This document shows positions 1-64,000 of a stretch of 64,000 nucleotides of DNA, piece after piece. The notes beneath the pieces were generated by a model. It ran no database searches, had not been told where the DNA came from, and worked only from the letters and a program-made list of their open reading frames with translations. How positions within the stretch are numbered: the stretch's first letter is position 1; each line of letters starts with the position of its first letter. The position numbers were made by a program, and so were the translations under genes. Source of the stretch: Candidatus Latescibacterota bacterium (GTDB lineage: Bacteria > Latescibacterota > UBA2968 > UBA8231); assembly GCA_965206595.1 (NCBI GenBank), contig OZ242214.1:3968001-4032000 (forward strand), read 5' to 3'.

Positions 1-50
1 GTCCGCCGGAGAAACCGCCGTCCCCCTTGCTCATGGCCGCTCGCGGCTGA

Positions 51-512
<462 letters not shown>

Positions 513-522
513 GCGACTCCTC

Positions 523-3500
523 ATGCAGGACGCTGACCGGGGGCCGCTGCGTGCCCTCGCCCGCAAGGCCATGGCTGGAAACGGAGCCGCGGGCCCGCTG
601 GCGCGGCTCGGCTTTACCGATCCGGAGTTCGCCGGCCGCATCCTCGACCGGCTCCGCGCGGCCGCGAACCCTGCAAGTTCGCCCCGGAAACCGCGGCGCC
701 GTTCCCCCGCAATCCCCGCGGAACCATCCTCGGCACCGCCCCCGGAGGTGCTGGTCTCCGCCTCGGTCTGCGGCCGTCCCGACCAGGCGCTGCGCCACTT
801 CGAGCGCTTCGCCCACGCCGGCGGAGCCCCCTCCGTCCTCTACCGGCGCCTCACCGCTTCCGAACCCCTCTGCGACTGTCTGCTCGCCCTTCTCGGGCAC
901 AGCGCCCTGCTGACCGACATCCTGGTCCGCAACCCCGAATACCTCTACTGGCTTATCGAGGAGACTCCGTTTCTCATCCGGTCCCTCGACCGCAGGCGGC
1001 TCGGCGCCTCCCTGCATCGCGACTTCGACCTCGAGGACCTGGAAGGAGCCGGCCTCGAGCAGCTGCGGCGGGCGCAGCGGCGGGAGCTTTTGCGCCTGGG
1101 GGCCTCGGAAATTCTCGGCCTCAAGGACGTCGCCCGCATCGGGGCCGAGCTGGCCTGGCTGGCGGACTTCGTTCTCGAGACCGTCCTCGAGGCCGTGACC
1201 CGGCAGCTGGAGGACCGCTACGGGGTCCCGCGCGACAACCGCGGCCACCGCGCCCGCTTCTGCGTCGTCGCCCTCGGCAAGTACGGCGGCGAGGAGCTCA
1301 ACTTCAGCTCCGACGTCGACCTCCTCTTCGTCTACGACGGCGAGGGCACGGCCGCGGCCGCGGGGAGGCAGCCGATCGACAACTACGAGTTCTTCACCCG
1401 CCTCGGCGAGGCCCTGATCCGCGAGCTGACCCGGGTCACCGGGGAGGGGAGCCTCTACCGCGTCGACATGCGCCTGCGGCCCGACGGCCTGCGCGGCCCC
1501 CTGGTGCGTTCGGTGCGCAGCTACTGGGTCCACTACGAGACCCGGGGGGAGCTGTGGGAACGGCAGATGCTGATCAAGGCGCGGCGGGCGGGCGGCTCCG
1601 TCCGCCTGTGGAAGCAGTTCCAGCAGATGCTGGCTTCCTTCGTCTATCCCGGCCGCCTCGAGGAGACGCCGCAGCGGGAGATCAGGCACCTCAAGCAGCG
1701 CATCGAGGCCAAGGTCGAGAAGTCCCGCCACCCGGAAAACATCAAGCTGCGCCCCGGGGGTATCCGCGACATCGAGTTCGTCGTCCAGTGCCTGCAGCTG
1801 ATCGGCGGGGGCGCCAACCGGCGCGCGCGCTCGACGAACACCCTCGAGGCGATTGCGAGACTGCGCGCCGCCGGCACCCTGTCCGCGTCCGAGGCCCGCG
1901 ACCTGCGCGCCGCCTACCGGTTTCTCCGGCGGCTCGAGAACCTCCTGCAGATCGAGTCGGACCGGGCGGTCTACCAGGTTCCGGACTCGCCCGCGGCCCG
2001 GACCGGGCTGGCAGCGGCCCTCGATCTCGACGATGCCGCCGCCCTCGACGCTGAGATCCAGGGCCACCTTGCCCGCGTACGGGCGATCTACGACGACGTC
2101 TTTTTCGCCGAACCGGCCGCGGACGGGGAGAATCTCGACTGGCTGACCGCCGATCCCGCGGCCATCGAGAAGCGGCTCGCCGCCCTCGGTTTCGATGCCC
2201 CTGAACCTGCCCGCCAAGTGCTGGCGGAGATGAGCTCCGAGCCGATGATGACCGAGCTGGGGCGCCGCAATTTCGGCACCATGATCCCGGGAGTGCTGGC
2301 CGCTCTCGGGGCCTCCCCCGATCCGCTGCACGCCCTGGTGCGGCTGCGCAGCGTCATCAGCGCCTACGGGGCCCCGGGCATCTTCCTGCAGCTCCTCGAA
2401 AGCAACCCCGAGTTCCGCAGGATGCTGATCGCCATATGCGGCGCCAGCCAGTACCTGACCGACCTCGTGGTGCGCGATCCGGCGCTGCTCGACCGCCTCG
2501 TCACCCCGGTGCTGTCCGCAGCCGGGGAAGCCCCTGAGGGCAGGGCTCTCGACATGGGAACCGCGGCCCGCTACCGCAACCGCGAGCTGCTGCGCATCGG
2601 CGCCGAAGACCTGCTCGGCCTCTCCACCCCGGAGGACACCTTCCTGCAGCTGTCCGACCTCGGCGACAGCATGGTGCGGATCGCCTTCCGCCACGCTTGG
2701 CGCAACTGCGTCCTGCGGCGCGGAAGGCCGAGGTCCCGGCGCGGCGCCGAGGTCGGATTCGCCTGCTTCGCCGCAGGCAAATACGGAGGCCGCGAGCTCA
2801 ACTTCGGCTCCGACCTCGACCTCTTCTTCGTGTACGGCGCCGCCGGACAGACCGGCCGATCCGTCGACAACAACGAGTTCTTCAGCGAGCTCGCCCAGGT
2901 CTTCATGCAGACCCTGAAGCAGCTCTCCTACGAGGTCGACGCGCGCCTGCGGCCCGAGGGCAGAAGGGCGCCGATAGCCATCGATCTCGCCGGGTACCGG
3001 CGCTACCTGAAGGATCGCGCCATCGACTGGGAGCGCCTCGCCCTGTCCCGCTCCCGGCCGGTTGCCGGCGACCCCGACCTGTGCGGGCAGGTGCAGCGGG
3101 CGATCAGGGGCTTCCTGTTCCGCGACCCTGTCGACGGCGAGCGCTTCGAGCGCCTCGTCGACATCCACGGCCGCCTGAAGGAATCGGTGCCACCGGGAAG
3201 CCTCGACATCAAACGCGGCCGCGGCGGCATCACCGACATCGAGTTCATCGCCCAGATCCTGCTGATCACCCACGGGAAAACCACACCGGTCCTGGCGATG
3301 AGCGGCACCCGGCCGCTGCTGGTGCGACTGCTCGAGAGCGGCCTGATCGGACGCGACGACGGACAGGTACTGCTGCCGGCCTACGACCGCTTCCGCGAGG
3401 TGGAGAAGGGGTTCCGCATGATGGGCAACCGCCCGATCACCGCTTTGCCCGGCGGCGCCGAGCTGGAAAGGCTTGCCCGGACCCTGGGGGCCGCGGACGG

Positions 3501-3612
3501 CCGCGCCCTGGAGCAGGAGCTGAGGCAGCTGATGGACGATACCCGGGGGATCTTCGACAGCTTCGTCGCCGCGGCGAAAGCGGAGCCGTTCTCCGGGCGG
3601 AAGAGGCGCTGA
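523..3612 (+). CDS. glnE: Bifunctional glutamine synthetase adenylyltransferase/adenylyl-removing enzyme
   Basis: 1029 aa with two nucleotidyltransferase halves (GKYGGEELNFSSDVDL...VDMRLRPDG; GKYGGRELNFGSDLDL...VDARLRPEG) and two GGI.DIEF motifs. Confidence 0.95.
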   Translation: MQDADRGPLRALARKAMAGNGAAGPLARLGFTDPEFAGRILDRLRAAANPASSPRKPRRRSPAIPAEPSSAPPPEVLVSASVCGRPDQALRHFERFAHAGGAPSVLYRRLTASEPLCDCLLALLGHSALLTDILVRNPEYLYWLIEETPFLIRSLDRRRLGASLHRDFDLEDLEGAGLEQLRRAQRRELLRLGASEILGLKDVARIGAELAWLADFVLETVLEAVTRQLEDRYGVPRDNRGHRARFCVVALGKYGGEELNFSSDVDLLFVYDGEGTAAAAGRQPIDNYEFFTRLGEALIRELTRVTGEGSLYRVDMRLRPDGLRGPLVRSVRSYWVHYETRGELWERQMLIKARRAGGSVRLWKQFQQMLASFVYPGRLEETPQREIRHLKQRIEAKVEKSRHPENIKLRPGGIRDIEFVVQCLQLIGGGANRRARSTNTLEAIARLRAAGTLSASEARDLRAAYRFLRRLENLLQIESDRAVYQVPDSPAARTGLAAALDLDDAAALDAEIQGHLARVRAIYDDVFFAEPAADGENLDWLTADPAAIEKRLAALGFDAPEPARQVLAEMSSEPMMTELGRRNFGTMIPGVLAALGASPDPLHALVRLRSVISAYGAPGIFLQLLESNPEFRRMLIAICGASQYLTDLVVRDPALLDRLVTPVLSAAGEAPEGRALDMGTAARYRNRELLRIGAEDLLGLSTPEDTFLQLSDLGDSMVRIAFRHAWRNCVLRRGRPRSRRGAEVGFACFAAGKYGGRELNFGSDLDLFFVYGAAGQTGRSVDNNEFFSELAQVFMQTLKQLSYEVDARLRPEGRRAPIAIDLAGYRRYLKDRAIDWERLALSRSRPVAGDPDLCGQVQRAIRGFLFRDPVDGERFERLVDIHGRLKESVPPGSLDIKRGRGGITDIEFIAQILLITHGKTTPVLAMSGTRPLLVRLLESGLIGRDDGQVLLPAYDRFREVEKGFRMMGNRPITALPGGAELERLARTLGAADGRALEQELRQLMDDTRGIFDSFVAAAKAEPFSGRKRR

Positions 3613-3811
3613 CCTCGGGTCGCCGGCCTTGGGTCCGGCTTCATTTTCCGGCTGCTCAAGTGGCCATCACCACCGGAACGCGGTTGCTGCGCTGCTTTGC
3701 GGCTGAGCGCACTCGGCATATCAGGAGCCTGAAAGGCCCTATATGCTTCTATGCATTCACCACCACGGATCTGCGCCTGTCGTGTGGAATGGACGATACC
3801 CCGGGGATCAT

Positions 3812-4678
3812 ATGGTTGACCTGACCGTACTGAACACGATGGCATCGAGCGACTTCTCCGAGGCGCTGGAACGCCATCACGAATGGGGTATGAAATTCCT
3901 GGACCTGAAAGACTGGGTCTTCGCCAAGCGCATCGTGGACCTGACAGAAGAGGAAGCCCTGCGAGCCCGAGACTTGATACGACAACACGGGCTCTTCGTC
4001 CATTGCTTTTCGACCCAGCTCTTCGAACCCGAAGTGGAGCTGGGCGAGGAGGTGTTCCGCCGGGACCACCTCGGTAAAGTCGATCACACCTTGAAAATCG
4101 CCCGCATCCTGCAACCGGAAATGATCCGGCTCCTGGCGGCCCAGACGACCCGGAGAGCGACGGTCGGCGACAGCGTGGCCTATCTGAAAGCGAAGCATCC
4201 CTGGGCCCTTCCCCTGTACGCCGAGGCCATCGATCGGGTGCACGAAGCAGGCTTCCACACCACGATAGAAAACGAGACCGGGCAATGCATCCTGGCCAAT
4301 CCCAACGAAATCCTCGGCTTCTTCCGGGAGTTGGACCGGACCGGCAAAGTCTCTTTCACCTGGGACGTCCAGAATCTGTGGGAGCTGGGGACCTTCCCCT
4401 CGATCGAGGTTTACCAGGCGATCAGACATCTGGTCCGCTACTATCATTTGAAGGGCGGGCAGCACAACGACTCGAGCAGGGATCTTTGCTGGAGATCGTC
4501 CCTGGAGGATGCCTCCTGGCCGGTCGTGGAGATCACTCGACAGGTGGTCGCGGACGGAGCAACGCCGGTGATCTGCCTGAACGGCTCTCACGGCGACAGG
4601 AAAAACGGCTACGACTACACCGACATCGTGCAGCGGGACATGGACTTCATCCGCAGCGCCATTCCGGAAATCGCCTGA
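3812..4678 (+). CDS. Sugar phosphate isomerase/epimerase (xylose-isomerase-like TIM barrel)
   Basis: Metal-binding motifs IENE, WDVQN, YYHLKG; adjacent to a Gfo/Idh/MocA gene. Start placed at ATG 3812; the open frame begins at 3743. Confidence 0.75.
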   Translation: MVDLTVLNTMASSDFSEALERHHEWGMKFLDLKDWVFAKRIVDLTEEEALRARDLIRQHGLFVHCFSTQLFEPEVELGEEVFRRDHLGKVDHTLKIARILQPEMIRLLAAQTTRRATVGDSVAYLKAKHPWALPLYAEAIDRVHEAGFHTTIENETGQCILANPNEILGFFRELDRTGKVSFTWDVQNLWELGTFPSIEVYQAIRHLVRYYHLKGGQHNDSSRDLCWRSSLEDASWPVVEITRQVVADGATPVICLNGSHGDRKNGYDYTDIVQRDMDFIRSAIPEIA

Positions 4679-4689
4679 CGGAGTAATCG

Positions 4690-5754
4690 ATGGCATACCA
4701 GAGAGAGTTTGAAAACAAGCTGAAGGTGGGTATGGTCGGCGTCGGCTCGCACGCCTACCGCAACATCATGCCGACGATGACGTTTCTGCCGGTGACGCTA
4801 CGCGCCATCTGCGACGTCGATGCGGAGCGGAGGCGGTCGACGGCCTCCCAGTACGGGGTGACAGCCTGCTACGACAACGCCCGGCAGATGTATCGGAACG
4901 AGGACCTCGATGCCGTGTTCCTGTGCGTATCACCGCAATTGCATCCGGAGCTGGCCTGTCAGGCATTCGACGCGGGCTTGCATGTGTGGATGGAGAAACC
5001 GCCCGCCATGCGCGCCAGCGAGGTGGAGGAGATGATCAGACACCGCAAGGACAGGGTGGCCGTGGTGGGGTACAAAAAGGCCTTCATGCCGGCCGCCGAC
5101 AAAGTCATCGAAATGCTCGCCATGGAAGGCTACGGTCCCCTGAGAAACATGCTCGCCGTCTACTCGATGGCGGTTCCGGAAGACGGGGAAAAGGTGCTGC
5201 GCGAGCGGGAAATCAACGGCTGGCTCGCCAATGGATGTCATCCCCTGTCGCTGATGATGCGAGTCGGTGGCCCGGTGTCCGCCGTTACCGTACACCGCGG
5301 TCAGCGGGGCGGCGGCGTCTGCGTGCTGGATTTCGCCAGCGGCGCCATGGGCAACTTCCACATGTCCAGCGGCGGGTCCGGCCGGCAGCCGCTGGATGCT
5401 CAACCGCTGGAACGCTACAGCTTCTTCGGCGACGGTTGCAGCGTCACCGTAGACAACAACCACAAGGTGACGGTGCAGAGAGGGATTCCCTTTCAGTACG
5501 CCCAAATCACCAGCTATCTCCCAGAAGGCATCGACAGCGGCGCCATCGTCTGGGAGCCGCAGAACAACATCTCCACGCTGGAGAACAAGGCCCTGTTCAC
5601 GCAGGGGATCTACAACGAGATGCGCTACTTCTGCGACCGGGTACTGGCCGGCGAGGCGGCGGTCACGGGTAGTCTGGAATTCGCCCTGGAGGTCATGCAG
5701 GTCTACGAGGCGGGATTGCTGTCGAACGGTGACCGGATCAGCCTCGACGGATGA
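4690..5754 (+). CDS. Gfo/Idh/MocA family oxidoreductase
   Basis: Rossmann motif [29 protein letters not shown]. Confidence 0.9.
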
Positions 5755-5918
5755 GCGCCCCGTCGCGTCGCAGCCGTCACCCCTTCAATGCCGGGTAGTG
5801 TCTCAGTTTGAGATTATCCACCGTCCACCGGAAAACCTAATCCTTTATTGTTTTTCACAGGGTTTTCCACAAGATCAGGTTGCCTTGCGACGGCTGAATC
5901 GATGGCCCATCCTGGGCC

Positions 5919-6508
5919 TTACTTGACCTCTATCCGGGGTCGTAGGAAGGCTTCCGCCTCAGAGACGGCATCAAGCAATTCACCGTGGAACACATCGTCT
6001 GGTCTGTCACCATATACAACCTTTTCAAGTCTATCATATTCTTGGACGACCTCCGGGGGCATGACCCGGCGAAGGTGGGGCTTCGAATACTGCGCATCCA
6101 ATTGACAATAACGTCCTACGCTCATTTTCCACTTCATGCAGCACTTGGCAATCGGGTCGAGCAATCCCCGAATCTTCTCACTCCCCCAAAGGACTTCCGC
6201 ATTTATTCCATGAGTCCGCATCTCACGAAACGCCGCGTCCATAATGCGTATACGATCATCGAACATACCCGAAAAGCCTTCCCCCTCGGACGTAAACCCT
6301 AAAGGTGAACGTGCGGATTCAAAGGAATACTGCACCTGACGGATTGAGGCGAGAAGCCTTCGGGCACATTCGTACTCAGACTGTCCCCTGACTTGTCTTT
6401 CCAAACCTGTAATCCCCGGATTGCCATGCAGGCAGTCACTATCGCCGCAACGGCTACGATTACGTCCGAGGCTGGAGAGATCCACAACAGACAACTCATC
6501 ACGGTCAT
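5919..6508 (-). pseudogene. Hypothetical membrane-anchored protein split by a 1-nt frameshift
   Basis: ORF 6299-6508 gives a TM helix ending GLQVWK; adding one A at ~6400 (TGGAAAGAC) continues it into RQVRGQSEYECARRLL of ORF 5919-6494. Confidence 0.55.
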
Positions 6509-6536
6509 AAGCTCAATTTTGGTTTACATAATGATA

Positions 6537-7380
6537 TCACGGTAAGCTGAGTTCTGGAATCAGGGCGCGGATATCCCCAGAGGTCAGGCCACCAGTGTCT
6601 ACGGTTTCCGGCTCCGCTGGTCTACCAGCAAGATGGTCTCTCAGACTTTGCCGGGCGTGGTTGTAACCGTCCCTTGCGCCTACGACAGTGGAATGCGGCT
6701 CGATGTCCCCTCCTGGCATGGGCGGCAGGTCGTTTAGTTGCCGACGGAGTTCCTCCGCGCTGGGCCCGGTGAGGTTGACGGGCGCGGGCCGGTTGTTCCA
6801 TCTGTCGAGGGCTATCCTGATCTGCTGCGCCTTTTCTCCTTGCTGCTCATGTTCCCGCCCTGGGTCTTGGGGGTGCTTGGCGCTCAACTCGCGGGCGCGG
6901 TCGAAATTTCCTTGCGCTTCATCCGCTGCCTTTGACCTTATCGCGGCTTCGACGATTTCCCGGACCCGCTCTGCTTTGCCCGCCTCCGCTTCAAGTGCTT
7001 CCAGGTCCCCTAGCTTGGCTACGTAATTCGCGTGGGCCTCGTTGGCCTCCTGGAGACGAACTCGTGCGTCCTCCAAACGGACGGTCCCGGTTCTGAGCGG
7101 TTTGGTGCTGTTGCTCCGGTTCGAGCCGACGGTGTCCCGGTGGTATTCTTCAATCGCAGTGAGCGCTGCCGCCGCGGTGGCGTCTTTGCCCGCAGTGGCT
7201 GCCGCCCGTTGCCTGTATTCTTGAAGTTCCTCCGCATCGTTCACGACCGACTGAATGTCGGCCTGCTTAACGCAGGCCGTGCTCAGGAACGACCGGCGAT
7301 CCAAGCCTAGGAAGACAGTGCCGTCTATGGCGCCGTCGTTGATGATCTCGCTGGAATAGTCGAGGCCCCGGTAGACCTCG
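6537..7380 (-). pseudogene. Internal fragment of a YhaN/SbcC-like coiled-coil AAA protein
   Basis: FLGLDRRSFLSTACVKQADI followed by long coiled coil; no Walker A and no credible start; ends abruptly. Confidence 0.55.
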
Positions 7381-7482
7381 TGGACAGAGCCGATCCTGCG
7401 AGCCGGCAGACGCACAAAGAGGACGGGAACAGGAGGCGGTTGGACGATCGCAAAGGGCAGGCCCCGTTGAATGGTCAGCGCT

Positions 7483-7841
7483 TCATCCTGAGGCCGTCGG
7501 GTGTGAAATCCGAACCCGCCCACCGCGTATTGTTATCACCGCCCGCTCTTTCAGCGCTTGATGGTGATGGTCGATGACTGCTTCAACCAGTTCGATCCGC
7601 TGGGGCACTCGAGCGTCAGGCAGGAGTATCAATCCGGCGTGGACAACTCGGCGCAGGTAGATCAGTTCTCCGAAGTCCTTGTCGACGGTGACCAGAACCC
7701 GGTCTTCTGACCCCGCCCGTTCCAGCAATGCCCTGTCGCCGGGGTCCGGGCCGAGGGTCTCCGCTTCAACGACGTCGTGTCCCTTGGTGCGCAGCCACTC
7801 TGCCAGCCTCCGCCGGCGCATCGGTCAGTAAGGAATCTCAT
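7483..7841 (-). pseudogene. DUF5615 (PIN-like, VapC45-type) toxin with a 1-nt frameshift near the 5' end
   Basis: ATG 7841 overlaps the antitoxin stop (ATGA) and reads MRFLTDRCAG, then shifts frame to RRLAEWLRTKGHDV...DRVLVTVDKDFGEL. Confidence 0.8.
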
Positions 7842-8089
7842 CGTCCTCCAACCGAGACCGGCGCCAGAGTGTCGCCAGCTATCACTGTGTGTGCGTAGGC
7901 GATGCAGGCGCGGATGTCTTCCAGTTCCAGCCCAGGGTAGTCGTCCAGGAGTTCCTCCTGTGTGGCTCCCTGGCTCATCAGGCTCAGTATCAGCTCCACA
8001 GATATCCGCATGTCCCGCACGATGGGCTTGCCGCCGAATACTTCGGGACGGGCTGTTATGCGGTTCAAAAGTTCATCGCTGGTCGTCAT
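7838..8089 (-). CDS. DUF433 antitoxin (VapB45-type)
   Basis: RITARPEVFGGKPIVRDMRISVELIL...LLDDYPGLELEDIRACIAYA. Confidence 0.92.
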   Translation of the reverse strand: MTTSDELLNRITARPEVFGGKPIVRDMRISVELILSLMSQGATQEELLDDYPGLELEDIRACIAYAHTVIAGDTLAPVSVGGR

Positions 8090-8477
8090 ATCTTCCCTCC
8101 GTAGTTCATGGGTGGTCGGCTATCCGGAACCGCAAGCAGCATGGCCGCGCGCAGCCGGGACCGCTCTCAGCCATCCCTTTGGGGGTCATTTCGCCCTATT
8201 GCTTGTCAGGGCGTCTTTTTTGAATCATCTCCCCTTGCCTTCACCAACCCCCCACTTCCGAGAGTCTGAACCGGAACAGTGCCGAGACGCGATGTACTTG
8301 TCAGACTTCATTCAGTGTCGTCTGCATGTCTCGGTGTGAATCGGATGGAGGGGGAAAATAGGGTAAGGGGCGGCGCCTGACAGGGTCGGTGTCCTGTGTT
8401 CCGGGGCGTCCCGAGAGGTCTTGCGGGCAAACACTCTGGGCAGGCTCTTTTCTTCCCCTGACCACCTTCGCGCCGCC

Positions 8478-9180
8478 TCAGCCGGCGATGAAACCGAGGT
8501 AGTTCCCGGGGTGAACCACCTCAAACGAGCTACGCGGATAGGCATGCCGCCAGCCGCCAGGGGCGCGGACAGCTCGGCCAGGCTTTGCGGACCACTTCAT
8601 CTCCGCCGCGTGCAGCCGCCCGCCCCACTCCTCGACCAGGTCGATCTCCTGCCGGTCGTAGGTGCGCCAGAAACGGCTCTCGGCCAGGCGCCCCGTGTAG
8701 AGGTTGTACTTCAGCCGCTCGACCATGATGTAGTTCTCCCACAGGGCGCCGGCGTCGTCCCGCAGGGACAGGGGGTTGAAGTTGCCGATCAGTCCGTTCC
8801 TGATCCCGTTGTCGTAGAAGTAGTAGCGACGGCTTTTGGTGATCTCCTTGCGAAGATTGCGGCTGAAGCCCCCCCGGCTGTAGATGACGTAGGCTTTCTC
8901 CAGCAGGTCGAGATAGCGGTCAACCGTGTTCTTGTTCATGCCGAGCCGGGTCCCCAGTTCGGACACCGAAACCTCGCGGCCGATCTGGAAAGCCAGCAGC
9001 TGGAGCAGGCGCAGCAGCTTGTCGGTATGCCGGACCCCCTCCAGCTGCAGGATGTCCTTGAACAGATAGGAAGCGACCAGCTCCCTGATGTAGAGCTCGC
9101 GGTCTTCGTTCGCTTCCATGAGGACGACCTCCGGGTAGGACCCGTAGATCAGCCGCATTTCGAGCCGGGCCTTCGTCTAC
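8478..9180 (-). pseudogene. C-terminal part of an AAA+ ATPase with DUF4143 domain
   Basis: YGSYPE, YFYDNGIRN, GALWEN, FWRTYDRQEIDLV, EMKW; the N-terminal ATPase domain is absent. Confidence 0.8.
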
Positions 9181-9739
9181 AAGGCTCATTTTTGGCAGAT
9201 GTCGGAGTAGGAATGGGGCGGCAGGCGTGATTCTCGGCCGATCTGGATGTCACCCGGCCGAGAAGGCCCCCCAGGCTGTTACTCGGTCAAGTAGCAGTCC
9301 AGGTCCATGCTGTCGAGCAGATCCAGGTCGGCAAGTATGGAGATACCCAGCGAAGGAACTGATATATCGAAGAATCGCTCGTAGAGACGAAAGAGATTCT
9401 TTTGGTTCACGGTTCCTCCCGCCAGTTTGCCGGCCAGTTTCCGGGCGATCCCCTGGTGGGTCGCCGGTATGGTCCTGACGCTGGTGATGCACTGAGATTC
9501 CAGGGTGTTCCACATCGTAGGCTCTTCAGCGGACGGGTTGCCTGTGGGGCACGTGTGACTCACATCCCCCCTGCCGTCGACCGCCAGGACTTCCCGAAGC
9601 TCCCAGCGTTCGGCAGCCTGCCGGCCCTGGCGATCACGCCTGGCGAAGACCGCATCACCAACGCGAAGAGCTTCGGTGCCCACTACCTGAGCCCCCTACG
9701 CCGATGTTTCGCCCTGCCATCCATCGCAGGAGTGCCTCG

Positions 9740-11002
9740 TCAACCTGTATCCTGCGCCAACTCCTCATGGCGCGCGGCGTAGATCGTCAGCTTGGTCGCG
9801 TCCCCGATCTGTTCGAGCTTGGGGCGGCGCCCGGACAGACGCAGGCTGTCCCTGACCAGGTTCAGGAACCCCTCTCCTCTGGCTTCCATATAGCTGCGGC
9901 CGGTAAGCGCGCTCTTGTAATCGCGCATGAATCCCGCCAGAAGCTGATTCCGGCGGACAGGCTGACAGCCCGCGTACAGGTTCTCGATGGTCAGGGTGTT
10001 GTAGAGGGCACCGGGATTCTGGAACTCGATCCGGTCGGGAAACAGGCGGATGATGATCTGCGAACCCGCGATCTCGTAATCCCGGTGCACGACGGCATTG
10101 ACGACCGCTTCCTGTAGAGCCGTTTCCACGTAACTCGGATAGTCCATTCGGCCCTCTCCGTCCTTCCTGGAGAGCGTCGGAACCAGGGGTGAAAGCCGGA
10201 TGTACGACAGCGCCTGGGCGATCTGCTCGGGCACGGGGCCGACGATCCGCTTGCTGTCCACGGTATTGCCGTCGGGCTCATCGTGGGCATATGCGGCCAG
10301 ATCGATGCAGGCGCCGTTCAAATGCCGCTCGGGCTGTTCGGCAAAGAGCAACAGCCCGAGGTGCGTCGGCGTCACACCCGAGTCCAGCTCGACGGCGAGT
10401 TTGTGGTCGACGAGGGTGGAGCCCCAGTCCTCGGGCCTGGACCAGTCCGGGAAGCGATCGAGGAAATATTGGTTCAAGCGAACCTCGCTCAGATCATCCA
10501 GATTGCTGCCCAAAACCGGTCTTTCTTCTACAGGGCTGGTCAGGCGACGAGCACTCAGCAGGCGTGCCAGTCGTTCCGGAGGGATGGATTGCCGGTGACT
10601 TCCCAATCGTTGAAGAAAGCGGCCGTCGCTCGTCTGGTGTATATCGAATCTGGACATGGGGATTTCAACAATCAGACACAGCTTTGGCACGCTGTCTTCT
10701 CCGGGAAGGTATTCCCAGTTCAACGCCGGTACGATCATAGACTTGCAGTTGTTCAGCGCCACGTTGACTACGAATTGCTCCAGGAGATCGCGCTTCTCGT
10801 GGTCGATTCCGACTGGAATGCGATCGCTGTTGGGCACGCCCATCACAACCTCGCCCCCCTTCGTGTTGGCCATGCTGACGAATACTTCTGCGAGTTTGGA
10901 CGCAGCCCGTCCTTCCTCCCTGGCAAAGGAAATCCTGTCTCCCCGGAACACGATCTCCTTCAGTTCGAGCTCGGTATCTTCCCCCGCCTGTATGGAATTC
11001 AT
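9740..11002 (-). CDS. AlbA_2 (Schlafen-like) domain + HATPase_c_4 (RecG-C-like) protein
   Basis: GEDTELELKE, SMANTKGGEVVMGV, EAVVNAVVHRDY, IEFQNPG, RRNQLLA, MEARGEG. Start uncertain; frame open to 11083. Confidence 0.85.
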   Translation of the reverse strand: MNSIQAGEDTELELKEIVFRGDRISFAREEGRAASKLAEVFVSMANTKGGEVVMGVPNSDRIPVGIDHEKRDLLEQFVVNVALNNCKSMIVPALNWEYLPGEDSVPKLCLIVEIPMSRFDIHQTSDGRFLQRLGSHRQSIPPERLARLLSARRLTSPVEERPVLGSNLDDLSEVRLNQYFLDRFPDWSRPEDWGSTLVDHKLAVELDSGVTPTHLGLLLFAEQPERHLNGACIDLAAYAHDEPDGNTVDSKRIVGPVPEQIAQALSYIRLSPLVPTLSRKDGEGRMDYPSYVETALQEAVVNAVVHRDYEIAGSQIIIRLFPDRIEFQNPGALYNTLTIENLYAGCQPVRRNQLLAGFMRDYKSALTGRSYMEARGEGFLNLVRDSLRLSGRRPKLEQIGDATKLTIYAARHEELAQDTG

Positions 11003-11107
11003 CCGTTCTTTGCTATCAATGGTCTTCGCCGCTCGCTCCGTGATCGGCTGCCTCCGGTGCCGACAGCGCCAACCAGCCGACAACCATGGTATGATAACGA
11101 CTGGCCA

Positions 11108-11443
11108 CTACTGGTCGAAGTACTTCGCCAGGATCAGCTCCTTGATCTCCTCGATCCCCCTTCCTTCATGGTGCCACTTGAAGGCGTCACGGCCTTCTTC
11201 GTTGCACTGGCGTCAGGTAGGGGGACAGCCTCCCTCGTAGCACCAGGCCAGGGTCTGTTTGCAACAGGCGCACGGCACCTCGCTGACCACCTCGGGGATC
11301 TCCTCCAGCAGGGTCCGGTAGAGGGCGAGTCCGTCAGGCGGCAACTCCGGCGGCTGGCTTTGCTGATGCAGGACGTAACCGCCGCCGGACAGAAGAACAG
11401 CTGCCGCTATGACGGCGAGGGCGGCTTTCCCTTTAGTGATCAC
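11108..11443 (-). CDS. PCYCGC-like Cys-rich exported protein with an in-frame TGA (candidate selenoprotein, UxxC)
   Basis: GGAGG RBS and GTG start overlapping the upstream gene; hydrophobic N-terminus; VPCACC..WCY..GCPPT-TGA-RQC..EEIKELILAKYFDQ-TAG, 111 codons with readthrough. Confidence 0.7.
11180..11215 (-). promoter_or_regulatory. Candidate bacterial SECIS element
   Basis: UGA at 11215-11213, then stem GAAGGC/GCCUUC with loop CGUGAC; the loop starts 21 nt after the UGA and has G at position 2. Confidence 0.55.
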
Positions 11444-11903
11444 TGTGCCCCTCCATTTTGCTGGCGGCCGGGGCGGAACCAGCCTCTCCGGCAGGTCGAA
11501 TCTCCGTGATCTCGATCCCGGTCAGGCCTCCCGAGGACCACAGGATCCCCTCGACGCTCACAGCCTGGCCGAGGTGCGGCAGCACAACTTCCTTCGGGTC
11601 GGCATGCCCGGAGGGCAGCACGACGAAAAGGTTCCCCGTCCTCTCCTCGAGGAAGGCCATCGGCATCCCGAGGTTGGCGCAGTAGACGGCGCACTTGGTG
11701 TGCTCCGGCCCGCTGGAGTCGTGGCGGAAGTAGCAGGCGATGTCGACGATCTCCCCCTGCATGGAAGCGGTATCGGCGACGGCCGCCTCGGCCGCCTCCG
11801 CCTTCTGGGTGGAGGCCTTGTCCTCGTGCACCGAGCACTGACTGCCTGTCGCTGCGGCCGGCAGGGCGATGGCGAGGATGGCGGCGAATCGGAAGCGTTT
11901 CAT
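11433..11903 (-). CDS. Exported Cys/His-motif protein (putative periplasmic metal-binding, OB-fold-like)
   Basis: Signal peptide MKRFRFAAILAIALPAAA; GEIVDIACY...HTKCAVYCANLGMP; ATGA overlap with the cusA stop. Confidence 0.8.
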   Translation of the reverse strand: MKRFRFAAILAIALPAAATGSQCSVHEDKASTQKAEAAEAAVADTASMQGEIVDIACYFRHDSSGPEHTKCAVYCANLGMPMAFLEERTGNLFVVLPSGHADPKEVVLPHLGQAVSVEGILWSSGGLTGIEITEIRPAGEAGSAPAASKMEGHSDH

Positions 11904-14900
11904 GCTTTCACTCCTTCGTTGTGGGTGTGTGTATCCGTTGTCGGTTTGGCGCGGTCCCGCATCTGCAGGCCGCGCCAGAGCGTGTAAACGGCCGGCAGCA
12001 CCAGCAGCGCTAACAGTGTAGCGGTCGCCAGCCCCCCTACCATCGGGGCGGCTATCCGCTTCATCACCTGGGACCCTGTTCCCGAGGCCCACATGATCGG
12101 CAGCAGGCCGCCGACCGTCGAGCCTACGGTCATGAAGATCGGCCGCACCCGCCTCGAGGCCCCGTCGACGACGGCCGCGGCGAGATCGCCCGGGCTTTCG
12201 AGCCCGCCCTCCCTGCGGCGGCTTTCGAGCGCCTGGTCGAGGTAGGTCAGCATGACCACCCCGAGCTCGGCGCTGACCCCGGCGAGGGCGATGAACCCCA
12301 CGCCGACGGCGATGCTCATGTTGTAACCGAGCAGGTAGATGAGCCAGATCCCCCCGACCAGGGCGAAGGGGAGCGTCAACATCACCATCAGGCTCTCGGC
12401 GACGCTGCGAAAGTGGAGATACAGGAGCAGGAAGATGATGGCAAGCGTCACCGGAACGACGAGGCTCAGCCGCTGTTTGGCCCTCTCCATGTATTCGTAC
12501 TGGCCGCTCCAGACGAGGCTGTACCCAGGCGGCAGGTCGATCTGCTCGCCGACGGCCTGCCGCGCCTTCTCGACGTAGCTGCCGACGTCGACGTCGCGGA
12601 TGTCGATGTAGACCCAGGCGTTGAGGCGCGCGTTCTCGCTCTTGATGCCGGACGGCCCCTTGCTGAAGCGCAGGTCGGCGACCTGCCCGATGGGGATCTG
12701 CGCCCCCGTTGGCGTGGCCACCAGCACCCGCCGCAGGGCCGGCAGGTTGTCGCGCAGCTCCCGTCCGTAGCGCAGGTTGACCGGGTAGCGCTCGCGCCCC
12801 TCGACGGTGTAGGTAACGTTGACGCCGCCCATGGCCGACAGGATCACGTCCTGCACGTCGCCGACCGTCAGGCCGTAGCGCGCCGCCTCCTCGCGGTCGA
12901 TCTCGAAGTCGACGTAGTTGCCTCCGACGACCCGCTCGGCGTAGACGCTGGCGGTGCCGGGAAGCTCGCGCACCACCTGCTCGATCCGCCGGCCGACCTG
13001 CTCGAGGGTTTCGAGATCGTCGCCGGCGACCTTGATGCCTACGGGGGTCTTGATGCCGGTCGAGAGCATGTCGATGCGCGTCTTGATCGGCATGGTCCAG
13101 GAGTTGGTGAGGCCGGGAAAGCGGACCGCGGCGTCGAGCTCCCTGACCAGCTTCTCCGGGGTCATGCCCGGCCGCCACTCCTCCTGCGGCCGCAGGGTGA
13201 TTGTGGTCTCGATCATCGACAGCGGCGCCGGGTCGGTGGCGGTCTCGGCGCGGCCCACCTTGCCGAACACGTTCTCCACTTCGGGGAAGCTGCGGATGAT
13301 CCGGTCGGTCTGCTGCAGCAGCTCCCGCGCCTTTCTCACGGACACCCCCGGCAGGGTCGTCGGCATGTAGAGCAGGTCCCCCTCGTACAGGGGCGGCATG
13401 AACTCCGACCCGATCATCTCGAAGGGAAAGAGCCGCTGCAGGCGCTGGAGCGCCTGGTGCGCGAAGCTTCCGGGCCGGTCGGCGAAGCGCTCGACGACGG
13501 CGCTGCGGAAGGGAAACAGCGACACGAACATCACCGCCGCGGCGGCGGCGAGCACCGCGGCCTTGTGGCGCAGCAGCCAGCCCAGGACCGACGCGTACCC
13601 CCGGGTCAGCAGGCGGTTGAGGGGGTTGCGGTCCGCGTTGACGACGCGGCCGCGCAGGCAGAAGCCGATCAGCACCGGCACCACCGTGATCGACAGGATG
13701 GCGGCGGCGGCCATGGCGTAGGTCTTGGTGTAGGCCAGCGGCTTGAACAGCCGCCCTTCCTGCGCCTCCAGGGCGAAAACCGGCAGGAAGGACAGGGTGA
13801 CGATCAGCAGCGAGTAGAACAGCGCCGGCCCCACTTCCTTCGAAGCGTTGGCGATGATCTCCCAGTGGCCCTTGCGCCCGGCGTCCCGCGCCAGGTGCCG
13901 GTGGGCGTTCTCGATCTGCACGATGCCGGCGTCGACCATGGCGCCGACGGCGATGGCGATCCCCCCGAGCGACATGATGTTGGCGTTGATGCCCTGGCCC
14001 CACATGACGATGAAGGAGACGAGAATGCCCAGGGGCAGCGTGATGACGGCGGCGAAGGCGCTGCGGAAGTGGAGGAGGAAGAGCGCGCATACCGCGACCA
14101 CCACGAGGCACTCCTCTATCAGCTTCTCCTGCAGATGGCCGACGGCGCGGCGGATGAGCCCGGAGCGGTCGTAGGCGGTCTCCACGACCACCCCTTCCGG
14201 AAGGCCGGCCTCGAGCTCTTCGAGCCTCTCCTTGACGGCGTCGATCACCTTCAGGGCGTTCTCGCCGTAGCGCATCACCACGATGCCGCCGGCGACCTCT
14301 CCTTCGCCGTTCCACTCCGCCAGGCCGCGGCGCAGCTCCGGCCCCACCTGCACGGTGGCGACGTCGCGCACCCGCACCGGCGTCCCGGAGCTGCCGGCGC
14401 TCACCGGCACGTTGCGGATGTCCTCGAGCGACCGGATGTACCCGAGCCCGCGCACCATGAACTCGGTCTCGGCCAGCTCGATGAGGCGGCCGCCGACGTC
14501 GCTGTTGCTGCGCCGGATCGCGGCCCCGACCTGCTGCAGGGGAACCCCGTAGGCCAGCAGCTTGTTGGGGTCGACGGTCACCTGGTACTGCTTGACGAAG
14601 CCGCCGATGCTCGCGACCTCGGCGACCCCGGGCACGCTGGTCAGCTCGTAGCGCAGGTACCAGTCCTGGATCGAGCGCAGCTCGGCGAGGTCGCGGCGGC
14701 CGCTGGTGTCGACCAGGGCGTACTCGTACACCCAGCCGACCCCGGTGGCGTCCGGACCGAGCCTGGGCAGCACCCCTGCCGGCAGGCGGTCCCCGGCGAA
14801 GTTCAGGTACTCGAGCACGCGGCTGCGCGCCCAGTAGATGTCGGTGCCGTCCTCGAAAATGACGTAGACGAAGGAGAGCCCGAAGAAGGAGTACCCCCTC

Positions 14901-15145
14901 ACCGCCTTGGCGAACGGCACCGCCAGCATCGCCGTGCTCAGCGGAAAGGTCACCTGGTCCTCGACCACCTGCGGGGCCTGTCCCGGGTACTCGCTGTACA
15001 CGATCACCTGCACGTCCGACAGGTCGGGGATGGCGTCGAGCGGGGTGTCGGACATGGCGAGGAAACCGGCCGCCGCGGCCAGCAGGGCCAGAAGCAGGGT
15101 CAGCAGCTTGTTGCCGACGCAGGCCTCGATGACTCGGCCTATCAT
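11900..15145 (-). CDS. cusA: CusA/CzcA family heavy-metal efflux RND permease
   Basis: LDAIPDLSDVQVI, NIMSLGGIAIAVGAMVDA, GSEFMPPL.EGDLLYMP, DPAPLSMIET, WTMPIKTRIDML, RIAAPMVGG; Met motifs typical of Cu(I)/Ag(I) CusA. ATG 15145 overlaps the cusB stop. Confidence 0.93.
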   Translation of the reverse strand: MIGRVIEACVGNKLLTLLLALLAAAAGFLAMSDTPLDAIPDLSDVQVIVYSEYPGQAPQVVEDQVTFPLSTAMLAVPFAKAVRGYSFFGLSFVYVIFEDGTDIYWARSRVLEYLNFAGDRLPAGVLPRLGPDATGVGWVYEYALVDTSGRRDLAELRSIQDWYLRYELTSVPGVAEVASIGGFVKQYQVTVDPNKLLAYGVPLQQVGAAIRRSNSDVGGRLIELAETEFMVRGLGYIRSLEDIRNVPVSAGSSGTPVRVRDVATVQVGPELRRGLAEWNGEGEVAGGIVVMRYGENALKVIDAVKERLEELEAGLPEGVVVETAYDRSGLIRRAVGHLQEKLIEECLVVVAVCALFLLHFRSAFAAVITLPLGILVSFIVMWGQGINANIMSLGGIAIAVGAMVDAGIVQIENAHRHLARDAGRKGHWEIIANASKEVGPALFYSLLIVTLSFLPVFALEAQEGRLFKPLAYTKTYAMAAAAILSITVVPVLIGFCLRGRVVNADRNPLNRLLTRGYASVLGWLLRHKAAVLAAAAAVMFVSLFPFRSAVVERFADRPGSFAHQALQRLQRLFPFEMIGSEFMPPLYEGDLLYMPTTLPGVSVRKARELLQQTDRIIRSFPEVENVFGKVGRAETATDPAPLSMIETTITLRPQEEWRPGMTPEKLVRELDAAVRFPGLTNSWTMPIKTRIDMLSTGIKTPVGIKVAGDDLETLEQVGRRIEQVVRELPGTASVYAERVVGGNYVDFEIDREEAARYGLTVGDVQDVILSAMGGVNVTYTVEGRERYPVNLRYGRELRDNLPALRRVLVATPTGAQIPIGQVADLRFSKGPSGIKSENARLNAWVYIDIRDVDVGSYVEKARQAVGEQIDLPPGYSLVWSGQYEYMERAKQRLSLVVPVTLAIIFLLLYLHFRSVAESLMVMLTLPFALVGGIWLIYLLGYNMSIAVGVGFIALAGVSAELGVVMLTYLDQALESRRREGGLESPGDLAAAVVDGASRRVRPIFMTVGSTVGGLLPIMWASGTGSQVMKRIAAPMVGGLATATLLALLVLPAVYTLWRGLQMRDRAKPTTDTHTHNEGVKA

Positions 15146-16539
15146 CACGCACCCTCCCGCATGGACCGGACCGCGGCCTTGAGGTTGCTCTCCGAGTCGA
15201 TCAGGAACTGCGCCGAGGTGACGATCCGCTCCCCTTCGCGGAGGCCGTCGAGCACCTCGTAGAAGCCCTCCGCCTCCGCTCCGACGCGGATCTCGCGCGG
15301 CTGGAAGCGGCCCTCGCCGAGGCTGACGACGGCGAGGCGGCGCGCCCCGGAGTGGATCACCGCCTGCACCGGAACCGCGACGACGCGCTCCTCCGGAAGG
15401 GGCGAGCGGATGGTGACGTTGGCGTACATCTCCGGCTTCAGCTCGAGTCCGGGGTTGGGCAAGGTCACGCGCACCTTCACGGTCCGCGTCTTCGCTTCGA
15501 GGAAGGGGTAGACGTAGGTGACCTTGCCGGTGAAGGTCTTCCCGGGCAGGTAGGGCAGCTCGACCACGGCCTCCTGCCCCTCCCGCACCCACGGCAGCTC
15601 GTACTCGTAGATGTCGGCGTAAACCCAGACATGCGACAGCTCGGCGATGCGGTAGAGGTGCTGCCCCCGGGCGATGTGCTGACCGTCGAACACCGCCTTG
15701 TGAACCACGGTCCCCTGCTGCGGGGAGTGCACGGTCATGGTGCGCCGCACCGACCCGGTCTCCCGCAGCTCGTCTATCTGCCGGTCGCTGATGTCCCAGT
15801 AGCGCAGCCGCTGCAGCGACGCCGACAGCAGGTCGCGCGCCCCTGCGAGGGCGTCGCCCTCCGCGCCCTCCGCGCCCTCCGCGCCGGCGCGGAGGCGCGC
15901 GCTGTAGTCGACCGCGGTCAGAAACTCCTCCTGGGCAGCCACCAGCTCCGGGCTGTAGATCTGCAGCAACGGCTCTCCTTTCCCGACCATCTGCCCGGTG
16001 TAGTCGACGAACAGCTTCTCCACCCAGCCGGCGATCTTGGTGTTGACGTCCGTCATGCGCGTCTCGTCGTAGTCGACGCGGCCGACGGTGCGCAGGGTGC
16101 GGTGCAGAATCCGGCGCTCCACCGCCGCGGTCTTCACCCCGATGTTCTGCACCGTCGCAGCATCGATGGTCACCGTGCCCTCGGCTTCCAGCTCGTCCTC
16201 GTACACCGGCACCAGGTCCATCCCCATCGGAGACTTTCCCGGCTCCGGGGAGGTGTACGACGGGTCCATCGGCGCCCGCCAGTAGGCGATGACGCGTTCG
16301 CCTCCGGAGGCGCTGCCTCCGGCCGGCTCGTCGGCCACCAGGTCCATGCCGCAGATCGGGCAACTGCCCGGACCGTCGGAGACCACGGTCGGGTGCATGG
16401 GACAGCGGTACACGGAGGCTTCCTCATGTTGGGCGTACGACTGCATTTCGAATGCGCCCCCCAGCCACAGGCCGAGACCGAGCCCGGCGGCCAGCGACAG
16501 GACGACGGCGATTCCGTATTTCCACATGGCGGTCTTCAT
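15145..16539 (-). CDS. cusB: CusB-like RND periplasmic adaptor with heavy-metal-binding domains
   Basis: YRCPMHP..GSCPICGMDL and YWRAPMDP..PGKSPMGMDL; YSPELVAAQEE; LKPEMYA; SAQFLIDSES. Confidence 0.92.
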   Translation of the reverse strand: MKTAMWKYGIAVVLSLAAGLGLGLWLGGAFEMQSYAQHEEASVYRCPMHPTVVSDGPGSCPICGMDLVADEPAGGSASGGERVIAYWRAPMDPSYTSPEPGKSPMGMDLVPVYEDELEAEGTVTIDAATVQNIGVKTAAVERRILHRTLRTVGRVDYDETRMTDVNTKIAGWVEKLFVDYTGQMVGKGEPLLQIYSPELVAAQEEFLTAVDYSARLRAGAEGAEGAEGDALAGARDLLSASLQRLRYWDISDRQIDELRETGSVRRTMTVHSPQQGTVVHKAVFDGQHIARGQHLYRIAELSHVWVYADIYEYELPWVREGQEAVVELPYLPGKTFTGKVTYVYPFLEAKTRTVKVRVTLPNPGLELKPEMYANVTIRSPLPEERVVAVPVQAVIHSGARRLAVVSLGEGRFQPREIRVGAEAEGFYEVLDGLREGERIVTSAQFLIDSESNLKAAVRSMREGA

Positions 16540-16712
16540 GTTCTTTCCTCCCGCAGTGCTCGAGCCAGCAGGTAGTCGCGCTTGCCCCGGAAGTCGAGGC
16601 TCCTTCTCTCACGGCGCGGGACCGGCGCGGGTTGGAGCACCCGCCGGAGCGAGCGCGGCAGCGGGCACGGATGTATCGGCGCCTTTGCGGGAATGGTTTT
16701 GTCGGCGAGCAT
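16536..16712 (-). CDS. Small basic ORF (58 aa) inside the cus operon
   Basis: ATG overlaps the TolC-like gene stop (TGATG) and its TGA overlaps the cusB ATG (ATGA). Confidence 0.45.
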   Translation of the reverse strand: MLADKTIPAKAPIHPCPLPRSLRRVLQPAPVPRRERRSLDFRGKRDYLLARALREERT

Positions 16713-17968
16713 CAGAAGAGCCTCCTGCCCACGACGGACTCCAGCTGCGCCAGGGTCTTCTCGTATTGCGACAGGTGGCGGTAGTAGTCGATCTCGAAAT
16801 TCAGCAGGGTCACCTGGCTGTCGAGCAGGGTGAGGAAGTCGACCTCGTCGACCTGGTAGCCGGCGATGGCCGCGGCCAGCGACTGGTCGGCCTGGGGAAT
16901 GATCGCGTCGCGGAACAGCGCCATCTCCCGCAGGTGGGTCTCGGCGTCGATCCGCAGCTGCTCGATCTGCAGGGCCAGCTCGCGGCTTTCCGCCTCGAGC
17001 TCCGCCTCGGCCGCCCTGACCTCCGCCCGCGCCGCGGCGATCTCCCGCTGCCTGCGGCCCTGGTAGACCGGCAGGTTCAGCATCACGCCGGCGGAGAAGA
17101 AGTCGCTTCCCGCCACCGCATCCTCCCTGAAGCCGCGCTGGCGCCAGGCGGCGCTGACCTGGAAATCCGGGCGGCGTTCCCGATCCGCCAGCTCCTCGAC
17201 CGCCCGCCAGCGCTCCCGCCTGGCGCGCAGGCGGTTCAGGAGTGGGCGCTCGCCCTGGGCGAGCGCCCACAGCCGGCCCGCGTCGATGTCGAGAGGGGTC
17301 CGCTCGATCGGGGGCGCCCTGCCCACAGGTTCTCCCGGGGGCCGGTTCAGCACCGCGTTCAGCCGGGCGCCGGTCCGCCGCCGTTGCCGCTCCAGCATCA
17401 ACAGGCGGTCGCGCAGGCTCGACAGCGACACCTGCGCCTTGAGCACGTCCTGCTGGGGGCCGCGGGCCACCGAGTACTTGCTCTGCGCGATGCGAACGAA
17501 ATCCTTCAGCAGCGACCGGTTCCTCTCGGCGATGGCGATCGCCCTGTCGAGGAAGCCCAGCTCGTAATAGGCCTGCTTCACCATGTTGGCGACGGTCAGC
17601 TCGCGTTCCCGGTGGGCGCCTGCAACGGCCTCGGCGGCGTGGGAGGCGGCGCGTTCCCGGGCCTTGCGCTTGCCCGGGTAGGGGAGCTTCTGGGACAGGG
17701 TTACCTGGCGGCCGCTCATCGGCGAGCCGTCGAGGTCGAAGGGACTGAAAGGGACGTTGCTCAGCTCCAGCCGGAGCGACGGGTCCTGCAGCGCCCCGGC
17801 GGCGGGGACCCTGGCCTCGGCCGCGGCGGTCCGGTGCTCGAGCGCCTTCAGCCCGGGATTCGCGGCCAGGGCCTCCTCGATCAGGCGCTCGAGGTCGAGC
17901 TCGGGTGGATCAGCGGACGCGGACGCGGCCAGCGCCAGCGCCGCGGCGGCAATGATTCTTCGGTGCAT
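16712..17968 (-). CDS. TolC/CusC family outer-membrane efflux protein
   Basis: Signal peptide MHRRIIAAAALALAASASA; NPGL, SQKLPYPGKR, LNLPVY, AGYQVDEVDFLTLLD. Confidence 0.9.
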   Translation of the reverse strand: MHRRIIAAAALALAASASADPPELDLERLIEEALAANPGLKALEHRTAAAEARVPAAGALQDPSLRLELSNVPFSPFDLDGSPMSGRQVTLSQKLPYPGKRKARERAASHAAEAVAGAHRERELTVANMVKQAYYELGFLDRAIAIAERNRSLLKDFVRIAQSKYSVARGPQQDVLKAQVSLSSLRDRLLMLERQRRRTGARLNAVLNRPPGEPVGRAPPIERTPLDIDAGRLWALAQGERPLLNRLRARRERWRAVEELADRERRPDFQVSAAWRQRGFREDAVAGSDFFSAGVMLNLPVYQGRRQREIAAARAEVRAAEAELEAESRELALQIEQLRIDAETHLREMALFRDAIIPQADQSLAAAIAGYQVDEVDFLTLLDSQVTLLNFEIDYYRHLSQYEKTLAQLESVVGRRLF

Positions 17969-18128
17969 CTTCCTCCTCCTGCAAAAGGCGAACCGCCCGC
18001 GCACCGGGTAGACCGGTACAGGCGGCAATGCGCAGGACTCGCTGCCCGGCCTTCGGTGCAGAACCGGCCTGCGCTTCGCTTGATGCGCTCTGCATCGGCC
18101 GCGGCGGCGCGACGAGAGCGGAGGAGGA

Positions 18129-18509
18129 TCAGATCAGGTAGACGTCGTGGAGGACGTAGAGGGGAACTGCGGCGGGATGCAGCGGGGGCCGGATGCCGGA
18201 AGGACGCGGCGGTGCCGCCCGGGGAGCGCGCTCCGGAGCCTTGGGGGCGAGCGCCGGGGCCGGGGCCTTGGCCGCGGGCAGGTAGCCGTGGCCCGGCTCG
18301 GCGGAAGGCTGCGAATCCTCGGCGCAGGCCAGGGCGGAGCAGCAGAAGCAATCGGCCCGAAGCTGCGGCCGGTCGTCGGCCTGCTGCGGGTGGCAGCCGG
18401 GAGCCGCCTCCACCTGCGCGCAGTGGAGGCAGTACCCCTCCAGGGCGAAACTGGAAGCCGGCAGGGCGGCGACGAGCGCTGCCAGCGCTATGGCTCGGAC
18501 GATTCTCAT
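18129..18509 (-). CDS. Cys/His-rich, Pro-rich exported peptide at the head of the cus operon (putative metal-sensing leader)
   Basis: Signal peptide, CLHC, CH, CFCC, Pro-rich tail RAAPP...IRPP, ending PLYVLHDVYLI. Confidence 0.65.
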   Translation of the reverse strand: MRIVRAIALAALVAALPASSFALEGYCLHCAQVEAAPGCHPQQADDRPQLRADCFCCSALACAEDSQPSAEPGHGYLPAAKAPAPALAPKAPERAPRAAPPRPSGIRPPLHPAAVPLYVLHDVYLI

Positions 18510-18830
18510 CTCAGTTCCGATTTTCGCAACATACCCGTAGCGCCGACGCTCCGCAACCCGGAAGGTTCCTGCCGTTTGGCACTTCAGCGGCTCCTGTCAC
18601 GGCCCTGGAGCGCGCTACCTCCTTCACGGTGCCCCTGTCCGCCAAGTCCACGCGCGGCATCATCCCCGGCGACTGGCGACGATCCGGCTACTTGAAGTAG
18701 AGCAACCGCCGCGTTTGCACTACTTCAGGGTGCCGCAAGACAGTGAGATAGACGCCGACGGCCACCTCTTCGCCCGGCTGGTCGCGGGCGTCCCAGCGGA
18801 GTTGGTAGCATCCGGCGAACTGAAATTGGT

Positions 18831-19979
18831 TCACCAGCGTACGACCTGGTTCGCAAGGGAGTATTGCAGTTGCATCGAGTAGGTGTTGTCGGCGTAGCTC
18901 CGGGTGGGGTCGTTCGAGTCGTTGGTCACAAACGCGTATTCCAGTCGTGCTGCAAGGTTGTCGCGGAGGTCATGCTTAATTCCGAAGCGCAACAGAGTGA
19001 GGTTGTCACGCCGATTGGTGCCTGTCCCGGGCACGATCCAATCCTGGTATAACTTGAAATGATGGCGCGCAGCGAGGCTCGCGTTGGAACGAGCCGCGAA
19101 TCGCCAGATGAAAAAAGACCCTATTCGGTGGTTGGCGAAGTTGAAATCGACATCGTCCGCATCCCCGTTTTGATGGCCGAATTCACCCCTTTGCTCAGGC
19201 TCTCGAGGGAAGGGTGCGTGGCGCGGAAGTTCGCGGGTGGCTAGATCGATTTCGAACTGATATTTCAAATTCAGCAACACCCGCCCCAAGGCCATGCCCT
19301 CAAACCGGAGGCTGGCGGTCTGGCGGATCCCGCCCACGTACTTATTGAGGTCGGATATGATGATTCTCGGGTCGATAACGCCTCGGTACGCGCGGGTCTG
19401 ATAACCGGCGGCAACATGTGCAATCGCGCTGAACCGCCGTCTGAGCCCGCCTTCGACCATGACACTGCTGTAGGTGCTGCCTTTGCTGTTGGGAAAGTAC
19501 TTGATCCTCAACTCGGCACCGAACCGGGACGACCACGACGGGTTCCACCGGATTTGGAGTTGCCCGCTGATATCTTGCTTGAAGTATTCGTTGATGCGGT
19601 CATTGGGTTGGTGCCGCAGGCCGAGGTTGGCGACGGTCAGGAGCGTGGCATCGCGGGAAAGCCTGGGGTGCCAAAGACCCGACAGTAGGTGATCGTAGCG
19701 ATTCTTCCGGGTTGCGTCGGCGAAGCGACGCGGGGCCATCTCATAGCGTACGGCGATGCGCGTATGAGCATCAGGTATGGCCCTGACATCGACCCCTGCC
19801 CATATATACGCGGCAAAATCCCTTTGTTCGCCCCGTTCTGTCGGCACCTGAAAGACATTGTCTTCGTACTGGTAGCGGAGGTCAAAAAAGGACTTGATCC
19901 TCAAGGATGGGTCCGCGAGAACCAGGCACGGGGTATTCAGCGCCATCGACCATATAATAGCTGCTATTCGCAATGACAT
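18831..19979 (-). CDS. Putative outer-membrane beta-barrel protein
   Basis: Signal peptide; YEDNVF near the N-terminus; alternating beta-strand pattern; C-terminal SNDPTRSYADNTYSMQLQY. Confidence 0.65.
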   Translation of the reverse strand: MSLRIAAIIWSMALNTPCLVLADPSLRIKSFFDLRYQYEDNVFQVPTERGEQRDFAAYIWAGVDVRAIPDAHTRIAVRYEMAPRRFADATRKNRYDHLLSGLWHPRLSRDATLLTVANLGLRHQPNDRINEYFKQDISGQLQIRWNPSWSSRFGAELRIKYFPNSKGSTYSSVMVEGGLRRRFSAIAHVAAGYQTRAYRGVIDPRIIISDLNKYVGGIRQTASLRFEGMALGRVLLNLKYQFEIDLATRELPRHAPFPREPEQRGEFGHQNGDADDVDFNFANHRIGSFFIWRFAARSNASLAARHHFKLYQDWIVPGTGTNRRDNLTLLRFGIKHDLRDNLAARLEYAFVTNDSNDPTRSYADNTYSMQLQYSLANQVVRW

Positions 19980-19991
19980 GAAGAGCTACCG

Positions 19992-20885
19992 TCACTTTCC
20001 TTTGAGCATATTCTCGAGTGCCCGGGCGAGATGTATCGCTTTCTCACCCTGGATTTTTTCTTTGGCATACCAGTTCTCGCGTTTGGCGCGCCAAGTTTCC
20101 AGCGCCGATTCCGCATCCGCAATCTCGCCTTCCAATTCGGCGATATCGAGATTGCGGTCGAGATCAAACTCGTCTTCTTCCCCGCGGCGAATGTCGCGGA
20201 GCAACTCCAGCATGTTGCGCCGCAAATCGAGTGCTTTACTGGTTTCGCGGATCTGCCGGTCAAGCTCTCCGATTTTGATCCGTATAATATCCTGTTGGTC
20301 TTGGAGCACGGCCAATTTCTGCTGGATCTCATCGGGGCCGTCGGTTTGCGCGGGGACGACATCCAACGACAACAGCAACTCGCTGGACTCTCTGGCCATT
20401 TGATCCCGGTAGGTTTCTGCTTCCTTCTGAAATTTCAGCATTTCAGAAAGAATCCGGGTCTGGGCCTTGGCGTCTTTGGCGACGCGAGCTTCCCCGAAAA
20501 GCCGCTGGATTTCGGCGTTCAGCAGGCCCACGAGCATGCGTTGCTTGGCGACCGATTCCTCGGTGAGTACATAGATCCGGTCGTCGAGTGCCTGGATCCC
20601 ATCCGACAATTCCCGGGACGCCTGCAGGTCGTCCTGCAACTGACGCTCAAGCAGTCGGTCGCTGCCTTGTTGCAGGTCTTGTTTGGCCGTGCGGATCCTA
20701 GCGGTCAAGAGCTTGTTTTCGCGAATCAGCTTGTTGCTCTCCGCCGAGATGCCTTCGACCTGTTGGGCGAGTCGTTCAATCTGTAATCTCAAGTTATGTA
20801 GGGGTGGTTCCTCTGTGAACGCCGCCGCCGCCGTCCCGATTGAGATAGCGAAAAATAGCAAGAGACACCGCCGGCTAAAAAGCAT
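19992..20885 (-). CDS. Exported coiled-coil hypothetical protein
   Basis: Signal peptide followed by heptad-rich helical sequence; co-oriented with the two-component genes. Confidence 0.7.
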   Translation of the reverse strand: MLFSRRCLLLFFAISIGTAAAAFTEEPPLHNLRLQIERLAQQVEGISAESNKLIRENKLLTARIRTAKQDLQQGSDRLLERQLQDDLQASRELSDGIQALDDRIYVLTEESVAKQRMLVGLLNAEIQRLFGEARVAKDAKAQTRILSEMLKFQKEAETYRDQMARESSELLLSLDVVPAQTDGPDEIQQKLAVLQDQQDIIRIKIGELDRQIRETSKALDLRRNMLELLRDIRRGEEDEFDLDRNLDIAELEGEIADAESALETWRAKRENWYAKEKIQGEKAIHLARALENMLKGK

Positions 20886-20908
20886 GGTCCTGAACGCTCG
20901 CCGAGAGA

Positions 20909-22246
20909 CTACAGTTCATATTTTTCAAATTTGTAGCGGAACGTGGTTCGTTCGATACCGAGCAATTTCGCGGCGTCAGCTTTGACCTTGTTTGCCTTTA
21001 GATAGGCATCCCACAAGAGCTGCTTTTCAAAAGCCTCGACGCGCTCCGTCAATGTGCCGCTTTCTACGTGATGTTCAGGCGATTGAACGTTTAGCGAGAG
21101 GTCATCAGGTGTAATCGCGTTCCCCTGCGCCAACACAACGGCGCGTTCGATGGCGTTCTCGAGTTCCCTGACATTGCCCGCCCAAGAGTACGTGGTCAGC
21201 AACTCCATTGCGCTGGGATGCACTGACGACACCTTCTTGCCGATCTCGGCGTTGTACTTGAGCAGGAAATGGGCCACGAGCAGCGGAATGTCTTCGCGAC
21301 GTTCGCGCAAAGGCGGGACGTCGATTGGTACTACATTGAGGCGATAGTACAGGTCTTCACGGAATGCCCCTTCCCTGATGCGGTCGGCCAGGTTTTGATT
21401 GGTCGCGGCGACAAGTCGGACATCGACGGAGATCGAGCGGGTTCCCCCGACGCGCTCGAACTCCCGTTCCTGCAGGACGCGCAGCAGTTTGACCTGCATC
21501 GCCGGCGTACTCTCGCCGATCTCATCGAGAAACAACGTACCGCCATCCGCGATCTCAAAACGTCCTGGTTTCATCTTTACGGCCTGGGTAAATGCGCCTT
21601 TCTCATGGCCGAAAAGTTCGCTTTCCAGCACGCCCTCTGCCAGGGCAGCGCAATTGACTTTGACAAAGGGTTTTTCCCGGCGCGTGCTATGCTGGTGGAT
21701 GGCACGGGCAACGAGCTCTTTCCCAGTGCCGCTTTCCCCGCCGATAAGCACGGTCGACTGGGTCGACCCGACCGTTTGTATCCTGCGAAAGACCGCTTGC
21801 ATTTTAGGGCTTTCACCCATGATCTCGTCAAAGCCGTAACGTAGCTCGTCTTCTCGGCGCAGGTACGCGTTTTCCTTACTGAGACGGCGTCCTCCAAGGG
21901 CTTGTTCAATTTTTATTTCTATCTGTTCAAGCGTGTACGGTTTGGTTATAAAATCCACCGCCCCCTTTTGCATGGCTTCAACGGCCAACTCGATCGTGCC
22001 AAAAGCCGTCATCATTACGACACTCGTTTCCGGCGAGGTCTCGGCAATGGCTGCGAGGACTTCAACCCCGGTCTTCTTTGGCATCTGAATATCAACCATG
22101 GCCAAATCGAAAAAAAACTCCTTGACCGCGGCGATCGCATCCTCTCCGTCAAATGCAACATGGGTCGAATGCCCCAGCCCCCCAAGCGCGAGGGCGAGCC
22201 CTTCTCTGGTGCTTTTATGGTCATCGGCGATCAGTATCCGGCTCAT
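20909..22246 (-). CDS. Sigma54-dependent NtrC-family response regulator
   Basis: Receiver (ILIADD, DIQMP), GESGTGKE, ESELFGHEKGAFTQA, LFLDEIG, FREDLYYRLNV, Fis-type HTH. Confidence 0.95.
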   Translation of the reverse strand: MSRILIADDHKSTREGLALALGGLGHSTHVAFDGEDAIAAVKEFFFDLAMVDIQMPKKTGVEVLAAIAETSPETSVVMMTAFGTIELAVEAMQKGAVDFITKPYTLEQIEIKIEQALGGRRLSKENAYLRREDELRYGFDEIMGESPKMQAVFRRIQTVGSTQSTVLIGGESGTGKELVARAIHQHSTRREKPFVKVNCAALAEGVLESELFGHEKGAFTQAVKMKPGRFEIADGGTLFLDEIGESTPAMQVKLLRVLQEREFERVGGTRSISVDVRLVAATNQNLADRIREGAFREDLYYRLNVVPIDVPPLRERREDIPLLVAHFLLKYNAEIGKKVSSVHPSAMELLTTYSWAGNVRELENAIERAVVLAQGNAITPDDLSLNVQSPEHHVESGTLTERVEAFEKQLLWDAYLKANKVKADAAKLLGIERTTFRYKFEKYEL

Positions 22247-23703
22247 GTCCGTCTCTCTCGTTCCATAGTCGTCGGCAATTTGAGGGCAAACGTCGTACCG
22301 CCGCCATGCTTACTCGTGCATTCAATCGTTCCTCGGTGATGCTCGACCAGCCGTTTTACGATTGCCGACCCCAGCCCCGTGCCCTTGTTTTTAGTGGTAA
22401 AAAACGGGATAAAAGCGCGTTCCGCCGTCTCGGCGGACATACCCACTCCGGTATCCCGAACCTCGACGCGGATGGCATCTGCGTCCGCATCGACAAAACC
22501 TTCGACGGCGATGGTTCCGCCCCGGTCGATTGCTTGCGCGGCATTCTTGAGCAGATTGGTGAACACCCATTTGAGTTGGTCGGCGTCTGCTTCGATTGTG
22601 GGCAAGGTGTCCAGGTTTACCGTTTGAACCTCGATAGTGTCCGCACGCAACTCCGCATCGAAGAGTGCCAGTACTGAAGCGACTACGTCCGACAAGTCCA
22701 CCGCCTCGGCCTGCAACGGCGTCGGACGCGCAAAGTCCAGAAATTCGCTGACCAGTTGGTTCAATGACTGCACTTCCCCATCTACTTGTTCAATCAGTTG
22801 CTCCGCCTTTGGGTCGGCCGGGATCTGGCGTTTGAGCAAGCCTAGGAAAATTCGCATCCCGTTAAGCGGGTTTCTGACTTCATGGGCGAGCCCTGCCGAT
22901 AGCTGTCGAAGCTCCTCGGCCATGCGCGACACCTGCTGGTCCCGCTCTTGAATCGCGATACTCATCTCGTTGAATGTCGTGGCTAGCACGCCAACTTCGT
23001 CTTTACTGCGCGTTTCAACCTGCGTCCCGAATGCCCCGGCCTTAATCTGTTGGGTCGCTTGCGAGAGTCTCTCAATCGGCACGACGATCGACCGAGCTAA
23101 AAAGATGCTGAGGACGAGTGCAAAAACCACACCAACGACGCCGATGAGTACCATGTTGCGGCTCATCCTCGCAAGGCTTTCAAGGAACAGCACACTGGCA
23201 TCCACGGCGAGGATGGCGACGATATCACCGTGTTCGTCGTGGATGGGCGCATACGCAGATCGGTAAAAAGCATCGTCTTTGCCGTGAAAGGCGACTGAAG
23301 CGGCCCATATCCCTCCCTTGGCTTGATCAAGATGGATTCTGTCTTCGCCCAGTGAGTGGTATTGACTGCCAATGGGCACATCAAGGCGGGAATCAACGAG
23401 GCTTTTGTATTCAAGGTCGAGCACGTACATCGCCTGCGCGTCGGAAGCATCGCGCATGGACTGCAGCTTTTTTTGCAGCGTTCGGTACAACCGCGTGCCT
23501 TCGCCGCCCGGCTGGAGTGCGCGCAAGTAGCTTCCATTGAGTTGTGCTGCAGAGGTCTTGGCCACCGCCACGAGCCGTTCGCCCATCTCGGCGTCGAGCG
23601 CACGCTTTGCCGTGTCGTAAAATAGATAACTACTAGCCGTCAAAACCAAGACCACGAGCAGCGCAATGGTGAGGGTTGTCTTGGTTTGGAGGCGAACCTT
23701 CAT
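22243..23703 (-). CDS. HAMP-domain sensor histidine kinase
   Basis: Two TM helices, HAMP, AHEVRNPL H-box, NLLKNA, DTGVGM, FFTTK, GTGLG; overlaps the regulator start. Confidence 0.93.
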   Translation of the reverse strand: MKVRLQTKTTLTIALLVVLVLTASSYLFYDTAKRALDAEMGERLVAVAKTSAAQLNGSYLRALQPGGEGTRLYRTLQKKLQSMRDASDAQAMYVLDLEYKSLVDSRLDVPIGSQYHSLGEDRIHLDQAKGGIWAASVAFHGKDDAFYRSAYAPIHDEHGDIVAILAVDASVLFLESLARMSRNMVLIGVVGVVFALVLSIFLARSIVVPIERLSQATQQIKAGAFGTQVETRSKDEVGVLATTFNEMSIAIQERDQQVSRMAEELRQLSAGLAHEVRNPLNGMRIFLGLLKRQIPADPKAEQLIEQVDGEVQSLNQLVSEFLDFARPTPLQAEAVDLSDVVASVLALFDAELRADTIEVQTVNLDTLPTIEADADQLKWVFTNLLKNAAQAIDRGGTIAVEGFVDADADAIRVEVRDTGVGMSAETAERAFIPFFTTKNKGTGLGSAIVKRLVEHHRGTIECTSKHGGGTTFALKLPTTMERERRT

Positions 23704-23801
23704 GCGTTTTTTCACACGTAGTAATTTATTGAATAACAGCCGGAAAAAAATGGGTCCATGGCGGGGCCCCCGTGGCGCGCAACAAAACATTTTGAGCCTT
23801 C

Positions 23802-23864
23802 GCCGAATTTATCGGGAAAATGTCCTTCTCGGCAAATTTCTGCCTTCACGGCGAAAATTTGCCG
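23802..23864. promoter_or_regulatory. Candidate enhancer (UAS) sites for the NtrC-family activator
   Basis: Three related dyads CCGAATTTATCGG, GGCAAATTTCTGCC, CGGCGAAAATTTGCCG, about 50-115 bp upstream of a sigma54 promoter. Confidence 0.5.
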
Positions 23865-23915
23865 CGTCCGTCCCAGATTCTACCCCAAACCCCCTTTGAT
23901 TCAGTGGGAAATTGG

Positions 23916-23932
23916 TTGGCACGGAGATTGCT
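23916..23932 (+). promoter_or_regulatory. Sigma54 (-24/-12) promoter
   Basis: TTGGCACGGAGATTGCT matches TGGCACG-N4-TTGCW; divergent from a sigma54 activator operon. Confidence 0.88.
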
Positions 23933-23999
23933 TCATCCGGAGGTGTCCAATGCCATGGCGAAAAAGGGAGAGAACCAAGCTGTTCATCGGCTGTCTGAC

Positions 24000-24029
24000 A
24001 GGGTAGCGGGCAAATCCGCCCGCTACCCT
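24000..24029. repeat. GTAG-headed REP-like hairpin
   Basis: AGGGTAGCGGGC-AAATCC-GCCCGCTACCCT, perfect 12-bp stem. Confidence 0.55.
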
Positions 24030-24065
24030 TCCCGTTAACCTATCTACCTACTAAGGGGGATAGAG

Positions 24066-24620
24066 ATGTTTGCACTTACGATTCTTGCACTGGTGCTGTG
24101 GGGATGCAGCGACAGAGAGGCTTCCCCGATGGCACCCTTTGGAGGTTCGCTCTGCGATCCAGCAGGGAAGATCTCCGACAACGACAACGGCGGTGAGGGC
24201 AGCGGCGAACATGGTCGCGGCGGTGAAGACGGCAACGAAGGTATAGAAAGCAGCGAAGGCAGAGAGGGTGGCGGGGAAGAATCCGCTACTCAATACGCAC
24301 GAGCTGACACCTTCGATGAAGTGAGGGCCGGTGCCCGTCTGATCATATCCTATTATGAAGATGCCGGGGAATTCAGAGGCACGGTCGAGAACACCACTGA
24401 CGGCACTCTACAGCAGGTTCGGGTAGAAGTCCATCTGTCCAACGGCGTTGAACTTGGACCCACAACGCCAACAGATATGGCCCCTGGGGAAACCATCGAG
24501 GTAGTCTTGGCTGTTCTGGAAAATGACCGCGATTTCTCCACCTATGGAGCCCATCCAGAGGTCGGATCGTCTGAACAGGAGGACAGTGCTACCGTCGTCC
24601 TTGACGTCGGGGAATGCTGA
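24066..24620 (+). CDS. Hypothetical lipoprotein with Gly/Glu-rich linker and beta-sandwich-like domain
   Basis: Lipobox LWGC; linker GGEGSGEHGRGGE; domain GTVENTT..VRVEVHLSNGVELGPT. Confidence 0.75.
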   Translation: MFALTILALVLWGCSDREASPMAPFGGSLCDPAGKISDNDNGGEGSGEHGRGGEDGNEGIESSEGREGGGEESATQYARADTFDEVRAGARLIISYYEDAGEFRGTVENTTDGTLQQVRVEVHLSNGVELGPTTPTDMAPGETIEVVLAVLENDRDFSTYGAHPEVGSSEQEDSATVVLDVGEC

Positions 24621-24622
24621 AA

Positions 24623-24655
24623 AAGAGAGGGGCGGGCAATCGTCCTGTCCCTCTT
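24623..24655 (+). terminator. Possible intrinsic terminator
   Basis: Imperfect hairpin AAGAGAGGGGCGGGC-AATC-GTCCTGTCCCTCTT right after the stop, followed by a pyrimidine-rich tract. Confidence 0.45.
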
Positions 24656-24740
24656 ATTCTCTTCACTCCTTGAAATAAAGGTAACCGTTCAGTTCCCTGG
24701 CAGATTGGGGCCGGGGGCGGAATGGTAGCAGGTTAAGTTG

Positions 24741-26218
24741 TTACGAAGGGTGGGGTGGGTTGGAGGCAGCAGCGAGGGCGCCGGCTGTTGCGACACCGCA
24801 GCCTGACAGGCCACCCTGAGATAGTCGAGGACGTTGCGCTGTTGCTGGCGCAGGGTATCGCGCACCGTGAGCAGACGCTCTACAAAACGGCTGCCTCCGG
24901 CACTGTGGGTGCCGATTGGGGGTAAAGCACTCCATTATGGATTCCGGTATCCGTGCTTTTTTACCTCCAAAAGCTGGTGTGACGCCACAGCACGCCATGA
25001 CGAAGGGCTCGTTCGGCTTCGTTGTTGGTCGGCTCGACGCCTTGTGTGCGCACGAAGGTCCACCGGGCCGGCCCGAGGTCTCGGAGGTTGGCGCAGGTGG
25101 CCGCCGTCTTGGCGTCGGCGAACTGCTGACCATACCCCAAGTAGGTATGAAACCGCCCACGCAAGCCGCTGACGTAGACCTGGAAGCTGGACCGTTGCAA
25201 GGTGCCGTCGCGGACGCGGTGCCACCAGCCAAACACCTGGTCGCTGGAATCCAACAGCCGTTGCCCGACCCAGGCGGCCTCCCACGAACTCCTCGAAGGT
25301 GCGCCGCAGATGCGCCCAGCAGACGTGCCGGCGTCGAAGCGGCAGATGCCCATAGGCCGAATAGCGATCGGAGCCGACCACCGCCCGGGTATCGGCCCCC
25401 AGCACCTCATCGACCCCGTCCCGTCCCCGGCCTTTTCGAATGGCGAACACGGTGACGCCCTCCGTCACTGCGGTCCACAACCAGGCCTTGGCGCGGCGCT
25501 GCCGCCAGCCGGTCTCGTCGACGTTGACTATGGGCTGTCGGCGAACAAAGGCGCGCGCCTCCTCGACCGCACCCGCCAGGGCCGCGGCCACCTCCTGTTG
25601 CAGTCGGCTGACCGTGCCCAGCGACACCTCAAGCCCGAAGGCGTCGGACAACAGCGACTGAATGTTGCGCTTGCTCATCCGGTAGGCCCCGGCCAACAGG
25701 CCGACCCAGGCCTGCACGCTGGGGCCGAAGGTGTGCCGCGACACGCCCTCGGGCCAACCGGCTTCGGTCAGGCGGTCGCAGTGAGCGCAGCGCAGGGTGT
25801 GCAACTGATACTCGATGACCTCGGCGCGCAGCGCAGGGAGGACGACTTCCTGGTGACGCTGCGGATGAGGATCGTCTCCCGTCAACGGGTGCCCGCATCC
25901 GTGGCACTGGCTGGGCTTGACCGGGATCCGTTCGTCCACCTGCTCGACGGTTACCCACGAGCGGCCGGGTCCTTCGTGCCCGGGCTGTGCGCCCGGCGAG
26001 CGCCCCGAGGATCGGCGTCGCGAGGCATCGGTGCGCGGCGAAGAGGAAGCGCCCGATTCCGAGGAGGCGGCTCCCCGGCGGGATCGTCCCTTGCGGCGGG
26101 CCAATTCCTGCTCCAGCTCGGCGAGGCGCGCCGTCAGTTGTTCCACGATCTGCTCGAGCTGGGCAATACGCTTGCGCAAGTCGCTTGCGGAAATCGCACT
26201 CTCAGGAGGTCTTTTCAT
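24741..26218 (-). pseudogene. IS66 transposase, disrupted
   Basis: GAQPGHEG, C..C zinc finger, VDETGW, SDRYSAY, CWAHL.R, EPTNNEAERALR; frameshift near 25280 and a 56-bp insertion at 24916-24971. Confidence 0.9.
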
Positions 26219-26291
26219 GGGGGTCGCCGTATCCGGAAAAATCAAAAACACACACCCAATCCCGAAGATACCGACGGACCTGAAAACACGC

Positions 26292-27458
26292 TAGTGTAGT
26301 GTCCGTTAAATGGAAGGAATTAACCCTGCTCGGCTTCCAGCGCCTGCCGGGCGCGTTGGATCTTGCGCAGGATGTCCTCGCCTCGCGCCTTCCACTTGTA
26401 GGGCTTGGGGTTCCGGTTCCTCTCGGCCAGATAGCTTTCGATGTCTTTCACCAGCGCTTTGACGCTGGAGAAGCTGCCATCGCGGATCACGTCCTGCGTC
26501 AGTTCGCCGAAGAAGCGTTCGATCAGGTTTAACCAGGACGAACCGGTCGGAGTGAAATGGAGGTGAAAGCGCGGGTGCCGAGACAGCCCCTGTTTGACCC
26601 TGTCTTCTTTGTGCGTGCTGTAGTTGTCGACGATCAGGTGCAGATCCAACTCCTTCGGGGTTTCTCGGTCGATCTGTTTCAAGAAGCGCAGCCACTCCAC
26701 GTGGGTGTGCTGCTCCTCGGTGCGCGCGATGAGCTTGCCGTCCAGGTAGTTCAACGCGGCAAACAGGGTGATCGTCCCGTGGCGTTTGTAGTCGTGCGTC
26801 CTGGTGCGAAGCTCCCCCACGCCCAAAGGCAAGCCCGGCTGACTGCGCTCCAACGCCTGACACGGGCACTTCTCGTCGCAACACAGGACCAGGGCCTTTT
26901 CGGGGGGATCGAGATACAGTCCGATCACATCCCAAAACTTCTCTTCAAAGCGCTTGTCATTGGACACCTTGAAGGTCTTGGTCAAATGGGGCTTGATGTC
27001 GTTGGCCTTCCAGATGCGGTGCACGCTGTCCGGCGACATCCCCACGGCTTGAGCCATGGTGCGAACCGTCCACCGCGTACGCGGTTTCGGCGGCTGCGTC
27101 GCAGCGGTGATGACCTGCTCGACCTTATCGGAGGGAAGAGAGGGCGGTCGCCCGCGCCCCTTCGCATCCTGCAACCCGTCCAAACCGTCGCGTTCGAAGC
27201 GTTGCGACCACTTGTTCACACACGCCACGCTGACCCCAAGCTCCCGGGCCACCTGCGCCTGTTTGATCCCTTCGGCGCGACGCAAGATAATCGCCGCGCG
27301 CAGGCTATCGCGCGGCGACGCGGTCGACGCTTTGACGCGGCCTTCAAGCGCTTGTCTTTCCGGTTCGGTAAGGTCCACTTTGGAGATGGGTCGGGCCATA
27401 CCGGAAAGATAATACGGGGGAATCAGTTAATGCAACCCATTTCTCGGACGCCACGCTA
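26292..27458 (-). mobile_element. IS630-family element inserted at CTAG inside the IS66
   Basis: Imperfect TIRs TAGTGTAGTGTCCGTTAAATGG vs TAGCGTGGCGTCCGAGAAATGG (reverse complement of the other end); TA at both ends. Confidence 0.9.
26320..27399 (-). CDS. IS630 family transposase (intact)
   Basis: HTH N-terminus, CCDEK, THDYKRHGT, VDNYSTH, HFTPTGSSWLNLIERFF. Confidence 0.95.
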   Translation of the reverse strand: MARPISKVDLTEPERQALEGRVKASTASPRDSLRAAIILRRAEGIKQAQVARELGVSVACVNKWSQRFERDGLDGLQDAKGRGRPPSLPSDKVEQVITAATQPPKPRTRWTVRTMAQAVGMSPDSVHRIWKANDIKPHLTKTFKVSNDKRFEEKFWDVIGLYLDPPEKALVLCCDEKCPCQALERSQPGLPLGVGELRTRTHDYKRHGTITLFAALNYLDGKLIARTEEQHTHVEWLRFLKQIDRETPKELDLHLIVDNYSTHKEDRVKQGLSRHPRFHLHFTPTGSSWLNLIERFFGELTQDVIRDGSFSSVKALVKDIESYLAERNRNPKPYKWKARGEDILRKIQRARQALEAEQG

Positions 27459-27593
27459 GGTATTTTTTTAGATGCTCAAACTACAACTGCAGGGGACTGA
27501 ACGGTTACAAATAAAGTTACATCCCCCCGGGCGACCTTGCGCTGGTCCATCGGTTCAGGCCGTCCAACCGTGGGACATTTGTATTTGAAACGA

Positions 27594-28448
27594 CTACGTC
27601 GGATGCTCGAAAAGCCGTATCGGCCCGGGGTGAATCCGGGCGATGGTGAAGCGAGAGCTCGGCATCGCGGAAGTGTAGGCCGCCCCGGTATCGATCATCC
27701 ACAGATTTGCGATCCTAACTGCCCGCTGTCCACGGGCGTGCCCACAGATGACGCACGCCACGCGCCCTTCTACCGCAGGAGCCTTTTCGGCGGAGCCGCC
27801 GTAGACGAAGCGCTCCATGCGGCGCCGGGACCATATCGCGCAATAGCTGTCCTCGCGGCTTCCGGTCCGGAGCGCGGAGAGAAACTCCTCCCAGGTGCGG
27901 TCCTCGGGAACATCGGCATGGACGATCCCGACCGGCCCCATCTCGCAATCCACCTCCGCGGCAAACGGCAGGGAAGAGAACGCCTGCACGTAGGCAGGCC
28001 GCCCGGATACGGGGACCGAATTCCACCACCCGCCGCCGTTGTAGTTCACCCACAGGTCGTGCTCCTCCCCCCGTTCCCCCGCGGGACCCGCGGCCGCGTC
28101 GAGAAGGAACTGATCGTGGTTGCCGCGAATGGCGTGGAACCAGCAGCGCCCGGTCAGCCACTGCAGGACGGCATTGGATTCCGGGCCGCGGTCGATCAGG
28201 TCCCCCACCGAAAACAGCCGGTCTCTGCCGGGGTCGAAGGACAGCTCGTCGAGGAAGTTTTCGAGGGCGGCGAACATCCCGTGGATATCGCCGACGACGA
28301 AGTCCCTGCCCCGCTCGTTGCGCGCGAAGGTCCTGACGGCTCCGTCCCCGCCCAAGGCCGCAGATACGAAGGTCAGGCGGTCCCTGATCACTTCGAGTTC
28401 CCAGATCGGCCTTCTCGACGGCCCTGGGCCAGTTTCCATGTCCTGCAT
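27594..28448 (-). CDS. Metallophosphoesterase, PphA/lambda-phosphatase-like Ser/Thr phosphatase
   Basis: GDIHG, SVGDLIDRGP, RGNHD, VHAD, CGH, IDTGA. Start uncertain. Confidence 0.88.
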   Translation of the reverse strand: MQDMETGPGPSRRPIWELEVIRDRLTFVSAALGGDGAVRTFARNERGRDFVVGDIHGMFAALENFLDELSFDPGRDRLFSVGDLIDRGPESNAVLQWLTGRCWFHAIRGNHDQFLLDAAAGPAGERGEEHDLWVNYNGGGWWNSVPVSGRPAYVQAFSSLPFAAEVDCEMGPVGIVHADVPEDRTWEEFLSALRTGSREDSYCAIWSRRRMERFVYGGSAEKAPAVEGRVACVICGHARGQRAVRIANLWMIDTGAAYTSAMPSSRFTIARIHPGPIRLFEHPT

Positions 28449-28641
28449 CCTCGTCTGCAAGCGTGGGCTGCGGCTTTGTCGCTTTGTTGATGGGGAGCAT
28501 CTGGCGCACCTGGCTACCGGCCCGGCCTGCAACTGGTAAGATACACGTGGCTGTGGGCATGCCGCCCCGAAGCCGGGTTGCGCTCCTGCTCTCCTCCTAT
28601 ATTGAGATCTGGAAATGGCTTCCCACACCCGGCCACCTGCC

Positions 28642-29379
28642 ATGAAAACCATCCCGGCAGCGCTGCTGCTCCTGCTCTCCCTTCCGGTCGCCGTCGGCGC
28701 TCCCGGGGAAATGACGCCCCGAGAGATTCTCGACCGCTTCGACGACCTCTACCGCGGCGACTCCTCGCGCGCGGTCATGGCGATGACGGTGGTCACCGAA
28801 CACTGGGCGCGCGAGCTGAAGCTCGAGGCCTGGAGCCGGGGAAGGGAGAAGTCGCTGTTCCGCATCCTGTCGCCGCGCAAGGAAAAGGGGACGGCCACCC
28901 TGAAGTCGGGCCGGCAGATGTGGAACTACCTGCCCAAGGTCAACCGCGTCATCAAGGTGCCGTCGTCGATGATGGGCGGCTCCTGGATGGGCAGCCACTT
29001 CACCAACGACGACCTCGTCAAGGACAGCCGCATGGCCGACGATTACGACTTCGAGTACGGCGAGGCCGGCTCAGGGGAGATCGCCGTGGTCTGCATCCCC
29101 AAACCGGATGCGGCGGTGGTCTGGGGCAAGGTGGTGGTCCGGATGCGCAGCGCCGACTGGATGCCGGTCGCGGTCGAGTACTTCGACGAGGACATGGAGC
29201 CGGCCCGGACCATGAGCTTCGGCGACTACCGCGAGGTAGGGGAGCGCCTGATTCCGCTGCGCATGCGCATCGCCCCCGCGGACGAGCCGGACGAGCACAC
29301 CGAGATCCGCTACGAGGAGATCGAGTTCGACCTTCCCCTCGCCGAGGACCTCTTCTCGCTGCGCAGCCTGCGCGAGTAG
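28642..29379 (+). CDS. LolA-like outer-membrane lipoprotein-sorting protein
   Basis: Signal peptide; SPRKEKGTATL, MWNYLPKVNRVIK, SWMGSHFTNDDL. Confidence 0.85.
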   Translation: MKTIPAALLLLLSLPVAVGAPGEMTPREILDRFDDLYRGDSSRAVMAMTVVTEHWARELKLEAWSRGREKSLFRILSPRKEKGTATLKSGRQMWNYLPKVNRVIKVPSSMMGGSWMGSHFTNDDLVKDSRMADDYDFEYGEAGSGEIAVVCIPKPDAAVVWGKVVVRMRSADWMPVAVEYFDEDMEPARTMSFGDYREVGERLIPLRMRIAPADEPDEHTEIRYEEIEFDLPLAEDLFSLRSLRE

Positions 29380-29552
29380 CGTATAAATGCGTTCCCTGGC
29401 CATGGGAGCATCGGATGTTTTTCAACCTTTTGGAAAACCACGGATCGACACCGGATTCAACGTAAAATCCCGTGGTTTTCTCGCTCCCCAAAGCCTGACA
29501 GGTTTGGTCCGGACGCTGTGGGGATTTCTGCCGAGAGGAGAATCCGGAATAA

Positions 29553-30788
29553 TTGCCTGACGCAACCCTGGCCATTGCCTGGCGCAACATCATGCGCAAG
29601 CCGCGGCGGACCGCGGTGACGGTGGCCGCCGTCGCCCTGAACACGGCCGTGCTCATCTTCACCTACGCGATGATGGACGGCATGATCGCGCAGCTGGTGC
29701 ACAGCTCGCGGCACACCTACGTCGGCGACGTGCAGCTGCACGCCCCGGGGTACCGCGCCGACCGCTCGATATACAAGAGCCTCCCCGAGCCGCAGGCCCT
29801 GCTCGACAGGGCGGCCGCCGCCGGCTTCGGGGCCGCGGCCCGCAGCTTCGGCTTCGGCCTGGTCTCGTGCGGCGCCAAGTCCGCGGGCGCCAGCTACTGG
29901 GGCATCGATCCGGCCGCGGAGAGCAGCACCTTCGAGATGGCCGGCAAGCTCCAGCGGGGCCGCTTCCTGTCGGCGCGGGCGCAGTCCGAGGTGGTGATCG
30001 GACGCCGGCTCGCCCGCAGTCTGCAGGCGGACGTCGGCTCGGAGATCGTCGCCGTGGTGCAGGCCGCGGACGGCTCCCTCGGCAACGATCTCTTCCAGGT
30101 CGCCGGCATCCTGCAAAGCGTCGGCGAGGAGATCGACCGCGGCGGCATCCTCATGCACAGGGACGACTTCGACCGCCTTTTCGTCGCCGACGGACGCGTC
30201 CACGAGGTCGCCCTCCTCGGCAACGGCGCCGCCGCCGAGGAGGTGGCGGCCCTGTACGCCGGCCGGGAAGAGGAGGGGCAGGCCCTGGTGGCCGAGACCT
30301 GGCGCGAGCTGCTGCCCACCCTGTCCGACATGCTCAATGTCTCCGGCGCCTCGATGGGGATCTTCTCCGTCATCTTCCTGCTGGCCGCCGGCCTCGGCGT
30401 TCTCAACACGATGTTCATGGCCACCCACGACCGGGTGCGTGAGTTCGGCATGCTGAAGGCCCTCGGCACCCGGCCGCGTCGCATCGTCGGCGACGTCCTC
30501 GTCGAGGCGCTGGTGCTGTCGGGGTTCGCCTCCTTGATCGGGGCGGTTCTCGGCAGCGGGGTCAGCCTCTATTTCGAGGCCTCGGGCGGCCTCGACCTGA
30601 CGCGCTGGCAGGGGGAATCGCTGACCATGTCGGGGATGCCGATCGCCGCGGTCTACCAGTTCTCCCTGCATCCGGGGAGGGTGGCGACTGCGGTCGTCTC
30701 GATGTCGGCGGTCTGCGCCGCCGCGGCGCTGTTTCCCGCGCTCAAGGCGGCGCGCCTCGACCCGGTGGCGGCGATGACCCATCAGTGA
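29553..30788 (+). CDS. ABC transporter permease (LolE/FtsX-like)
   Basis: IAWRNIMRKPRRT, NTMFMA..DRVREFGMLKALG, FPALKAARLDPV; TTG start. Confidence 0.9.
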   Translation: MPDATLAIAWRNIMRKPRRTAVTVAAVALNTAVLIFTYAMMDGMIAQLVHSSRHTYVGDVQLHAPGYRADRSIYKSLPEPQALLDRAAAAGFGAAARSFGFGLVSCGAKSAGASYWGIDPAAESSTFEMAGKLQRGRFLSARAQSEVVIGRRLARSLQADVGSEIVAVVQAADGSLGNDLFQVAGILQSVGEEIDRGGILMHRDDFDRLFVADGRVHEVALLGNGAAAEEVAALYAGREEEGQALVAETWRELLPTLSDMLNVSGASMGIFSVIFLLAAGLGVLNTMFMATHDRVREFGMLKALGTRPRRIVGDVLVEALVLSGFASLIGAVLGSGVSLYFEASGGLDLTRWQGESLTMSGMPIAAVYQFSLHPGRVATAVVSMSAVCAAAALFPALKAARLDPVAAMTHQ

Positions 30789-30860
30789 GGGCAGCGGCGC
30801 AACGGAACGACGCACCTTCAGCGACGTATCGGCGGCAACGGGTAATCAGTACCATCTGAC

Positions 30861-32102
30861 ATGGACAAGCTCGCAGTGATCTTCAGGATTTCCTGGCGCA
30901 GCATCTGGCGCAACCGGCGCCGCACCTGGATCACGCTCAGCGCCATCGCCTTCGGCCTCGCCCTGGCGGTCTTCTTCATCGCCTTCGCAGACGGCGTCTA
31001 CAACCAGCTGATCGACGACGCCACGCGCATGCAGGGCGGTCACTTCACCCTCGAGCACCCGCACTACCGCGAGGCACCCGCGGTCGATCTGTTCGTCGGC
31101 GGCGTCTCCGGCCTGCGCGCCCGCCTCGAGGGGCTCGACGGCGTCCTGGGCACCAAGGCCCTGGTCCTCGGACAGGGGGTCGCCAAGTCGGGCAGCGGCG
31201 CGGTAGGTGTGTCCGTCATGGGGGTGGAGCCGGCGATCGAGGCAGGGGCGTCCCCGATCGCCGGCAGGATGGTCACCGGGTCCTACCTCGAAGAGGGGGA
31301 CGGGCGCAAGATCGTCGTCGGCTCCGGGCTGGCGAAGCGGCTCGAGGTCCGGACCGGCAGGAAGCTCGTCATCGCCACAAACGACGCTTCCGGCGAGATC
31401 GTCGAGGAGCTCTTCAGGGTCAAGGGGACGTTCGAGGTCGGCTCCGACGAAGTGGACGCCTACCTGGTGCAGATCCCGCTGGAGTTCGCGCGCCGGCTCT
31501 ACGGCCTCGGCGACGACGACGCCACCCAGGTCGGCGTCCTGCTCGCCGATCCCGGCCGGCGGCCTGCGGTCATGGCCGCGGCGCGGGAGCTCGTTCCCCG
31601 CGGGGTTGCCCTGCGCACCTGGGAAGAGGTGATGCCCGAGCTCGCCAGCTACGTCCGCGTCGACCGCGGCAGCAACCTGATCTTCCAGGGGATCGTCGTC
31701 TTCCTCAGCCTGTTCACGATCTTCAACACCATCCTGATGTCGGTGCTGGAGCGCACCCGCGAGCTGGCGATGCAGCTCGCCCTCGGGGTGTCGGCCTCCC
31801 TGCTGCGCCTGCAGGTGGTGATCGAGTCCGCCCTGCTCGGCGCTCTCGGCAGCAGCCTCGGGATCCTGCTCGGCGGGGGCCTCGGCTACTGGATGCAGGC
31901 CGAAGGCCTCGACATCTCGCGCTTCTACGGCGATGACATCGACGTCTCGGGATTCGCCCTCGACACCATGGTCCACGCCGACGTCACCGTCGAGCTCCTC
32001 CTTTCGATGTGGCTGCTCGTCTTCGCCGCCACCGTGCTCCTCAGCCTCATCCCGGGACGGCAGATCTCGCGCATCCCCGTCGCCGACGTACTGCGGGCCT
32101 GA
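30861..32102 (+). CDS. ABC transporter permease (LolE/FtsX-like)
   Basis: SWRSIWRNRRRT, NTILMSVLERTRE, four-TM MacB/FtsX layout. Confidence 0.9.
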   Translation: MDKLAVIFRISWRSIWRNRRRTWITLSAIAFGLALAVFFIAFADGVYNQLIDDATRMQGGHFTLEHPHYREAPAVDLFVGGVSGLRARLEGLDGVLGTKALVLGQGVAKSGSGAVGVSVMGVEPAIEAGASPIAGRMVTGSYLEEGDGRKIVVGSGLAKRLEVRTGRKLVIATNDASGEIVEELFRVKGTFEVGSDEVDAYLVQIPLEFARRLYGLGDDDATQVGVLLADPGRRPAVMAAARELVPRGVALRTWEEVMPELASYVRVDRGSNLIFQGIVVFLSLFTIFNTILMSVLERTRELAMQLALGVSASLLRLQVVIESALLGALGSSLGILLGGGLGYWMQAEGLDISRFYGDDIDVSGFALDTMVHADVTVELLLSMWLLVFAATVLLSLIPGRQISRIPVADVLRA

Positions 32103-32106
32103 AGCG

Positions 32107-32796
32107 ATGAACGCACCTATCGTACGCCTCGAGGGGGTCGTCAAGGAGTACGGCGAAGGGGAGGTCGCGACCCGCGCCCTCGCCGGGATCGACCTCGAGA
32201 TCCATCCCGGGGAGTTCGCCGCCGTCGCCGGGCCCTCCGGCTCCGGCAAGAGCACCCTGCTCAACGTCGCCAGCGGCCTCGACCGGACCACCGAGGGCAG
32301 GGTGTTCGTCGCCGGCGAGGAGATCACCTCCGCTTCGGGGAGCCGGCTCAGCGAGCTGCGCCTGCGGCACATCGGCTTCGTCTTCCAGGCCTACAACCTC
32401 ATCCCGGTGCTGACCGCCTTCGAGAACGCCGAGTACATCCTCATGCTGCAGGGGGTGCGGCTGCGGGAGCGGCGCGAAAGGGTGATGGAGCTGCTGGCGC
32501 AGGTCGGTCTCGCCGGCATGGAGCACCGCTTTCCCCACGAGCTCTCCGGCGGGCAGCAGCAGCGCGTCGCCATCGCCCGGGCCATCGCCTCGGAACCGGC
32601 GCTGGTGCTGGCGGACGAGCCGACCGCCAACGTCGACCAGACGACCGCCTCGTCGCTGATGGACCTGATGGCGCAGCTGAACGAAGAGCGGGACACGACC
32701 TTCCTGTTCTCCTCCCACGACCGGCACGTCCTCGAGCGCGCCCGGCGCCTGCTGACCCTCACGGACGGCCGCATCACCGGCGATACGGCCCGGTGA
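32107..32796 (+). CDS. ABC transporter ATP-binding protein (LolD-like)
   Basis: GPSGSGKS, IGFVFQ, LSGGQQQRV, LADEPT. Confidence 0.93.
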   Translation: MNAPIVRLEGVVKEYGEGEVATRALAGIDLEIHPGEFAAVAGPSGSGKSTLLNVASGLDRTTEGRVFVAGEEITSASGSRLSELRLRHIGFVFQAYNLIPVLTAFENAEYILMLQGVRLRERRERVMELLAQVGLAGMEHRFPHELSGGQQQRVAIARAIASEPALVLADEPTANVDQTTASSLMDLMAQLNEERDTTFLFSSHDRHVLERARRLLTLTDGRITGDTAR

Positions 32797-33020
32797 AGTA
32801 GTGCCCCGGCGCGATGGTTCGGGTACGAACCGGGGGGCAAGGCGCGCCAACTCCGCGTATGGGTGGAATACACCGTGCAAGCGCAACACCGCGAGCCGGG
32901 ATGCACCGGCGATTCGAATCGAGGCGGAATGCATGTACCAGCGAGTTGGTTGATGCCGGTCGATAATGTGCCCGGCAGCAGGCCGGGCCGCCGCCCCGTG
33001 GGATTTTCCCACCTGCTCCG

Positions 33021-34295
33021 GTGACCGGAATGAGGCCGGTCGCCGCCGCCTGCTTCGGCGCCGCGCTCTCGGGGCTGCCGGCGGCCGGGAGCGCCGCGGC
33101 GGATTTCGACGCCAACCTCCGGACCACCAGCGTGGCGGCGCGCAACTACCACCAGCCGCTGCTCTGGGGCCGGGAAAACGGCGCCGACGGCCGCACCGAC
33201 CTCGCCCTGCGCCTCATCGCCTCCGGCCGCCCGAATCAGCGCATGCGCTGGGAGGCGCACGCCGTCCAGAACCTGGCGCTGACCACCTTCGCCAACGCCG
33301 CGGCCGGCTCCGCGAACCTGCTGGGGGCCGGCGGCACCGAGGTTCCCTACCGCCTTGCCGGCGCGCGCTGGGAGTGGGGGGACGCCGGCGACGTCAGGGC
33401 ATCCGGGCACCTCGACCGCGCCCATCTCAGGATCGCCCTGGAGCGCGCCGACATCACCGCCGGGCGTCAGGCGATCACCTTCGGCAAGGCCTGGTTCTGG
33501 AACCCCCTCGATATCTTCCTGCCGTTCGGCTCCACCCAGTTCGACCGCGACTACAAGCCCGGCGTCGACGCCCTGCGCGTCGATCTCCCCCTCGGCGACT
33601 TCTCGGGCGCCACCCTGGTCGCGGCGCCGGGGCGGGCGCAGTCCGGAGCCCAGCCTGGGGGGGAGGACGCCTGGTACCGCAGCGCCCTGGTGGCGCGCGC
33701 CTATGGAAACGCCCGCGGCTGGGATGTCGCCGCGCAGGGAGGGAAGATTCTCGGGGGGTATCAGCTCGGAGGAGCCGTGACGGGAGAGCTGGGCGGCCTG
33801 CAGCTGCGCGGGGAAGCGGCATGGTTCGCCGCGCAGGACGGGACCGGGGCCGGGGCTTCGGGCGGTTCAGCGGTTGGCGACCACCTCGCCGCGGTCGCCG
33901 GCGCCGGCCGAGGTTTCGCCGTCCGCGACCTCCAGCTGCAGGCCGAGTACTTCTACAACGGCGCCGCGCGCGGCGACCTGAAGGAACGGTTCGCCCTGGT
34001 AGTCGATGGCCGTCTGAGGCACGCGAGCCGCCACCTTCTCGGCGGGCTCGCCAGCGGCCGGATTCACCCCCTGGTCAGCGGCTCCCTCGCCGGGCTGTGG
34101 GGGATCGGGGACGGCTCATGGCTTGCGCAGCCCGGCCTGGTCTGGTCAGCCGCGAACGAAGTCGAGGTGGTCGCCGGGGCGGTGATCGCACGGGGTAGGC
34201 GGCCGGTTGGGGGCACTGCCGAAGACCTCAGGTTCCGCAGCGAGTTCGGAACCTATCCCGACTTCTACTACCTCGAGACCAAGCTCTACTTCTGA
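33021..34295 (+). CDS. Putative outer-membrane beta-barrel protein
   Basis: Signal peptide; GRQAITFG..WNPLD, YKPGVDAL; C-terminal YLETKLYF (BAM-type terminal Phe). Confidence 0.75.
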   Translation: MTGMRPVAAACFGAALSGLPAAGSAAADFDANLRTTSVAARNYHQPLLWGRENGADGRTDLALRLIASGRPNQRMRWEAHAVQNLALTTFANAAAGSANLLGAGGTEVPYRLAGARWEWGDAGDVRASGHLDRAHLRIALERADITAGRQAITFGKAWFWNPLDIFLPFGSTQFDRDYKPGVDALRVDLPLGDFSGATLVAAPGRAQSGAQPGGEDAWYRSALVARAYGNARGWDVAAQGGKILGGYQLGGAVTGELGGLQLRGEAAWFAAQDGTGAGASGGSAVGDHLAAVAGAGRGFAVRDLQLQAEYFYNGAARGDLKERFALVVDGRLRHASRHLLGGLASGRIHPLVSGSLAGLWGIGDGSWLAQPGLVWSAANEVEVVAGAVIARGRRPVGGTAEDLRFRSEFGTYPDFYYLETKLYF

Positions 34296-34336
34296 GAAGC
34301 AGGCCTCTCCCTCCCCGATGACAGCCTTCGTCAAGG

Positions 34337-36768
34337 CTACTTGAGCAGAAGCAGCCGCCGCGTCTGCTCCCCGCCCGGGTACTGCAGGCGGGTCACATAG
34401 ACGCCGGCCGCGGCCGCGGTGCCCCCCTGATCGCGCGCGTCCCAGTGGACCTGGTAGGAGCCGGCATTCTGGAACTTTTCCACCAGCGTCCGAACCCGCT
34501 GGCCCAGGACGTTGTAGACCTCCAGCCGCACCGGTCCGGCGTCGGCCAGGCGGTAGACGAGCCGGGTGCCGGCATTGAAGGGATTGGGATAGTTGGGCGC
34601 CAGGGCGCTGAGGGCGGGAAGGCCGGATTCGGGAAGAAAGGTCGAGACTGAGGTCTCGGGTCGGGAAACCGCCAGGGCGATGCTCCCTGCCCCGCCCAAT
34701 CCCGTGATGAGGGTTGCCTCGTTGCCCTGCAGGTCGGACAAGTGGATTGAACCCCCCTGCGACCAGTACAGCCTGCCTTCGACCCCATCCACGACGATGG
34801 CATCCGACCCCACGGGGATGCCGAGGGACTCCAGGTCGCTGCCGTCCAAATTAGAGCGGTGGAGGCTGCCGGGGAATTCCGGATTCTCGTGTTGGCTCCA
34901 TGAGTACAAGCGCCGGATCACTGAATACATCTTGCCACCAACCGGGTCCAGGGCTATACCGCCCACGCCGGGCCTCGGGAACCAGCCATCGGTGTGAAAG
35001 CTGTAATGCAAAAGGACTTCAGCATTTGTACCGGCCAGCCCGGCTCGTCCGATGCTGTACGTCATATCATCCCCGTTTTCGAAACGCCAAGCCATCCAGT
35101 ACATCGTGCCGGCCCCCAAGTCCAGGGCGATCCCTGCCATTCCATCAGGACCGGGCGGGATTGCGAGGTTCTCCACGTTGCCGCCGTCCAGGTCCGCCCG
35201 GTGAATCACACTCGTGTCCCGGTTCGTCCAGTACATCTTTCCCCCGGGCACATCCAGGGCAATCCCCCCAGGGGCTGTCAATCCTCCGGCGAGATCCTCG
35301 ATATTATCGCCATCGAGATCCGCCCGGTGGATCCTGTTCGTTCCCCGGTCCGTCCAGTACATCCTGTTTCCGGCCAGGTCCAGGGCGAGGCTGACAGGAG
35401 CCCTTCTTACCTCCGCGATCAGGGTCTCGGCATGGGTTCCATCCCGATCGACCCGCCGGATTCTCTCCGTTCCCGGTTCCGTCCAGTACATCCTGTCGCC
35501 GACCGGGTCGAAGGCGATTCCTCCGGGATATTCTGCACCGGTGAACAAGGGGGCGGCATGGGAGCCGTCCAAGTCCGCCCGGTAGATCACTTGGGCGTCC
35601 GTCCAGTACATCCTGCCGCCCTTCAGGTCCACAGCAAGACTTCTCGGCACCGGTTGCCCGTCAAAGGTGACGAGAGTCTCGCTGTTCGAGCCGTCCAGGT
35701 TCGCCCGGTGGATGCCCTGGCTGTCCGACCAGTAGATCCTGCCTCCGGGTACGTCCAGGACGATGTCAACGGTGTTAATGCCGTCAACGCTGTTTATGCG
35801 CAGGCATGGGCTGTTGCCGGTGCCGTCCAGGTTGGCTCGCCTGATGGATTCCTCGTCCACCCAGAACATGGTTCCTGCACTGACGTTCAGGGCGATGTCC
35901 ACCATCGGGGCAAATTGCCATTCCTCCCACACGAGGTCCTCCGGTGAGGAGCCGTCCAGGTTCGCGCGCTTGACCCCGCCATTCCACCACTCTCCGATTT
36001 CAAAATCAAAGTAGCGGCGGTTGGCCGTGTAATAGACCTTGTCTGCATCGAGATCCAAGGCAATCCCCATTGGATGCTCCTGCCCGGTAACCAGGATGGT
36101 TTCCGGATTCGAGCCGTTCAGATCACTCCGTTGGATCTTGCCGGCGTGTCCGTTCCATTTCGTCCAGTACATCTTGCCTGCGGCGGGGTCCAGGGCGATC
36201 CATTCCGGGCTCCCGCCTCCATCGACCACGATCTGGATATTGGAGCCCCCATCCAGGTCGGCCCGCCGGATGTCCCCCGAGCCCAGGTCCGTCCAGTATA
36301 TCCTTCCCTCCGGCGGGGGCGGGGGGTCACAGGGGGGTACGTCGCCAAAGGCAAATGGCGAATCCCCCACGCAAATCATTTCGTTGCCGGTGAAGTCCAC
36401 AAGGACCGGATTCTGACGAAATAGCTCGACCAGTCCGCGCCCAAGGGACCCGCTCAACCGGTTGTGGGAAAGGTCCATCCTCCAGAGCTTGGCCAATTGA
36501 CCCAACTCGGGCGGAATCGGTCCGCTCAAGACATTGCGGGAAAGGTCCAAATCCACCATGGAAGCCATGCGACCTAATTCAGGTGGAATCTGCCCCGTCA
36601 GATCGTTTTCGGAGAGATTTAAGACCCTTAACAAGGCCAATTGACCCAACTCGGGCGGAATCGGTCCACTCAAGGCATTGCGGGAGAGGTCCAACCTTTC
36701 CAAGGCAGCCATGCGACCCCAAGTCAGGTGGAATCTCTCCCGTCAGATCGTTTTCGGAGAGGTTCAAG
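34337..36768 (-). pseudogene. LRR + YWTD beta-propeller protein with FlgD-Ig/T9SS-like C-terminal domain, 5'-truncated by IS1380
   Basis: Plant-type LRRs (LSGPIPPELGQL), many MYWTD..I.RA.LDG repeats, tail PNYPNPFN...GVY..RL. An extra G at ~36718 separates one more LRR; no signal peptide is left. Confidence 0.85.
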
Positions 36769-38628
36769 CCTTTGTTATTCATTCAACCCGCGCATAAGCG
36801 GACATAGGCGCTTCCGAGACCCCTTCGCTTAGCCTCAGAGGCTTGCGTTCCTTCTATAGTCGGCTTTTTGGGTAGAGCCGTCTCCTTATCTCTACCGACC
36901 TTGTTGAAATTGTACGCGCCTTCTCGAAGACGCTTGCCTTTGCGAGCCCATCATCCCGACCGACCCGGCCTGCGCTTACGCCATCGCCGCGTCCACCGGT
37001 TTGAGCGTGGCCAGAAATCTCCACAGACGATCCCAGGCAGCCGCCGTCCCTTGGGTCAGGATGACGCCCACCCTGCGCCCATGCAAGGTGACGCGGGACG
37101 GCAGGCGCAGGTAGCGCCGTCGAAAACTGTCCAGGCTCAGGGCCGTCGTCGAGCGTCCGTATGTGCGGGGCCGCCCGCGTCGGGCCTCGGCGCGTTCGGC
37201 GGCCTGGCGGCCCAGGTGAAGCAGGTTGTAGGCCAGCAGGTTCAAGGTCAGAAGCGCCTGGTTGGCAGCGAAGGCATCCCGGGACGGGGTGCGCTGACGC
37301 GGCTCTCGACCCCGGTAGTGTTGCTTGCGACGGGTGGTAGAGGAGAGCTGAGGCTGGAGGGTGGAGCTCAACTCGCCGAGCATGCGCTCGAAAAGGCCGC
37401 GCTGACGATAAAAGGCGACCAGGTCGCGGCCGCTCATCGTCTGGGGACTCTGGTCGGTGATCAGGAAGAAGTGGCGGGCGATGGGCAGCTCTTCCGTCTC
37501 GGAAGGGACCAGGACCAACACCACCCGCCGGGGCTGCGCCCAGGACCTGGCTTGATAGCGCAGCTCGCGACAGCGAAAACCCTCTTCCCGCAGCTCTTCC
37601 GGGTGCTGCGCCAGCTCCTGCTGATAGCCTTCCACCCAGGCACGAGCCAGCTCCTCCAGGCGCGCATTCTTCTTGATGCGCGCCACGTACGAGGTGTCGG
37701 CCCGCGCTTCCAGCTCACTCAGGAAAGACCCGCTCACCGAGGCCGCGTCGAAGCGCAGGATGAGGCGCCGGGCCAGATGCGACTGAATCCAGTCCAAGCG
37801 CTTGCCGAGAGCCTCTGAGGCACCCTCATGGGCGTGCACGTTGCCCGGCCGCAGCACGGCACCGAAGAAATCGCCCGTCTGCGCCGAGCCGAGGAGCAGG
37901 GGATGGTACCCCGAGGCGTGGAAGTAGCCGTTGTATTCGACCCCCGCCTGGTGCCCGTGCGCCGGCATCGGCAGGGCATCCATGTCGACGGCCAACTCCT
38001 CGTATTTCATCCGTCCTTCCAGCAGCCGGCAACGAGACCGGGCGCTGCGCAGGACGGCTTCCTCCAACACCTCGCGGTTATAGGCAGTCGAGGCTTGCTC
38101 GAGCAGGCGCGACAGCGTCGGCTGACTGGCCAGTCCCTGCGGCCGGTCTTCGTCGCCGCTGCGCAACGGCGCCTGCCCTTTGCGATCGCTGACCGCCAGA
38201 CGCAGGATCGGATCTTGGCGCAACGCGTCGGCGTCGGCGGCGTGGGTCCAGCCCTGTGCCAGCAGCACGATCTGTGTGCGCAGCAGCTCCGGCAGCGGGT
38301 GCGTGATCTGGTCTTGGGTACGGAGATCCTCGAAGTGGGCGTCGACCCAATCCAGAACCCGGCTGTGTTCGAGCAGTTGACGCAACATCAGCGCACCGGT
38401 GTCGCTGCCAAGGTGGGTGGGGCGGGCTTCGATGTGGATGGAGCGGTTGAAAGACGGCTGAATCGGCCCGGCTTGCTCGGACTCGGTGTGTGACGGTAAT
38501 TCACCCATTGGGTGTCCTACTGTGTGATGGGTTCAAAGGGCGATACTGCCTTGTGTTTCCCTCTGAAATCTAAGCATGGGAGGCACCCAGTACAGCCCTC
38601 TCCACTAAAATTCCATGAATAACAAGGG
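36769..38628 (-). mobile_element. IS1380-family element
   Basis: TIRs CCTTTGTTATTCAT (36769-36782) and ATGAATAACAAGGG (38615-38628); no target duplication seen. Confidence 0.85.
36976..38508 (-). CDS. IS1380 family transposase
   Basis: SDTGALML, LASQPTLSRL, VDMDA, YNGYF..GYHPL, LRPGN, RFDA, FYRQRG.FE. Confidence 0.92.
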   Translation of the reverse strand: MGELPSHTESEQAGPIQPSFNRSIHIEARPTHLGSDTGALMLRQLLEHSRVLDWVDAHFEDLRTQDQITHPLPELLRTQIVLLAQGWTHAADADALRQDPILRLAVSDRKGQAPLRSGDEDRPQGLASQPTLSRLLEQASTAYNREVLEEAVLRSARSRCRLLEGRMKYEELAVDMDALPMPAHGHQAGVEYNGYFHASGYHPLLLGSAQTGDFFGAVLRPGNVHAHEGASEALGKRLDWIQSHLARRLILRFDAASVSGSFLSELEARADTSYVARIKKNARLEELARAWVEGYQQELAQHPEELREEGFRCRELRYQARSWAQPRRVVLVLVPSETEELPIARHFFLITDQSPQTMSGRDLVAFYRQRGLFERMLGELSSTLQPQLSSTTRRKQHYRGREPRQRTPSRDAFAANQALLTLNLLAYNLLHLGRQAAERAEARRGRPRTYGRSTTALSLDSFRRRYLRLPSRVTLHGRRVGVILTQGTAAAWDRLWRFLATLKPVDAAMA

Positions 38629-39102
38629 ATGAAGGTAGTTGATCGTTGGGGAAGGGCGTCTGGGAACGCCGTAGTCTGTGGTTGCCTCCCCTACGAACGC
38701 GGTTGCCCCACCTACCGAAGCGGAAGTGGTCACAGGCGGAGCGACTCGGATGCCGAGGACATCGTTGACGTTGACTTGGTTCTGGAGTGCCTCGACATCT
38801 GATTTGACCAAGTCCTCGAGCGACGAAAAGTGCTCGCGCACTATATCCCTCAACATTCCCTGGATGTTGACCAGCGGTTTGTATCCGTTGATGTAGGGGA
38901 ACCCCAACTCGATCAGGACTGCGCTGATGTTCTGGTGCTTGCGCTCCACCGCGCCGCGCGTGCGGCCATCCAACCGAGCACGGAGGGCCTCGTTGTGGGC
39001 AGCTTTGTTGAACGGTTCACCGCGAAGTTCCGAAGCCAGCATATCGAGGTAGTCTCGAACAGTGGCTTCAACTTCCTGTCTGCTCCAATCGCTGAACTGC
39101 AT
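38629..39102 (-). pseudogene. N-terminal part of a DUF3883/NOV-type nuclease-associated protein, truncated by IS1380
   Basis: DWSRQEVEATVRDYLDML..FNKA..RTRGAVERKHQNISAVL..GYKP; the frame runs into the IS end. Confidence 0.75.
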
Positions 39103-39215
39103 GGTTCAGCATCGTACGAACGAGTACGAGGAACGCACAACTGGAACGGCGAATGCCCGGCAGTGGGAATGCCTCCGTCTTTCCACTTGCTGACCCACCT
39201 CGGGCACCTCCCTCC

Positions 39216-40493
39216 TCAGCCCGGCAGCAGGGCGTTCCACTGTGCCTCGCGGTCGGGATGGGGAGCGTTGGTCACCTGTTTCTTGCCATCGACGTAGATC
39301 CTCAGGTAGGAGGTCTCCAGGTCCGCGGTCTCGTGCAGCACGAGGCCGTCGATGCGGCAGCGCCGCGCCGCCCGGACGATGCTGCGCAGCTCCTGCGGCG
39401 TCGGGGTCCGCTTGGACAGGTTTCCCTCCCCGTCGTGGAAGTGGCAGATCATGTTCAGCCAGGTGAAAAGCTTCTTGCCGAAGCGCGCCGTCGTGTCGCT
39501 GTAGACCTCCCCCACCGACGGGTCGCAGGGGTTGAGGCGGCTGGTCACCACCACCACCGCGTCCACCAGGTCCTCGCGGCACCACCGGCCCAGGTCCATG
39601 CGGGCCCTCAGCAGGGCGCGCTCGGGGTTCTCCTTCTTCGAGTGTCCGGCGATGAGGATGTCGGGCTCCTCCGAGGTGCCCACCCAGACGGGCAGGGTCC
39701 CCGCCGCCTCGCGGACCTCCCGCAACAGCACCGTGTACGAGTCGCCGCGGATCCTCTGCAGGCGCCAGGCCAGCCAGGGGAGCTCCCGGATGCGCGAAGG
39801 CGGGGCGTCGACCCCGGTCTCCTCGCGCAGCTGTTTCAGCCAGGGCTCGTTGTACCCGTACCCGTCGTCCTCGTCCGGCTCGCCGGCATGGCTGCGGAAG
39901 CAGACGAAGAGGCCGTCCACGCCGTACTCCCGCACCTCCTCGAGGTGGTCGAGGTAGTACCGCCTTGCCTCTTCGTAGGCGTAGCAGGGGATCCCGGGGT
40001 GGTGGCTGCGGCCGTCGAGGCCCGACCAGTAGAGATGGGGGCGCTCGTCGTAGAAGGGGGAGGTGTTGCGCCCCCAGTGGCGGACGATGTGGAAGTCCTG
40101 CAGGGTCGCCCAGGCGAAGAGACGGATGCCGTTGCGCCGGGCGCTGTCGACGGCAACATCGAGGGGGTCCATGCCAGACAGCAGCTGCTCCCACGCCTCG
40201 GACTGGTCCGCAAGGCTCGGCACGGAGCGGCTGCGGTAGAGCCCCCGGGCGCCGGCAAGGGTGCGCCAGAGGATGGTCTCCACCCCGCGGCGGCGGGCCT
40301 TCTCGAAGATCTCGTCGATGTAGGCGGCCTCGGCGGCCCGGGGATCGTGCATGAGGAGCACGCCGTGGTCCAGGGTGAGGATTACCTCCCGGTCCGGTCC
40401 GGTGCCGGTCTCGCTTTCCGGCTTCGTCGGGCCGGCCCCGGCTTTGGGGCCCAGGTCCGGGGAATGGGCCCCGGCTGCAGTCATCCCAGTCAC
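39216..40493 (-). CDS. GHL10-like TIM-barrel glycoside hydrolase-like protein
   Basis: GVETILWR, DPLDVAVDSARRNGIRLFAW, CYAYEEARRYYL..EV..YGVDGL; GTGA overlap with the upstream gene. Confidence 0.7.
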   Translation of the reverse strand: MTGMTAAGAHSPDLGPKAGAGPTKPESETGTGPDREVILTLDHGVLLMHDPRAAEAAYIDEIFEKARRRGVETILWRTLAGARGLYRSRSVPSLADQSEAWEQLLSGMDPLDVAVDSARRNGIRLFAWATLQDFHIVRHWGRNTSPFYDERPHLYWSGLDGRSHHPGIPCYAYEEARRYYLDHLEEVREYGVDGLFVCFRSHAGEPDEDDGYGYNEPWLKQLREETGVDAPPSRIRELPWLAWRLQRIRGDSYTVLLREVREAAGTLPVWVGTSEEPDILIAGHSKKENPERALLRARMDLGRWCREDLVDAVVVVTSRLNPCDPSVGEVYSDTTARFGKKLFTWLNMICHFHDGEGNLSKRTPTPQELRSIVRAARRCRIDGLVLHETADLETSYLRIYVDGKKQVTNAPHPDREAQWNALLPG

Positions 40494-42847
40494 TCCCGCG
40501 CGGTAATCTGGAAAGCGTAGAGGCGGGCGCGGTCGAGGGTGAACCGCAGGCGCACGGCCTGTCCCCGCCAGGGAGCCAGGTCGGCGACCACCTCGTCCAC
40601 GGCGTCCCCCTCGAAGACCGCCGCCTCCGGTCCCAGGGGATCCCCCGCCTCGTCGGCCAGCTCGACGCGGATGGAGCCGCCCCGGTCCGTGGCCGCATTG
40701 AGGCGCAGCTCGTCTCCGTCCACGCGGATCGGGCGGGTGCCGAGACGGCCGCACCCGTCCACCGGCTCGGCGTGGGCCACGCGGAAGGGCCGGCAGCGGG
40801 CGAAGGCCGGCTGGTACCGGGTCTCCTTGCCGTCGGCCCAGTAGCCCTCCCAGGTGGTGAAGTAGGGGGCGTCGGCGTGGTTGGGACAGCTGCGGCGGAA
40901 CTCCTCCAGGTCCTTCCACCCGGACATGATCCCGTAGCCGTTGTGGCGCGTGTTGATGGCCGTGTAGTGGTACCACCACAGGCCGCCGAGCTCGCTGTAC
41001 ATATAGATGTCGCGGATCATGCCGAAGTCGTAGGTGCCCGGGCCGTTGGACTCGATGAGGCTGTGCCGGTGCCCGGTGAAGCGCTTGAAGTGCAGCAGGT
41101 CGCGGGTCCAGATCAGCTCCGGCTCCTGCGTCTGCTCGATCCCCCAGTGGAGCAGCACCGAGCCGAGGTAGAGGTTCCGCCGCGGGAAGGCCTGGTTGAC
41201 CTTGTGCTTCCCCTTGTTGAGCGCGGGACGGCCCGGCGCGTCCCCCGGGGTGCCGAAGCGCTGCATGAGCCCCATGGCGTAGAACTGTGACCCCAGCCGG
41301 TCGTGTCCGTCCGGGCCCAGCACGAAGCGGCGGTCGTAGGTGATGCCGTCGGCGGTGGACATGACCGCCAGGCAGCGCAGGGCGAGGTGCATGTTGTCGT
41401 AGGTGGCGCCGTGGGGCGGGTAGGCGGGCGAGGCGGGGCGGAAGTAGAAGTGAAGCCGCTTTCCGTCCGACTCCTCCACGTGGCAGCGGATCGTCTCGCT
41501 GGTGTGCATCAGGTCCATGCCGACGCCGAGGTAGAGGACCGGCTCCCGCGTCAGCACGAGGTAGAGGTCGCCGCGCTGCTCGAAGGGCCAGAACTCCCCC
41601 TTGCGGGGACGGAAGGCCCCGCTCTCCCCGCCCTCTCCGTCCTGGTTTTCGAGGCTCCTGCAGCGGGAGGGGAAGTCCTCCTTGGCCGAGGCGATGAAGA
41701 CGTGGTCGATGTCGACGGGGCCGTCCCTCCCCGCATCGTAGAAGCGGAACTCCGCGTGCTCCAGGGCGTGGGCCCTCTGCCGTTCCGCCGGGGTGGGATC
41801 GCGGTCGTCGCTGAGGATGTTGTTGGCCGTGGAGCCGTCGTACTCGACGAGCCCGAGGGCCGGCTTCTCCCAGCTCTCGCCGTCCTCGCTGACCAGCAGC
41901 ATGCGCAGGCGGCTGCGCTCCTCGCGCGTGTCCTCCCGCTCGATGCGCCCGCCGCCGTTGCGGTAGACGGCCTCGTAGCGTCCGGCTTCCTCGTTCCAGG
42001 TCACGGACTCGAGGCCGAGCATCTCCTCGTCGTGGGGTTCGGTGGTGGCGGCCAGGGGCGCCGGGTTCTTGTCCATGGTGTCGGGGACGAACTGGACGCC
42101 CTCGGCCTCCTCGAAGCTGTAGTCGTCGACCAGCACCTCGGGATAGCCGGCCAGCTCGAGCACCTCCGGGGGCGGCGGCCCGGCGCCGGCCTGCTTCCAG
42201 AACTTGCGCACGCACCAGGGTCCCACCGGCTCGCCGCCCACCAGCGGCCGCAGGCGGATCCAGTACTCGCCGGGGCCCCAGCCGGCGATGGAGAAGGAGT
42301 GCTCCTGCAGCTCGTGGGTCAGGCTCAGGCGCCAGGGGCCGGCCAGGGGGGCGGAGCCTTCGCGGGAGGTGACGTCCGCCTCCACCTCGCAGCGGCTGAC
42401 GCGGCGGCGACGGATGCGGTAGAGGAAGCGGGCCTCGTCCTCGTCGAGGAACAGGGCCTGCCGCGGCGCGCACTCGATGATCTGCGGGCGGGCGTCGACG
42501 GCGATGACCATGCGGTCGGAGGGGAAGAAGCCGTGGGGGTCGAGGATGGTGGACCCGGAGACGATCACGCGGCCCTCGGCCATCAGCTGCACGTCGAAGC
42601 GGTACTCCCCCATGAGCCAGCTGTCCTCCCAGAGGCCGGGCCTGGGGTCGTGGCGCCCGTCGTCGACCAGCGGATAGAGGATGGGGACGCGGGCCTTGCC
42701 GTCCCGCACCTCCACCTCCTCCACCGTCAGCTCCTGGACGTATCCCTGGGGCTGGCGAACCCGGACCCGGGCGGTCAGGTTATCGGCGCCAGGCGGGCAG
42801 TCCAGGACCAGGCTCTTCCACCAGTAGCTGTTCTCGATGAACTCCAT
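40490..42847 (-). CDS. Hypothetical protein with beta-propeller glycosidase-like (GH32/43/130-like) C-terminal region
   Basis: SEDGESWEKPALGLVEYDG..ANNIL, YDFGMI, C-terminal L.LNA..GGSIRVEL..VRLRF.L..ARLYAFQ. Confidence 0.6.
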   Translation of the reverse strand: MEFIENSYWWKSLVLDCPPGADNLTARVRVRQPQGYVQELTVEEVEVRDGKARVPILYPLVDDGRHDPRPGLWEDSWLMGEYRFDVQLMAEGRVIVSGSTILDPHGFFPSDRMVIAVDARPQIIECAPRQALFLDEDEARFLYRIRRRRVSRCEVEADVTSREGSAPLAGPWRLSLTHELQEHSFSIAGWGPGEYWIRLRPLVGGEPVGPWCVRKFWKQAGAGPPPPEVLELAGYPEVLVDDYSFEEAEGVQFVPDTMDKNPAPLAATTEPHDEEMLGLESVTWNEEAGRYEAVYRNGGGRIEREDTREERSRLRMLLVSEDGESWEKPALGLVEYDGSTANNILSDDRDPTPAERQRAHALEHAEFRFYDAGRDGPVDIDHVFIASAKEDFPSRCRSLENQDGEGGESGAFRPRKGEFWPFEQRGDLYLVLTREPVLYLGVGMDLMHTSETIRCHVEESDGKRLHFYFRPASPAYPPHGATYDNMHLALRCLAVMSTADGITYDRRFVLGPDGHDRLGSQFYAMGLMQRFGTPGDAPGRPALNKGKHKVNQAFPRRNLYLGSVLLHWGIEQTQEPELIWTRDLLHFKRFTGHRHSLIESNGPGTYDFGMIRDIYMYSELGGLWWYHYTAINTRHNGYGIMSGWKDLEEFRRSCPNHADAPYFTTWEGYWADGKETRYQPAFARCRPFRVAHAEPVDGCGRLGTRPIRVDGDELRLNAATDRGGSIRVELADEAGDPLGPEAAVFEGDAVDEVVADLAPWRGQAVRLRFTLDRARLYAFQITARE

Positions 42848-42915
42848 GGCTGTCCTCGCCGCAGGAAAATAGCCGGCTGGCGGGTCTCCGTCAGCGGGAT
42901 GGAGGCGTTGCGGCC

Positions 42916-43050
42916 GACACCAGCTGCTGCCCGGCCCGTGGCGGTCGCTGCGGATCGTGCCCGCCCTGGCCGTCCCGCCTTCATCGGGCACCCTGCCGGC
43001 TCCATGCGTAGGTTGTCAGCGAACTGCGAAGGCACCGATATCGGTGCCTT
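42916..43050 (+). repeat. IS91-like remnant, copy A (internally deleted)
   Basis: Aligns by eye with 54408-54474 and then 54706-54774; shared TCAGCGAACTGC...ACCGATATCGGTGCCTT. Confidence 0.7.
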
Positions 43051-43064
43051 CGCGCGAAGGAGGA

Positions 43065-44168
43065 ATGATGGGAAAACTGGAACGGGACGGGCGCGTCATC
43101 GTCGCCGAAGGGGGGATTTGCCCCTCCCTGGAACGCCTGAGCAACGGCGACCTGCTGGTGGCATATCGGGACGACACCCAAAGCATGACGTGCGTGAGCG
43201 TGACGCGCTCCACCGACTGCGGCCGGACGTGGCGCAAGGAGCACACCTTCGCCTACGGCGCCTCGGCGGAGCGGGCGGACGAACAGTTCTACGGCCATCA
43301 CGGCATGGCGCAACTCGCCGACGGCACCATCCTGCTGCCCTACAACGTCTACGGAACCAGCTACAGCGGCGTCTACAACCGCACCGTGTGCGTGCGCAAG
43401 TCGGTGGATCAGGGGCACACCTGGTCGGAGCCGATCGTGGTGGTTCCCGGCCCGGGCCCGGCTGCCGGCTGGGCCGCGGCGGTTTCCTACGGCAAGATCC
43501 GCACCCTCCACGACGGCACCGTGATCCTGCCGGTCATCGGCCGCCGCGAGGGCGACCGCTTCGGCCGCCACGGGTTCCTGACCTCCAGCGACGGCGGCGA
43601 AACCTGGGAGCGCTACGTCACCGCCGCCTGCGACCGCTACTCGGGCGACGAAGCCGATTTCCTGCAGCTTCCGAGCGGCCGCATTCTGTGCGTGAACCGC
43701 GATCCCTCCAACACCCACGGGCACGGGGTCGGCCCGCTGTTCTGCACCTGGAGCGACGACGGCGGAGCCACCTGGAGCAGCCACGAAATGGTGGGCTGGT
43801 CGGACCCGCGCTACGGCCACTCCCCGGCGCTGTTTCTCACCAGGACCGGCACCGTGGTCTGCGGCTACCGGCACGTGGCCGAGATGGACCACCTGCATAT
43901 CGGCAGCGTGGCGTTCTGTTACGTCAAGGAGGAGGGGCTGGACTGGAGCGGCGAGACCCACATCTACGGCGGCCCCATGTCCCTGTCGTTCCTGATGCAG
44001 TTCGACGCCATGGGGATGGGCTACCCCAGCTTCGCCTACGCCGACGACGAGCGCATCCTGGTGGTGCACCACACCCAGCCGCCGCCGGCGGTCGGGAAGC
44101 GAGATATCGAGGGGGTGTTCTACGTGGAGCGGGACGAGGAGCCGGCCTGGCGCGGCGACGTGAGCTGA
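43065..44168 (+). CDS. BNR/Asp-box sialidase-fold protein
   Basis: Asp-boxes STDCGRTW, SVDQGHTW, SSDGGETW, SDDGGATW; MGYPS near the C-terminus; no signal peptide. Confidence 0.85.
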   Translation: MMGKLERDGRVIVAEGGICPSLERLSNGDLLVAYRDDTQSMTCVSVTRSTDCGRTWRKEHTFAYGASAERADEQFYGHHGMAQLADGTILLPYNVYGTSYSGVYNRTVCVRKSVDQGHTWSEPIVVVPGPGPAAGWAAAVSYGKIRTLHDGTVILPVIGRREGDRFGRHGFLTSSDGGETWERYVTAACDRYSGDEADFLQLPSGRILCVNRDPSNTHGHGVGPLFCTWSDDGGATWSSHEMVGWSDPRYGHSPALFLTRTGTVVCGYRHVAEMDHLHIGSVAFCYVKEEGLDWSGETHIYGGPMSLSFLMQFDAMGMGYPSFAYADDERILVVHHTQPPPAVGKRDIEGVFYVERDEEPAWRGDVS

Positions 44169-44206
44169 GGCCGCTTGGGCCGGGTTTCGACGGGCTGTCG
44201 TTGCCG

Positions 44207-44257
44207 GGCCCCCTGTGTTTCAGGAGACACCATGGTATCCTGAGAACACGGGGGGCC
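44207..44257. terminator. Long hairpin between convergent genes
   Basis: GGCCCCCTGTGTTTCAGGA...TCCTGAGAACACGGGGGGCC. Confidence 0.5.
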
Positions 44258-44286
44258 GCAGCTCATCTGGAAGAGAACCGCCGGGA

Positions 44287-46485
<2,199 letters not shown>

Positions 46486-46658
46486 TTAACGGGGTTCTCG
46501 TTTCCGGACAAGGGATTCCGGCTCGGGAAATGGCGCAGGTTGGGGGGCACCACCCTTCGGCTGTAACGGCGGTACGGAGGACGGGTAGGGGTGAGGTGGG
46601 CATGGCGTCGGGGGCCCTCCTCGATTCGAGCTGCTCCGCCTGCGAAAATGCCCTGGGG

Positions 46659-46713
46659 TGGACGGCCCTGCTGGCCCGGGTGCTTTTTCGCGGACCTCAG
46701 CGGATGTCCGGCC
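46659..46713 (+). repeat. IS91-like remnant, copy B
   Basis: Encodes WTALLARV(F)..DLSGCPA with a frameshift, the motif that precedes the CPxCGG zinc ribbon of IS91-type transposases. Confidence 0.6.
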
Positions 46714-46885
46714 ACTGACCGAGTGAAGACAGTCTTCGCCGCGCCCTGGAGATGTTCCCCCAGGGCACGGTCCGCAACGCCGCCGAAAAAGCCTGTGGGG
46801 CCACCAAGAGGGGCCACCCCGCCCCTTGACCCCTGCCACAGTGGCAATTACGTACCCGTAACCAACCTCGATGGAGGTAAATACC

Positions 46886-47173
46886 ATGGCCGCCCCTGAA
46901 ACAACCCTGGTCGATGTCTCCGACTTGGTCCGTTCCGCCCTCCCTGAATTCCTCGGCGACGGCATAGTCATAGCCGACGTATACTCGGAATTCCTGCCAG
47001 GACCCGACGGTGATGACTATATCAGAACTACGGTGATCCTGGAGGATGATCACCCTGAACTCGATGCACGAACCCTGAACAAGTTCTCTCTGCACATCGC
47101 CCCGCTCTGCATGCAACGAGGCTTCGACCGACCGACCATCGCCTATGCCAACAGAAGCGAGATTCCGGTATGA
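46886..47173 (+). CDS. Small hypothetical protein
   Basis: GGAGGT RBS; 95 aa, acidic, DGDDYIRTTVIL; directly upstream of the GASH gene. Confidence 0.6.
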   Translation: MAAPETTLVDVSDLVRSALPEFLGDGIVIADVYSEFLPGPDGDDYIRTTVILEDDHPELDARTLNKFSLHIAPLCMQRGFDRPTIAYANRSEIPV

Positions 47174-47255
47174 CTGCCAGCAGCACCCAACCGGCCTTTC
47201 ATAATGCACTTTCAACGGAGTAACCGCGCTCGAAAAATCTGACAGGAGGGCTTTT

Positions 47256-48611
47256 GTGAACGACGATGTATTGCTGAGGTTCCTACGCAAGGGACTAATC
47301 GACGTAGGAGGCGATGACGACAAGCTCGGCCACTTGAGGCAAACGGCAGCCGATCTGGCCGGAATCCTCGAAAAGAGCCCGGCCAAGGCTTCGGCGTTCG
47401 CTCTTGTGGCGTTCGATCCTGATGTGCCGCCCAATGACCCGACCATCGCTGAGGCGGAAGAAGCACTACGCAAACGTTGGGAGACCTACGTCAATACATT
47501 TGCCGACACGCCAGTTGCGGTGTTTCGAGCCATGCTGTTGGATGCAGTGATCAAAGCCTGCGAGAAAAACGACACGGTGGCCGCGGCATTCGTTGCATCC
47601 GCGCGAAACGTGCTTCCGTTCATGGAGGTTGGCGAAGAGCGGGAAATCTGGGCTGACGTCGTCGCTGAAATCGAGAGGAAAGTGGAGGAGCGTGCTGAGA
47701 GGGAATGGGCAACACCTGAGTCGATTTCCGTGCCGGATATCAAGTTTGAGTCTGCCTCTGAGGTCGATATTCGTATTGTATCGAAAAAGACAAAGGCATC
47801 GAGCCTCAAGCCAAAGTTTGAGGCAGCTGCAGGACCTCACTCCATTAATCCTGAGGGAATACAGGGAGACACCGAAGGAAATCAGTACATGCCGCATGGC
47901 AATCCATATGAGTGGGTCTACCAGTTTGGCACGCTGATGGCTGAGGCTGTTGGAGATGCGATAAATCGGGCGGTTGGAAGTCTGTCTGTCGAAGGGCTCG
48001 ACCTGCCCGAATTTTCCCAAGACATAACGAACGTGATGTCCGAGCACCTCACGACCACATTGCAAGCCGTCAGCAGCGCCACGACCGGACTTCAGCGGCG
48101 TACGAATTTGCTGTGGTGGAAGGAGGCACTGTTTTCCCCGAGCGCTCGGAAGAGCTATCGCGAAATGTTGACATTCGACGCGGCGATGCTGATGGCTTTC
48201 GACATGCACCGAAATATCCCGACCTTCTCACCCGCGAGCGTCGCCGCGTTCCTGCGGGAGACGGTCATTGCGTTGCCAACGATGGATCAGGACGAGAAGG
48301 TTGCGATCAGGGAATTGGTAGAGAAGGCCCGCGATACCAGCATTCTGGAGGAGCTGAGAACGGAGGTAGGCAAACTGGTCGCCGCTCCTGCGGGTCGCAG
48401 CTCGATTCTCGGATTGATAGGGCATTCGGAGGCTGTGCCGCGAATCGACGACGGCACGTTTCGGGACTTCGTCGGGGTCAAGCCCGACACAATGCTCACC
48501 TTGCCGGATTGGTCGGTATGGATATTTCGCGAGCTTCAGGCGACTCGGGCCATTGCGGAAGCCTCCGCTCCCAAGCGGCGGACGGCTAGGGAGCGGAGGG
48601 CTGGGAAATAA
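47256..48611 (+). CDS. GTPase-associated system all-helical protein (GASH)
   Basis: All-helical 451 aa with RRTNLLWWKEALFSPSARKSYR and SPASVAAFL; first gene before two GTPases. Confidence 0.8.
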   Translation: MNDDVLLRFLRKGLIDVGGDDDKLGHLRQTAADLAGILEKSPAKASAFALVAFDPDVPPNDPTIAEAEEALRKRWETYVNTFADTPVAVFRAMLLDAVIKACEKNDTVAAAFVASARNVLPFMEVGEEREIWADVVAEIERKVEERAEREWATPESISVPDIKFESASEVDIRIVSKKTKASSLKPKFEAAAGPHSINPEGIQGDTEGNQYMPHGNPYEWVYQFGTLMAEAVGDAINRAVGSLSVEGLDLPEFSQDITNVMSEHLTTTLQAVSSATTGLQRRTNLLWWKEALFSPSARKSYREMLTFDAAMLMAFDMHRNIPTFSPASVAAFLRETVIALPTMDQDEKVAIRELVEKARDTSILEELRTEVGKLVAAPAGRSSILGLIGHSEAVPRIDDGTFRDFVGVKPDTMLTLPDWSVWIFRELQATRAIAEASAPKRRTARERRAGK

Positions 48612-48616
48612 ACGCC

Positions 48617-49567
48617 ATGGCGGAATGTCCCCGGGAGACATGTTGGCCGGATATGGGCTGTAGTCTGGGCCACCTCGACCTCTCGAAGTGTCCGGCGCTG
48701 AAAGCGGACCGCACGGAAAAGGAGGACGAGGAAGCGTTGACGGAAGCGGCGGCCATGCCCTGGTCGGGAGGCGCGCTCGGGCTTACAGACCTCGGTTTCG
48801 TCGCAGGTCGGAACAAGCCGATCGTGCTGGCGATCATAGGACCGCATAAGGCGGGCAAGACCACGTTACTGGGAGCTTGGTATCTGTTGCTCGGAAAAGG
48901 TTTCCGACTGGACGACAAGCTGCGATTCGCAGGTTCCTGCTCGCTCGGCGGATGGGAGGTTGTTGCAAGCTCGCTACGGTGGGAGCCGGGTTCAATTCCT
49001 CCCGCGTTCCCACCGCACACGACCAGTAGCAATACACGCATCCCGGGATTGCTCCACTTGGCGTTCAGGCACGGGCAGGATCATCGCAGGGACTATGTGA
49101 TGACGGATGCGCCCGGCGAATGGTTCCAGAAATGGGCGATCAAGAGCGATGCGCCAGAGGCGGAAGGCGCGCGATGGGCTGCCGAACACGCCGACGCGTT
49201 CCTGTTGGTAGCGGATCGCGAAGCCTTGGCGGGAGAGGAAAGGGGCGCCGCCCGCAGCGGAATTCAACTGCTCGCGCGACGCTTGGCGGATGAGCTTAAA
49301 GGGAGGCCCGTCGCCCTTGTCTGGACGAAAGCGGATGTTTCGATCACGAGCAAGATGGAAGAAGCAGTGCGAAGCGCGGTGCGGAGGGTGATCCCGGAAG
49401 CCGTCGAGTTTGAGGTCAGCATCATGCCCGAGTCCGACAGTGCTGAGAACGAGCAGGGGTTCCTGAACCTTCTTGGCTGGGCTCTGGATGTCCGCCGACC
49501 GGCCGTACAGCTCCCTGAACCGGCGAGCGGCAATCTCGATCCCGTGTTCAGATTTGGTGCGAGATAG
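48617..49567 (+). CDS. TRAFAC-clade GTPase (double-GTPase system, first subunit)
   Basis: GPHKAGKT (G1), FPPHT (G2), DAPGE (G3), WTKAD (G4); Cys-rich N-terminus. Confidence 0.85.
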   Translation: MAECPRETCWPDMGCSLGHLDLSKCPALKADRTEKEDEEALTEAAAMPWSGGALGLTDLGFVAGRNKPIVLAIIGPHKAGKTTLLGAWYLLLGKGFRLDDKLRFAGSCSLGGWEVVASSLRWEPGSIPPAFPPHTTSSNTRIPGLLHLAFRHGQDHRRDYVMTDAPGEWFQKWAIKSDAPEAEGARWAAEHADAFLLVADREALAGEERGAARSGIQLLARRLADELKGRPVALVWTKADVSITSKMEEAVRSAVRRVIPEAVEFEVSIMPESDSAENEQGFLNLLGWALDVRRPAVQLPEPASGNLDPVFRFGAR

Positions 49568-49570
49568 ACA

Positions 49571-50404
49571 ATGGGAGTGCCCGACAGGTCGATCCTGGTG
49601 ATCGGGGAATCCGGCGTTGGCAAGTCTCACTACGGAGGCCAGCTGCTGAAGCGGCTGATGAAAGAGGACGGGCGCATCCGAATGGCGGGAGCAGCGGCCA
49701 ATCTGGAGCCCTTCGAAGCCGTTATGGCCAGACTGGATGCTGGGGTGTCGGCGGACCATACTTCCACTGCGGTCTACCATGAGAGCCGCTGGCCGGTTAT
49801 CGATGAAGAGGGACGCAAGGCCAACTTGATCTGGCCCGATTACGGCGGCGAGCAAATCAAGAACATCATCGACAAGAGGCGTCTTCCGCATGCCTGGCTG
49901 AACCGGATCGCCCAGTCCTCGGCTTGGCTCCTGTTGATTCGTCTGCAAAGGGCTCGGGTCGAGGATGACATCTTCTCCCGTCCTCTGACATCGCTGGAGG
50001 AGAGCAGCAGAGAGCCTGGGGAGGCGCCGTTGTCCGATCAGGCCCGCTTGATCGAGTTGCTGCAAATGCTGGCATATGTCCACTCCAAATCAGATAGCCG
50101 TAGGGACCGGCTACCGTGCCTCGTTGTTCTCCTGACATGTTGGGACGAGATGAAGAGTCCAGGGAGGCCGGTCGATGTCTTGCAGGAACGCCTCCCGATG
50201 TTTGGCGAATTCGTCGATAGCAATTGGGAGGATTCTTCGGTACTCGGACTCTCTGCTCTGGAACGAGCGCTGGACAAAGAGGTACCCGACGAGAGCTATA
50301 TCGCTCAAGGCTCGGAACAGTTTGGCTACGTGATTCTGGAGGACGGCAGTCGCTCCACCGATTTGACGCTGCCGATCCGGAAGCTTCTCGCCGAACCGGC
50401 GTGA
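49571..50404 (+). CDS. TRAFAC-clade GTPase (double-GTPase system, second subunit)
   Basis: GESGVGKS (G1), DHT (G2), DYGGE (G3), LTCWD (G4 variant), SAL (G5). Confidence 0.85.
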   Translation: MGVPDRSILVIGESGVGKSHYGGQLLKRLMKEDGRIRMAGAAANLEPFEAVMARLDAGVSADHTSTAVYHESRWPVIDEEGRKANLIWPDYGGEQIKNIIDKRRLPHAWLNRIAQSSAWLLLIRLQRARVEDDIFSRPLTSLEESSREPGEAPLSDQARLIELLQMLAYVHSKSDSRRDRLPCLVVLLTCWDEMKSPGRPVDVLQERLPMFGEFVDSNWEDSSVLGLSALERALDKEVPDESYIAQGSEQFGYVILEDGSRSTDLTLPIRKLLAEPA

Positions 50405-50426
50405 CACTGGCGTCGGAGTTCGGGCC

Positions 50427-52931
50427 ATGCAGGTAGAGCAAGCCTTGTATGGCGAGTGTCGGGGTGGACACTCCCTGCTGGTGTCGAGCGTTAACGACGC
50501 GGTGTCGACGGCCATCGTCCAGCGCCTTGATCTACCCGATACGGCACCGCCGGGTGTCGAGTGGTCGCCGTTCCTTCGTGGCTTTCCGTACGAAGATCGA
50601 TATGTGCTGTCGCGGACGTTCCGCGATACAGGTGCAACGCGGGGCGGAATGGTCTTCTCGCACGCTCTCCTCGCTCCCCTGGATGAAATGGGGGAAATGT
50701 CGGATCTGCGGCCTCTTCTGAATCTGCTCGCAGTTTCAGACCAGCAACGGCCGGATGCGGTTACGCTGCAACTCGATGGCATAGAAACGGGGCTTCCGCA
50801 TGCTGAGGACCTGACGGAGGCCGCAGAGGCGCTGGGGACGAAAGCACAACTGCCGGTTGTGCGGCTTGGCCATGTGGGGTTTGATGACCTTGTCGTCGCT
50901 TTGTGGGCGCACCTGTCACCGCAAATCCGCCGAGGGTTCGCTTTTCGCCTCAGTTTCGACCCGCGTGATCTTGTGGAAACGCCGATGCCGGCGCTGGTAT
51001 GTACGCCCCGCGGGATGGAGGCGCGCTGGTCTGAGTATCCAGTGATCCGTTCGCCGGAGCGCCGGGAACCGGGCTCGCTCGCCGGGGCGATACTGAGCGG
51101 TCACGGAAAGGCAGCTCCCCTCGTCGAATTCATGCACGACGTGGGCGTCAAGCCGGCGACGTTTTCTGAGCTGCGATTGGTAGAGCAAGCCTATTGCCTC
51201 GACATTGGCGAGCCGACGTTTGAGCGATGTGTCGGAACCGTGAGGCTGATCGGGAAGCTGTCACCCGCTGCAGATGAGGGCGAAGAGGGGAAGAACGCTC
51301 TTGTCCGACGGTTGTGTGATCAACTGTCGGCAGCCAGCGCTGAAGATATTCTGCGGGTGCGGAACCTCGAGCTTTACGCTTTCCCCTCTCCGAACCGGGT
51401 GTGGAAGGCGCTCGAGGGATGGGTGGCCAAGAACAGCTTTTCCCCGGACCAGGATGTGGAAATGCTGTCCGTGTTTGAGGACGCCACCGCTGGCACCAAT
51501 GCTGTCCATGAGTGGGGAACCGCGGTACTGGACGGGTTGGCGGTCGCGACGGGCTCGCGCAGGACCTCCTTTCCCAAAGCCTTCTGGCGCTGGTTTCAGA
51601 CTCAACCCGAAATCGTAACCGCCGTGTTCCGCCATGTCCCCGTGGAAGCCGGCGTGGAGGAACGGTTGGCGAGGGCAACGCCGCGCAATCTCGATGAAGC
51701 GGCGGCGAAGAGACTCGCGACGGACGCTTTGTCTCGCGGATGGCTCTGTCTGCACGGGGCGGTGCTGGCGGCCATTGTCTCAACGTCGGATGCGGCGCGG
51801 CGCCAGGTCGCGGTCGATACCGATCTATCGTTCGTCGAAGGTCTCCGGTGGGCTCTTCGACACGCGAAGCCGGCAGAGGTCGTCAAGTGTGCGCTGGAGA
51901 TTGATGACCCGCGCCTGCCACGGCTTGCCGGTGAAGCTGTTGCCAAGGCACCAAGGCTATTGTCCAAGGTCAATCTCACGGCGATCAAGGCGCAGGCGAT
52001 TTGGCGCGAAGCTCTAACCATCGATCCTGAGACTTGGCGGGGCCCAGCCGATCCGCAGGTCGCGTTTCGTTCGATTCTCGATCATCGGTTGAGCGGCGGC
52101 GAGACGGATACTTCGCTGATTGAACGACTGTCGGATACACCCGTCGCAGATCTCGGAGGCTATCCGCGGCGGGTAGAGATTTGGTCGCGCATTGGTGGCG
52201 CGGCACTCCAAAAGCTACTGGCGAGAACCGCCAAAGGGTGGCTCGGGCAAGCAGCCAAGGTCGGAGTTCCGTTTGTCCCCGAACGGGAACTGCAAATCGC
52301 GATCTTGGAGAGCGAGGAGCTTGAGCAGACGCTGTACGCACTAATCCCCAACGGTGTTGGCGGCCTCGTTCGAATTGTGGCTGCTCTGAATCGGTACGAC
52401 GAGCAACGGTTTCTACGCTTGTTGGAAAAAGTGCTATCGCGCACAGCCTTGGTGGCAACTGAGGACGCCGAGGTTGTTGGACGTCTGGTGCTGGAACGTA
52501 GATGGGTGGACGTCACTGCCGAGCTGGTCGATCAATATCGAAGCGGACGGCGGGATCTTGAACCCGCGCTCCGAGCCTGTGGTGACATTCTCGGTTTCTG
52601 GGATCGTTTCGTTCTTGGGGTAGCACCGGTGTCGGAGGGGGAGAAGTGGAAGGGCTTCGAGGAGATGGCTGTCCAGCTCTACCCGGGCGGTCCGGACGAC
52701 CGCGAATTATGGGAGCGTGCGGGTGGAGACAACGCCGACTTGCCAACGCGGGATGATGGGCGGTCAAGATGGCGCAGAGCGGTGCGAGAGATGCGAAATG
52801 GAAGGGGACCGACTGCCCCGGAGCTGTTGGCCGCAATGATGGAGGATTTCCAAAACAATGAACGGATCCGCCATCTCGCCGGGGATCCTGTATTTAGTGG
52901 AGGCGTCCGGGATGATTTCCAAGATGAATGA
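50427..52931 (+). CDS. GAP1-N1 domain protein with C-terminal EAD1
   Basis: N-terminal VEQALYGE..GGHSL..DLP..RGGMVFSH; C-terminal LYPGGPDDRELWERAGGD..GRSRW. Confidence 0.8.
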   Translation: MQVEQALYGECRGGHSLLVSSVNDAVSTAIVQRLDLPDTAPPGVEWSPFLRGFPYEDRYVLSRTFRDTGATRGGMVFSHALLAPLDEMGEMSDLRPLLNLLAVSDQQRPDAVTLQLDGIETGLPHAEDLTEAAEALGTKAQLPVVRLGHVGFDDLVVALWAHLSPQIRRGFAFRLSFDPRDLVETPMPALVCTPRGMEARWSEYPVIRSPERREPGSLAGAILSGHGKAAPLVEFMHDVGVKPATFSELRLVEQAYCLDIGEPTFERCVGTVRLIGKLSPAADEGEEGKNALVRRLCDQLSAASAEDILRVRNLELYAFPSPNRVWKALEGWVAKNSFSPDQDVEMLSVFEDATAGTNAVHEWGTAVLDGLAVATGSRRTSFPKAFWRWFQTQPEIVTAVFRHVPVEAGVEERLARATPRNLDEAAAKRLATDALSRGWLCLHGAVLAAIVSTSDAARRQVAVDTDLSFVEGLRWALRHAKPAEVVKCALEIDDPRLPRLAGEAVAKAPRLLSKVNLTAIKAQAIWREALTIDPETWRGPADPQVAFRSILDHRLSGGETDTSLIERLSDTPVADLGGYPRRVEIWSRIGGAALQKLLARTAKGWLGQAAKVGVPFVPERELQIAILESEELEQTLYALIPNGVGGLVRIVAALNRYDEQRFLRLLEKVLSRTALVATEDAEVVGRLVLERRWVDVTAELVDQYRSGRRDLEPALRACGDILGFWDRFVLGVAPVSEGEKWKGFEEMAVQLYPGGPDDRELWERAGGDNADLPTRDDGRSRWRRAVREMRNGRGPTAPELLAAMMEDFQNNERIRHLAGDPVFSGGVRDDFQDE

Positions 52932-54079
52932 ACCGCGCCGAACTGGAGGCGGGGGGCGTGGATGAAGCCTTGGAAAGGGCGGCCGAGGTGACAGGGGATT
53001 TTGCCACCGGACATGCCATCGTCATCGGCGTCGCGAATTACAGGAACGTGCCGGGGCTGCCCGAAGCGGTGCTGAATGACGCGCGGGACGTGGCCGCGGT
53101 CCTGCGATCCAACGCCTACTGTGGATATGAGCCACGTGACGTGCACGTGTTGCTCGACAGCGACGCCACGCTGGAGCGGATCAGGGCAGCCTTGGCTACC
53201 GTGGCCAAGACCAGCCGACCGGAGGACACGGTCGTCATCTTCTTCTCCGGGCATGGTGCCCTTCTCGGTGATCCCGTCGACCCCGAAAGCGCGCTACTGC
53301 CGGTCGAATGCGATGGACGGACACTGGATAGCACGAGCTTGTCCGAGGCGGAATTCTCTTCCGCACTTCGGGGATTCGCCGCTAAACGTCTGCTTGTCCT
53401 GATCGACGCTTGCCACTCCGCAGGCGCCGGGAGCTTCAAGGGCGGAGGAGCGGAGGAGTTACGGTCTCTCGGCTATAGCGAAAAGTCTCTTGGACGCCTG
53501 GCCCAGGGCGTCGGCCGCGTCCTTATCGCGTCTTCCCGGGCCAGCGAAGTATCCTGGGTACTGCCAAAGGCTCGGAACAGCGTGTTCACCTCCCATCTTT
53601 TGGATGCGCTGCGGGGCCAGGCGCGCACGAGCGGGGACGGGCTGATTCGGGTGTTCGAGGTCTTCAATCATGTCTCGGAGATGGTGCAGCGCGAGATGCC
53701 GGGGCGTCAGCATCCGGTCTTCAAGGCGAGCGACCTTGAGGACAATTTCCCTGTCGCGCTCGACCGGGGCGGGGTGAAATCGGACGCTACGGCGTCGGAT
53801 GCAGTAGGGGAGTCCGATGTCTGGAGCCAAATGGCAGAGATGATGCCGGGTCTTTATCCAGCAGGGCCGATGGATCAGGAAGTCTGGGCGCGTGCGGGCG
53901 GTGATCCGTCTCGCTTGCATCTGCAGGAGACAGGGCGGGTCGCCTGGTTCAAGGCTTTGCGTATGCTCCGTCAAGGTGGTGGAGGGGCAGGAATTCGCAA
54001 AGGAAGCCTGATTGAAACTGCGCTTGAGGACTACCCCCACCATCCGGTTTTGCGTGCACTACTGCGTGCACTACTGTGA
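52928..54079 (+). CDS. Caspase-like (peptidase C14) effector with C-terminal EAD1
   Basis: AIVIGVANY, catalytic FSGHG and IDACHS; C-terminal LYPAGPMDQEVWARAGGD; ATGA overlap. Confidence 0.88.
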   Translation: MNRAELEAGGVDEALERAAEVTGDFATGHAIVIGVANYRNVPGLPEAVLNDARDVAAVLRSNAYCGYEPRDVHVLLDSDATLERIRAALATVAKTSRPEDTVVIFFSGHGALLGDPVDPESALLPVECDGRTLDSTSLSEAEFSSALRGFAAKRLLVLIDACHSAGAGSFKGGGAEELRSLGYSEKSLGRLAQGVGRVLIASSRASEVSWVLPKARNSVFTSHLLDALRGQARTSGDGLIRVFEVFNHVSEMVQREMPGRQHPVFKASDLEDNFPVALDRGGVKSDATASDAVGESDVWSQMAEMMPGLYPAGPMDQEVWARAGGDPSRLHLQETGRVAWFKALRMLRQGGGGAGIRKGSLIETALEDYPHHPVLRALLRALL

Positions 54080-54407
54080 GGTGAGGCCTGTCTTTTCTGA
54101 CACGCACCCGCAAGGTCCGCCGCGCGTCCCTCCGGCCCCATGCAACGGGGGCATGGATATCTTGCCAGAAGGAATTTTCTTTCCTGACACCGGAGTGTTA
54201 ACCGACGCGGACCGAAGAACCTGGGAGATGGCTCCAGCAAGGGAACGGCCACTGCATGGTGAGAAACGCATGGCCGTCATCGCTAGTGTTCTCGGTTAAA
54301 GAGACGGCATTGAATTTTGGACCTTTACCAGCTTGACATCGTCCCGGTTTCGATGTCGCCCCACCACCACCGAAAAGGATCCCATTGGTATGAAAGGGCA
54401 ATCAATC

Positions 54408-54787
54408 GACCTCAGCGGCTGTCCGGCCTGTGGCGGTCGCCTGCGGATCGTGGCCGCCCTGACCGATCCGGCCTCGATCCGGACCTGTCTGGAGGGGGTA
54501 GGGCTGCCGGCGGTGCCCCCGCCGAGGGCCCCGCCTCAGCCGCAGTTCAAGTTCGCCGTTTGACCTCCTCCGCATTGGCTCCCTGCGCGGTGAGCGGTAC
54601 GGAGGAGGGCGCCCTCAAGTACCGGGTTGACCCCTGAAAGGCGCCAAAATCCTTTACAACGGTAGTCGGAGCAGTCCCGAACGATTCGGTGCGAGGACAA
54701 GCAATTCACCAGGGACCCTGCTGGACCCTCGCGTACGATTTCAGCGAACTGCATAGTACCGATATCGGTGCCTTATTTTTCCTATAC
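54408..54787 (+). mobile_element. IS91-like remnant, copy C (transposase 3' end plus ori-like end)
   Basis: DLSGCPACGGRLRIVAALTDPASIRTCLEGVGLP..PPPRAPP; ends in TTTCCTATAC, resembling IS91/ISCR oriIS. Confidence 0.75.
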
Positions 54788-54924
54788 TCTTCACCTTCCC
54801 GCATCTCGGCAAGCTGCTCGTGGGCGAGTTGACAAGCGCCGACGTGCTCCACCCGAATTCCTGAATGCACCGACCGCTGTGTGCCCGAAGTCTGGCATCC
54901 GAATAAGAAGGGGCTGAAACCGGC

Positions 54925-56607
54925 ATGACGAACGAAGTAATCACCACCGACTTGGCCGACGCCGAAATCCTCTGGAAGTCGGCCGACACCCTGCGCGGCC
55001 AGATCGATGCTGCCGAGTACAAACACGTCGTACTCGGCCTGCTCTTCCTGAAGTACATTTCCGACTCCTTTGAGGCACGGCGCGACGAGCTCAAGGGGGA
55101 ACTGGAAGCCGACGACATCAGCGGGCCTCAGATCGAAAGCCTGCTGGAGAACCGCGACGAGTACACTGCCGAGCGGATCTTCTGGGTGCCGCCCGAGGCA
55201 CGCTGGCAGAACCTCCAGAACCAGGCCGCGCGGCCGGACATCGCCACGCTGATCGACGACGCCATCCTCACCATCGAGCGCGACAACCCGAACCTCAAGG
55301 GCAAGCTGCCGCGCGACTACGCCCGTCGCGGCATCGCGCCGGAGAAGATGAAGGGGTTGATCGACCTGATCGCCGACATCGGCTTCAGGGGCGATCGCGC
55401 CAAAGCCCGCGACACGCTCGGCCGCGTCTACGAGTACTTCCTGGGCAAGTTCGCCCAGGCCGAGGGCAAGCTCGGCGGCGAGTTCTTCACGCCGCGCTGC
55501 ATCGTGCGGCTGCTGGTCGAGATGCTCGAGCCGTACGAGGGCCGCGTCTTCGACCCCTGCTGCGGCTCGGCCGGCATGTTCGTGCAGTCCGAGCGCTTCG
55601 TGGAAGCCCACGACGGGCAGAAGACCGACATCTCGATCTTCGGTCAGGAGTCCAATCCCACCACCTGGCGGCTGGCGCACATGAACCTGGCTATCCGCGG
55701 CATCGAGGCCAACCTTGGCTCTCAGCCCGCCGACAGCTTCCTGCGCAACCTGCACCCCGACCTCAAAGCCGACTACATCCTCGCCAATCCGCCGTTCAAC
55801 ATCTCGGACTGGTCGGGCAAGCTTCTGGCCGACGACGTGCGCTGGCGCCACGGTACGCCACCCGTCGGCAATGCCAACTACGCCTGGATCCAGCACTTCA
55901 TCCACCACCTGGCCCCGCCTGACGGGCATGGCGGCGGAGTCGCCGGCTTCGTCATGGCCAACGGCTCGCTCTCCACCGGCTCCGGCGGTGAGGGCGAAAT
56001 TCGCCAGCGCATCGTCGAGGCCGATCAGGTGGATTGCATCGTCGCGCTGCCAGCGCAGCTCTTCCTCACCACCGGCATCCCCGCCTGCCTCTGGTTCCTC
56101 ACGCGCGACAAGACCGGCAGGAACCTCAAGAAAGGCGGGCGTGACCGCAGGGGCGAGACGCTCTTCATCGACGCCCGCAAGCTCGGCACGATGCAGACCC
56201 GTACCCTCCGCGTGCTCACCGGCGGCGACGACGGCGAAAGCATGTTGGCCGATGGCATGGGCGACCCCAATTTCGATTCCGACCTCGGCCGCATCGTCTA
56301 CACCTTCCGCCAGTGGCGGGGCGAGCCCGCGCCGGGTTGGTGGGTCGAAGCGCAGCATGGCAAATGGGCGTACAGCGACATTCCCGGCTTCTGCAAGGCG
56401 GATACGATCGCGGGAATCGGCAAGCACGGCTTCGTACTCACCCCCGGCCGCTACGTTGGCGCCGAGGAGCAGGCCGACGACGGCGAACCGTTCGCGAAGA
56501 AGTACCCGCGGCTGCTGGGGGAGTTGGAGGTGTGTTTTCGGGAAGGGGAGCGACTGATGGCTGTGGCCCGTGAACGGGTGCTAAGGGTTGAGAGTGATGC
56601 CAACTAG
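54925..56607 (+). CDS. hsdM: Type I restriction-modification methyltransferase subunit
   Basis: [39 protein letters not shown]. Confidence 0.96.
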
Positions 56608-57922
56608 GTGGCCCATGCGCTCAGTCCTCGAGCTCCAGGATGAAGGGACCTTACTCGTCGCGGACGGCAATCACGGTGAGTACCGTCCGCGCAGTGATGA
56701 GTTCGGCCAAGGAGAGTATGCGTTCATTCGGGCAGCAGACCTGGAAAACGGACAAGTGCTCTTCGACGCAGTGCAGCGGATAAACGACCAGGCCCTGGCG
56801 CGGATTCGGAAGGGCGTTGGCCAAGGCGGCGACGTCCTCTTCTCCCACAAGGGCACGGTTGGTAAGCTCGCGCTCGTTCCGCTCGACGCCCCTCCTTTCG
56901 TCTGCTCGCCTCAGACCACGTTTTGGAGGACGCTCGATGAGGAGCGTCTTGATCGGCGATACCTGTACTACTTCATGCGCTCCAACGCATTCACAGACCA
57001 GTGGATGGCGCGAAGTAATGAGACCGATATGGCGGCTTACGTCAGCCTCACGGCGCAGCGGCAGTTAAATGTTGCTCTGCCAGAAATCGACGAACAACGC
57101 GCCATCGCCGGTGTTCTCGGTGCGCTGGACGACAAGATTGAGCAGAACCGGCGTACGGCGCGGGCGCTGGAGCGACTGGCGCAGGCGATCTTCCAGGCGT
57201 GGTTCGTCGACTTCGAGCCGGTAAAGGCCAAAGTCGCCGGCGCGGCCTCCTTCCCCTCTTTAGCCCAGCCCGTCTTCGACGCCCTGCCCACCCGCTTCGG
57301 CGATTCTGAGATCGGCCCCGTGCCGAAGGGGTGGGAGCTGAAGCCGATCGCAAACATTGCGACGTTCCTGAACGGACTGGCACTTCAGAAGTACCCGCCT
57401 CGCGGCGATGGCGAAGACCTGCGCGCGGTCAAGATCGCCCAACTCCGCAAGGGTTCAGCAGAAGGTGCCGCCTGGGCGAACAGCGATGTGGCCGAGCAGT
57501 ATGTGATCGGCGATCGTGATCTGTTGTTCTCGTGGTCGGGCACCCTCGAAGCCGAGTTCTGGTTCGGCGGCAAGGGCGCGCTGAATCAGCACCTGTTCAA
57601 GGTCACGTCGTCGCACTTCCCGAGTTGGTTTTGCCTACTTTGGATTCGGCAGCACCTGCCGTGGTTCCGCGCCATCGCAGCAGGTAAGGCAACAACGATG
57701 GGGCACATCAAACGTGGACACCTTCAAGAAGCGCCGGTCGTCGTCCCTCCGAATGAGGTTCTTCATGAAGCGAACGAAGTGATTGGTACGCTCTACGATC
57801 TCTTCGGCCAGCTGATGATTGAATCGCGGAAGCTGGCGGCGATGCGCGACGTGCTCCTTCCGAAGTTGCTGTCCGGCGAAGTGCGGGTACGGGTGGACGG
57901 AGGCGCCGATGGTGAGTCATGA
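56597..57922 (+). CDS. hsdS: Type I restriction-modification specificity subunit
   Basis: Two TRDs with conserved [27 protein letters not shown] and [12 protein letters not shown]. Confidence 0.93.
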
Positions 57923-58631
57923 CCGCCCCTTCGAACTCCATAGCTGTCGCGAACTCTTCGAACGGTATCCAGCCTCAACGTCGTTGAGACCGGCAGTCGA
58001 GGTCATCGAACGGACAATCCAGGATGAACCTGGCATTGCATTCACACACTGCCGAGGCTTACTGGAAACCGTATGTGTGACGATACTCGCGGACCGCGGC
58101 ATAGAGATCCCGCCGAATCCAAAGCCGAACTGGCTCATGACACAGGCAATAAAGACACTGCAACTCACAGCGCTGAACCCCGACGACAAGGCAGCTGAAG
58201 ATGGCGTTGCTAGTATCCTGCGGGGACTGAATTCACTGGTTGACGGTGTCGTGGCCTTGCGCAAGAGCCAAGGTGTCGGGCCACATGGTCGGGACGCGCT
58301 GGCATCTGTGCTTTCTGTTGATTATGCGATGCTGACCGCGACAGCGGTAGATGCGGCTGTCGGGCTTATGTTCCGGCTACATCAAGAGCAAATCGGCCGC
58401 GATCCGATCAACCACTTGAGATTCGGAGTTCACGCAGATTTCGACAGTTTTCTTGACGGCAAGTACTCAGACATCGAGATCGAAGAGGTTCCGGTCAGTG
58501 CGAGTCAGGCGCTTCATCACCAGGATCCCTTGGCTTATCGCAAGAGCCTTGTGGAGTTCAGAAACCGATCCGAAGCGGAGAACGAGGAGATAGCGGAAGG
58601 CGAGAGCATTTCCGAGGACGCCGATGGATGA
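57909..58631 (+). CDS. Abortive infection (Abi_C-like) family protein
   Basis: CRGLLETVCVTIL...LRKSQGVGPHG (HEPN-like RxxxxxxH); embedded between hsdS and hsdR. Confidence 0.7.
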   Translation: MVSHDRPFELHSCRELFERYPASTSLRPAVEVIERTIQDEPGIAFTHCRGLLETVCVTILADRGIEIPPNPKPNWLMTQAIKTLQLTALNPDDKAAEDGVASILRGLNSLVDGVVALRKSQGVGPHGRDALASVLSVDYAMLTATAVDAAVGLMFRLHQEQIGRDPINHLRFGVHADFDSFLDGKYSDIEIEEVPVSASQALHHQDPLAYRKSLVEFRNRSEAENEEIAEGESISEDADG

Positions 58632-61600
58632 ACTGACTGCAGAACTCGCTGCCGCTGCGTGGTTTGAGTCTGTAAGGATTCCCGTCATGTCGGCATCCGA
58701 ACTGACCGAAGAGCGTCAGTTGGTACCGGGAACCGTGATTCTGACCACGGTATTGAGCGGTGTTTTGCGTCGTCTCAACCCCGATATGCCGCACGACAGC
58801 ATCGAGGAGGTCGTGCGCATCCTGTCGCGCCCGCCACACCCGACGCTGATCCAGAACAACCGTTGGTTCCATGCGCAGGTCACCGACGGCGTCGAGATTG
58901 AGTACCAAGAATCGAACAGCGGCGAGACTCGCGGGGACCGCGCGAGGCTGGTCGATTTCGACAACCCGGTCGCGAACGATCTACTGGTACTGCGCCAGCT
59001 CAGCGTCGCCGGACCGTCGGGCAAGATCATCCGCCCGGACCTGACAGTGTTCCTGAACGGGCTGCCGGTCGCGTTGATCGAGCTAAAAGACCCGACGGAC
59101 ATCCAGGCAAACCTGGGCGTGGCCATCGACCAGCTCGACCGCTACATGCAGACCGCCCCGGACCTGTTCGTGTCAAACCTGGTGCTTGTGGTCTCGGACG
59201 GCATGCTGACTCGCGTCGGCTCGATCACCAGCGGGCGCAGCCTCTTCATGCCCTGGCGCCCGATCGACGATCGTGAGGGCGGCGGCCCGCCGACTCTGGA
59301 GGCGCTGATACGGGGCCTGTTTGATTCCCGGATGTTGGTGGACTACCTGCGGACCTGTGTCACTTTCGAGGAGGACGAGCGGGGCGAGATCGCCAAGAAG
59401 ATCGCGGGCTACCACCAGTTCCGCGCGGTGCGCAAGGCGCGCGCCAGCGTGCTTACGCGCCTTAAGCCGCCGGCCGGCACGGGCGACGGTCGCGGGGGCG
59501 TGATCTGGCACACCCAGGGCTCGGGCAAGTCGCTGACCATGTTGATGTTGGCGGGGGGCCTGATCCGAGAGTCGCGCATGACCAACCCGACGATCGTCAT
59601 GATCACCGACCGCAACGATCTGGACGATCAGCTCTTCGACACCTTCGCCGCCGGGCGTGCGCTGCTTCGGCACGACCCGGTCCAGGCCGCGAGCCGGGAA
59701 CATCTCAAGGCGCTGCTCGACCGCGCGGCGGGTGGAGTGGTGTTCACGACGATTCAGAAGTTCGCCGAGGCGCACGGCGTGGTCTCGGAGCGCTCGAACA
59801 TCGTCGTCATGGCCGACGAGGCACACCGTAGCCAGTACGGTTTCGTCGAGGGCGGCGCGCGCTGGATGCGCGAGGCGCTGCCGAACGCCACTTTCGTCGG
59901 CTTCACCGGCACGCCGCTGGAGCACGACGACAGAAACACGATCCACGTATTTGGCGAATACGCGGACGTCTACGACATCCGCCAGGCCGTCGAGGACGGC
60001 ACGACCCGGCCGCTCTACTACGAATCCTGCATCATCAAACTGAAGGTGGACGAGGAGGGCGCGCGCGTCGCCGAGAAAGAGGTTGAGTATGTAGCCAACC
60101 GCGACCGACGCGGGGAAGGGGCGGAGGACAGTATCCGAGTCCCGCTGGAGTCCCTGGTCGGCGGCCAGGAGCGCATCAAACGCCTGGCGGCGTTCATCGT
60201 CGAGCACTGGGAGAAGCGCCGCGCCGCGATGGAAGGCAAGGCGATGGTGGTGACCATGAGCCGCGACATTGCCGCGCGGCTGTACGAGGCGATCCGCGCG
60301 CTGCGCCCGGACTGGCACGACGTCGACGACGAACGGGGGGCGATGAAGGTGGTCGTGACCGGCACCGACGAAGATCCCGAGCCGCTCAGGAACCATGTCC
60401 GCACCAAGGCCGCACGCAAGCGTCTGGCGGAGCGCTTTAAGGCCCCCCACGACGACCTGCGCCTGGTGATCGTCTGTGACATGTGGCTCACCGGCTTCGA
60501 CTGCCCACCAGCGCACACCATGTATCTGGATAAGCCGCTGGCCGGGCACAGCCTGATGCAGGCCATCGCGCGCGTGAATCGTGTCTACGGCGACAAGCCC
60601 GGTGGACTGATCGTGGACCTGCTGGGCCTAGCCGAGCAGTTGGGAGATGCGCTTGCGACTTACACCCAAGCCGGCGGCACGGGCAAGGCCGTCAGGAGAG
60701 TGCAGAACGAGGCTGTCCCTGCCATGCAAGCGGCCTTCAAGAAACTACGTGGCTTCTTCCACGGTTGCGACTACGAGCAGGCGCTCGACGCCAAACCGCA
60801 AGCCGTGCTTCTGGTGTATCTGCGCGCGATCGATCACGTCTTTGGGCAGAACGACGGCTGGAAGCGCCTGCGCACGCTGGTCAAGGAGTTGTCGGCGGCC
60901 TTCGCGCTGGCGGTTCCGCGCCCGGAGACCGAAGCCATCACGGCGCACCTCGCCTTCTTCCAGCGCGTGGTCGCGATGATTCGTAACCGATTGGCTGACG
61001 ATACCGGCGGTGGCGCCGGTCACGCTCGGCAACGCGACATCGACGCCGCAGTGCGCCAAGTTATCGGCGGCGCGATCGATGCCGACGAAGTAATCGACCT
61101 GTTCGCCGTCGCGGGGCTGTCGGACGCCCGCCTCGACATCCTTAGCGATGAGTTCCTGGGTCGGGTGGCGGCACTGGAGCAGAAGAACCTGGCCTTGGAG
61201 ACGCTGCGCAAGCTGCTCAATGACCAGATTCGTATCACCGAGCGCACGAACATTGTCCAGAGCCGCAAGTTTCGCGAGGCCCTCGAAGACGCGATGCTGC
61301 GCTATACGAACAGGGCGATCACCACCGCGGAGATGATCTCGCAGCTGATCGACTTGGCGAAGAGCCTGCGGGACGCGCAGCGCCACGGCGAAGAACTCGG
61401 CCTGAGCGGCGGGGAAACTGCCTTCTACGACGCCCTGGCGGAGAACAGATCAGCTAGGGAAGCGATGCAGAGCGATACGCTGCGTCTCATGGCTCGGAAA
61501 CTGACCGAAATGGTCAAGAGCATGCCCAAGCTTGACTGGACCCATCGCGAGTCCGTACGGGCGAGCCTGCGGCGCAATGTTCGTCGGTTGCTGGCAAAGT

Positions 61601-61683
61601 ACGGCTACCCTCCGGATCTGGCCGAGGACGCGACGCAGCTCGTTTTGCGACAGGCGGAGCTATCAACGGAGAACTCGGAGTAG
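58624..61683 (+). CDS. hsdR: Type I restriction endonuclease subunit R
   Basis: RPD..NGLP..IELK nuclease; [36 protein letters not shown]. Confidence 0.96.
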
Positions 61684-61684
61684 C

Positions 61685-62583
61685 TAGTGCTCTGTTAAAG
61701 AGCCGGCATTGAGTTCTGGGCCTTCACCAGCTTGGCATCGTACCGGTTTCGATTTCGCAATACGAGATACTACATGCGCTGGCCAACTTCTCGATGGTCC
61801 CTTGGGTCGCTGTTCTTGATGACGAAGTAGTGGGCGGCCGTAAGGTGGCATTCCAGACGATTCATCCAGGAGGCGTTGGTAGCGGTGAAAACCAGGAAGA
61901 CCTGATTTCGCCGACACCATTGCCGGATCTTTTCGGTCGTGTGCGTCGACAAATTGTCCAGGATGAGGTAGATGCGCTGGGCCTTGCGGTACCGGCGCCG
62001 GATGGCCTTGAGGAAGGTGAGCACCGCCGAGGCGTGCTTCTTGCGCTTGTGATGCATCTACAGGACGTCCTCGTGGACGTTGTAGGCGCCGAAGAAATAG
62101 CTGACGCCGCCGTGCCGGGTGTAGGTGGCCCGGTGTCGCACCGGGTGCTTGTGCGGCGCCCACGAGGAGCCGCCATGAGGCTTGATCTGCACCGGCCCCA
62201 TTTCGTCGAAGCAGACTACGACCGAGTCCTTCGGCGCTCGCCGGTAGAGTCGGTCGATGCGTTTTTTTTCGAGGAGAAATCTGGATCCTTCGACTCCTTC
62301 CAGGTGCGGGTCCGTTGGCAGGTGACCTATGCCGGTCCAGGACTTTGCCGATGGTCACGTGCGAGACCTTGGGGATCATCTGGCGCCCGACCAGACAGTC
62401 CGTCAGCTTGCGCAGCGACCACTGATTGAAGGGTTGGCCGAAGGCCCGAGGAGGCATCCTGGCAATCTCCACGACCACCGACTCGTCTTCGGGTGTCAGC
62501 GTCGGGGTGCGCCCCGGATGGGCTCGAGTGCGCAGCGACGCCAGCCCTTCCTCGTTGTATTGTCGCAGCAGCTGGCGGAGCGC
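61685..62583 (-). mobile_element. IS630-family element, 5'-truncated and frameshifted
   Basis: WSLRKL, A8 run at ~62262-62269, CFDEMG, LDNLSTH, ASWMNRLE; one end at CTAG next to the hsdR stop, the other end missing. Confidence 0.85.
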
Positions 62584-62693
62584 GGGGTAGGGCTGCCGGC
62601 GATGCCCCCGCCGAGGGCCCCGCCTGAGCCGCTGTTCGATTTCGCCGCCTGACCTCCTCCGCGATGGGCTCCCGGCACCGGTAATTTCCTAAC
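62584..62693 (+). repeat. IS91-like remnant, copy D
   Basis: About 90 bp closely matching 54495-54583 (GVGLPA.PPPRAPP.P.F.FA-stop); ends AATTTCCTAAC. Confidence 0.75.
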
Positions 62694-62869
62694 GGATTCC
62701 TTGTTCGCGACGTGGAACCCCATCGGGATGACTTGAGGGCACGGGTCAGCGGTCTTGCGTCGGGTTCTGGGGAGGGAACGCGGATCGAGCTGCTTGCGCT
62801 CTACCTGCCATTCGAGAGCCTGGATGGCATTGGGGAGGCGATGGTTCAAAGGCGTTCAGGAGCGGAACA

Positions 62870-64000
62870 ATGAGCCTGTCTTCTGGAGCATTGGAGGCGC
62901 TGAACGAACATTGGGCGGTCGCTGCCATCGGGACCGATGAGTTGGAGCGTGCGGGGGAACTGGTCGACCAGCGGCTCGCACAGCGAGCAGTCGGCAGGCA
63001 GATCAGCTTTTCCTTCGCGGAAAGCTCTGACGACGAACCCTTCCTGGTGCGTGTGGCGCTCGCTTTCGAGCTCGCCGCGATCGAGGGTTTGGATGAGCTG
63101 AGCCGTCCGGCGGGGGAGAACCTGTCCCTCAGGGACCAAGCAGTGGCGGCTTCGTTCCGTGCGTTTGACATCCGCCGTCTCCTCCCGGTGCCGGCGGAGA
63201 CCCATGAGCGTCTGTTCTTCGTGCTTCAGCTCTCCGCCATCGCTTATTGCGGCGATCGTTGGTCTGACTTGCGGCGCTGGTATCGGGAGCAGGGAGAGGC
63301 CCTGAAGGCGCCGAGTGCGGCGGATGCGGAATGGGACCGCAGGCTCCTTTACAGGCTGTTCGATTGCTGGGTCCGGCTTTTCCGCAAGGAGGGCTGGGAC
63401 GATCTGGATCGCATCCGCGAGATCATATCCGGCCTTCGTGAGGACCAGAGAACCCAGGAAGAACGTCGTCTGCAAAACGGTTCGAAGGCGGTGGACCGGG
63501 CAATCGCCCTGCGGTTGGCGGCTCTCTACAACTGGGCGAAAGCTACGGAGACACTCGCGAGCTACATGCTGCAAGGCCAACCAGGCGATCCGTTCGGTAC
63601 GCTGGACAAGCACTTCGAGGCAGGGATCAAGTCGGCGGCCGCTTCGGGGGATGCGCAGCACGAAGTGGTTCTGCGATGGCTCCACGCGACGTCGCGCATC
63701 ATGGTGACGAATTCGCTCTGGTGGGCAACCCGGACGGTCAACTCGCGAACCTCGGACTTCGTGCGCTCTCTCACGCACCGCGAGCACCAGGCGATGTTCG
63801 AGCTATTGCCGCCACAGCGCGCCGCGCTGCTCGAACAGGGGCTGCTGGACCAGGCGAAGACCGCGATTGTGGTCGATCTGCCCACCTCCGGCGGGAAGAC
63901 GCTGCTCGCGCAGTTCCGAATACTCCAGGCGCTGAACCAATTCCAGGCCGAGGAGGGATGGGTCGTCTACGTTGCGCCGACCCGTGCGCTGTCGGCGCAG
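62870..64000 (+). CDS. SF2 Ski2-like DEAD/DEAH helicase, partial (runs off the window; absent from the ORF track)
   Basis: ATG 62870 after AGGAG; long helical N-terminus, then ELLPPQ (Q motif), LPTSGGKT (Walker A), YVAPTRAL (motif Ia). Confidence 0.88.
   Translation, partial: MSLSSGALEALNEHWAVAAIGTDELERAGELVDQRLAQRAVGRQISFSFAESSDDEPFLVRVALAFELAAIEGLDELSRPAGENLSLRDQAVAASFRAFDIRRLLPVPAETHERLFFVLQLSAIAYCGDRWSDLRRWYREQGEALKAPSAADAEWDRRLLYRLFDCWVRLFRKEGWDDLDRIREIISGLREDQRTQEERRLQNGSKAVDRAIALRLAALYNWAKATETLASYMLQGQPGDPFGTLDKHFEAGIKSAAASGDAQHEVVLRWLHATSRIMVTNSLWWATRTVNSRTSDFVRSLTHREHQAMFELLPPQRAALLEQGLLDQAKTAIVVDLPTSGGKTLLAQFRILQALNQFQAEEGWVVYVAPTRALSAQ

Follow-up and report, generated by a model that had tools for sequence, protein, structure and literature searches.

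The minus strand of the window, by which we mean the whole 64,000-nt stretch of Latescibacterota DNA that was analyzed, carries a gene of 111 codons in which an in-frame TGA at codon 77 very likely specifies selenocysteine (Sec), making it a genuine selenoprotein gene. As judged by sequence comparison, its product is a member of a divergent CxCC branch of the known PCYCGC/CYCXC (PF13798/NF041379) selenoprotein superfamily and does not represent a new family. Taken as a whole, the evidence is best explained by an exported selenoprotein of this branch that is recoded by SelB and tRNA-Sec, closes a CusCBA operon and is linked to copper and silver (Cu/Ag), an explanation which we hold to be highly probable. 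The features of the gene are as follows:

11108..11443, minus strand: probable selenoprotein gene of 111 codons, with a GTG start, Sec codon 77 and a TAG stop
11213..11215, minus strand: TGA, the probable Sec codon (U77 of the UxxC motif), kept in Sec-form loci
11180..11197, minus strand: SECIS-like hairpin with a 6-bp stem and the 6-nt loop CGUGAC, 21 nt past the UGA

The reading frame begins with GTG at 11443, directly preceded by GGAGGGG, and it shares 11 nt with the end of the gene upstream, whose stop codon is at 11435-11433. Seventy-six codons precede the TGA at 11215-11213, and 34 sense codons follow it before the TAG at 11110-11108. Three residues past codon 77 there is a cysteine, Cys80 (U-R-Q-C). 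Seven Cys/Sec positions are invariant in a 24-row alignment of the clade: C58, C60, C61, C68, C73, U77 and C80. The product consists of a hydrophobic export/anchor segment (residues ~7-25) followed by a helical Cys-rich domain (residues ~34-110). The frame with its TGA, the 34 further codons and the TAG, the spacing to the Cys codon and the geometry of a downstream hairpin had been pointed out in a first-pass annotation, and all were found in the DNA as it had described them.

A scan for promoters and terminators between 10700 and 11500 detected no convincing site 3′ of the selenoprotein gene. The same scan returned a single promoter-like site covering the stop region and, inside the gene, a single terminator-like site that is weak. 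RNA cover came from one RNA run, in which a single metatranscriptome contig of 209 nt, possibly DNA carry-over, spans 10995-11203 and ends short of the TGA; the remainder of the gene had no cover in that run. One sequencing run carrying the locus is labelled as a sponge metatranscriptome.

Conservation of the TGA was analyzed by searching the phylum's 168 genomes in all six reading frames, leaving out the six weakest rows (E 0.001-0.008). Eleven other genomes contain a full-length match broken by TGA at codon 77, and four contain an unbroken match. With the window included, TGA occupies this codon in 12/12 Sec-form genome loci; a scan of metagenome contigs, performed with an 11-row alignment of the clade, contributed another 16 loci, every one with TGA in the same place. 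One further locus from the metagenome scan lacked the motif, was unrelated and was dropped. The peptide encoded downstream is conserved in all 27 further TGA loci except one, a contig that ends five codons past the TGA. The motif C-P-P-[TSL]-U-x-x-C-N-[EN]-E-G-R, followed by the conserved C-terminal helix, is present in all twelve Sec-type genome loci. In four loci, from genus g18, a Cys codon (TGT or TGC) replaces the TGA, so the Cys/TGA interchange at codon 77 which the first-pass annotation had named as a check on its reading does occur. Among 35 representatives at 50% identity, eight are full-length proteins with Cys at the Sec position and 23 terminate at codon 77.

Predicted proteins are cut at the same point: 17 of the 18 close matches end exactly after C-P-P-T/S. 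The members of the window's 90%-identity cluster that were read (n = 13) are all 75-76 aa long, and the three that bear a name are all called 'hypothetical protein'. The sole 'full-length' close match has W at the Sec position; since its underlying DNA reads TGA there, we attribute it to a table-4 gene call. TGA does not appear to be a general sense codon in the lineage, because seven relatives use it as the true stop of this very gene. Downstream of codon 77 the codons vary synonymously over fixed residues (four codons for G94, three for I100, two for K107), which indicates that the region after the TGA is translated, and conservation of the downstream protein reaches relatives as low as 44-47% identity. 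A tblastn search of 72,556 plasmids with the window protein gave no match.

The hairpin downstream of the TGA, GAAGGC-CGUGAC-GCCUUC (11197-11180), begins 18 nt past the TGA; its loop lies 21 nt from the UGA and has G at the second loop position. The legend of Fig. 2 in PMC13188914 gives the bacterial SECIS model as a stem of 4-16 bp capped by a loop of 3-9 nt with a G in its first two positions, together with a UGA spacing of 16-37 nt and a minimum free energy of at most -7.5 kcal/mol. The present hairpin falls within each of these limits, having a 6-nt loop, a 6-bp stem, a spacing of 21 nt and an energy of -9.3 kcal/mol. Folded alone, the hairpin has a z-score of -3.46, and 1 of 200 shuffled sequences was equally stable. 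The 60-nt contexts taken from the UGA have ordinary folding energies (z -0.4 to -1.2), and for that reason thermodynamics alone shows nothing beyond chance; that the recoding unit stands above chance follows from its conservation and not from its folding energy. An Rfam scan of 10900-11500 at E<=10 detected no family, the only match being a chance miRNA hit of 13.9 bits.

Comparison of 15 distinct Sec-type sequences revealed standard pairs in 90/90 cells of the six stem pairs; when the 3′ partner columns were slid by one to three positions, only 36-54% of the pairs were standard. RNAalifold independently yielded exactly the same hairpin. Four of the six pairs are fixed and one varies to G-U; one occurs as A-U, as G-U (four sequences) and as G-C (two sequences, a double change). 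This single compensatory change comes from one lineage only, so that the covariation is thin, and in a column-shuffle control 68 of 500 shuffles reached the observed pairing score, which is not significant. The codons that form the stem are frozen: G84 is GGC in 15/15 sequences, R85 is CGT in 14/15 and F88 is TTC in 13/13; A87 is GCC in 13/15, and the two GCT variants still allow a G-U pair. Outside the stem, the invariant glycines G38, G71 and G94 each use four codons in the same 15 sequences. On this comparative evidence the freezing of synonymous sites is a stronger argument for the hairpin than covariation. The hairpin forms part of the minimum-energy fold in all four Sec forms that were folded and in none of four Cys forms; the four Cys-type loci encode other residues in this stretch, and the hairpin is absent from them.

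The genome, 7.05 Mb in size, was searched for the Sec machinery, and the genes that the first-pass annotation had proposed to look for are all there: selA (539.1 bits), selB (338.4 bits), selD (367.8 bits) and a tRNA-Sec with anticodon TCA (71.6 bits). The selD gene itself contains one in-frame TGA, which, read as U, gives the expected active-site Sec. A second Rfam match to tRNA-Sec (50.5 bits) was rejected, being assigned to tRNA-Leu by ARAGORN. In relatives, selA was above cut-off in 10/10 genomes checked, six carrying the Sec form and four the Cys form. As all four carriers of the Cys form have selA, the machinery does not account for whether a relative uses Sec or Cys.

Reading of the TGA as Sec, as put forward in the first-pass annotation, therefore draws on the Cys/TGA interchange, the conserved downstream peptide, the conserved hairpin and the sel genes, and we regard it as very well supported. 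It has to be weighed against two other readings of the same codon. The TGA could be a true stop that ends a 76-residue product at CPPT, with the downstream frame and the hairpin being a leftover or a transcript-stabilizing element. This would agree with every automatic gene call, all of which end at the TGA, and with the unexceptional folding energy of the surrounding 60 nt; however, it leaves the 34 downstream codons, conserved as protein with synonymous variation down to 44-47% identity, without an explanation, and the same holds for the Cys-form homologs that read straight through codon 77. A product ending at CPPT would lack the invariant C80 and the conserved C-terminal helix, the stem codons are frozen at synonymous sites, and the Sec machinery of the genome is complete. 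A true stop is accordingly very improbable. The TGA could also have arisen by sequencing or assembly error, or by a recent pseudogenizing mutation of a Cys codon, and a single-contig assembly of long-read style could indeed carry base errors. The same TGA, however, is present in 27 other loci, and short-read-derived Logan contigs from three studies contain no differing letter at 11213-11215, the positions at which the first-pass annotation had suggested examining the reads. Error is thereby refuted, and this explanation as a whole has a negligible probability. Decoding of UGA77 as selenocysteine is the reading retained below.

The only NCBIfam match of the read-through protein is NF041379, 'CYCXC family (seleno)protein' (OS_HP4_CYCXC), with 33.8 bits and E 2.5e-8 against a cut-off of 90 bits. 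Members of the clade score 26-36 bits with this model, compared with 113 bits for a canonical PCYCGC control protein, and none of the 168 phylum genomes has a match above the 90-bit cut-off. A Pfam scan of the read-through protein gave no family at E<=1, so its score lies below the gathering score of PF13798. Relationship to the canonical family became evident from profiles: hhalign of the clade (24 rows) against 26 canonical PCYCGC proteins gave 98.85% probability and E 4e-17 over 116 columns, and aligned U77 with the first Cys of the canonical CxxC (C118 of the control protein). Phmmer also connects the window protein to the canonical control protein (E 3.8e-4 in a search of 1.84 billion proteins). 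These results bear out the PCYCGC likeness that had been suspected from the letters alone, and it is because the profile comparison joins the clade to PCYCGC/CYCXC, with Sec at the homologous position, that we do not assign the gene to a new family. In place of the C-Y-C-x-C motif of NF041379 the clade carries C-x-C-C, formed by the invariant C58, C60 and C61, and a tree sets the CxCC clade apart from PCYCGC with 100/100 support. Within it, a branch uniting the Sec forms has support of 56/88 and occurs in 60% of bootstrap trees, too little to establish a single origin.

Tables of two reviews enter the OS_HP4/CYCXC family protein (PF13798) among the selenoprotein families, with a single Sec in UxxC, and credit its original description to the Olavius-symbiont study (PMC9312934, PMC13188914). 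The passages searched in that study name OS_HP1-3 and not OS_HP4 (PMC1976440); the main-text passages searched in PMC1976440 and PMC2398784 contain no description of OS_HP4, which may stand in the supplements. The first-pass annotation had called the gene a candidate new selenoprotein; it stands as a selenoprotein, and its novelty as a family does not, given that PCYCGC/CYCXC proteins are already listed as UxxC selenoproteins. PCYCGC/CYCXC as a UxxC selenoprotein family is already known. What is new is the divergent CxCC subfamily, which is missed by the NCBIfam and Pfam models and cut at the TGA in public gene calls, together with its consistent placement behind cusA in the loci compared. In the literature searched, we found no description of a CxCC Sec subfamily or of its place behind cusA, no Cus system with a natural Sec component, nothing on the function of PCYCGC proteins and nothing relevant on selenoproteins in Latescibacter; the main texts of deep-Sep and BSepDB do not mention the PCYCGC/CYCXC family. 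The whole clade is mis-called at codon 77, and a dedicated model with a Sec-aware rule would repair its annotation.

The selenoprotein gene is the last in a minus-strand row of CusC-CusB-CusA type genes, the others being:

11433..11903, minus strand: exported protein of 156 aa, no known family, with C57, H61, C71, C75 and H100 among its invariant residues
11900..15145, minus strand: CusA/CzcA-type heavy-metal RND permease, 1081 aa (TIGR00914, 1235 bits; PF00873)
15145..16539, minus strand: CusB-like periplasmic adaptor with N-terminal HMBD motifs (PF16576, PF19335, NF007303)
16712..18028, minus strand: outer-membrane efflux protein, TolC/CusC-like (PF02321)

The gene thus closes a CusCBA-type operon, as had been noticed at the outset: it comes last, after cusA and the 156-aa gene, with the 11-nt overlap of start and stop. 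Only some of the relatives have the 156-aa gene in the interval from cusA to the selenoprotein gene. In the ESM Atlas it falls into unnamed clusters exclusively, with DUF5818 assigned to 13% of one cluster.

Gene neighbourhoods were compared in 15 stretches of up to 19 kb, from 11 Sec-form and four Cys-form relatives. In 8/11 the Sec-type gene comes next after cusA, whether or not the 156-aa gene intervenes; in one of these eight it precedes the pump genes. Among the four Cys-type genes, one comes after cusA, another is 3 kb away from it, a third precedes a YHS/HMBD P-type ATPase and the fourth is beside a hybrid histidine kinase. Unrelated neighbours, with no metal pump in the stretch compared, were found for 3/11 Sec-form and 2/4 Cys-form relatives. 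Canonical Cys-type PCYCGC genes were also located in copper islands of Burkholderia-group plasmids, in 3/3 loci opened out of 50 matching records; the genes of these islands include ones for an RND permease, a copper-binding protein, DsbD, a multicopper oxidase, TlpA, SCO and CueR. Because such distant Cys-type genes sit in copper islands, the copper link seems to belong to the PCYCGC superfamily and not only to its Sec branch.

The first-pass annotation had taken the protein to be exported, and an N-terminal segment of the expected pattern, K-rich and then hydrophobic, is indeed present: two lysines come first, and the roughly 19 residues after them form a hydrophobic stretch resembling a signal peptide or an anchor. 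A simple lipobox pattern occurs in 11 of the 53 relatives listed, and the canonical PCYCGC family is annotated as '(lipo)protein' in plasmid records. The protein is thus probably exported or tethered to the membrane, with its domain outside the cytoplasm. AlphaFold2, run on the 24-row clade alignment, returned a model with pLDDT of 93-98 for residues 31-110 and predicted helices at 39-48, 50-53, 65-72, 78-92 and 97-109. Since one predicted helix spans 78-92, U77 would be positioned at its N-terminus.

Among natural structures, the model is matched best by the periplasmic domain of CcmH, a helical CxxC thiol-disulfide oxidoreductase that serves cytochrome c maturation (2hl7; Foldseek E 1.4, TM 0.55), with which VIA-align gave Z 5.0 and an rmsd of 3.1 Å over 66 residues. 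CcmH (2kw0) also ranks first in a profile search of PDB sequences (E 0.58), and hhalign against CcmH of the same bacterial family reached 83.5% over 60 columns; all these scores are below significance and within the chance range for helical bundles. The canonical PCYCGC profile, compared with CcmH by hhalign, gave 16%, which is no match. A separate bona fide CcmH is present in 71/76 genomes of the bacterial family. We treat CcmH as a lead, provided by the predicted model, toward a helical non-thioredoxin redox fold and do not claim a relationship.

These data also bear on whether a real selenoprotein might have a role that is not tied to Cu/Ag efflux. It could be a CcmH-related envelope oxidoreductase, or a protein for mercury or another soft metal, and its adjacency to cusA could be incidental. 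The loci with unrelated neighbours, where glycosidases, a PhyH dioxygenase, a histidine kinase or a transposase lie beside the gene (3/11 Sec-form and 2/4 Cys-form), would be in line with this, as would the ranking of CcmH as the best natural structural match and best PDB profile match; in addition, a passage of PMC13068155 reports a Firmicute PCYCGC lipoprotein beside an Fe3+ binding protein. On the other hand, adjacency to cusA or to a P1B ATPase recurs in several genera and in two operon lineages (CusA 90% and 71% identical), the distant Cys-type genes of Burkholderia-group plasmids are within copper islands as well, and the CcmH scores are all in the chance range in a family whose genomes mostly possess a separate CcmH. 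We therefore consider a role apart from Cu/Ag improbable, and favour a selenoprotein that acts together with the pump.

For such a selenoprotein the following course of events may be proposed. SelB and tRNA-Sec would recode UGA77, guided by the conserved hairpin 21 nt downstream, to produce a 111-residue protein, which the N-terminal hydrophobic segment would export or tether to the membrane. Its compact helical domain would present the CxCC cluster, two further cysteines and U77-x-x-C80 at a helix N-terminus. Outside the cytoplasm, the protein would work with the pump against Cu(I)/Ag(I) stress. Two chemistries would suit such a UxxC beside a CxCC cluster. In bacteria, Sec sites are for the most part redox sites. 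If the overall explanation is accepted, the protein could be a selenol/thiol redox protein whose selenylsulfide couple reduces Cu(II) or disulfides damaged by copper, allowing Cu(I) to be exported; we give this somewhat less than an even chance, and it is favoured by the prevalence of redox Sec sites, by the Cys relatives beside DsbD/TlpA and by the weak resemblance to CcmH. Within the same explanation, it is possible but less probable that the protein binds Cu(I)/Ag(I) with high affinity or passes it on, the selenolate serving as a soft ligand. Absence of a CusF gene from the operon favours this option, and PMC13188914 remarks that Sec may serve as a metal ligand in resistance proteins.

A more specific proposal, which we regard as speculative and rather unlikely in its full form, is that the Sec protein is a dedicated fourth or fifth CusCBA component whose selenolate and CxCC motif capture or reduce copper and silver in the envelope and feed them to the pump. 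If true, it would mean a selenium-dependent step in heavy-metal efflux and the first function for the PCYCGC superfamily, which might then be a non-thioredoxin redox fold like that of CcmH. No function is assigned to the PCYCGC/CYCXC family, and its placement by cusA and in copper islands offers a testable hypothesis, namely that it takes part in envelope handling of copper and silver by thiol/selenol chemistry.

Known systems resemble the protein of the window in different respects. Both CcmH (PF03918) and the clade have helical domains that are tethered to the membrane and contain Cys motifs as well as a G-x-S-x-x-E-I helix; the Cys motif of CcmH aligns onto the CxCC cluster of the clade and not onto UxxC. 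CusF, which acts in the E. coli CusCFBA system as the periplasmic chaperone for Cu(I)/Ag(I), resembles the selenoprotein in its small size, its place outside the cytoplasm and the position of its gene within a Cus operon. The operon of the window contains no CusF-type gene, and a role in soft-metal hand-over would therefore fit the selenoprotein. The two proteins are unrelated in sequence, as the selenoprotein matches no Pfam family at E<=1, and the selenoprotein is predicted to be all-helical, whereas CusF is a beta-barrel with Met/His/Trp ligands. Simple replacement of CusF is argued against by the Burkholderia-group islands, which carry both a 'copper-binding protein' adjacent to the RND gene and a PCYCGC gene.

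A link of selenoproteins to metal resistance is an established theme, stated in PMC13188914. Described there are an E1-E2 cation ATPase, a YHS-domain protein, the SO_0444 Cu/Zn efflux transporter and a mercuric transport protein, each with Sec in a Cys-type metal/redox motif and, like the window gene, encoded with metal detoxification genes (PMC13188914). They belong to unrelated families, and none is described there as an accessory of an RND CusCBA pump (PMC13188914). The present gene provides a further, probable example of selenium serving metal resistance, from Latescibacterota-labelled MAGs. The closest likeness is to the PCYCGC/CYCXC proteins themselves: they are of the same small exported or lipoprotein type and share a Cys cluster, a CxxC and an amphipathic helix ending in K-Y. 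The clade differs from them in having P-C-x-C-C where the canonical motif is P-C-Y-C-G-C, and in a shorter segment between the cluster and CxxC, which contains an extra invariant cysteine, C73.

The selD gene of the genome from which the window derives is itself a selenoprotein gene, with U lying within the N-terminal active-site motif of the product. This independently proves that the source organism reads TGA as Sec. The selD gene and the genes placed around the selenoprotein gene are as follows.

Locus L001, 1396-2451 (G000:C1, about 6566353-6567408), minus strand: selD.
Window 11433-11903, minus strand: gene for a 156-aa exported protein, between cusA and the selenoprotein gene.
Window 18129-18509, minus strand: gene for a small, Cys-rich protein of 126 aa whose N-terminus resembles a signal sequence, immediately upstream of the outer-membrane gene.
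Window 20909-23790, minus strand: two genes some 3 kb upstream of the efflux operon, one for a response regulator of the sigma-54 type (445 aa) and one for a histidine kinase (515 aa).

The 156-aa protein matched no Pfam or NCBIfam family, and only unnamed clusters were returned for it by the ESM Atlas. Its gene is found in some of the relatives' Cus operons and is missing from others. That residues C57, H61, C71, C75 and H100 are invariant among five relatives suggests a further metal or redox site in this protein. The family search with the 126-aa protein also gave no match; the protein is kept at the equivalent position in four relatives (L047-L050), with 53-92% identity. The response regulator and histidine kinase pair is a possible regulator of the efflux operon, and a sigma-54 response regulator also adjoins the gene at L058, a locus encoding the Cys form.

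Window positions 10995-11203 are matched, with two differences, by a 209-nt contig of run X19, which is labelled as a sponge metatranscriptome. The contig spans the 3′ third of the selenoprotein gene and the spacer beyond, stopping short of the TGA, and gives a weak hint of transcription and of the habitat.

About half of the CcmH rows of this lineage (L101-L120) show an extended Cys motif of unusual form, C-x-C-G-x-C ... C-x-C. In many genomes of genus g12, CcmH is part of an open frame about 830 aa long, perhaps fused to a second cytochrome-maturation protein.

Within genus g18 the Sec form is present in four genomes (L049-L052) and the Cys form in four others (L058-L061), the latter being just 34-40% identical to the window protein; selA is present in all eight. 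In one g18 genome (G162) the slot directly after cusA is taken by the Cys form, and therefore this operon position is filled by either type.

In public gene calls the Sec codon of related proteins was rendered as W (P0002) or G (P0040). The DNA behind P0002 (L085) has TGA at the codon given as W, meaning that the gene caller used table 4; the G of P0040, known from its protein record alone, probably reflects table 25. Such calls can pass for Trp or Gly 'variants' of selenoproteins.

Follow-up and report, generated by a model that had tools for sequence, protein, structure and literature searches.

Comparisons with protein-family profiles confirm that five genes in the window (the whole 64,000-nt stretch of DNA that was analysed, from contig OZ242214.1 of a Candidatus Latescibacterota bacterium) make up the caspase-EAD1 version of a GAP1-N1-type GTPase-centric conflict system, a family predicted in 2020 (PMC7159879). 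The locus is probably an intact, horizontally acquired system of this type, serving most likely as an abortive-infection module against phages or mobile elements through a mechanism that we infer below.

A compact cassette of five genes

Five open reading frames lie on the + strand between positions 47256 and 54079, and none contains an internal stop. In cassette order they are separated by 5, 3 and 22 nt, and the end of the GAP1 gene shares 4 nt with the start of the protease gene. A first-pass annotation, made from the DNA letters and a list of open reading frames, had described five tightly coupled genes without frameshifts, as is found. The elements of the cassette are the following.

47244..47249, + strand: AGGAGG, Shine-Dalgarno-like, 6 nt ahead of the GTG that opens the first gene (seen in the DNA letters themselves)
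47256..48611, + strand: GASH protein, 451 aa, GTG start; all-helical component (Pfam PF19994)
48617..49567, + strand: DO-GTPase2, 316 aa (PF19993), with an N-terminal four-Cys zinc-ribbon-like motif
49571..50404, + strand: DO-GTPase1, 277 aa (PF19975), the paralogous GTPase
50427..52931, + strand: GAP1 scaffold protein, 834 aa (PF20012 plus PF19955)
50433..50729, + strand: GAP1-N1 domain, GAP1 residues 3-101 (PF20012)
51084..52631, + strand: all-alpha solenoid, GAP1 residues 220-735 approximately (AF2 model)
52638..52883, + strand: EAD1 adaptor domain of GAP1, residues 738-819 (PF19955)
52928..54079, + strand: caspase/metacaspase-like protease with a C-terminal EAD1, 383 aa (PF00656 plus PF19955)
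53006..53749, + strand: Peptidase_C14 catalytic domain, protease residues 27-274, containing H109 and C162
53825..54073, + strand: EAD1 adaptor domain of the protease, residues 300-382 (PF19955)

All five proteins match Pfam models above the curated cut-offs, and the HMM check extends to every family named in the first-pass annotation (GASH, DO-GTPase1/2, GAP1-N1, EAD1 and Peptidase_C14). The layout had been recognized there as that of a predicted GTPase-centred conflict system with effector-associated domains. It agrees with the GAP1-N1 systems as Kaur et al. describe them (2020, eLife, PMC7159879): a GASH protein, two DO-GTPases of which one bears a zinc ribbon, a GAP1 protein with a C-terminal EAD1, and an EAD1-bearing effector encoded by the next gene, caspase being among the effectors listed. 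GASH, paired DO-GTPases, GAP1-N1, twin EAD1 and caspase effector are thus common to the cassette and these systems, as are mobility and patchy distribution. The epithet "ternary", which the annotation had attached to this GTPase-centred layout, does not carry over; in the portions of PMC7159879 that use the word, it denotes MoxR-vWA systems and not GTPase ones.

The association of the five genes is far beyond chance, because 9 of 11 related loci repeat the same gene set and nucleotide similarity to the related cassettes (64-79% identity) is restricted to exactly the segment 47236-54060. The 11 loci came from an alignment-based scan; a scan with GAP1 alone as query returned no loci. The cassette proteins are soluble, and no membrane segments were found in any of the five. 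In this they differ from the systems surveyed in PMC7159879, where transmembrane components are reported for 67% of cases. An Rfam scan of positions 46000-55200 gave no match at E<=0.1. Between 46400 and 55000, a promoter scan found 1 site against 1.6 expected from shuffles, and terminator-like sites (13 against 7.8 expected) were not informative.

GASH and the paired GTPases

The product of the first gene matches the GASH model over residues 7-431 (E 2.3e-98; 330 bits against a cut-off of 27), and the copies occupying the first position in related cassettes are 45-71% identical to it. DO-GTPase2 (E 6.5e-65) and DO-GTPase1 (E 1.4e-74) both have intact nucleotide-binding motifs. These are Walker A GPHKAGKT (residues 75-82), DAPGE (164-168) and TKAD (237-240) in DO-GTPase2, and Walker A GESGVGKS (12-19), DYGGE (90-94) and TCWD (189-192) in DO-GTPase1, where TCWD replaces NKxD. 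Walker B is followed by a Glu in both proteins (in DAPGE and DYGGE, respectively) and this arrangement is invariant. Similarly, none of the DO-GTPase2 residues C4, C9, C15 and C25 varies among the 11 sequences compared. A zinc ribbon on one GTPase and the Walker B-Glu are both features of the clade described by Kaur et al. (PMC7159879), and both are present here.

Structure searches found no solved relatives of GASH, of either DO-GTPase or of GAP1. The literature searched likewise yielded no experimental study of the GAP1-N1/caspase-EAD1 family (phenotype, binding or activity), in line with the first-pass annotation, which knew of none.

A scaffold and a protease that share a private adaptor pair

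Homologues of the GAP1 protein number 280 at E<=1e-3, the best 120 of which are 59-100% identical to it and about 834 aa long. The gene begins 22 nt 3' of that for DO-GTPase1. Its GAP1-N1 domain (E 5.8e-28, residues 3-101) is the most conserved part of the protein, with a mean identity of 48% against 30-32% in mid-protein among 122 homologues, and is presumed to be the GTPase-contacting module. In the AF2 model the first 214 residues, including GAP1-N1, have pLDDT values below 50; residues from about 220 to 735 are modelled as helices only, the mean pLDDT of 10-residue blocks being mostly 85-97. This solenoid, the least conserved part of GAP1, is a candidate sensor or scaffold surface. When the PDB was searched with the model by Foldseek, nothing but HEAT/TPR-type solenoids of a generic kind came up, and no hit reached E<=1e-3. 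GAP1 as presented by Kaur et al. (PMC7159879) has three domains, N, M and C, whereas the Pfam GAP1-M and GAP1-C models gave no match here even at E<=10. An Atlas feature search with residues 1-215 of one homologue (P0032) returned GAP1-N2/GAP1-M clusters at 0.91, 0.89 and 0.87, which we regard as a lead only.

GAP1 ends in an EAD1 (E 2.4e-10, residues 738-819), for which AF2 models five short helices, and the protease carries a second one (E 3e-08, residues 300-382). The C-termini of the 834-aa protein and of the protease had been called homologous from inspection alone; BLASTP substantiates this with 44% identity between the two domains (25 of 57 residues, E 6e-12). Only two EAD1 matches occur in the 7.05-Mb genome, both in the cassette locus: the pair is private, the sole one in the genome. 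By a strict motif count, the EAD1 signature is present in 73 of 123 aligned GAP1 members. Binding between EAD1 domains and control by the GTPases are a published hypothesis, and the account given in PMC7159879 counts EAD1 as an adaptor for bringing in effectors, not signalling enzymes. A prediction of the complex (GAP1 residues 728-834 with protease residues 288-383, 36-row alignments each) scored 0.01 against a mark of 0.32, a value that speaks neither way.

The protease and its possible targets

The catalytic domain of the protease matches PF00656 over residues 27-274 (E 1.1e-23; 84.5 bits against a cut-off of 21.4), and 711 homologues were found at E<=1e-3. H109 (in SGHG), C162 (in DACHS), D51 and D160 are all invariant in 36 of 36 aligned sequences. 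H109 and C162 align with the SGHG and DxCHSG motifs of solved metacaspases, D51 and D160 with the Asp of xNDA and of DxCHS; the four residues align with metacaspase-1 (7qp0, E 9.1e-07) and metacaspase-4 (6w8s). From these alignments the His/Cys dyad, already reported as retained in the first-pass annotation, is judged intact. D51 and D160 correspond to what we take to be positions of the metacaspase S1 pocket.

We favour a terminal effector with broad activity. The protease could instead be a processing or signalling enzyme, cutting one defined target (GASH, GAP1, or a toxin or pore-former encoded elsewhere) whose product does the damage. Such a role has precedents: in PMC7159879 many peptidases of these systems are seen as setting a second regulatory threshold, at which effectors are freed by proteolysis, and the EACC1, MBL, hydrolase and Pepco modules described in PMC12642450 consist of latent effectors unleashed by site-specific cleavage. 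The only NCBIfam model matched by the protease, and its nearest, is the EACC1-associated caspase type (caspase_w_EACC1, NF047832). The score of 103.4 bits, however, lies below the 140-bit cut-off, the adaptor here is EAD1, and the cassette has neither an EACC1 nor any other latent-effector gene. More generally, the ORFs that flank the cassette in the window have no equivalents beside it in the 11 related loci. The first-pass remark that no substrate gene is visible thus holds, and the lack of a conserved sixth gene across the 11 loci tells against a processing role. Gasdermin (PF04598) gave no match among the five cassette proteins or their neighbours, nor in the genome (92.9% complete), although 14 control genomes were equally silent. 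The effector-recruiting role assigned to EAD1 in PMC7159879 also argues against a signalling enzyme.

A further comparison comes from the Leptospira phage LkmZ_Bejolso9 (KF114878.1). Its record contains GASH, DO-GTPase2, DO-GTPase1 and GAP1-N1+EAD1 genes, with order and spacing as here, in a cassette that adjoins an integrase; its GAP1 is only 24% identical to that of the window. The fifth gene encodes a PNP_UDP_1 phosphorylase in place of the caspase, and a phosphorylase in this slot fits a terminal effector better than a processing enzyme. On balance, we consider it rather unlikely that the protease acts on a single defined target.

Foreign origin, distribution and mobility

The GC content of the cassette is 55-63%, against 68-72% in the left flank, and the GC3 of its genes is 65-71%, against 88-89% in the neighbouring katG, BNR gene and hsdM. 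It is a sharply bounded 6.8-kb unit, with nucleotide similarity to related cassettes starting at positions 47236-47244. A search for GASH gave 0 hits among 60 relatives and likewise 0 among 167 further genomes of the host phylum. By these compositional and comparative data, including its foreign codon usage, the cassette is judged to have been horizontally acquired from other bacteria.

The 11 related loci carry the labels of Binatia, Alpha- and Gammaproteobacteria, Terriglobia, Thermoanaerobaculia, Palauibacter and Phyllobacterium. The commonest hosts given in PMC7159879 are proteobacteria, bacteroidetes and spirochaetes, whereas the host here and most of its cassette's relatives lie outside these groups. 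Cultured bacteria with the cassette include the non-pathogens Phyllobacterium chamaecytisi (KW56) and Skermanella mucosa (pSM-1); it is also present on rhizobial plasmids. In 10 of the 11 loci, the gene after GAP1 encodes a caspase-EAD1 protein. The protease gene points the other way from the core in three loci; strict co-transcription is therefore dispensable, and hosts may differ in how the cassette is regulated. Four copies (L004, L005, L010 and L011) are interrupted or truncated; the cassette is therefore often lost or decaying.

Immediately downstream of the cassette in the window are the hsdM, hsdS and hsdR genes of a type I R-M system, within which an Abi_C gene is embedded. Six of the 11 related loci also have R-M or Abi families on the flanks of the cassette. 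This defence-island placement is an association only. Four of the five cassette proteins have no match among PADLOC models, which puts the system outside PADLOC's 2023 catalogue of known and candidate defences.

Homologues of GAP1 were found on 8 plasmids, 5 of them conjugative, and in the single Leptospira phage record, next to the integrase. On an IncHI2A plasmid of Enterobacter kobei, the cassette has an integrase/IS3 on one side and transfer genes on the other, and the window cassette is bracketed on both sides by pieces of an ISCR/IS91-type transposase gene. These locations would suit a cassette that mainly serves mobile elements, as an addiction or exclusion module stabilizing plasmids and phage-plasmids or fighting rivals, rather than host immunity against lytic phages. 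We hold this to be improbable: the window and the 11 related loci are chromosome-sized or other contigs not labelled plasmid, R-M systems adjoin the cassette, and no short antitoxin-like partner accompanies it. Moreover, true anti-phage systems equally ride mobile elements, and the two roles are not exclusive. It is most improbable that the cassette is a silent passenger, intact through recent arrival and unexpressed or non-functional in its host: codon usage far from the host's, the decayed copies common elsewhere and the lack of a conserved promoter region (homology begins some 20 nt ahead of the first start codon) would fit, but no stop interrupts any of the five frames across 6.8 kb, the motifs for catalysis and nucleotide binding are preserved, a strong ribosome-binding site lies 5' of the first gene, and sequencing runs of other studies contain near-identical contigs that cover parts of the cassette. 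A search of sequencing runs returned 24, none of them listed as holding RNA.

The ISCR/IS91-type remnant is present in at least 36 copies or fragments in the genome. Contig joints 46682>54426 (run X1) and 46686>54407/54406 (run X7) were considered as cassette-free alleles ("empty site") and rejected: the joined pieces are halves of this multi-copy remnant, and the letters across the joint match intact paralogous copies (e.g. L096).

A model for cassette function and its relation to known systems

In the anti-phage reading that we prefer, the two paralogous DO-GTPases would pair as a heterodimer and, docked on the conserved GAP1-N1, act as a switch. An invader cue, sensed by the variable GAP1 alpha-solenoid, possibly together with GASH, would alter the nucleotide state of the switch. 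The EAD1 of GAP1 would then recruit and concentrate the metacaspase-like protease that carries the partner EAD1, and proximity would activate the enzyme. Given the lack of a dedicated substrate gene, the protease would cut host and/or phage proteins broadly after Arg/Lys, and growth would stop before the phage cycle is completed.

More tentatively, but well within reason, the cassette can be viewed as a self-contained, soluble platform for caspase recruitment, in which a GTPase-gated solenoid reads a phage protein and EAD1 nucleates proteases that shred the proteome, with a swappable effector slot. A dedicated GTPase heterodimer would replace the STAND ATPase of apoptosomes and inflammasomes and gate the 830-residue solenoid scaffold. 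The phage protein would be read by the variable surface of the scaffold, whose C-terminal EAD1 would nucleate the EAD1-tagged proteases into an active, proteome-shredding assembly. The last gene would be the plug-in slot (caspase here, phosphorylase in the Leptospira phage), and one sensor-switch core could therefore drive unrelated killing chemistries. If true, this would represent a new mechanistic class of prokaryotic immunity.

The family itself is not new: it goes back to a genomic prediction of 2020, and both Pfam and RefSeq annotation already have names for it. What is added here are the sharp 6.8-kb bounds, the negative search of 167 other genomes of the phylum, the recurrence in 11 loci, on 8 plasmids and in a phage record, the lack of a conserved sixth gene, the solubility of the proteins, the private EAD1 pair and the R-M neighbour. 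Being small and highly conserved, with five soluble proteins, one private adaptor pair and no extra substrate gene, and occurring in cultured bacteria, the cassette is suited to a first test. Should two GTPases be found to control a caspase-family protease via a helical adaptor, this would provide a bacterial test of the adaptor-recruitment logic best known from animal cell death, and the known anti-phage systems would gain a class switched by GTPases.

Among characterized systems, type IV Thoeris (Rousset et al., bioRxiv 10.1101/2024.10.24.620036) offers a close parallel. As reported there, a promiscuous, arginine-specific protease degrades cellular proteins indiscriminately; a caspase-family terminal effector and the lack of a dedicated substrate gene are what we propose here as well. 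In type IV Thoeris, however, activation is by a TIR-made nucleotide, whereas no TIR family was found in the five cassette proteins and 21 neighbouring ORFs scanned, and GTPase-gated adaptor recruitment is presumed. The EACC1-caspase modules (PMC12642450; Kaur et al.) involve a related caspase clade and, as presented in these sources, the same general logic of protease-driven cell death. A caspase-like protease of E. coli without an effector is reported in PMC12642450 to have protected against three phages, in a manner requiring the catalytic Cys.

The first-pass annotation had also likened the cassette to Death-domain/caspase signalling. PMC7159879 draws this analogy itself, but the Death-like adaptor in its discussion is bDLD1/EAD3, not EAD1. 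The animal comparison is an analogy only. Within it, CARD-CARD and Death-fold recruitment in the animal apoptosome and inflammasome likewise involves a small helical adaptor shared by an NTPase-controlled scaffold and a protease of the caspase family. The animal platforms use a STAND ATPase, whereas the switch of the cassette is a pair of TRAFAC GTPases.

Gene content and family assignment

The cassette comprises five open frames on the + strand (47256-54079), separated by gaps of 5, 3 and 22 nt and with a 4-nt overlap between the last pair. An AGGAGG motif lies six bases before the GTG start of the first frame. All five proteins match Pfam profiles, each far over the curated cut-off:

Frame 1 (+, 451 codons): GASH protein; Pfam GASH, E 2.3e-98
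Frame 2 (+, 316 codons): DO-GTPase2 protein; Pfam DO-GTPase2, E 6.5e-65
Frame 3 (+, 277 codons): DO-GTPase1 protein; Pfam DO-GTPase1, E 1.4e-74
Frame 4 (+, 834 codons): GAP1; Pfam GAP1-N1, residues 3-101, E 5.8e-28; Pfam EAD1, residues 738-819, E 2.4e-10
Frame 5 (+, 383 codons): protease; Peptidase_C14 catalytic domain, residues 27-274, E 1.1e-23; Pfam EAD1, residues 300-382, E 3e-08

Thus, the first-pass annotation was correct in describing five tightly coupled intact genes and in naming the families GASH, DO-GTPase1/2, GAP1-N1, EAD1 and Peptidase_C14. The homology it had noticed between the C-termini of the 834-aa protein and the protease is confirmed by direct alignment of the two EAD1 domains (25/57 residues identical, E 6e-12). 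No hydrophobic stretch suggestive of a membrane helix was found in the five proteins (maximum Kyte-Doolittle 19-residue mean, 1.58).

The likeness to predicted GTPase-centred systems also holds. Kaur et al. (eLife 2020, PMC7159879) define GTPase-centric systems, and the passages of their paper on the GAP1-N1 subtype name as its components GASH, a pair of DO-GTPases of which one has a zinc ribbon, and GAP1. Coupling to an effector is by fusion, through a GAAD adaptor, or through EAD1 domains carried alike by GAP1 and by the effector encoded in the next gene. Effectors listed there include caspase and trypsin peptidases, PNPase, TIR and calcineurin-like domains; homotypic EAD contacts are proposed by analogy with Death-fold domains. 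Since its components match this description, the window locus belongs to the described kind. It differs from the general description in being without a membrane component, in that GAP1-M and GAP1-C are not Pfam-detectable in its GAP1 (no match even at E<=10), and in having hosts outside the phyla named as commonest in the paper.

Full-text literature searches for experimental work on GASH/DO-GTPase/GAP1-N1/EAD1 systems gave computational mentions only, in line with the earlier statement that no experimental characterisation was known. A 2026 preprint from Kaur et al.'s group calls DO-GTPases "recently characterized", citing the group's own comparative work; in a 2026 Nature paper EAD appears solely as a figure abbreviation, and a 2026 NAR screen makes no mention of GTPases. 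No solved structure was sequence-related to GASH, either GTPase or the GAP1 profile. The locus is a well-preserved, otherwise ordinary example of a kind that is known yet experimentally unexplored; compact, soluble and widely conserved, it is useful for a first test.

Catalytic motifs and GAP1 architecture

The window GTPases were aligned with copies from related loci (10 for DO-GTPase2, 11 for DO-GTPase1). The following motifs are kept:

DO-GTPase2, residues 75-82: Walker A, GPHKAGKT
DO-GTPase2, residues 164-168: DAPGE
DO-GTPase2, residues 237-240: guanine-specificity motif, TKAD
DO-GTPase1, residues 12-19: GESGVGKS
DO-GTPase1, residues 90-94: DYGGE

DO-GTPase1 has TCWD at the NKxD position. 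Four N-terminal cysteines of DO-GTPase2 (C4, C9, C15, C25), invariant in the window protein and the 10 copies, are the predicted zinc ribbon that Kaur et al. describe for one GTPase. The protease keeps the His-Cys dyad previously ascribed to it: H109 (SGHG) and C162 (DACHS), like D51 and D160, are invariant in the 36 homologues aligned. D51 and D160 are the putative S1-pocket aspartates that in metacaspases set specificity for Arg/Lys. The protease motifs align with those of fungal and plant metacaspases of solved structure (7qp0, E 9.1e-07; 6w8s).

In an AlphaFold2 model of GAP1 made with 36 close homologues as input (mean pLDDT 75), residues 1-214 score below 50, while residues 220-825 form a confident, all-helical long solenoid with the five short helices of EAD1 at its end. 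A Foldseek search of the PDB with this model gave generic repeat proteins of HEAT/TPR type only, and none reached E<=0.001. Averaged over 122 diverse full-length homologues, identity to the window GAP1 is 48% in the GAP1-N1 domain, 35% in residues 102-215, 30-32% in the solenoid (residues 216-735) and 42% in EAD1. The better conservation of the two ends points, at the sequence level, to GAP1-N1 and EAD1 as constrained interaction modules and to the solenoid as the fast-evolving part.

Related loci and the effector slot

At E<=1e-3 the databases contain 280 homologues of GAP1, of which the top 120 are 59-100% identical to it and nearly all about 834 residues long; its N-terminal 222 residues match 905 cluster representatives, and the protease has 711 database homologues. 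An alignment-driven scan yielded 11 related loci, labelled Binatia, Alpha- and Gammaproteobacteria, Terriglobia, Thermoanaerobaculia, Palauibacter and Phyllobacterium chamaecytisi. The full five-gene set is present in nine. In L005, GASH is absent and DO-GTPase2 lacks its first half; in L011, the protease is absent and GAP1 lacks its final third. GASH is interrupted by ~1.45 kb in L004, and GASH and DO-GTPase2 align as two pieces in L010.

At the nucleotide level the window is similar to these loci (64-79%) from 47236-47244 up to 54045-54060, indicating that the mobile unit is exactly the five genes. No ORF flanking the cassette in the window had a counterpart beside it in these loci, and no conserved sixth gene was found, in agreement with the earlier remark that no substrate gene is visible. 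In a family scan of 75 ORFs around the 11 related cassettes, restriction-modification or abortive-infection families adjoin the cassette in 6 (L006-L008 and L012-L014). Flanking families were:

L005: DUF499; AAA_15/AAA_21 ATPases
L006: Eco57I-type methylase
L007: GmrSD; D12 methylase with EcoRV
L008: type I system
L012: type I system
L013: AbiEii; SIR2_2 with HerA
L014: methylase with Bpu10I

The caspase-EAD1 gene adjoins GAP1 in 10 of the 11 loci. In L006-L008 it is inverted (about 10508-11629, -) and convergent with GAP1; hence, the effector gene can be transcribed apart from the core (GASH to GAP1). There it stands at the end of a row of - strand genes, restriction-modification genes among them.

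Eight plasmids, 5 of them predicted conjugative, and a single Leptospira phage record also contain GAP1 homologues. The whole five-gene set is present on Skermanella mucosa pSM-1, where the RefSeq annotation already reads GASH, EAD1-containing protein and caspase family protein. In phage LkmZ_Bejolso9 (KF114878.1, 2963-9548) a PNP_UDP_1 phosphorylase comes after the GASH / DO-GTPase2 / DO-GTPase1 / GAP1-N1+EAD1 core, with an integrase next in line, which shows that the effector slot in the fifth position is exchangeable. This phosphorylase has ~90 residues beyond the Pfam domain. The conjugative IncHI2A plasmid pCTX-M_SCLZS19 of Enterobacter kobei (NZ_CP110879.1) carries the cassette at 2927-9550, adjoining an integrase and an IS3 transposase. 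The annotation divides its GAP1 between two CDS, one of 655 aa holding GAP1-N1 and one of 158 aa holding EAD1, and its DO-GTPase1 CDS begins at profile position 31; this copy may therefore be damaged.

Genomic neighbourhood and apparent insertion site

GASH was found in 0/60 host relatives and 0/167 other genomes searched in the host phylum. The host genome has one DO-GTPase1 and only two EAD1 domains, both in the cassette. Cassette GC is 55-63%, against 68-72% on its left; the five genes have a GC3 of 65-71%, compared with 88-89% for katG, a BNR gene and hsdM. A type I restriction-modification system (54925-61683, +) lies directly downstream. Neighbouring genes are:

44287-46419, -: katG, peroxidase (E 1.2e-69), upstream of the cassette
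54925-56607, +: hsdM
56588-57922, +: hsdS
57819-58631, +: Abi_C-domain gene (Pfam 1.5e-10), between hsdS and hsdR
58624-61683, +: hsdR

GC3 is atypically low in the Abi_C gene (62%) and hsdS (73%) compared with hsdR and hsdM (83-88%). KatG is 87-89% identical to copies in many Latescibacterota-labelled genomes, in keeping with a host that is probably a Latescibacterota bacterium; as a marker it discriminates weakly, because it is 75-89% identical across genomes labelled Latescibacterota, Gemmatimonadota, Dehalococcoidia, Spirochaetia, Binatia and Gammaproteobacteria. Such identity, unusually high for these phylum distances, suggests that katG too has been exchanged.

The 7.7-kb cassette segment seems to be inserted into an ISCR/IS91-type transposase remnant. 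It is flanked by complementary halves of the transposase gene 3' end (46622-46713; 54408-54700), which overlap by a 21-nt direct repeat (46693-46713 / 54408-54428, 20/21 matching) and are contiguous in five other copies in the genome (L096, L098, L099, L100, L102). One of these (L096:950-1657) matches Y2_Tnp (1.1e-09) and, below cut-off, NCBIfam ISCR_clade_Ia (1.2e-29). The host genome holds at least 36 copies or fragments of the element, several of which lie on the same strand within 4.01-4.11 Mb. Within the inserted segment, 83 nt upstream of GASH, lies a 100-codon gene (46871-47173, +) with a good ribosome-binding site. It occurs once in the host genome; databases give 113 homologues, all of them unnamed, 54-94% identical and for the most part 95 aa long. 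It has no Pfam or NCBIfam match and no counterpart beside the cassette in the 11 related loci.

Proposed mechanism

Altogether, the data support membership in the described kind, intact catalytic motifs, a private adaptor pair, an exchangeable effector slot, foreign origin and a defence-island setting. The mechanism offered by the first-pass annotation restates the published prediction. We envisage that the GTPase heterodimer would act as a switch on GAP1-N1, with the variable solenoid and/or GASH doing the sensing; EAD1 would recruit the protease, proximity would activate it, and broad cleavage would lead to abortive infection. Two experimental precedents remove the difficulty posed by the missing substrate gene: the arginine-specific caspase-like protease of type IV Thoeris degrades cellular proteins indiscriminately (10.1101/2024.10.24.620036), and an effector-less E. 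coli caspase-like protease protects against three phages, depending on its catalytic cysteine (PMC12642450).

The main alternative is that the protease would process one defined target, by analogy with the EACC1, MBL, hydrolase and Pepco modules treated in the latter source (PMC12642450). The nearest NCBIfam model to the protease is indeed the EACC1-associated type; however, the match is below cut-off and an EACC1-type partner gene is absent from the cassette. Among the five cassette proteins, PADLOC models matched the protease only. A single other Peptidase_C14 match occurs in the host genome, distant from the cassette (G000:C1:2302161-2302826, +, E 2.1e-13), in an 851-codon open frame without EAD1.
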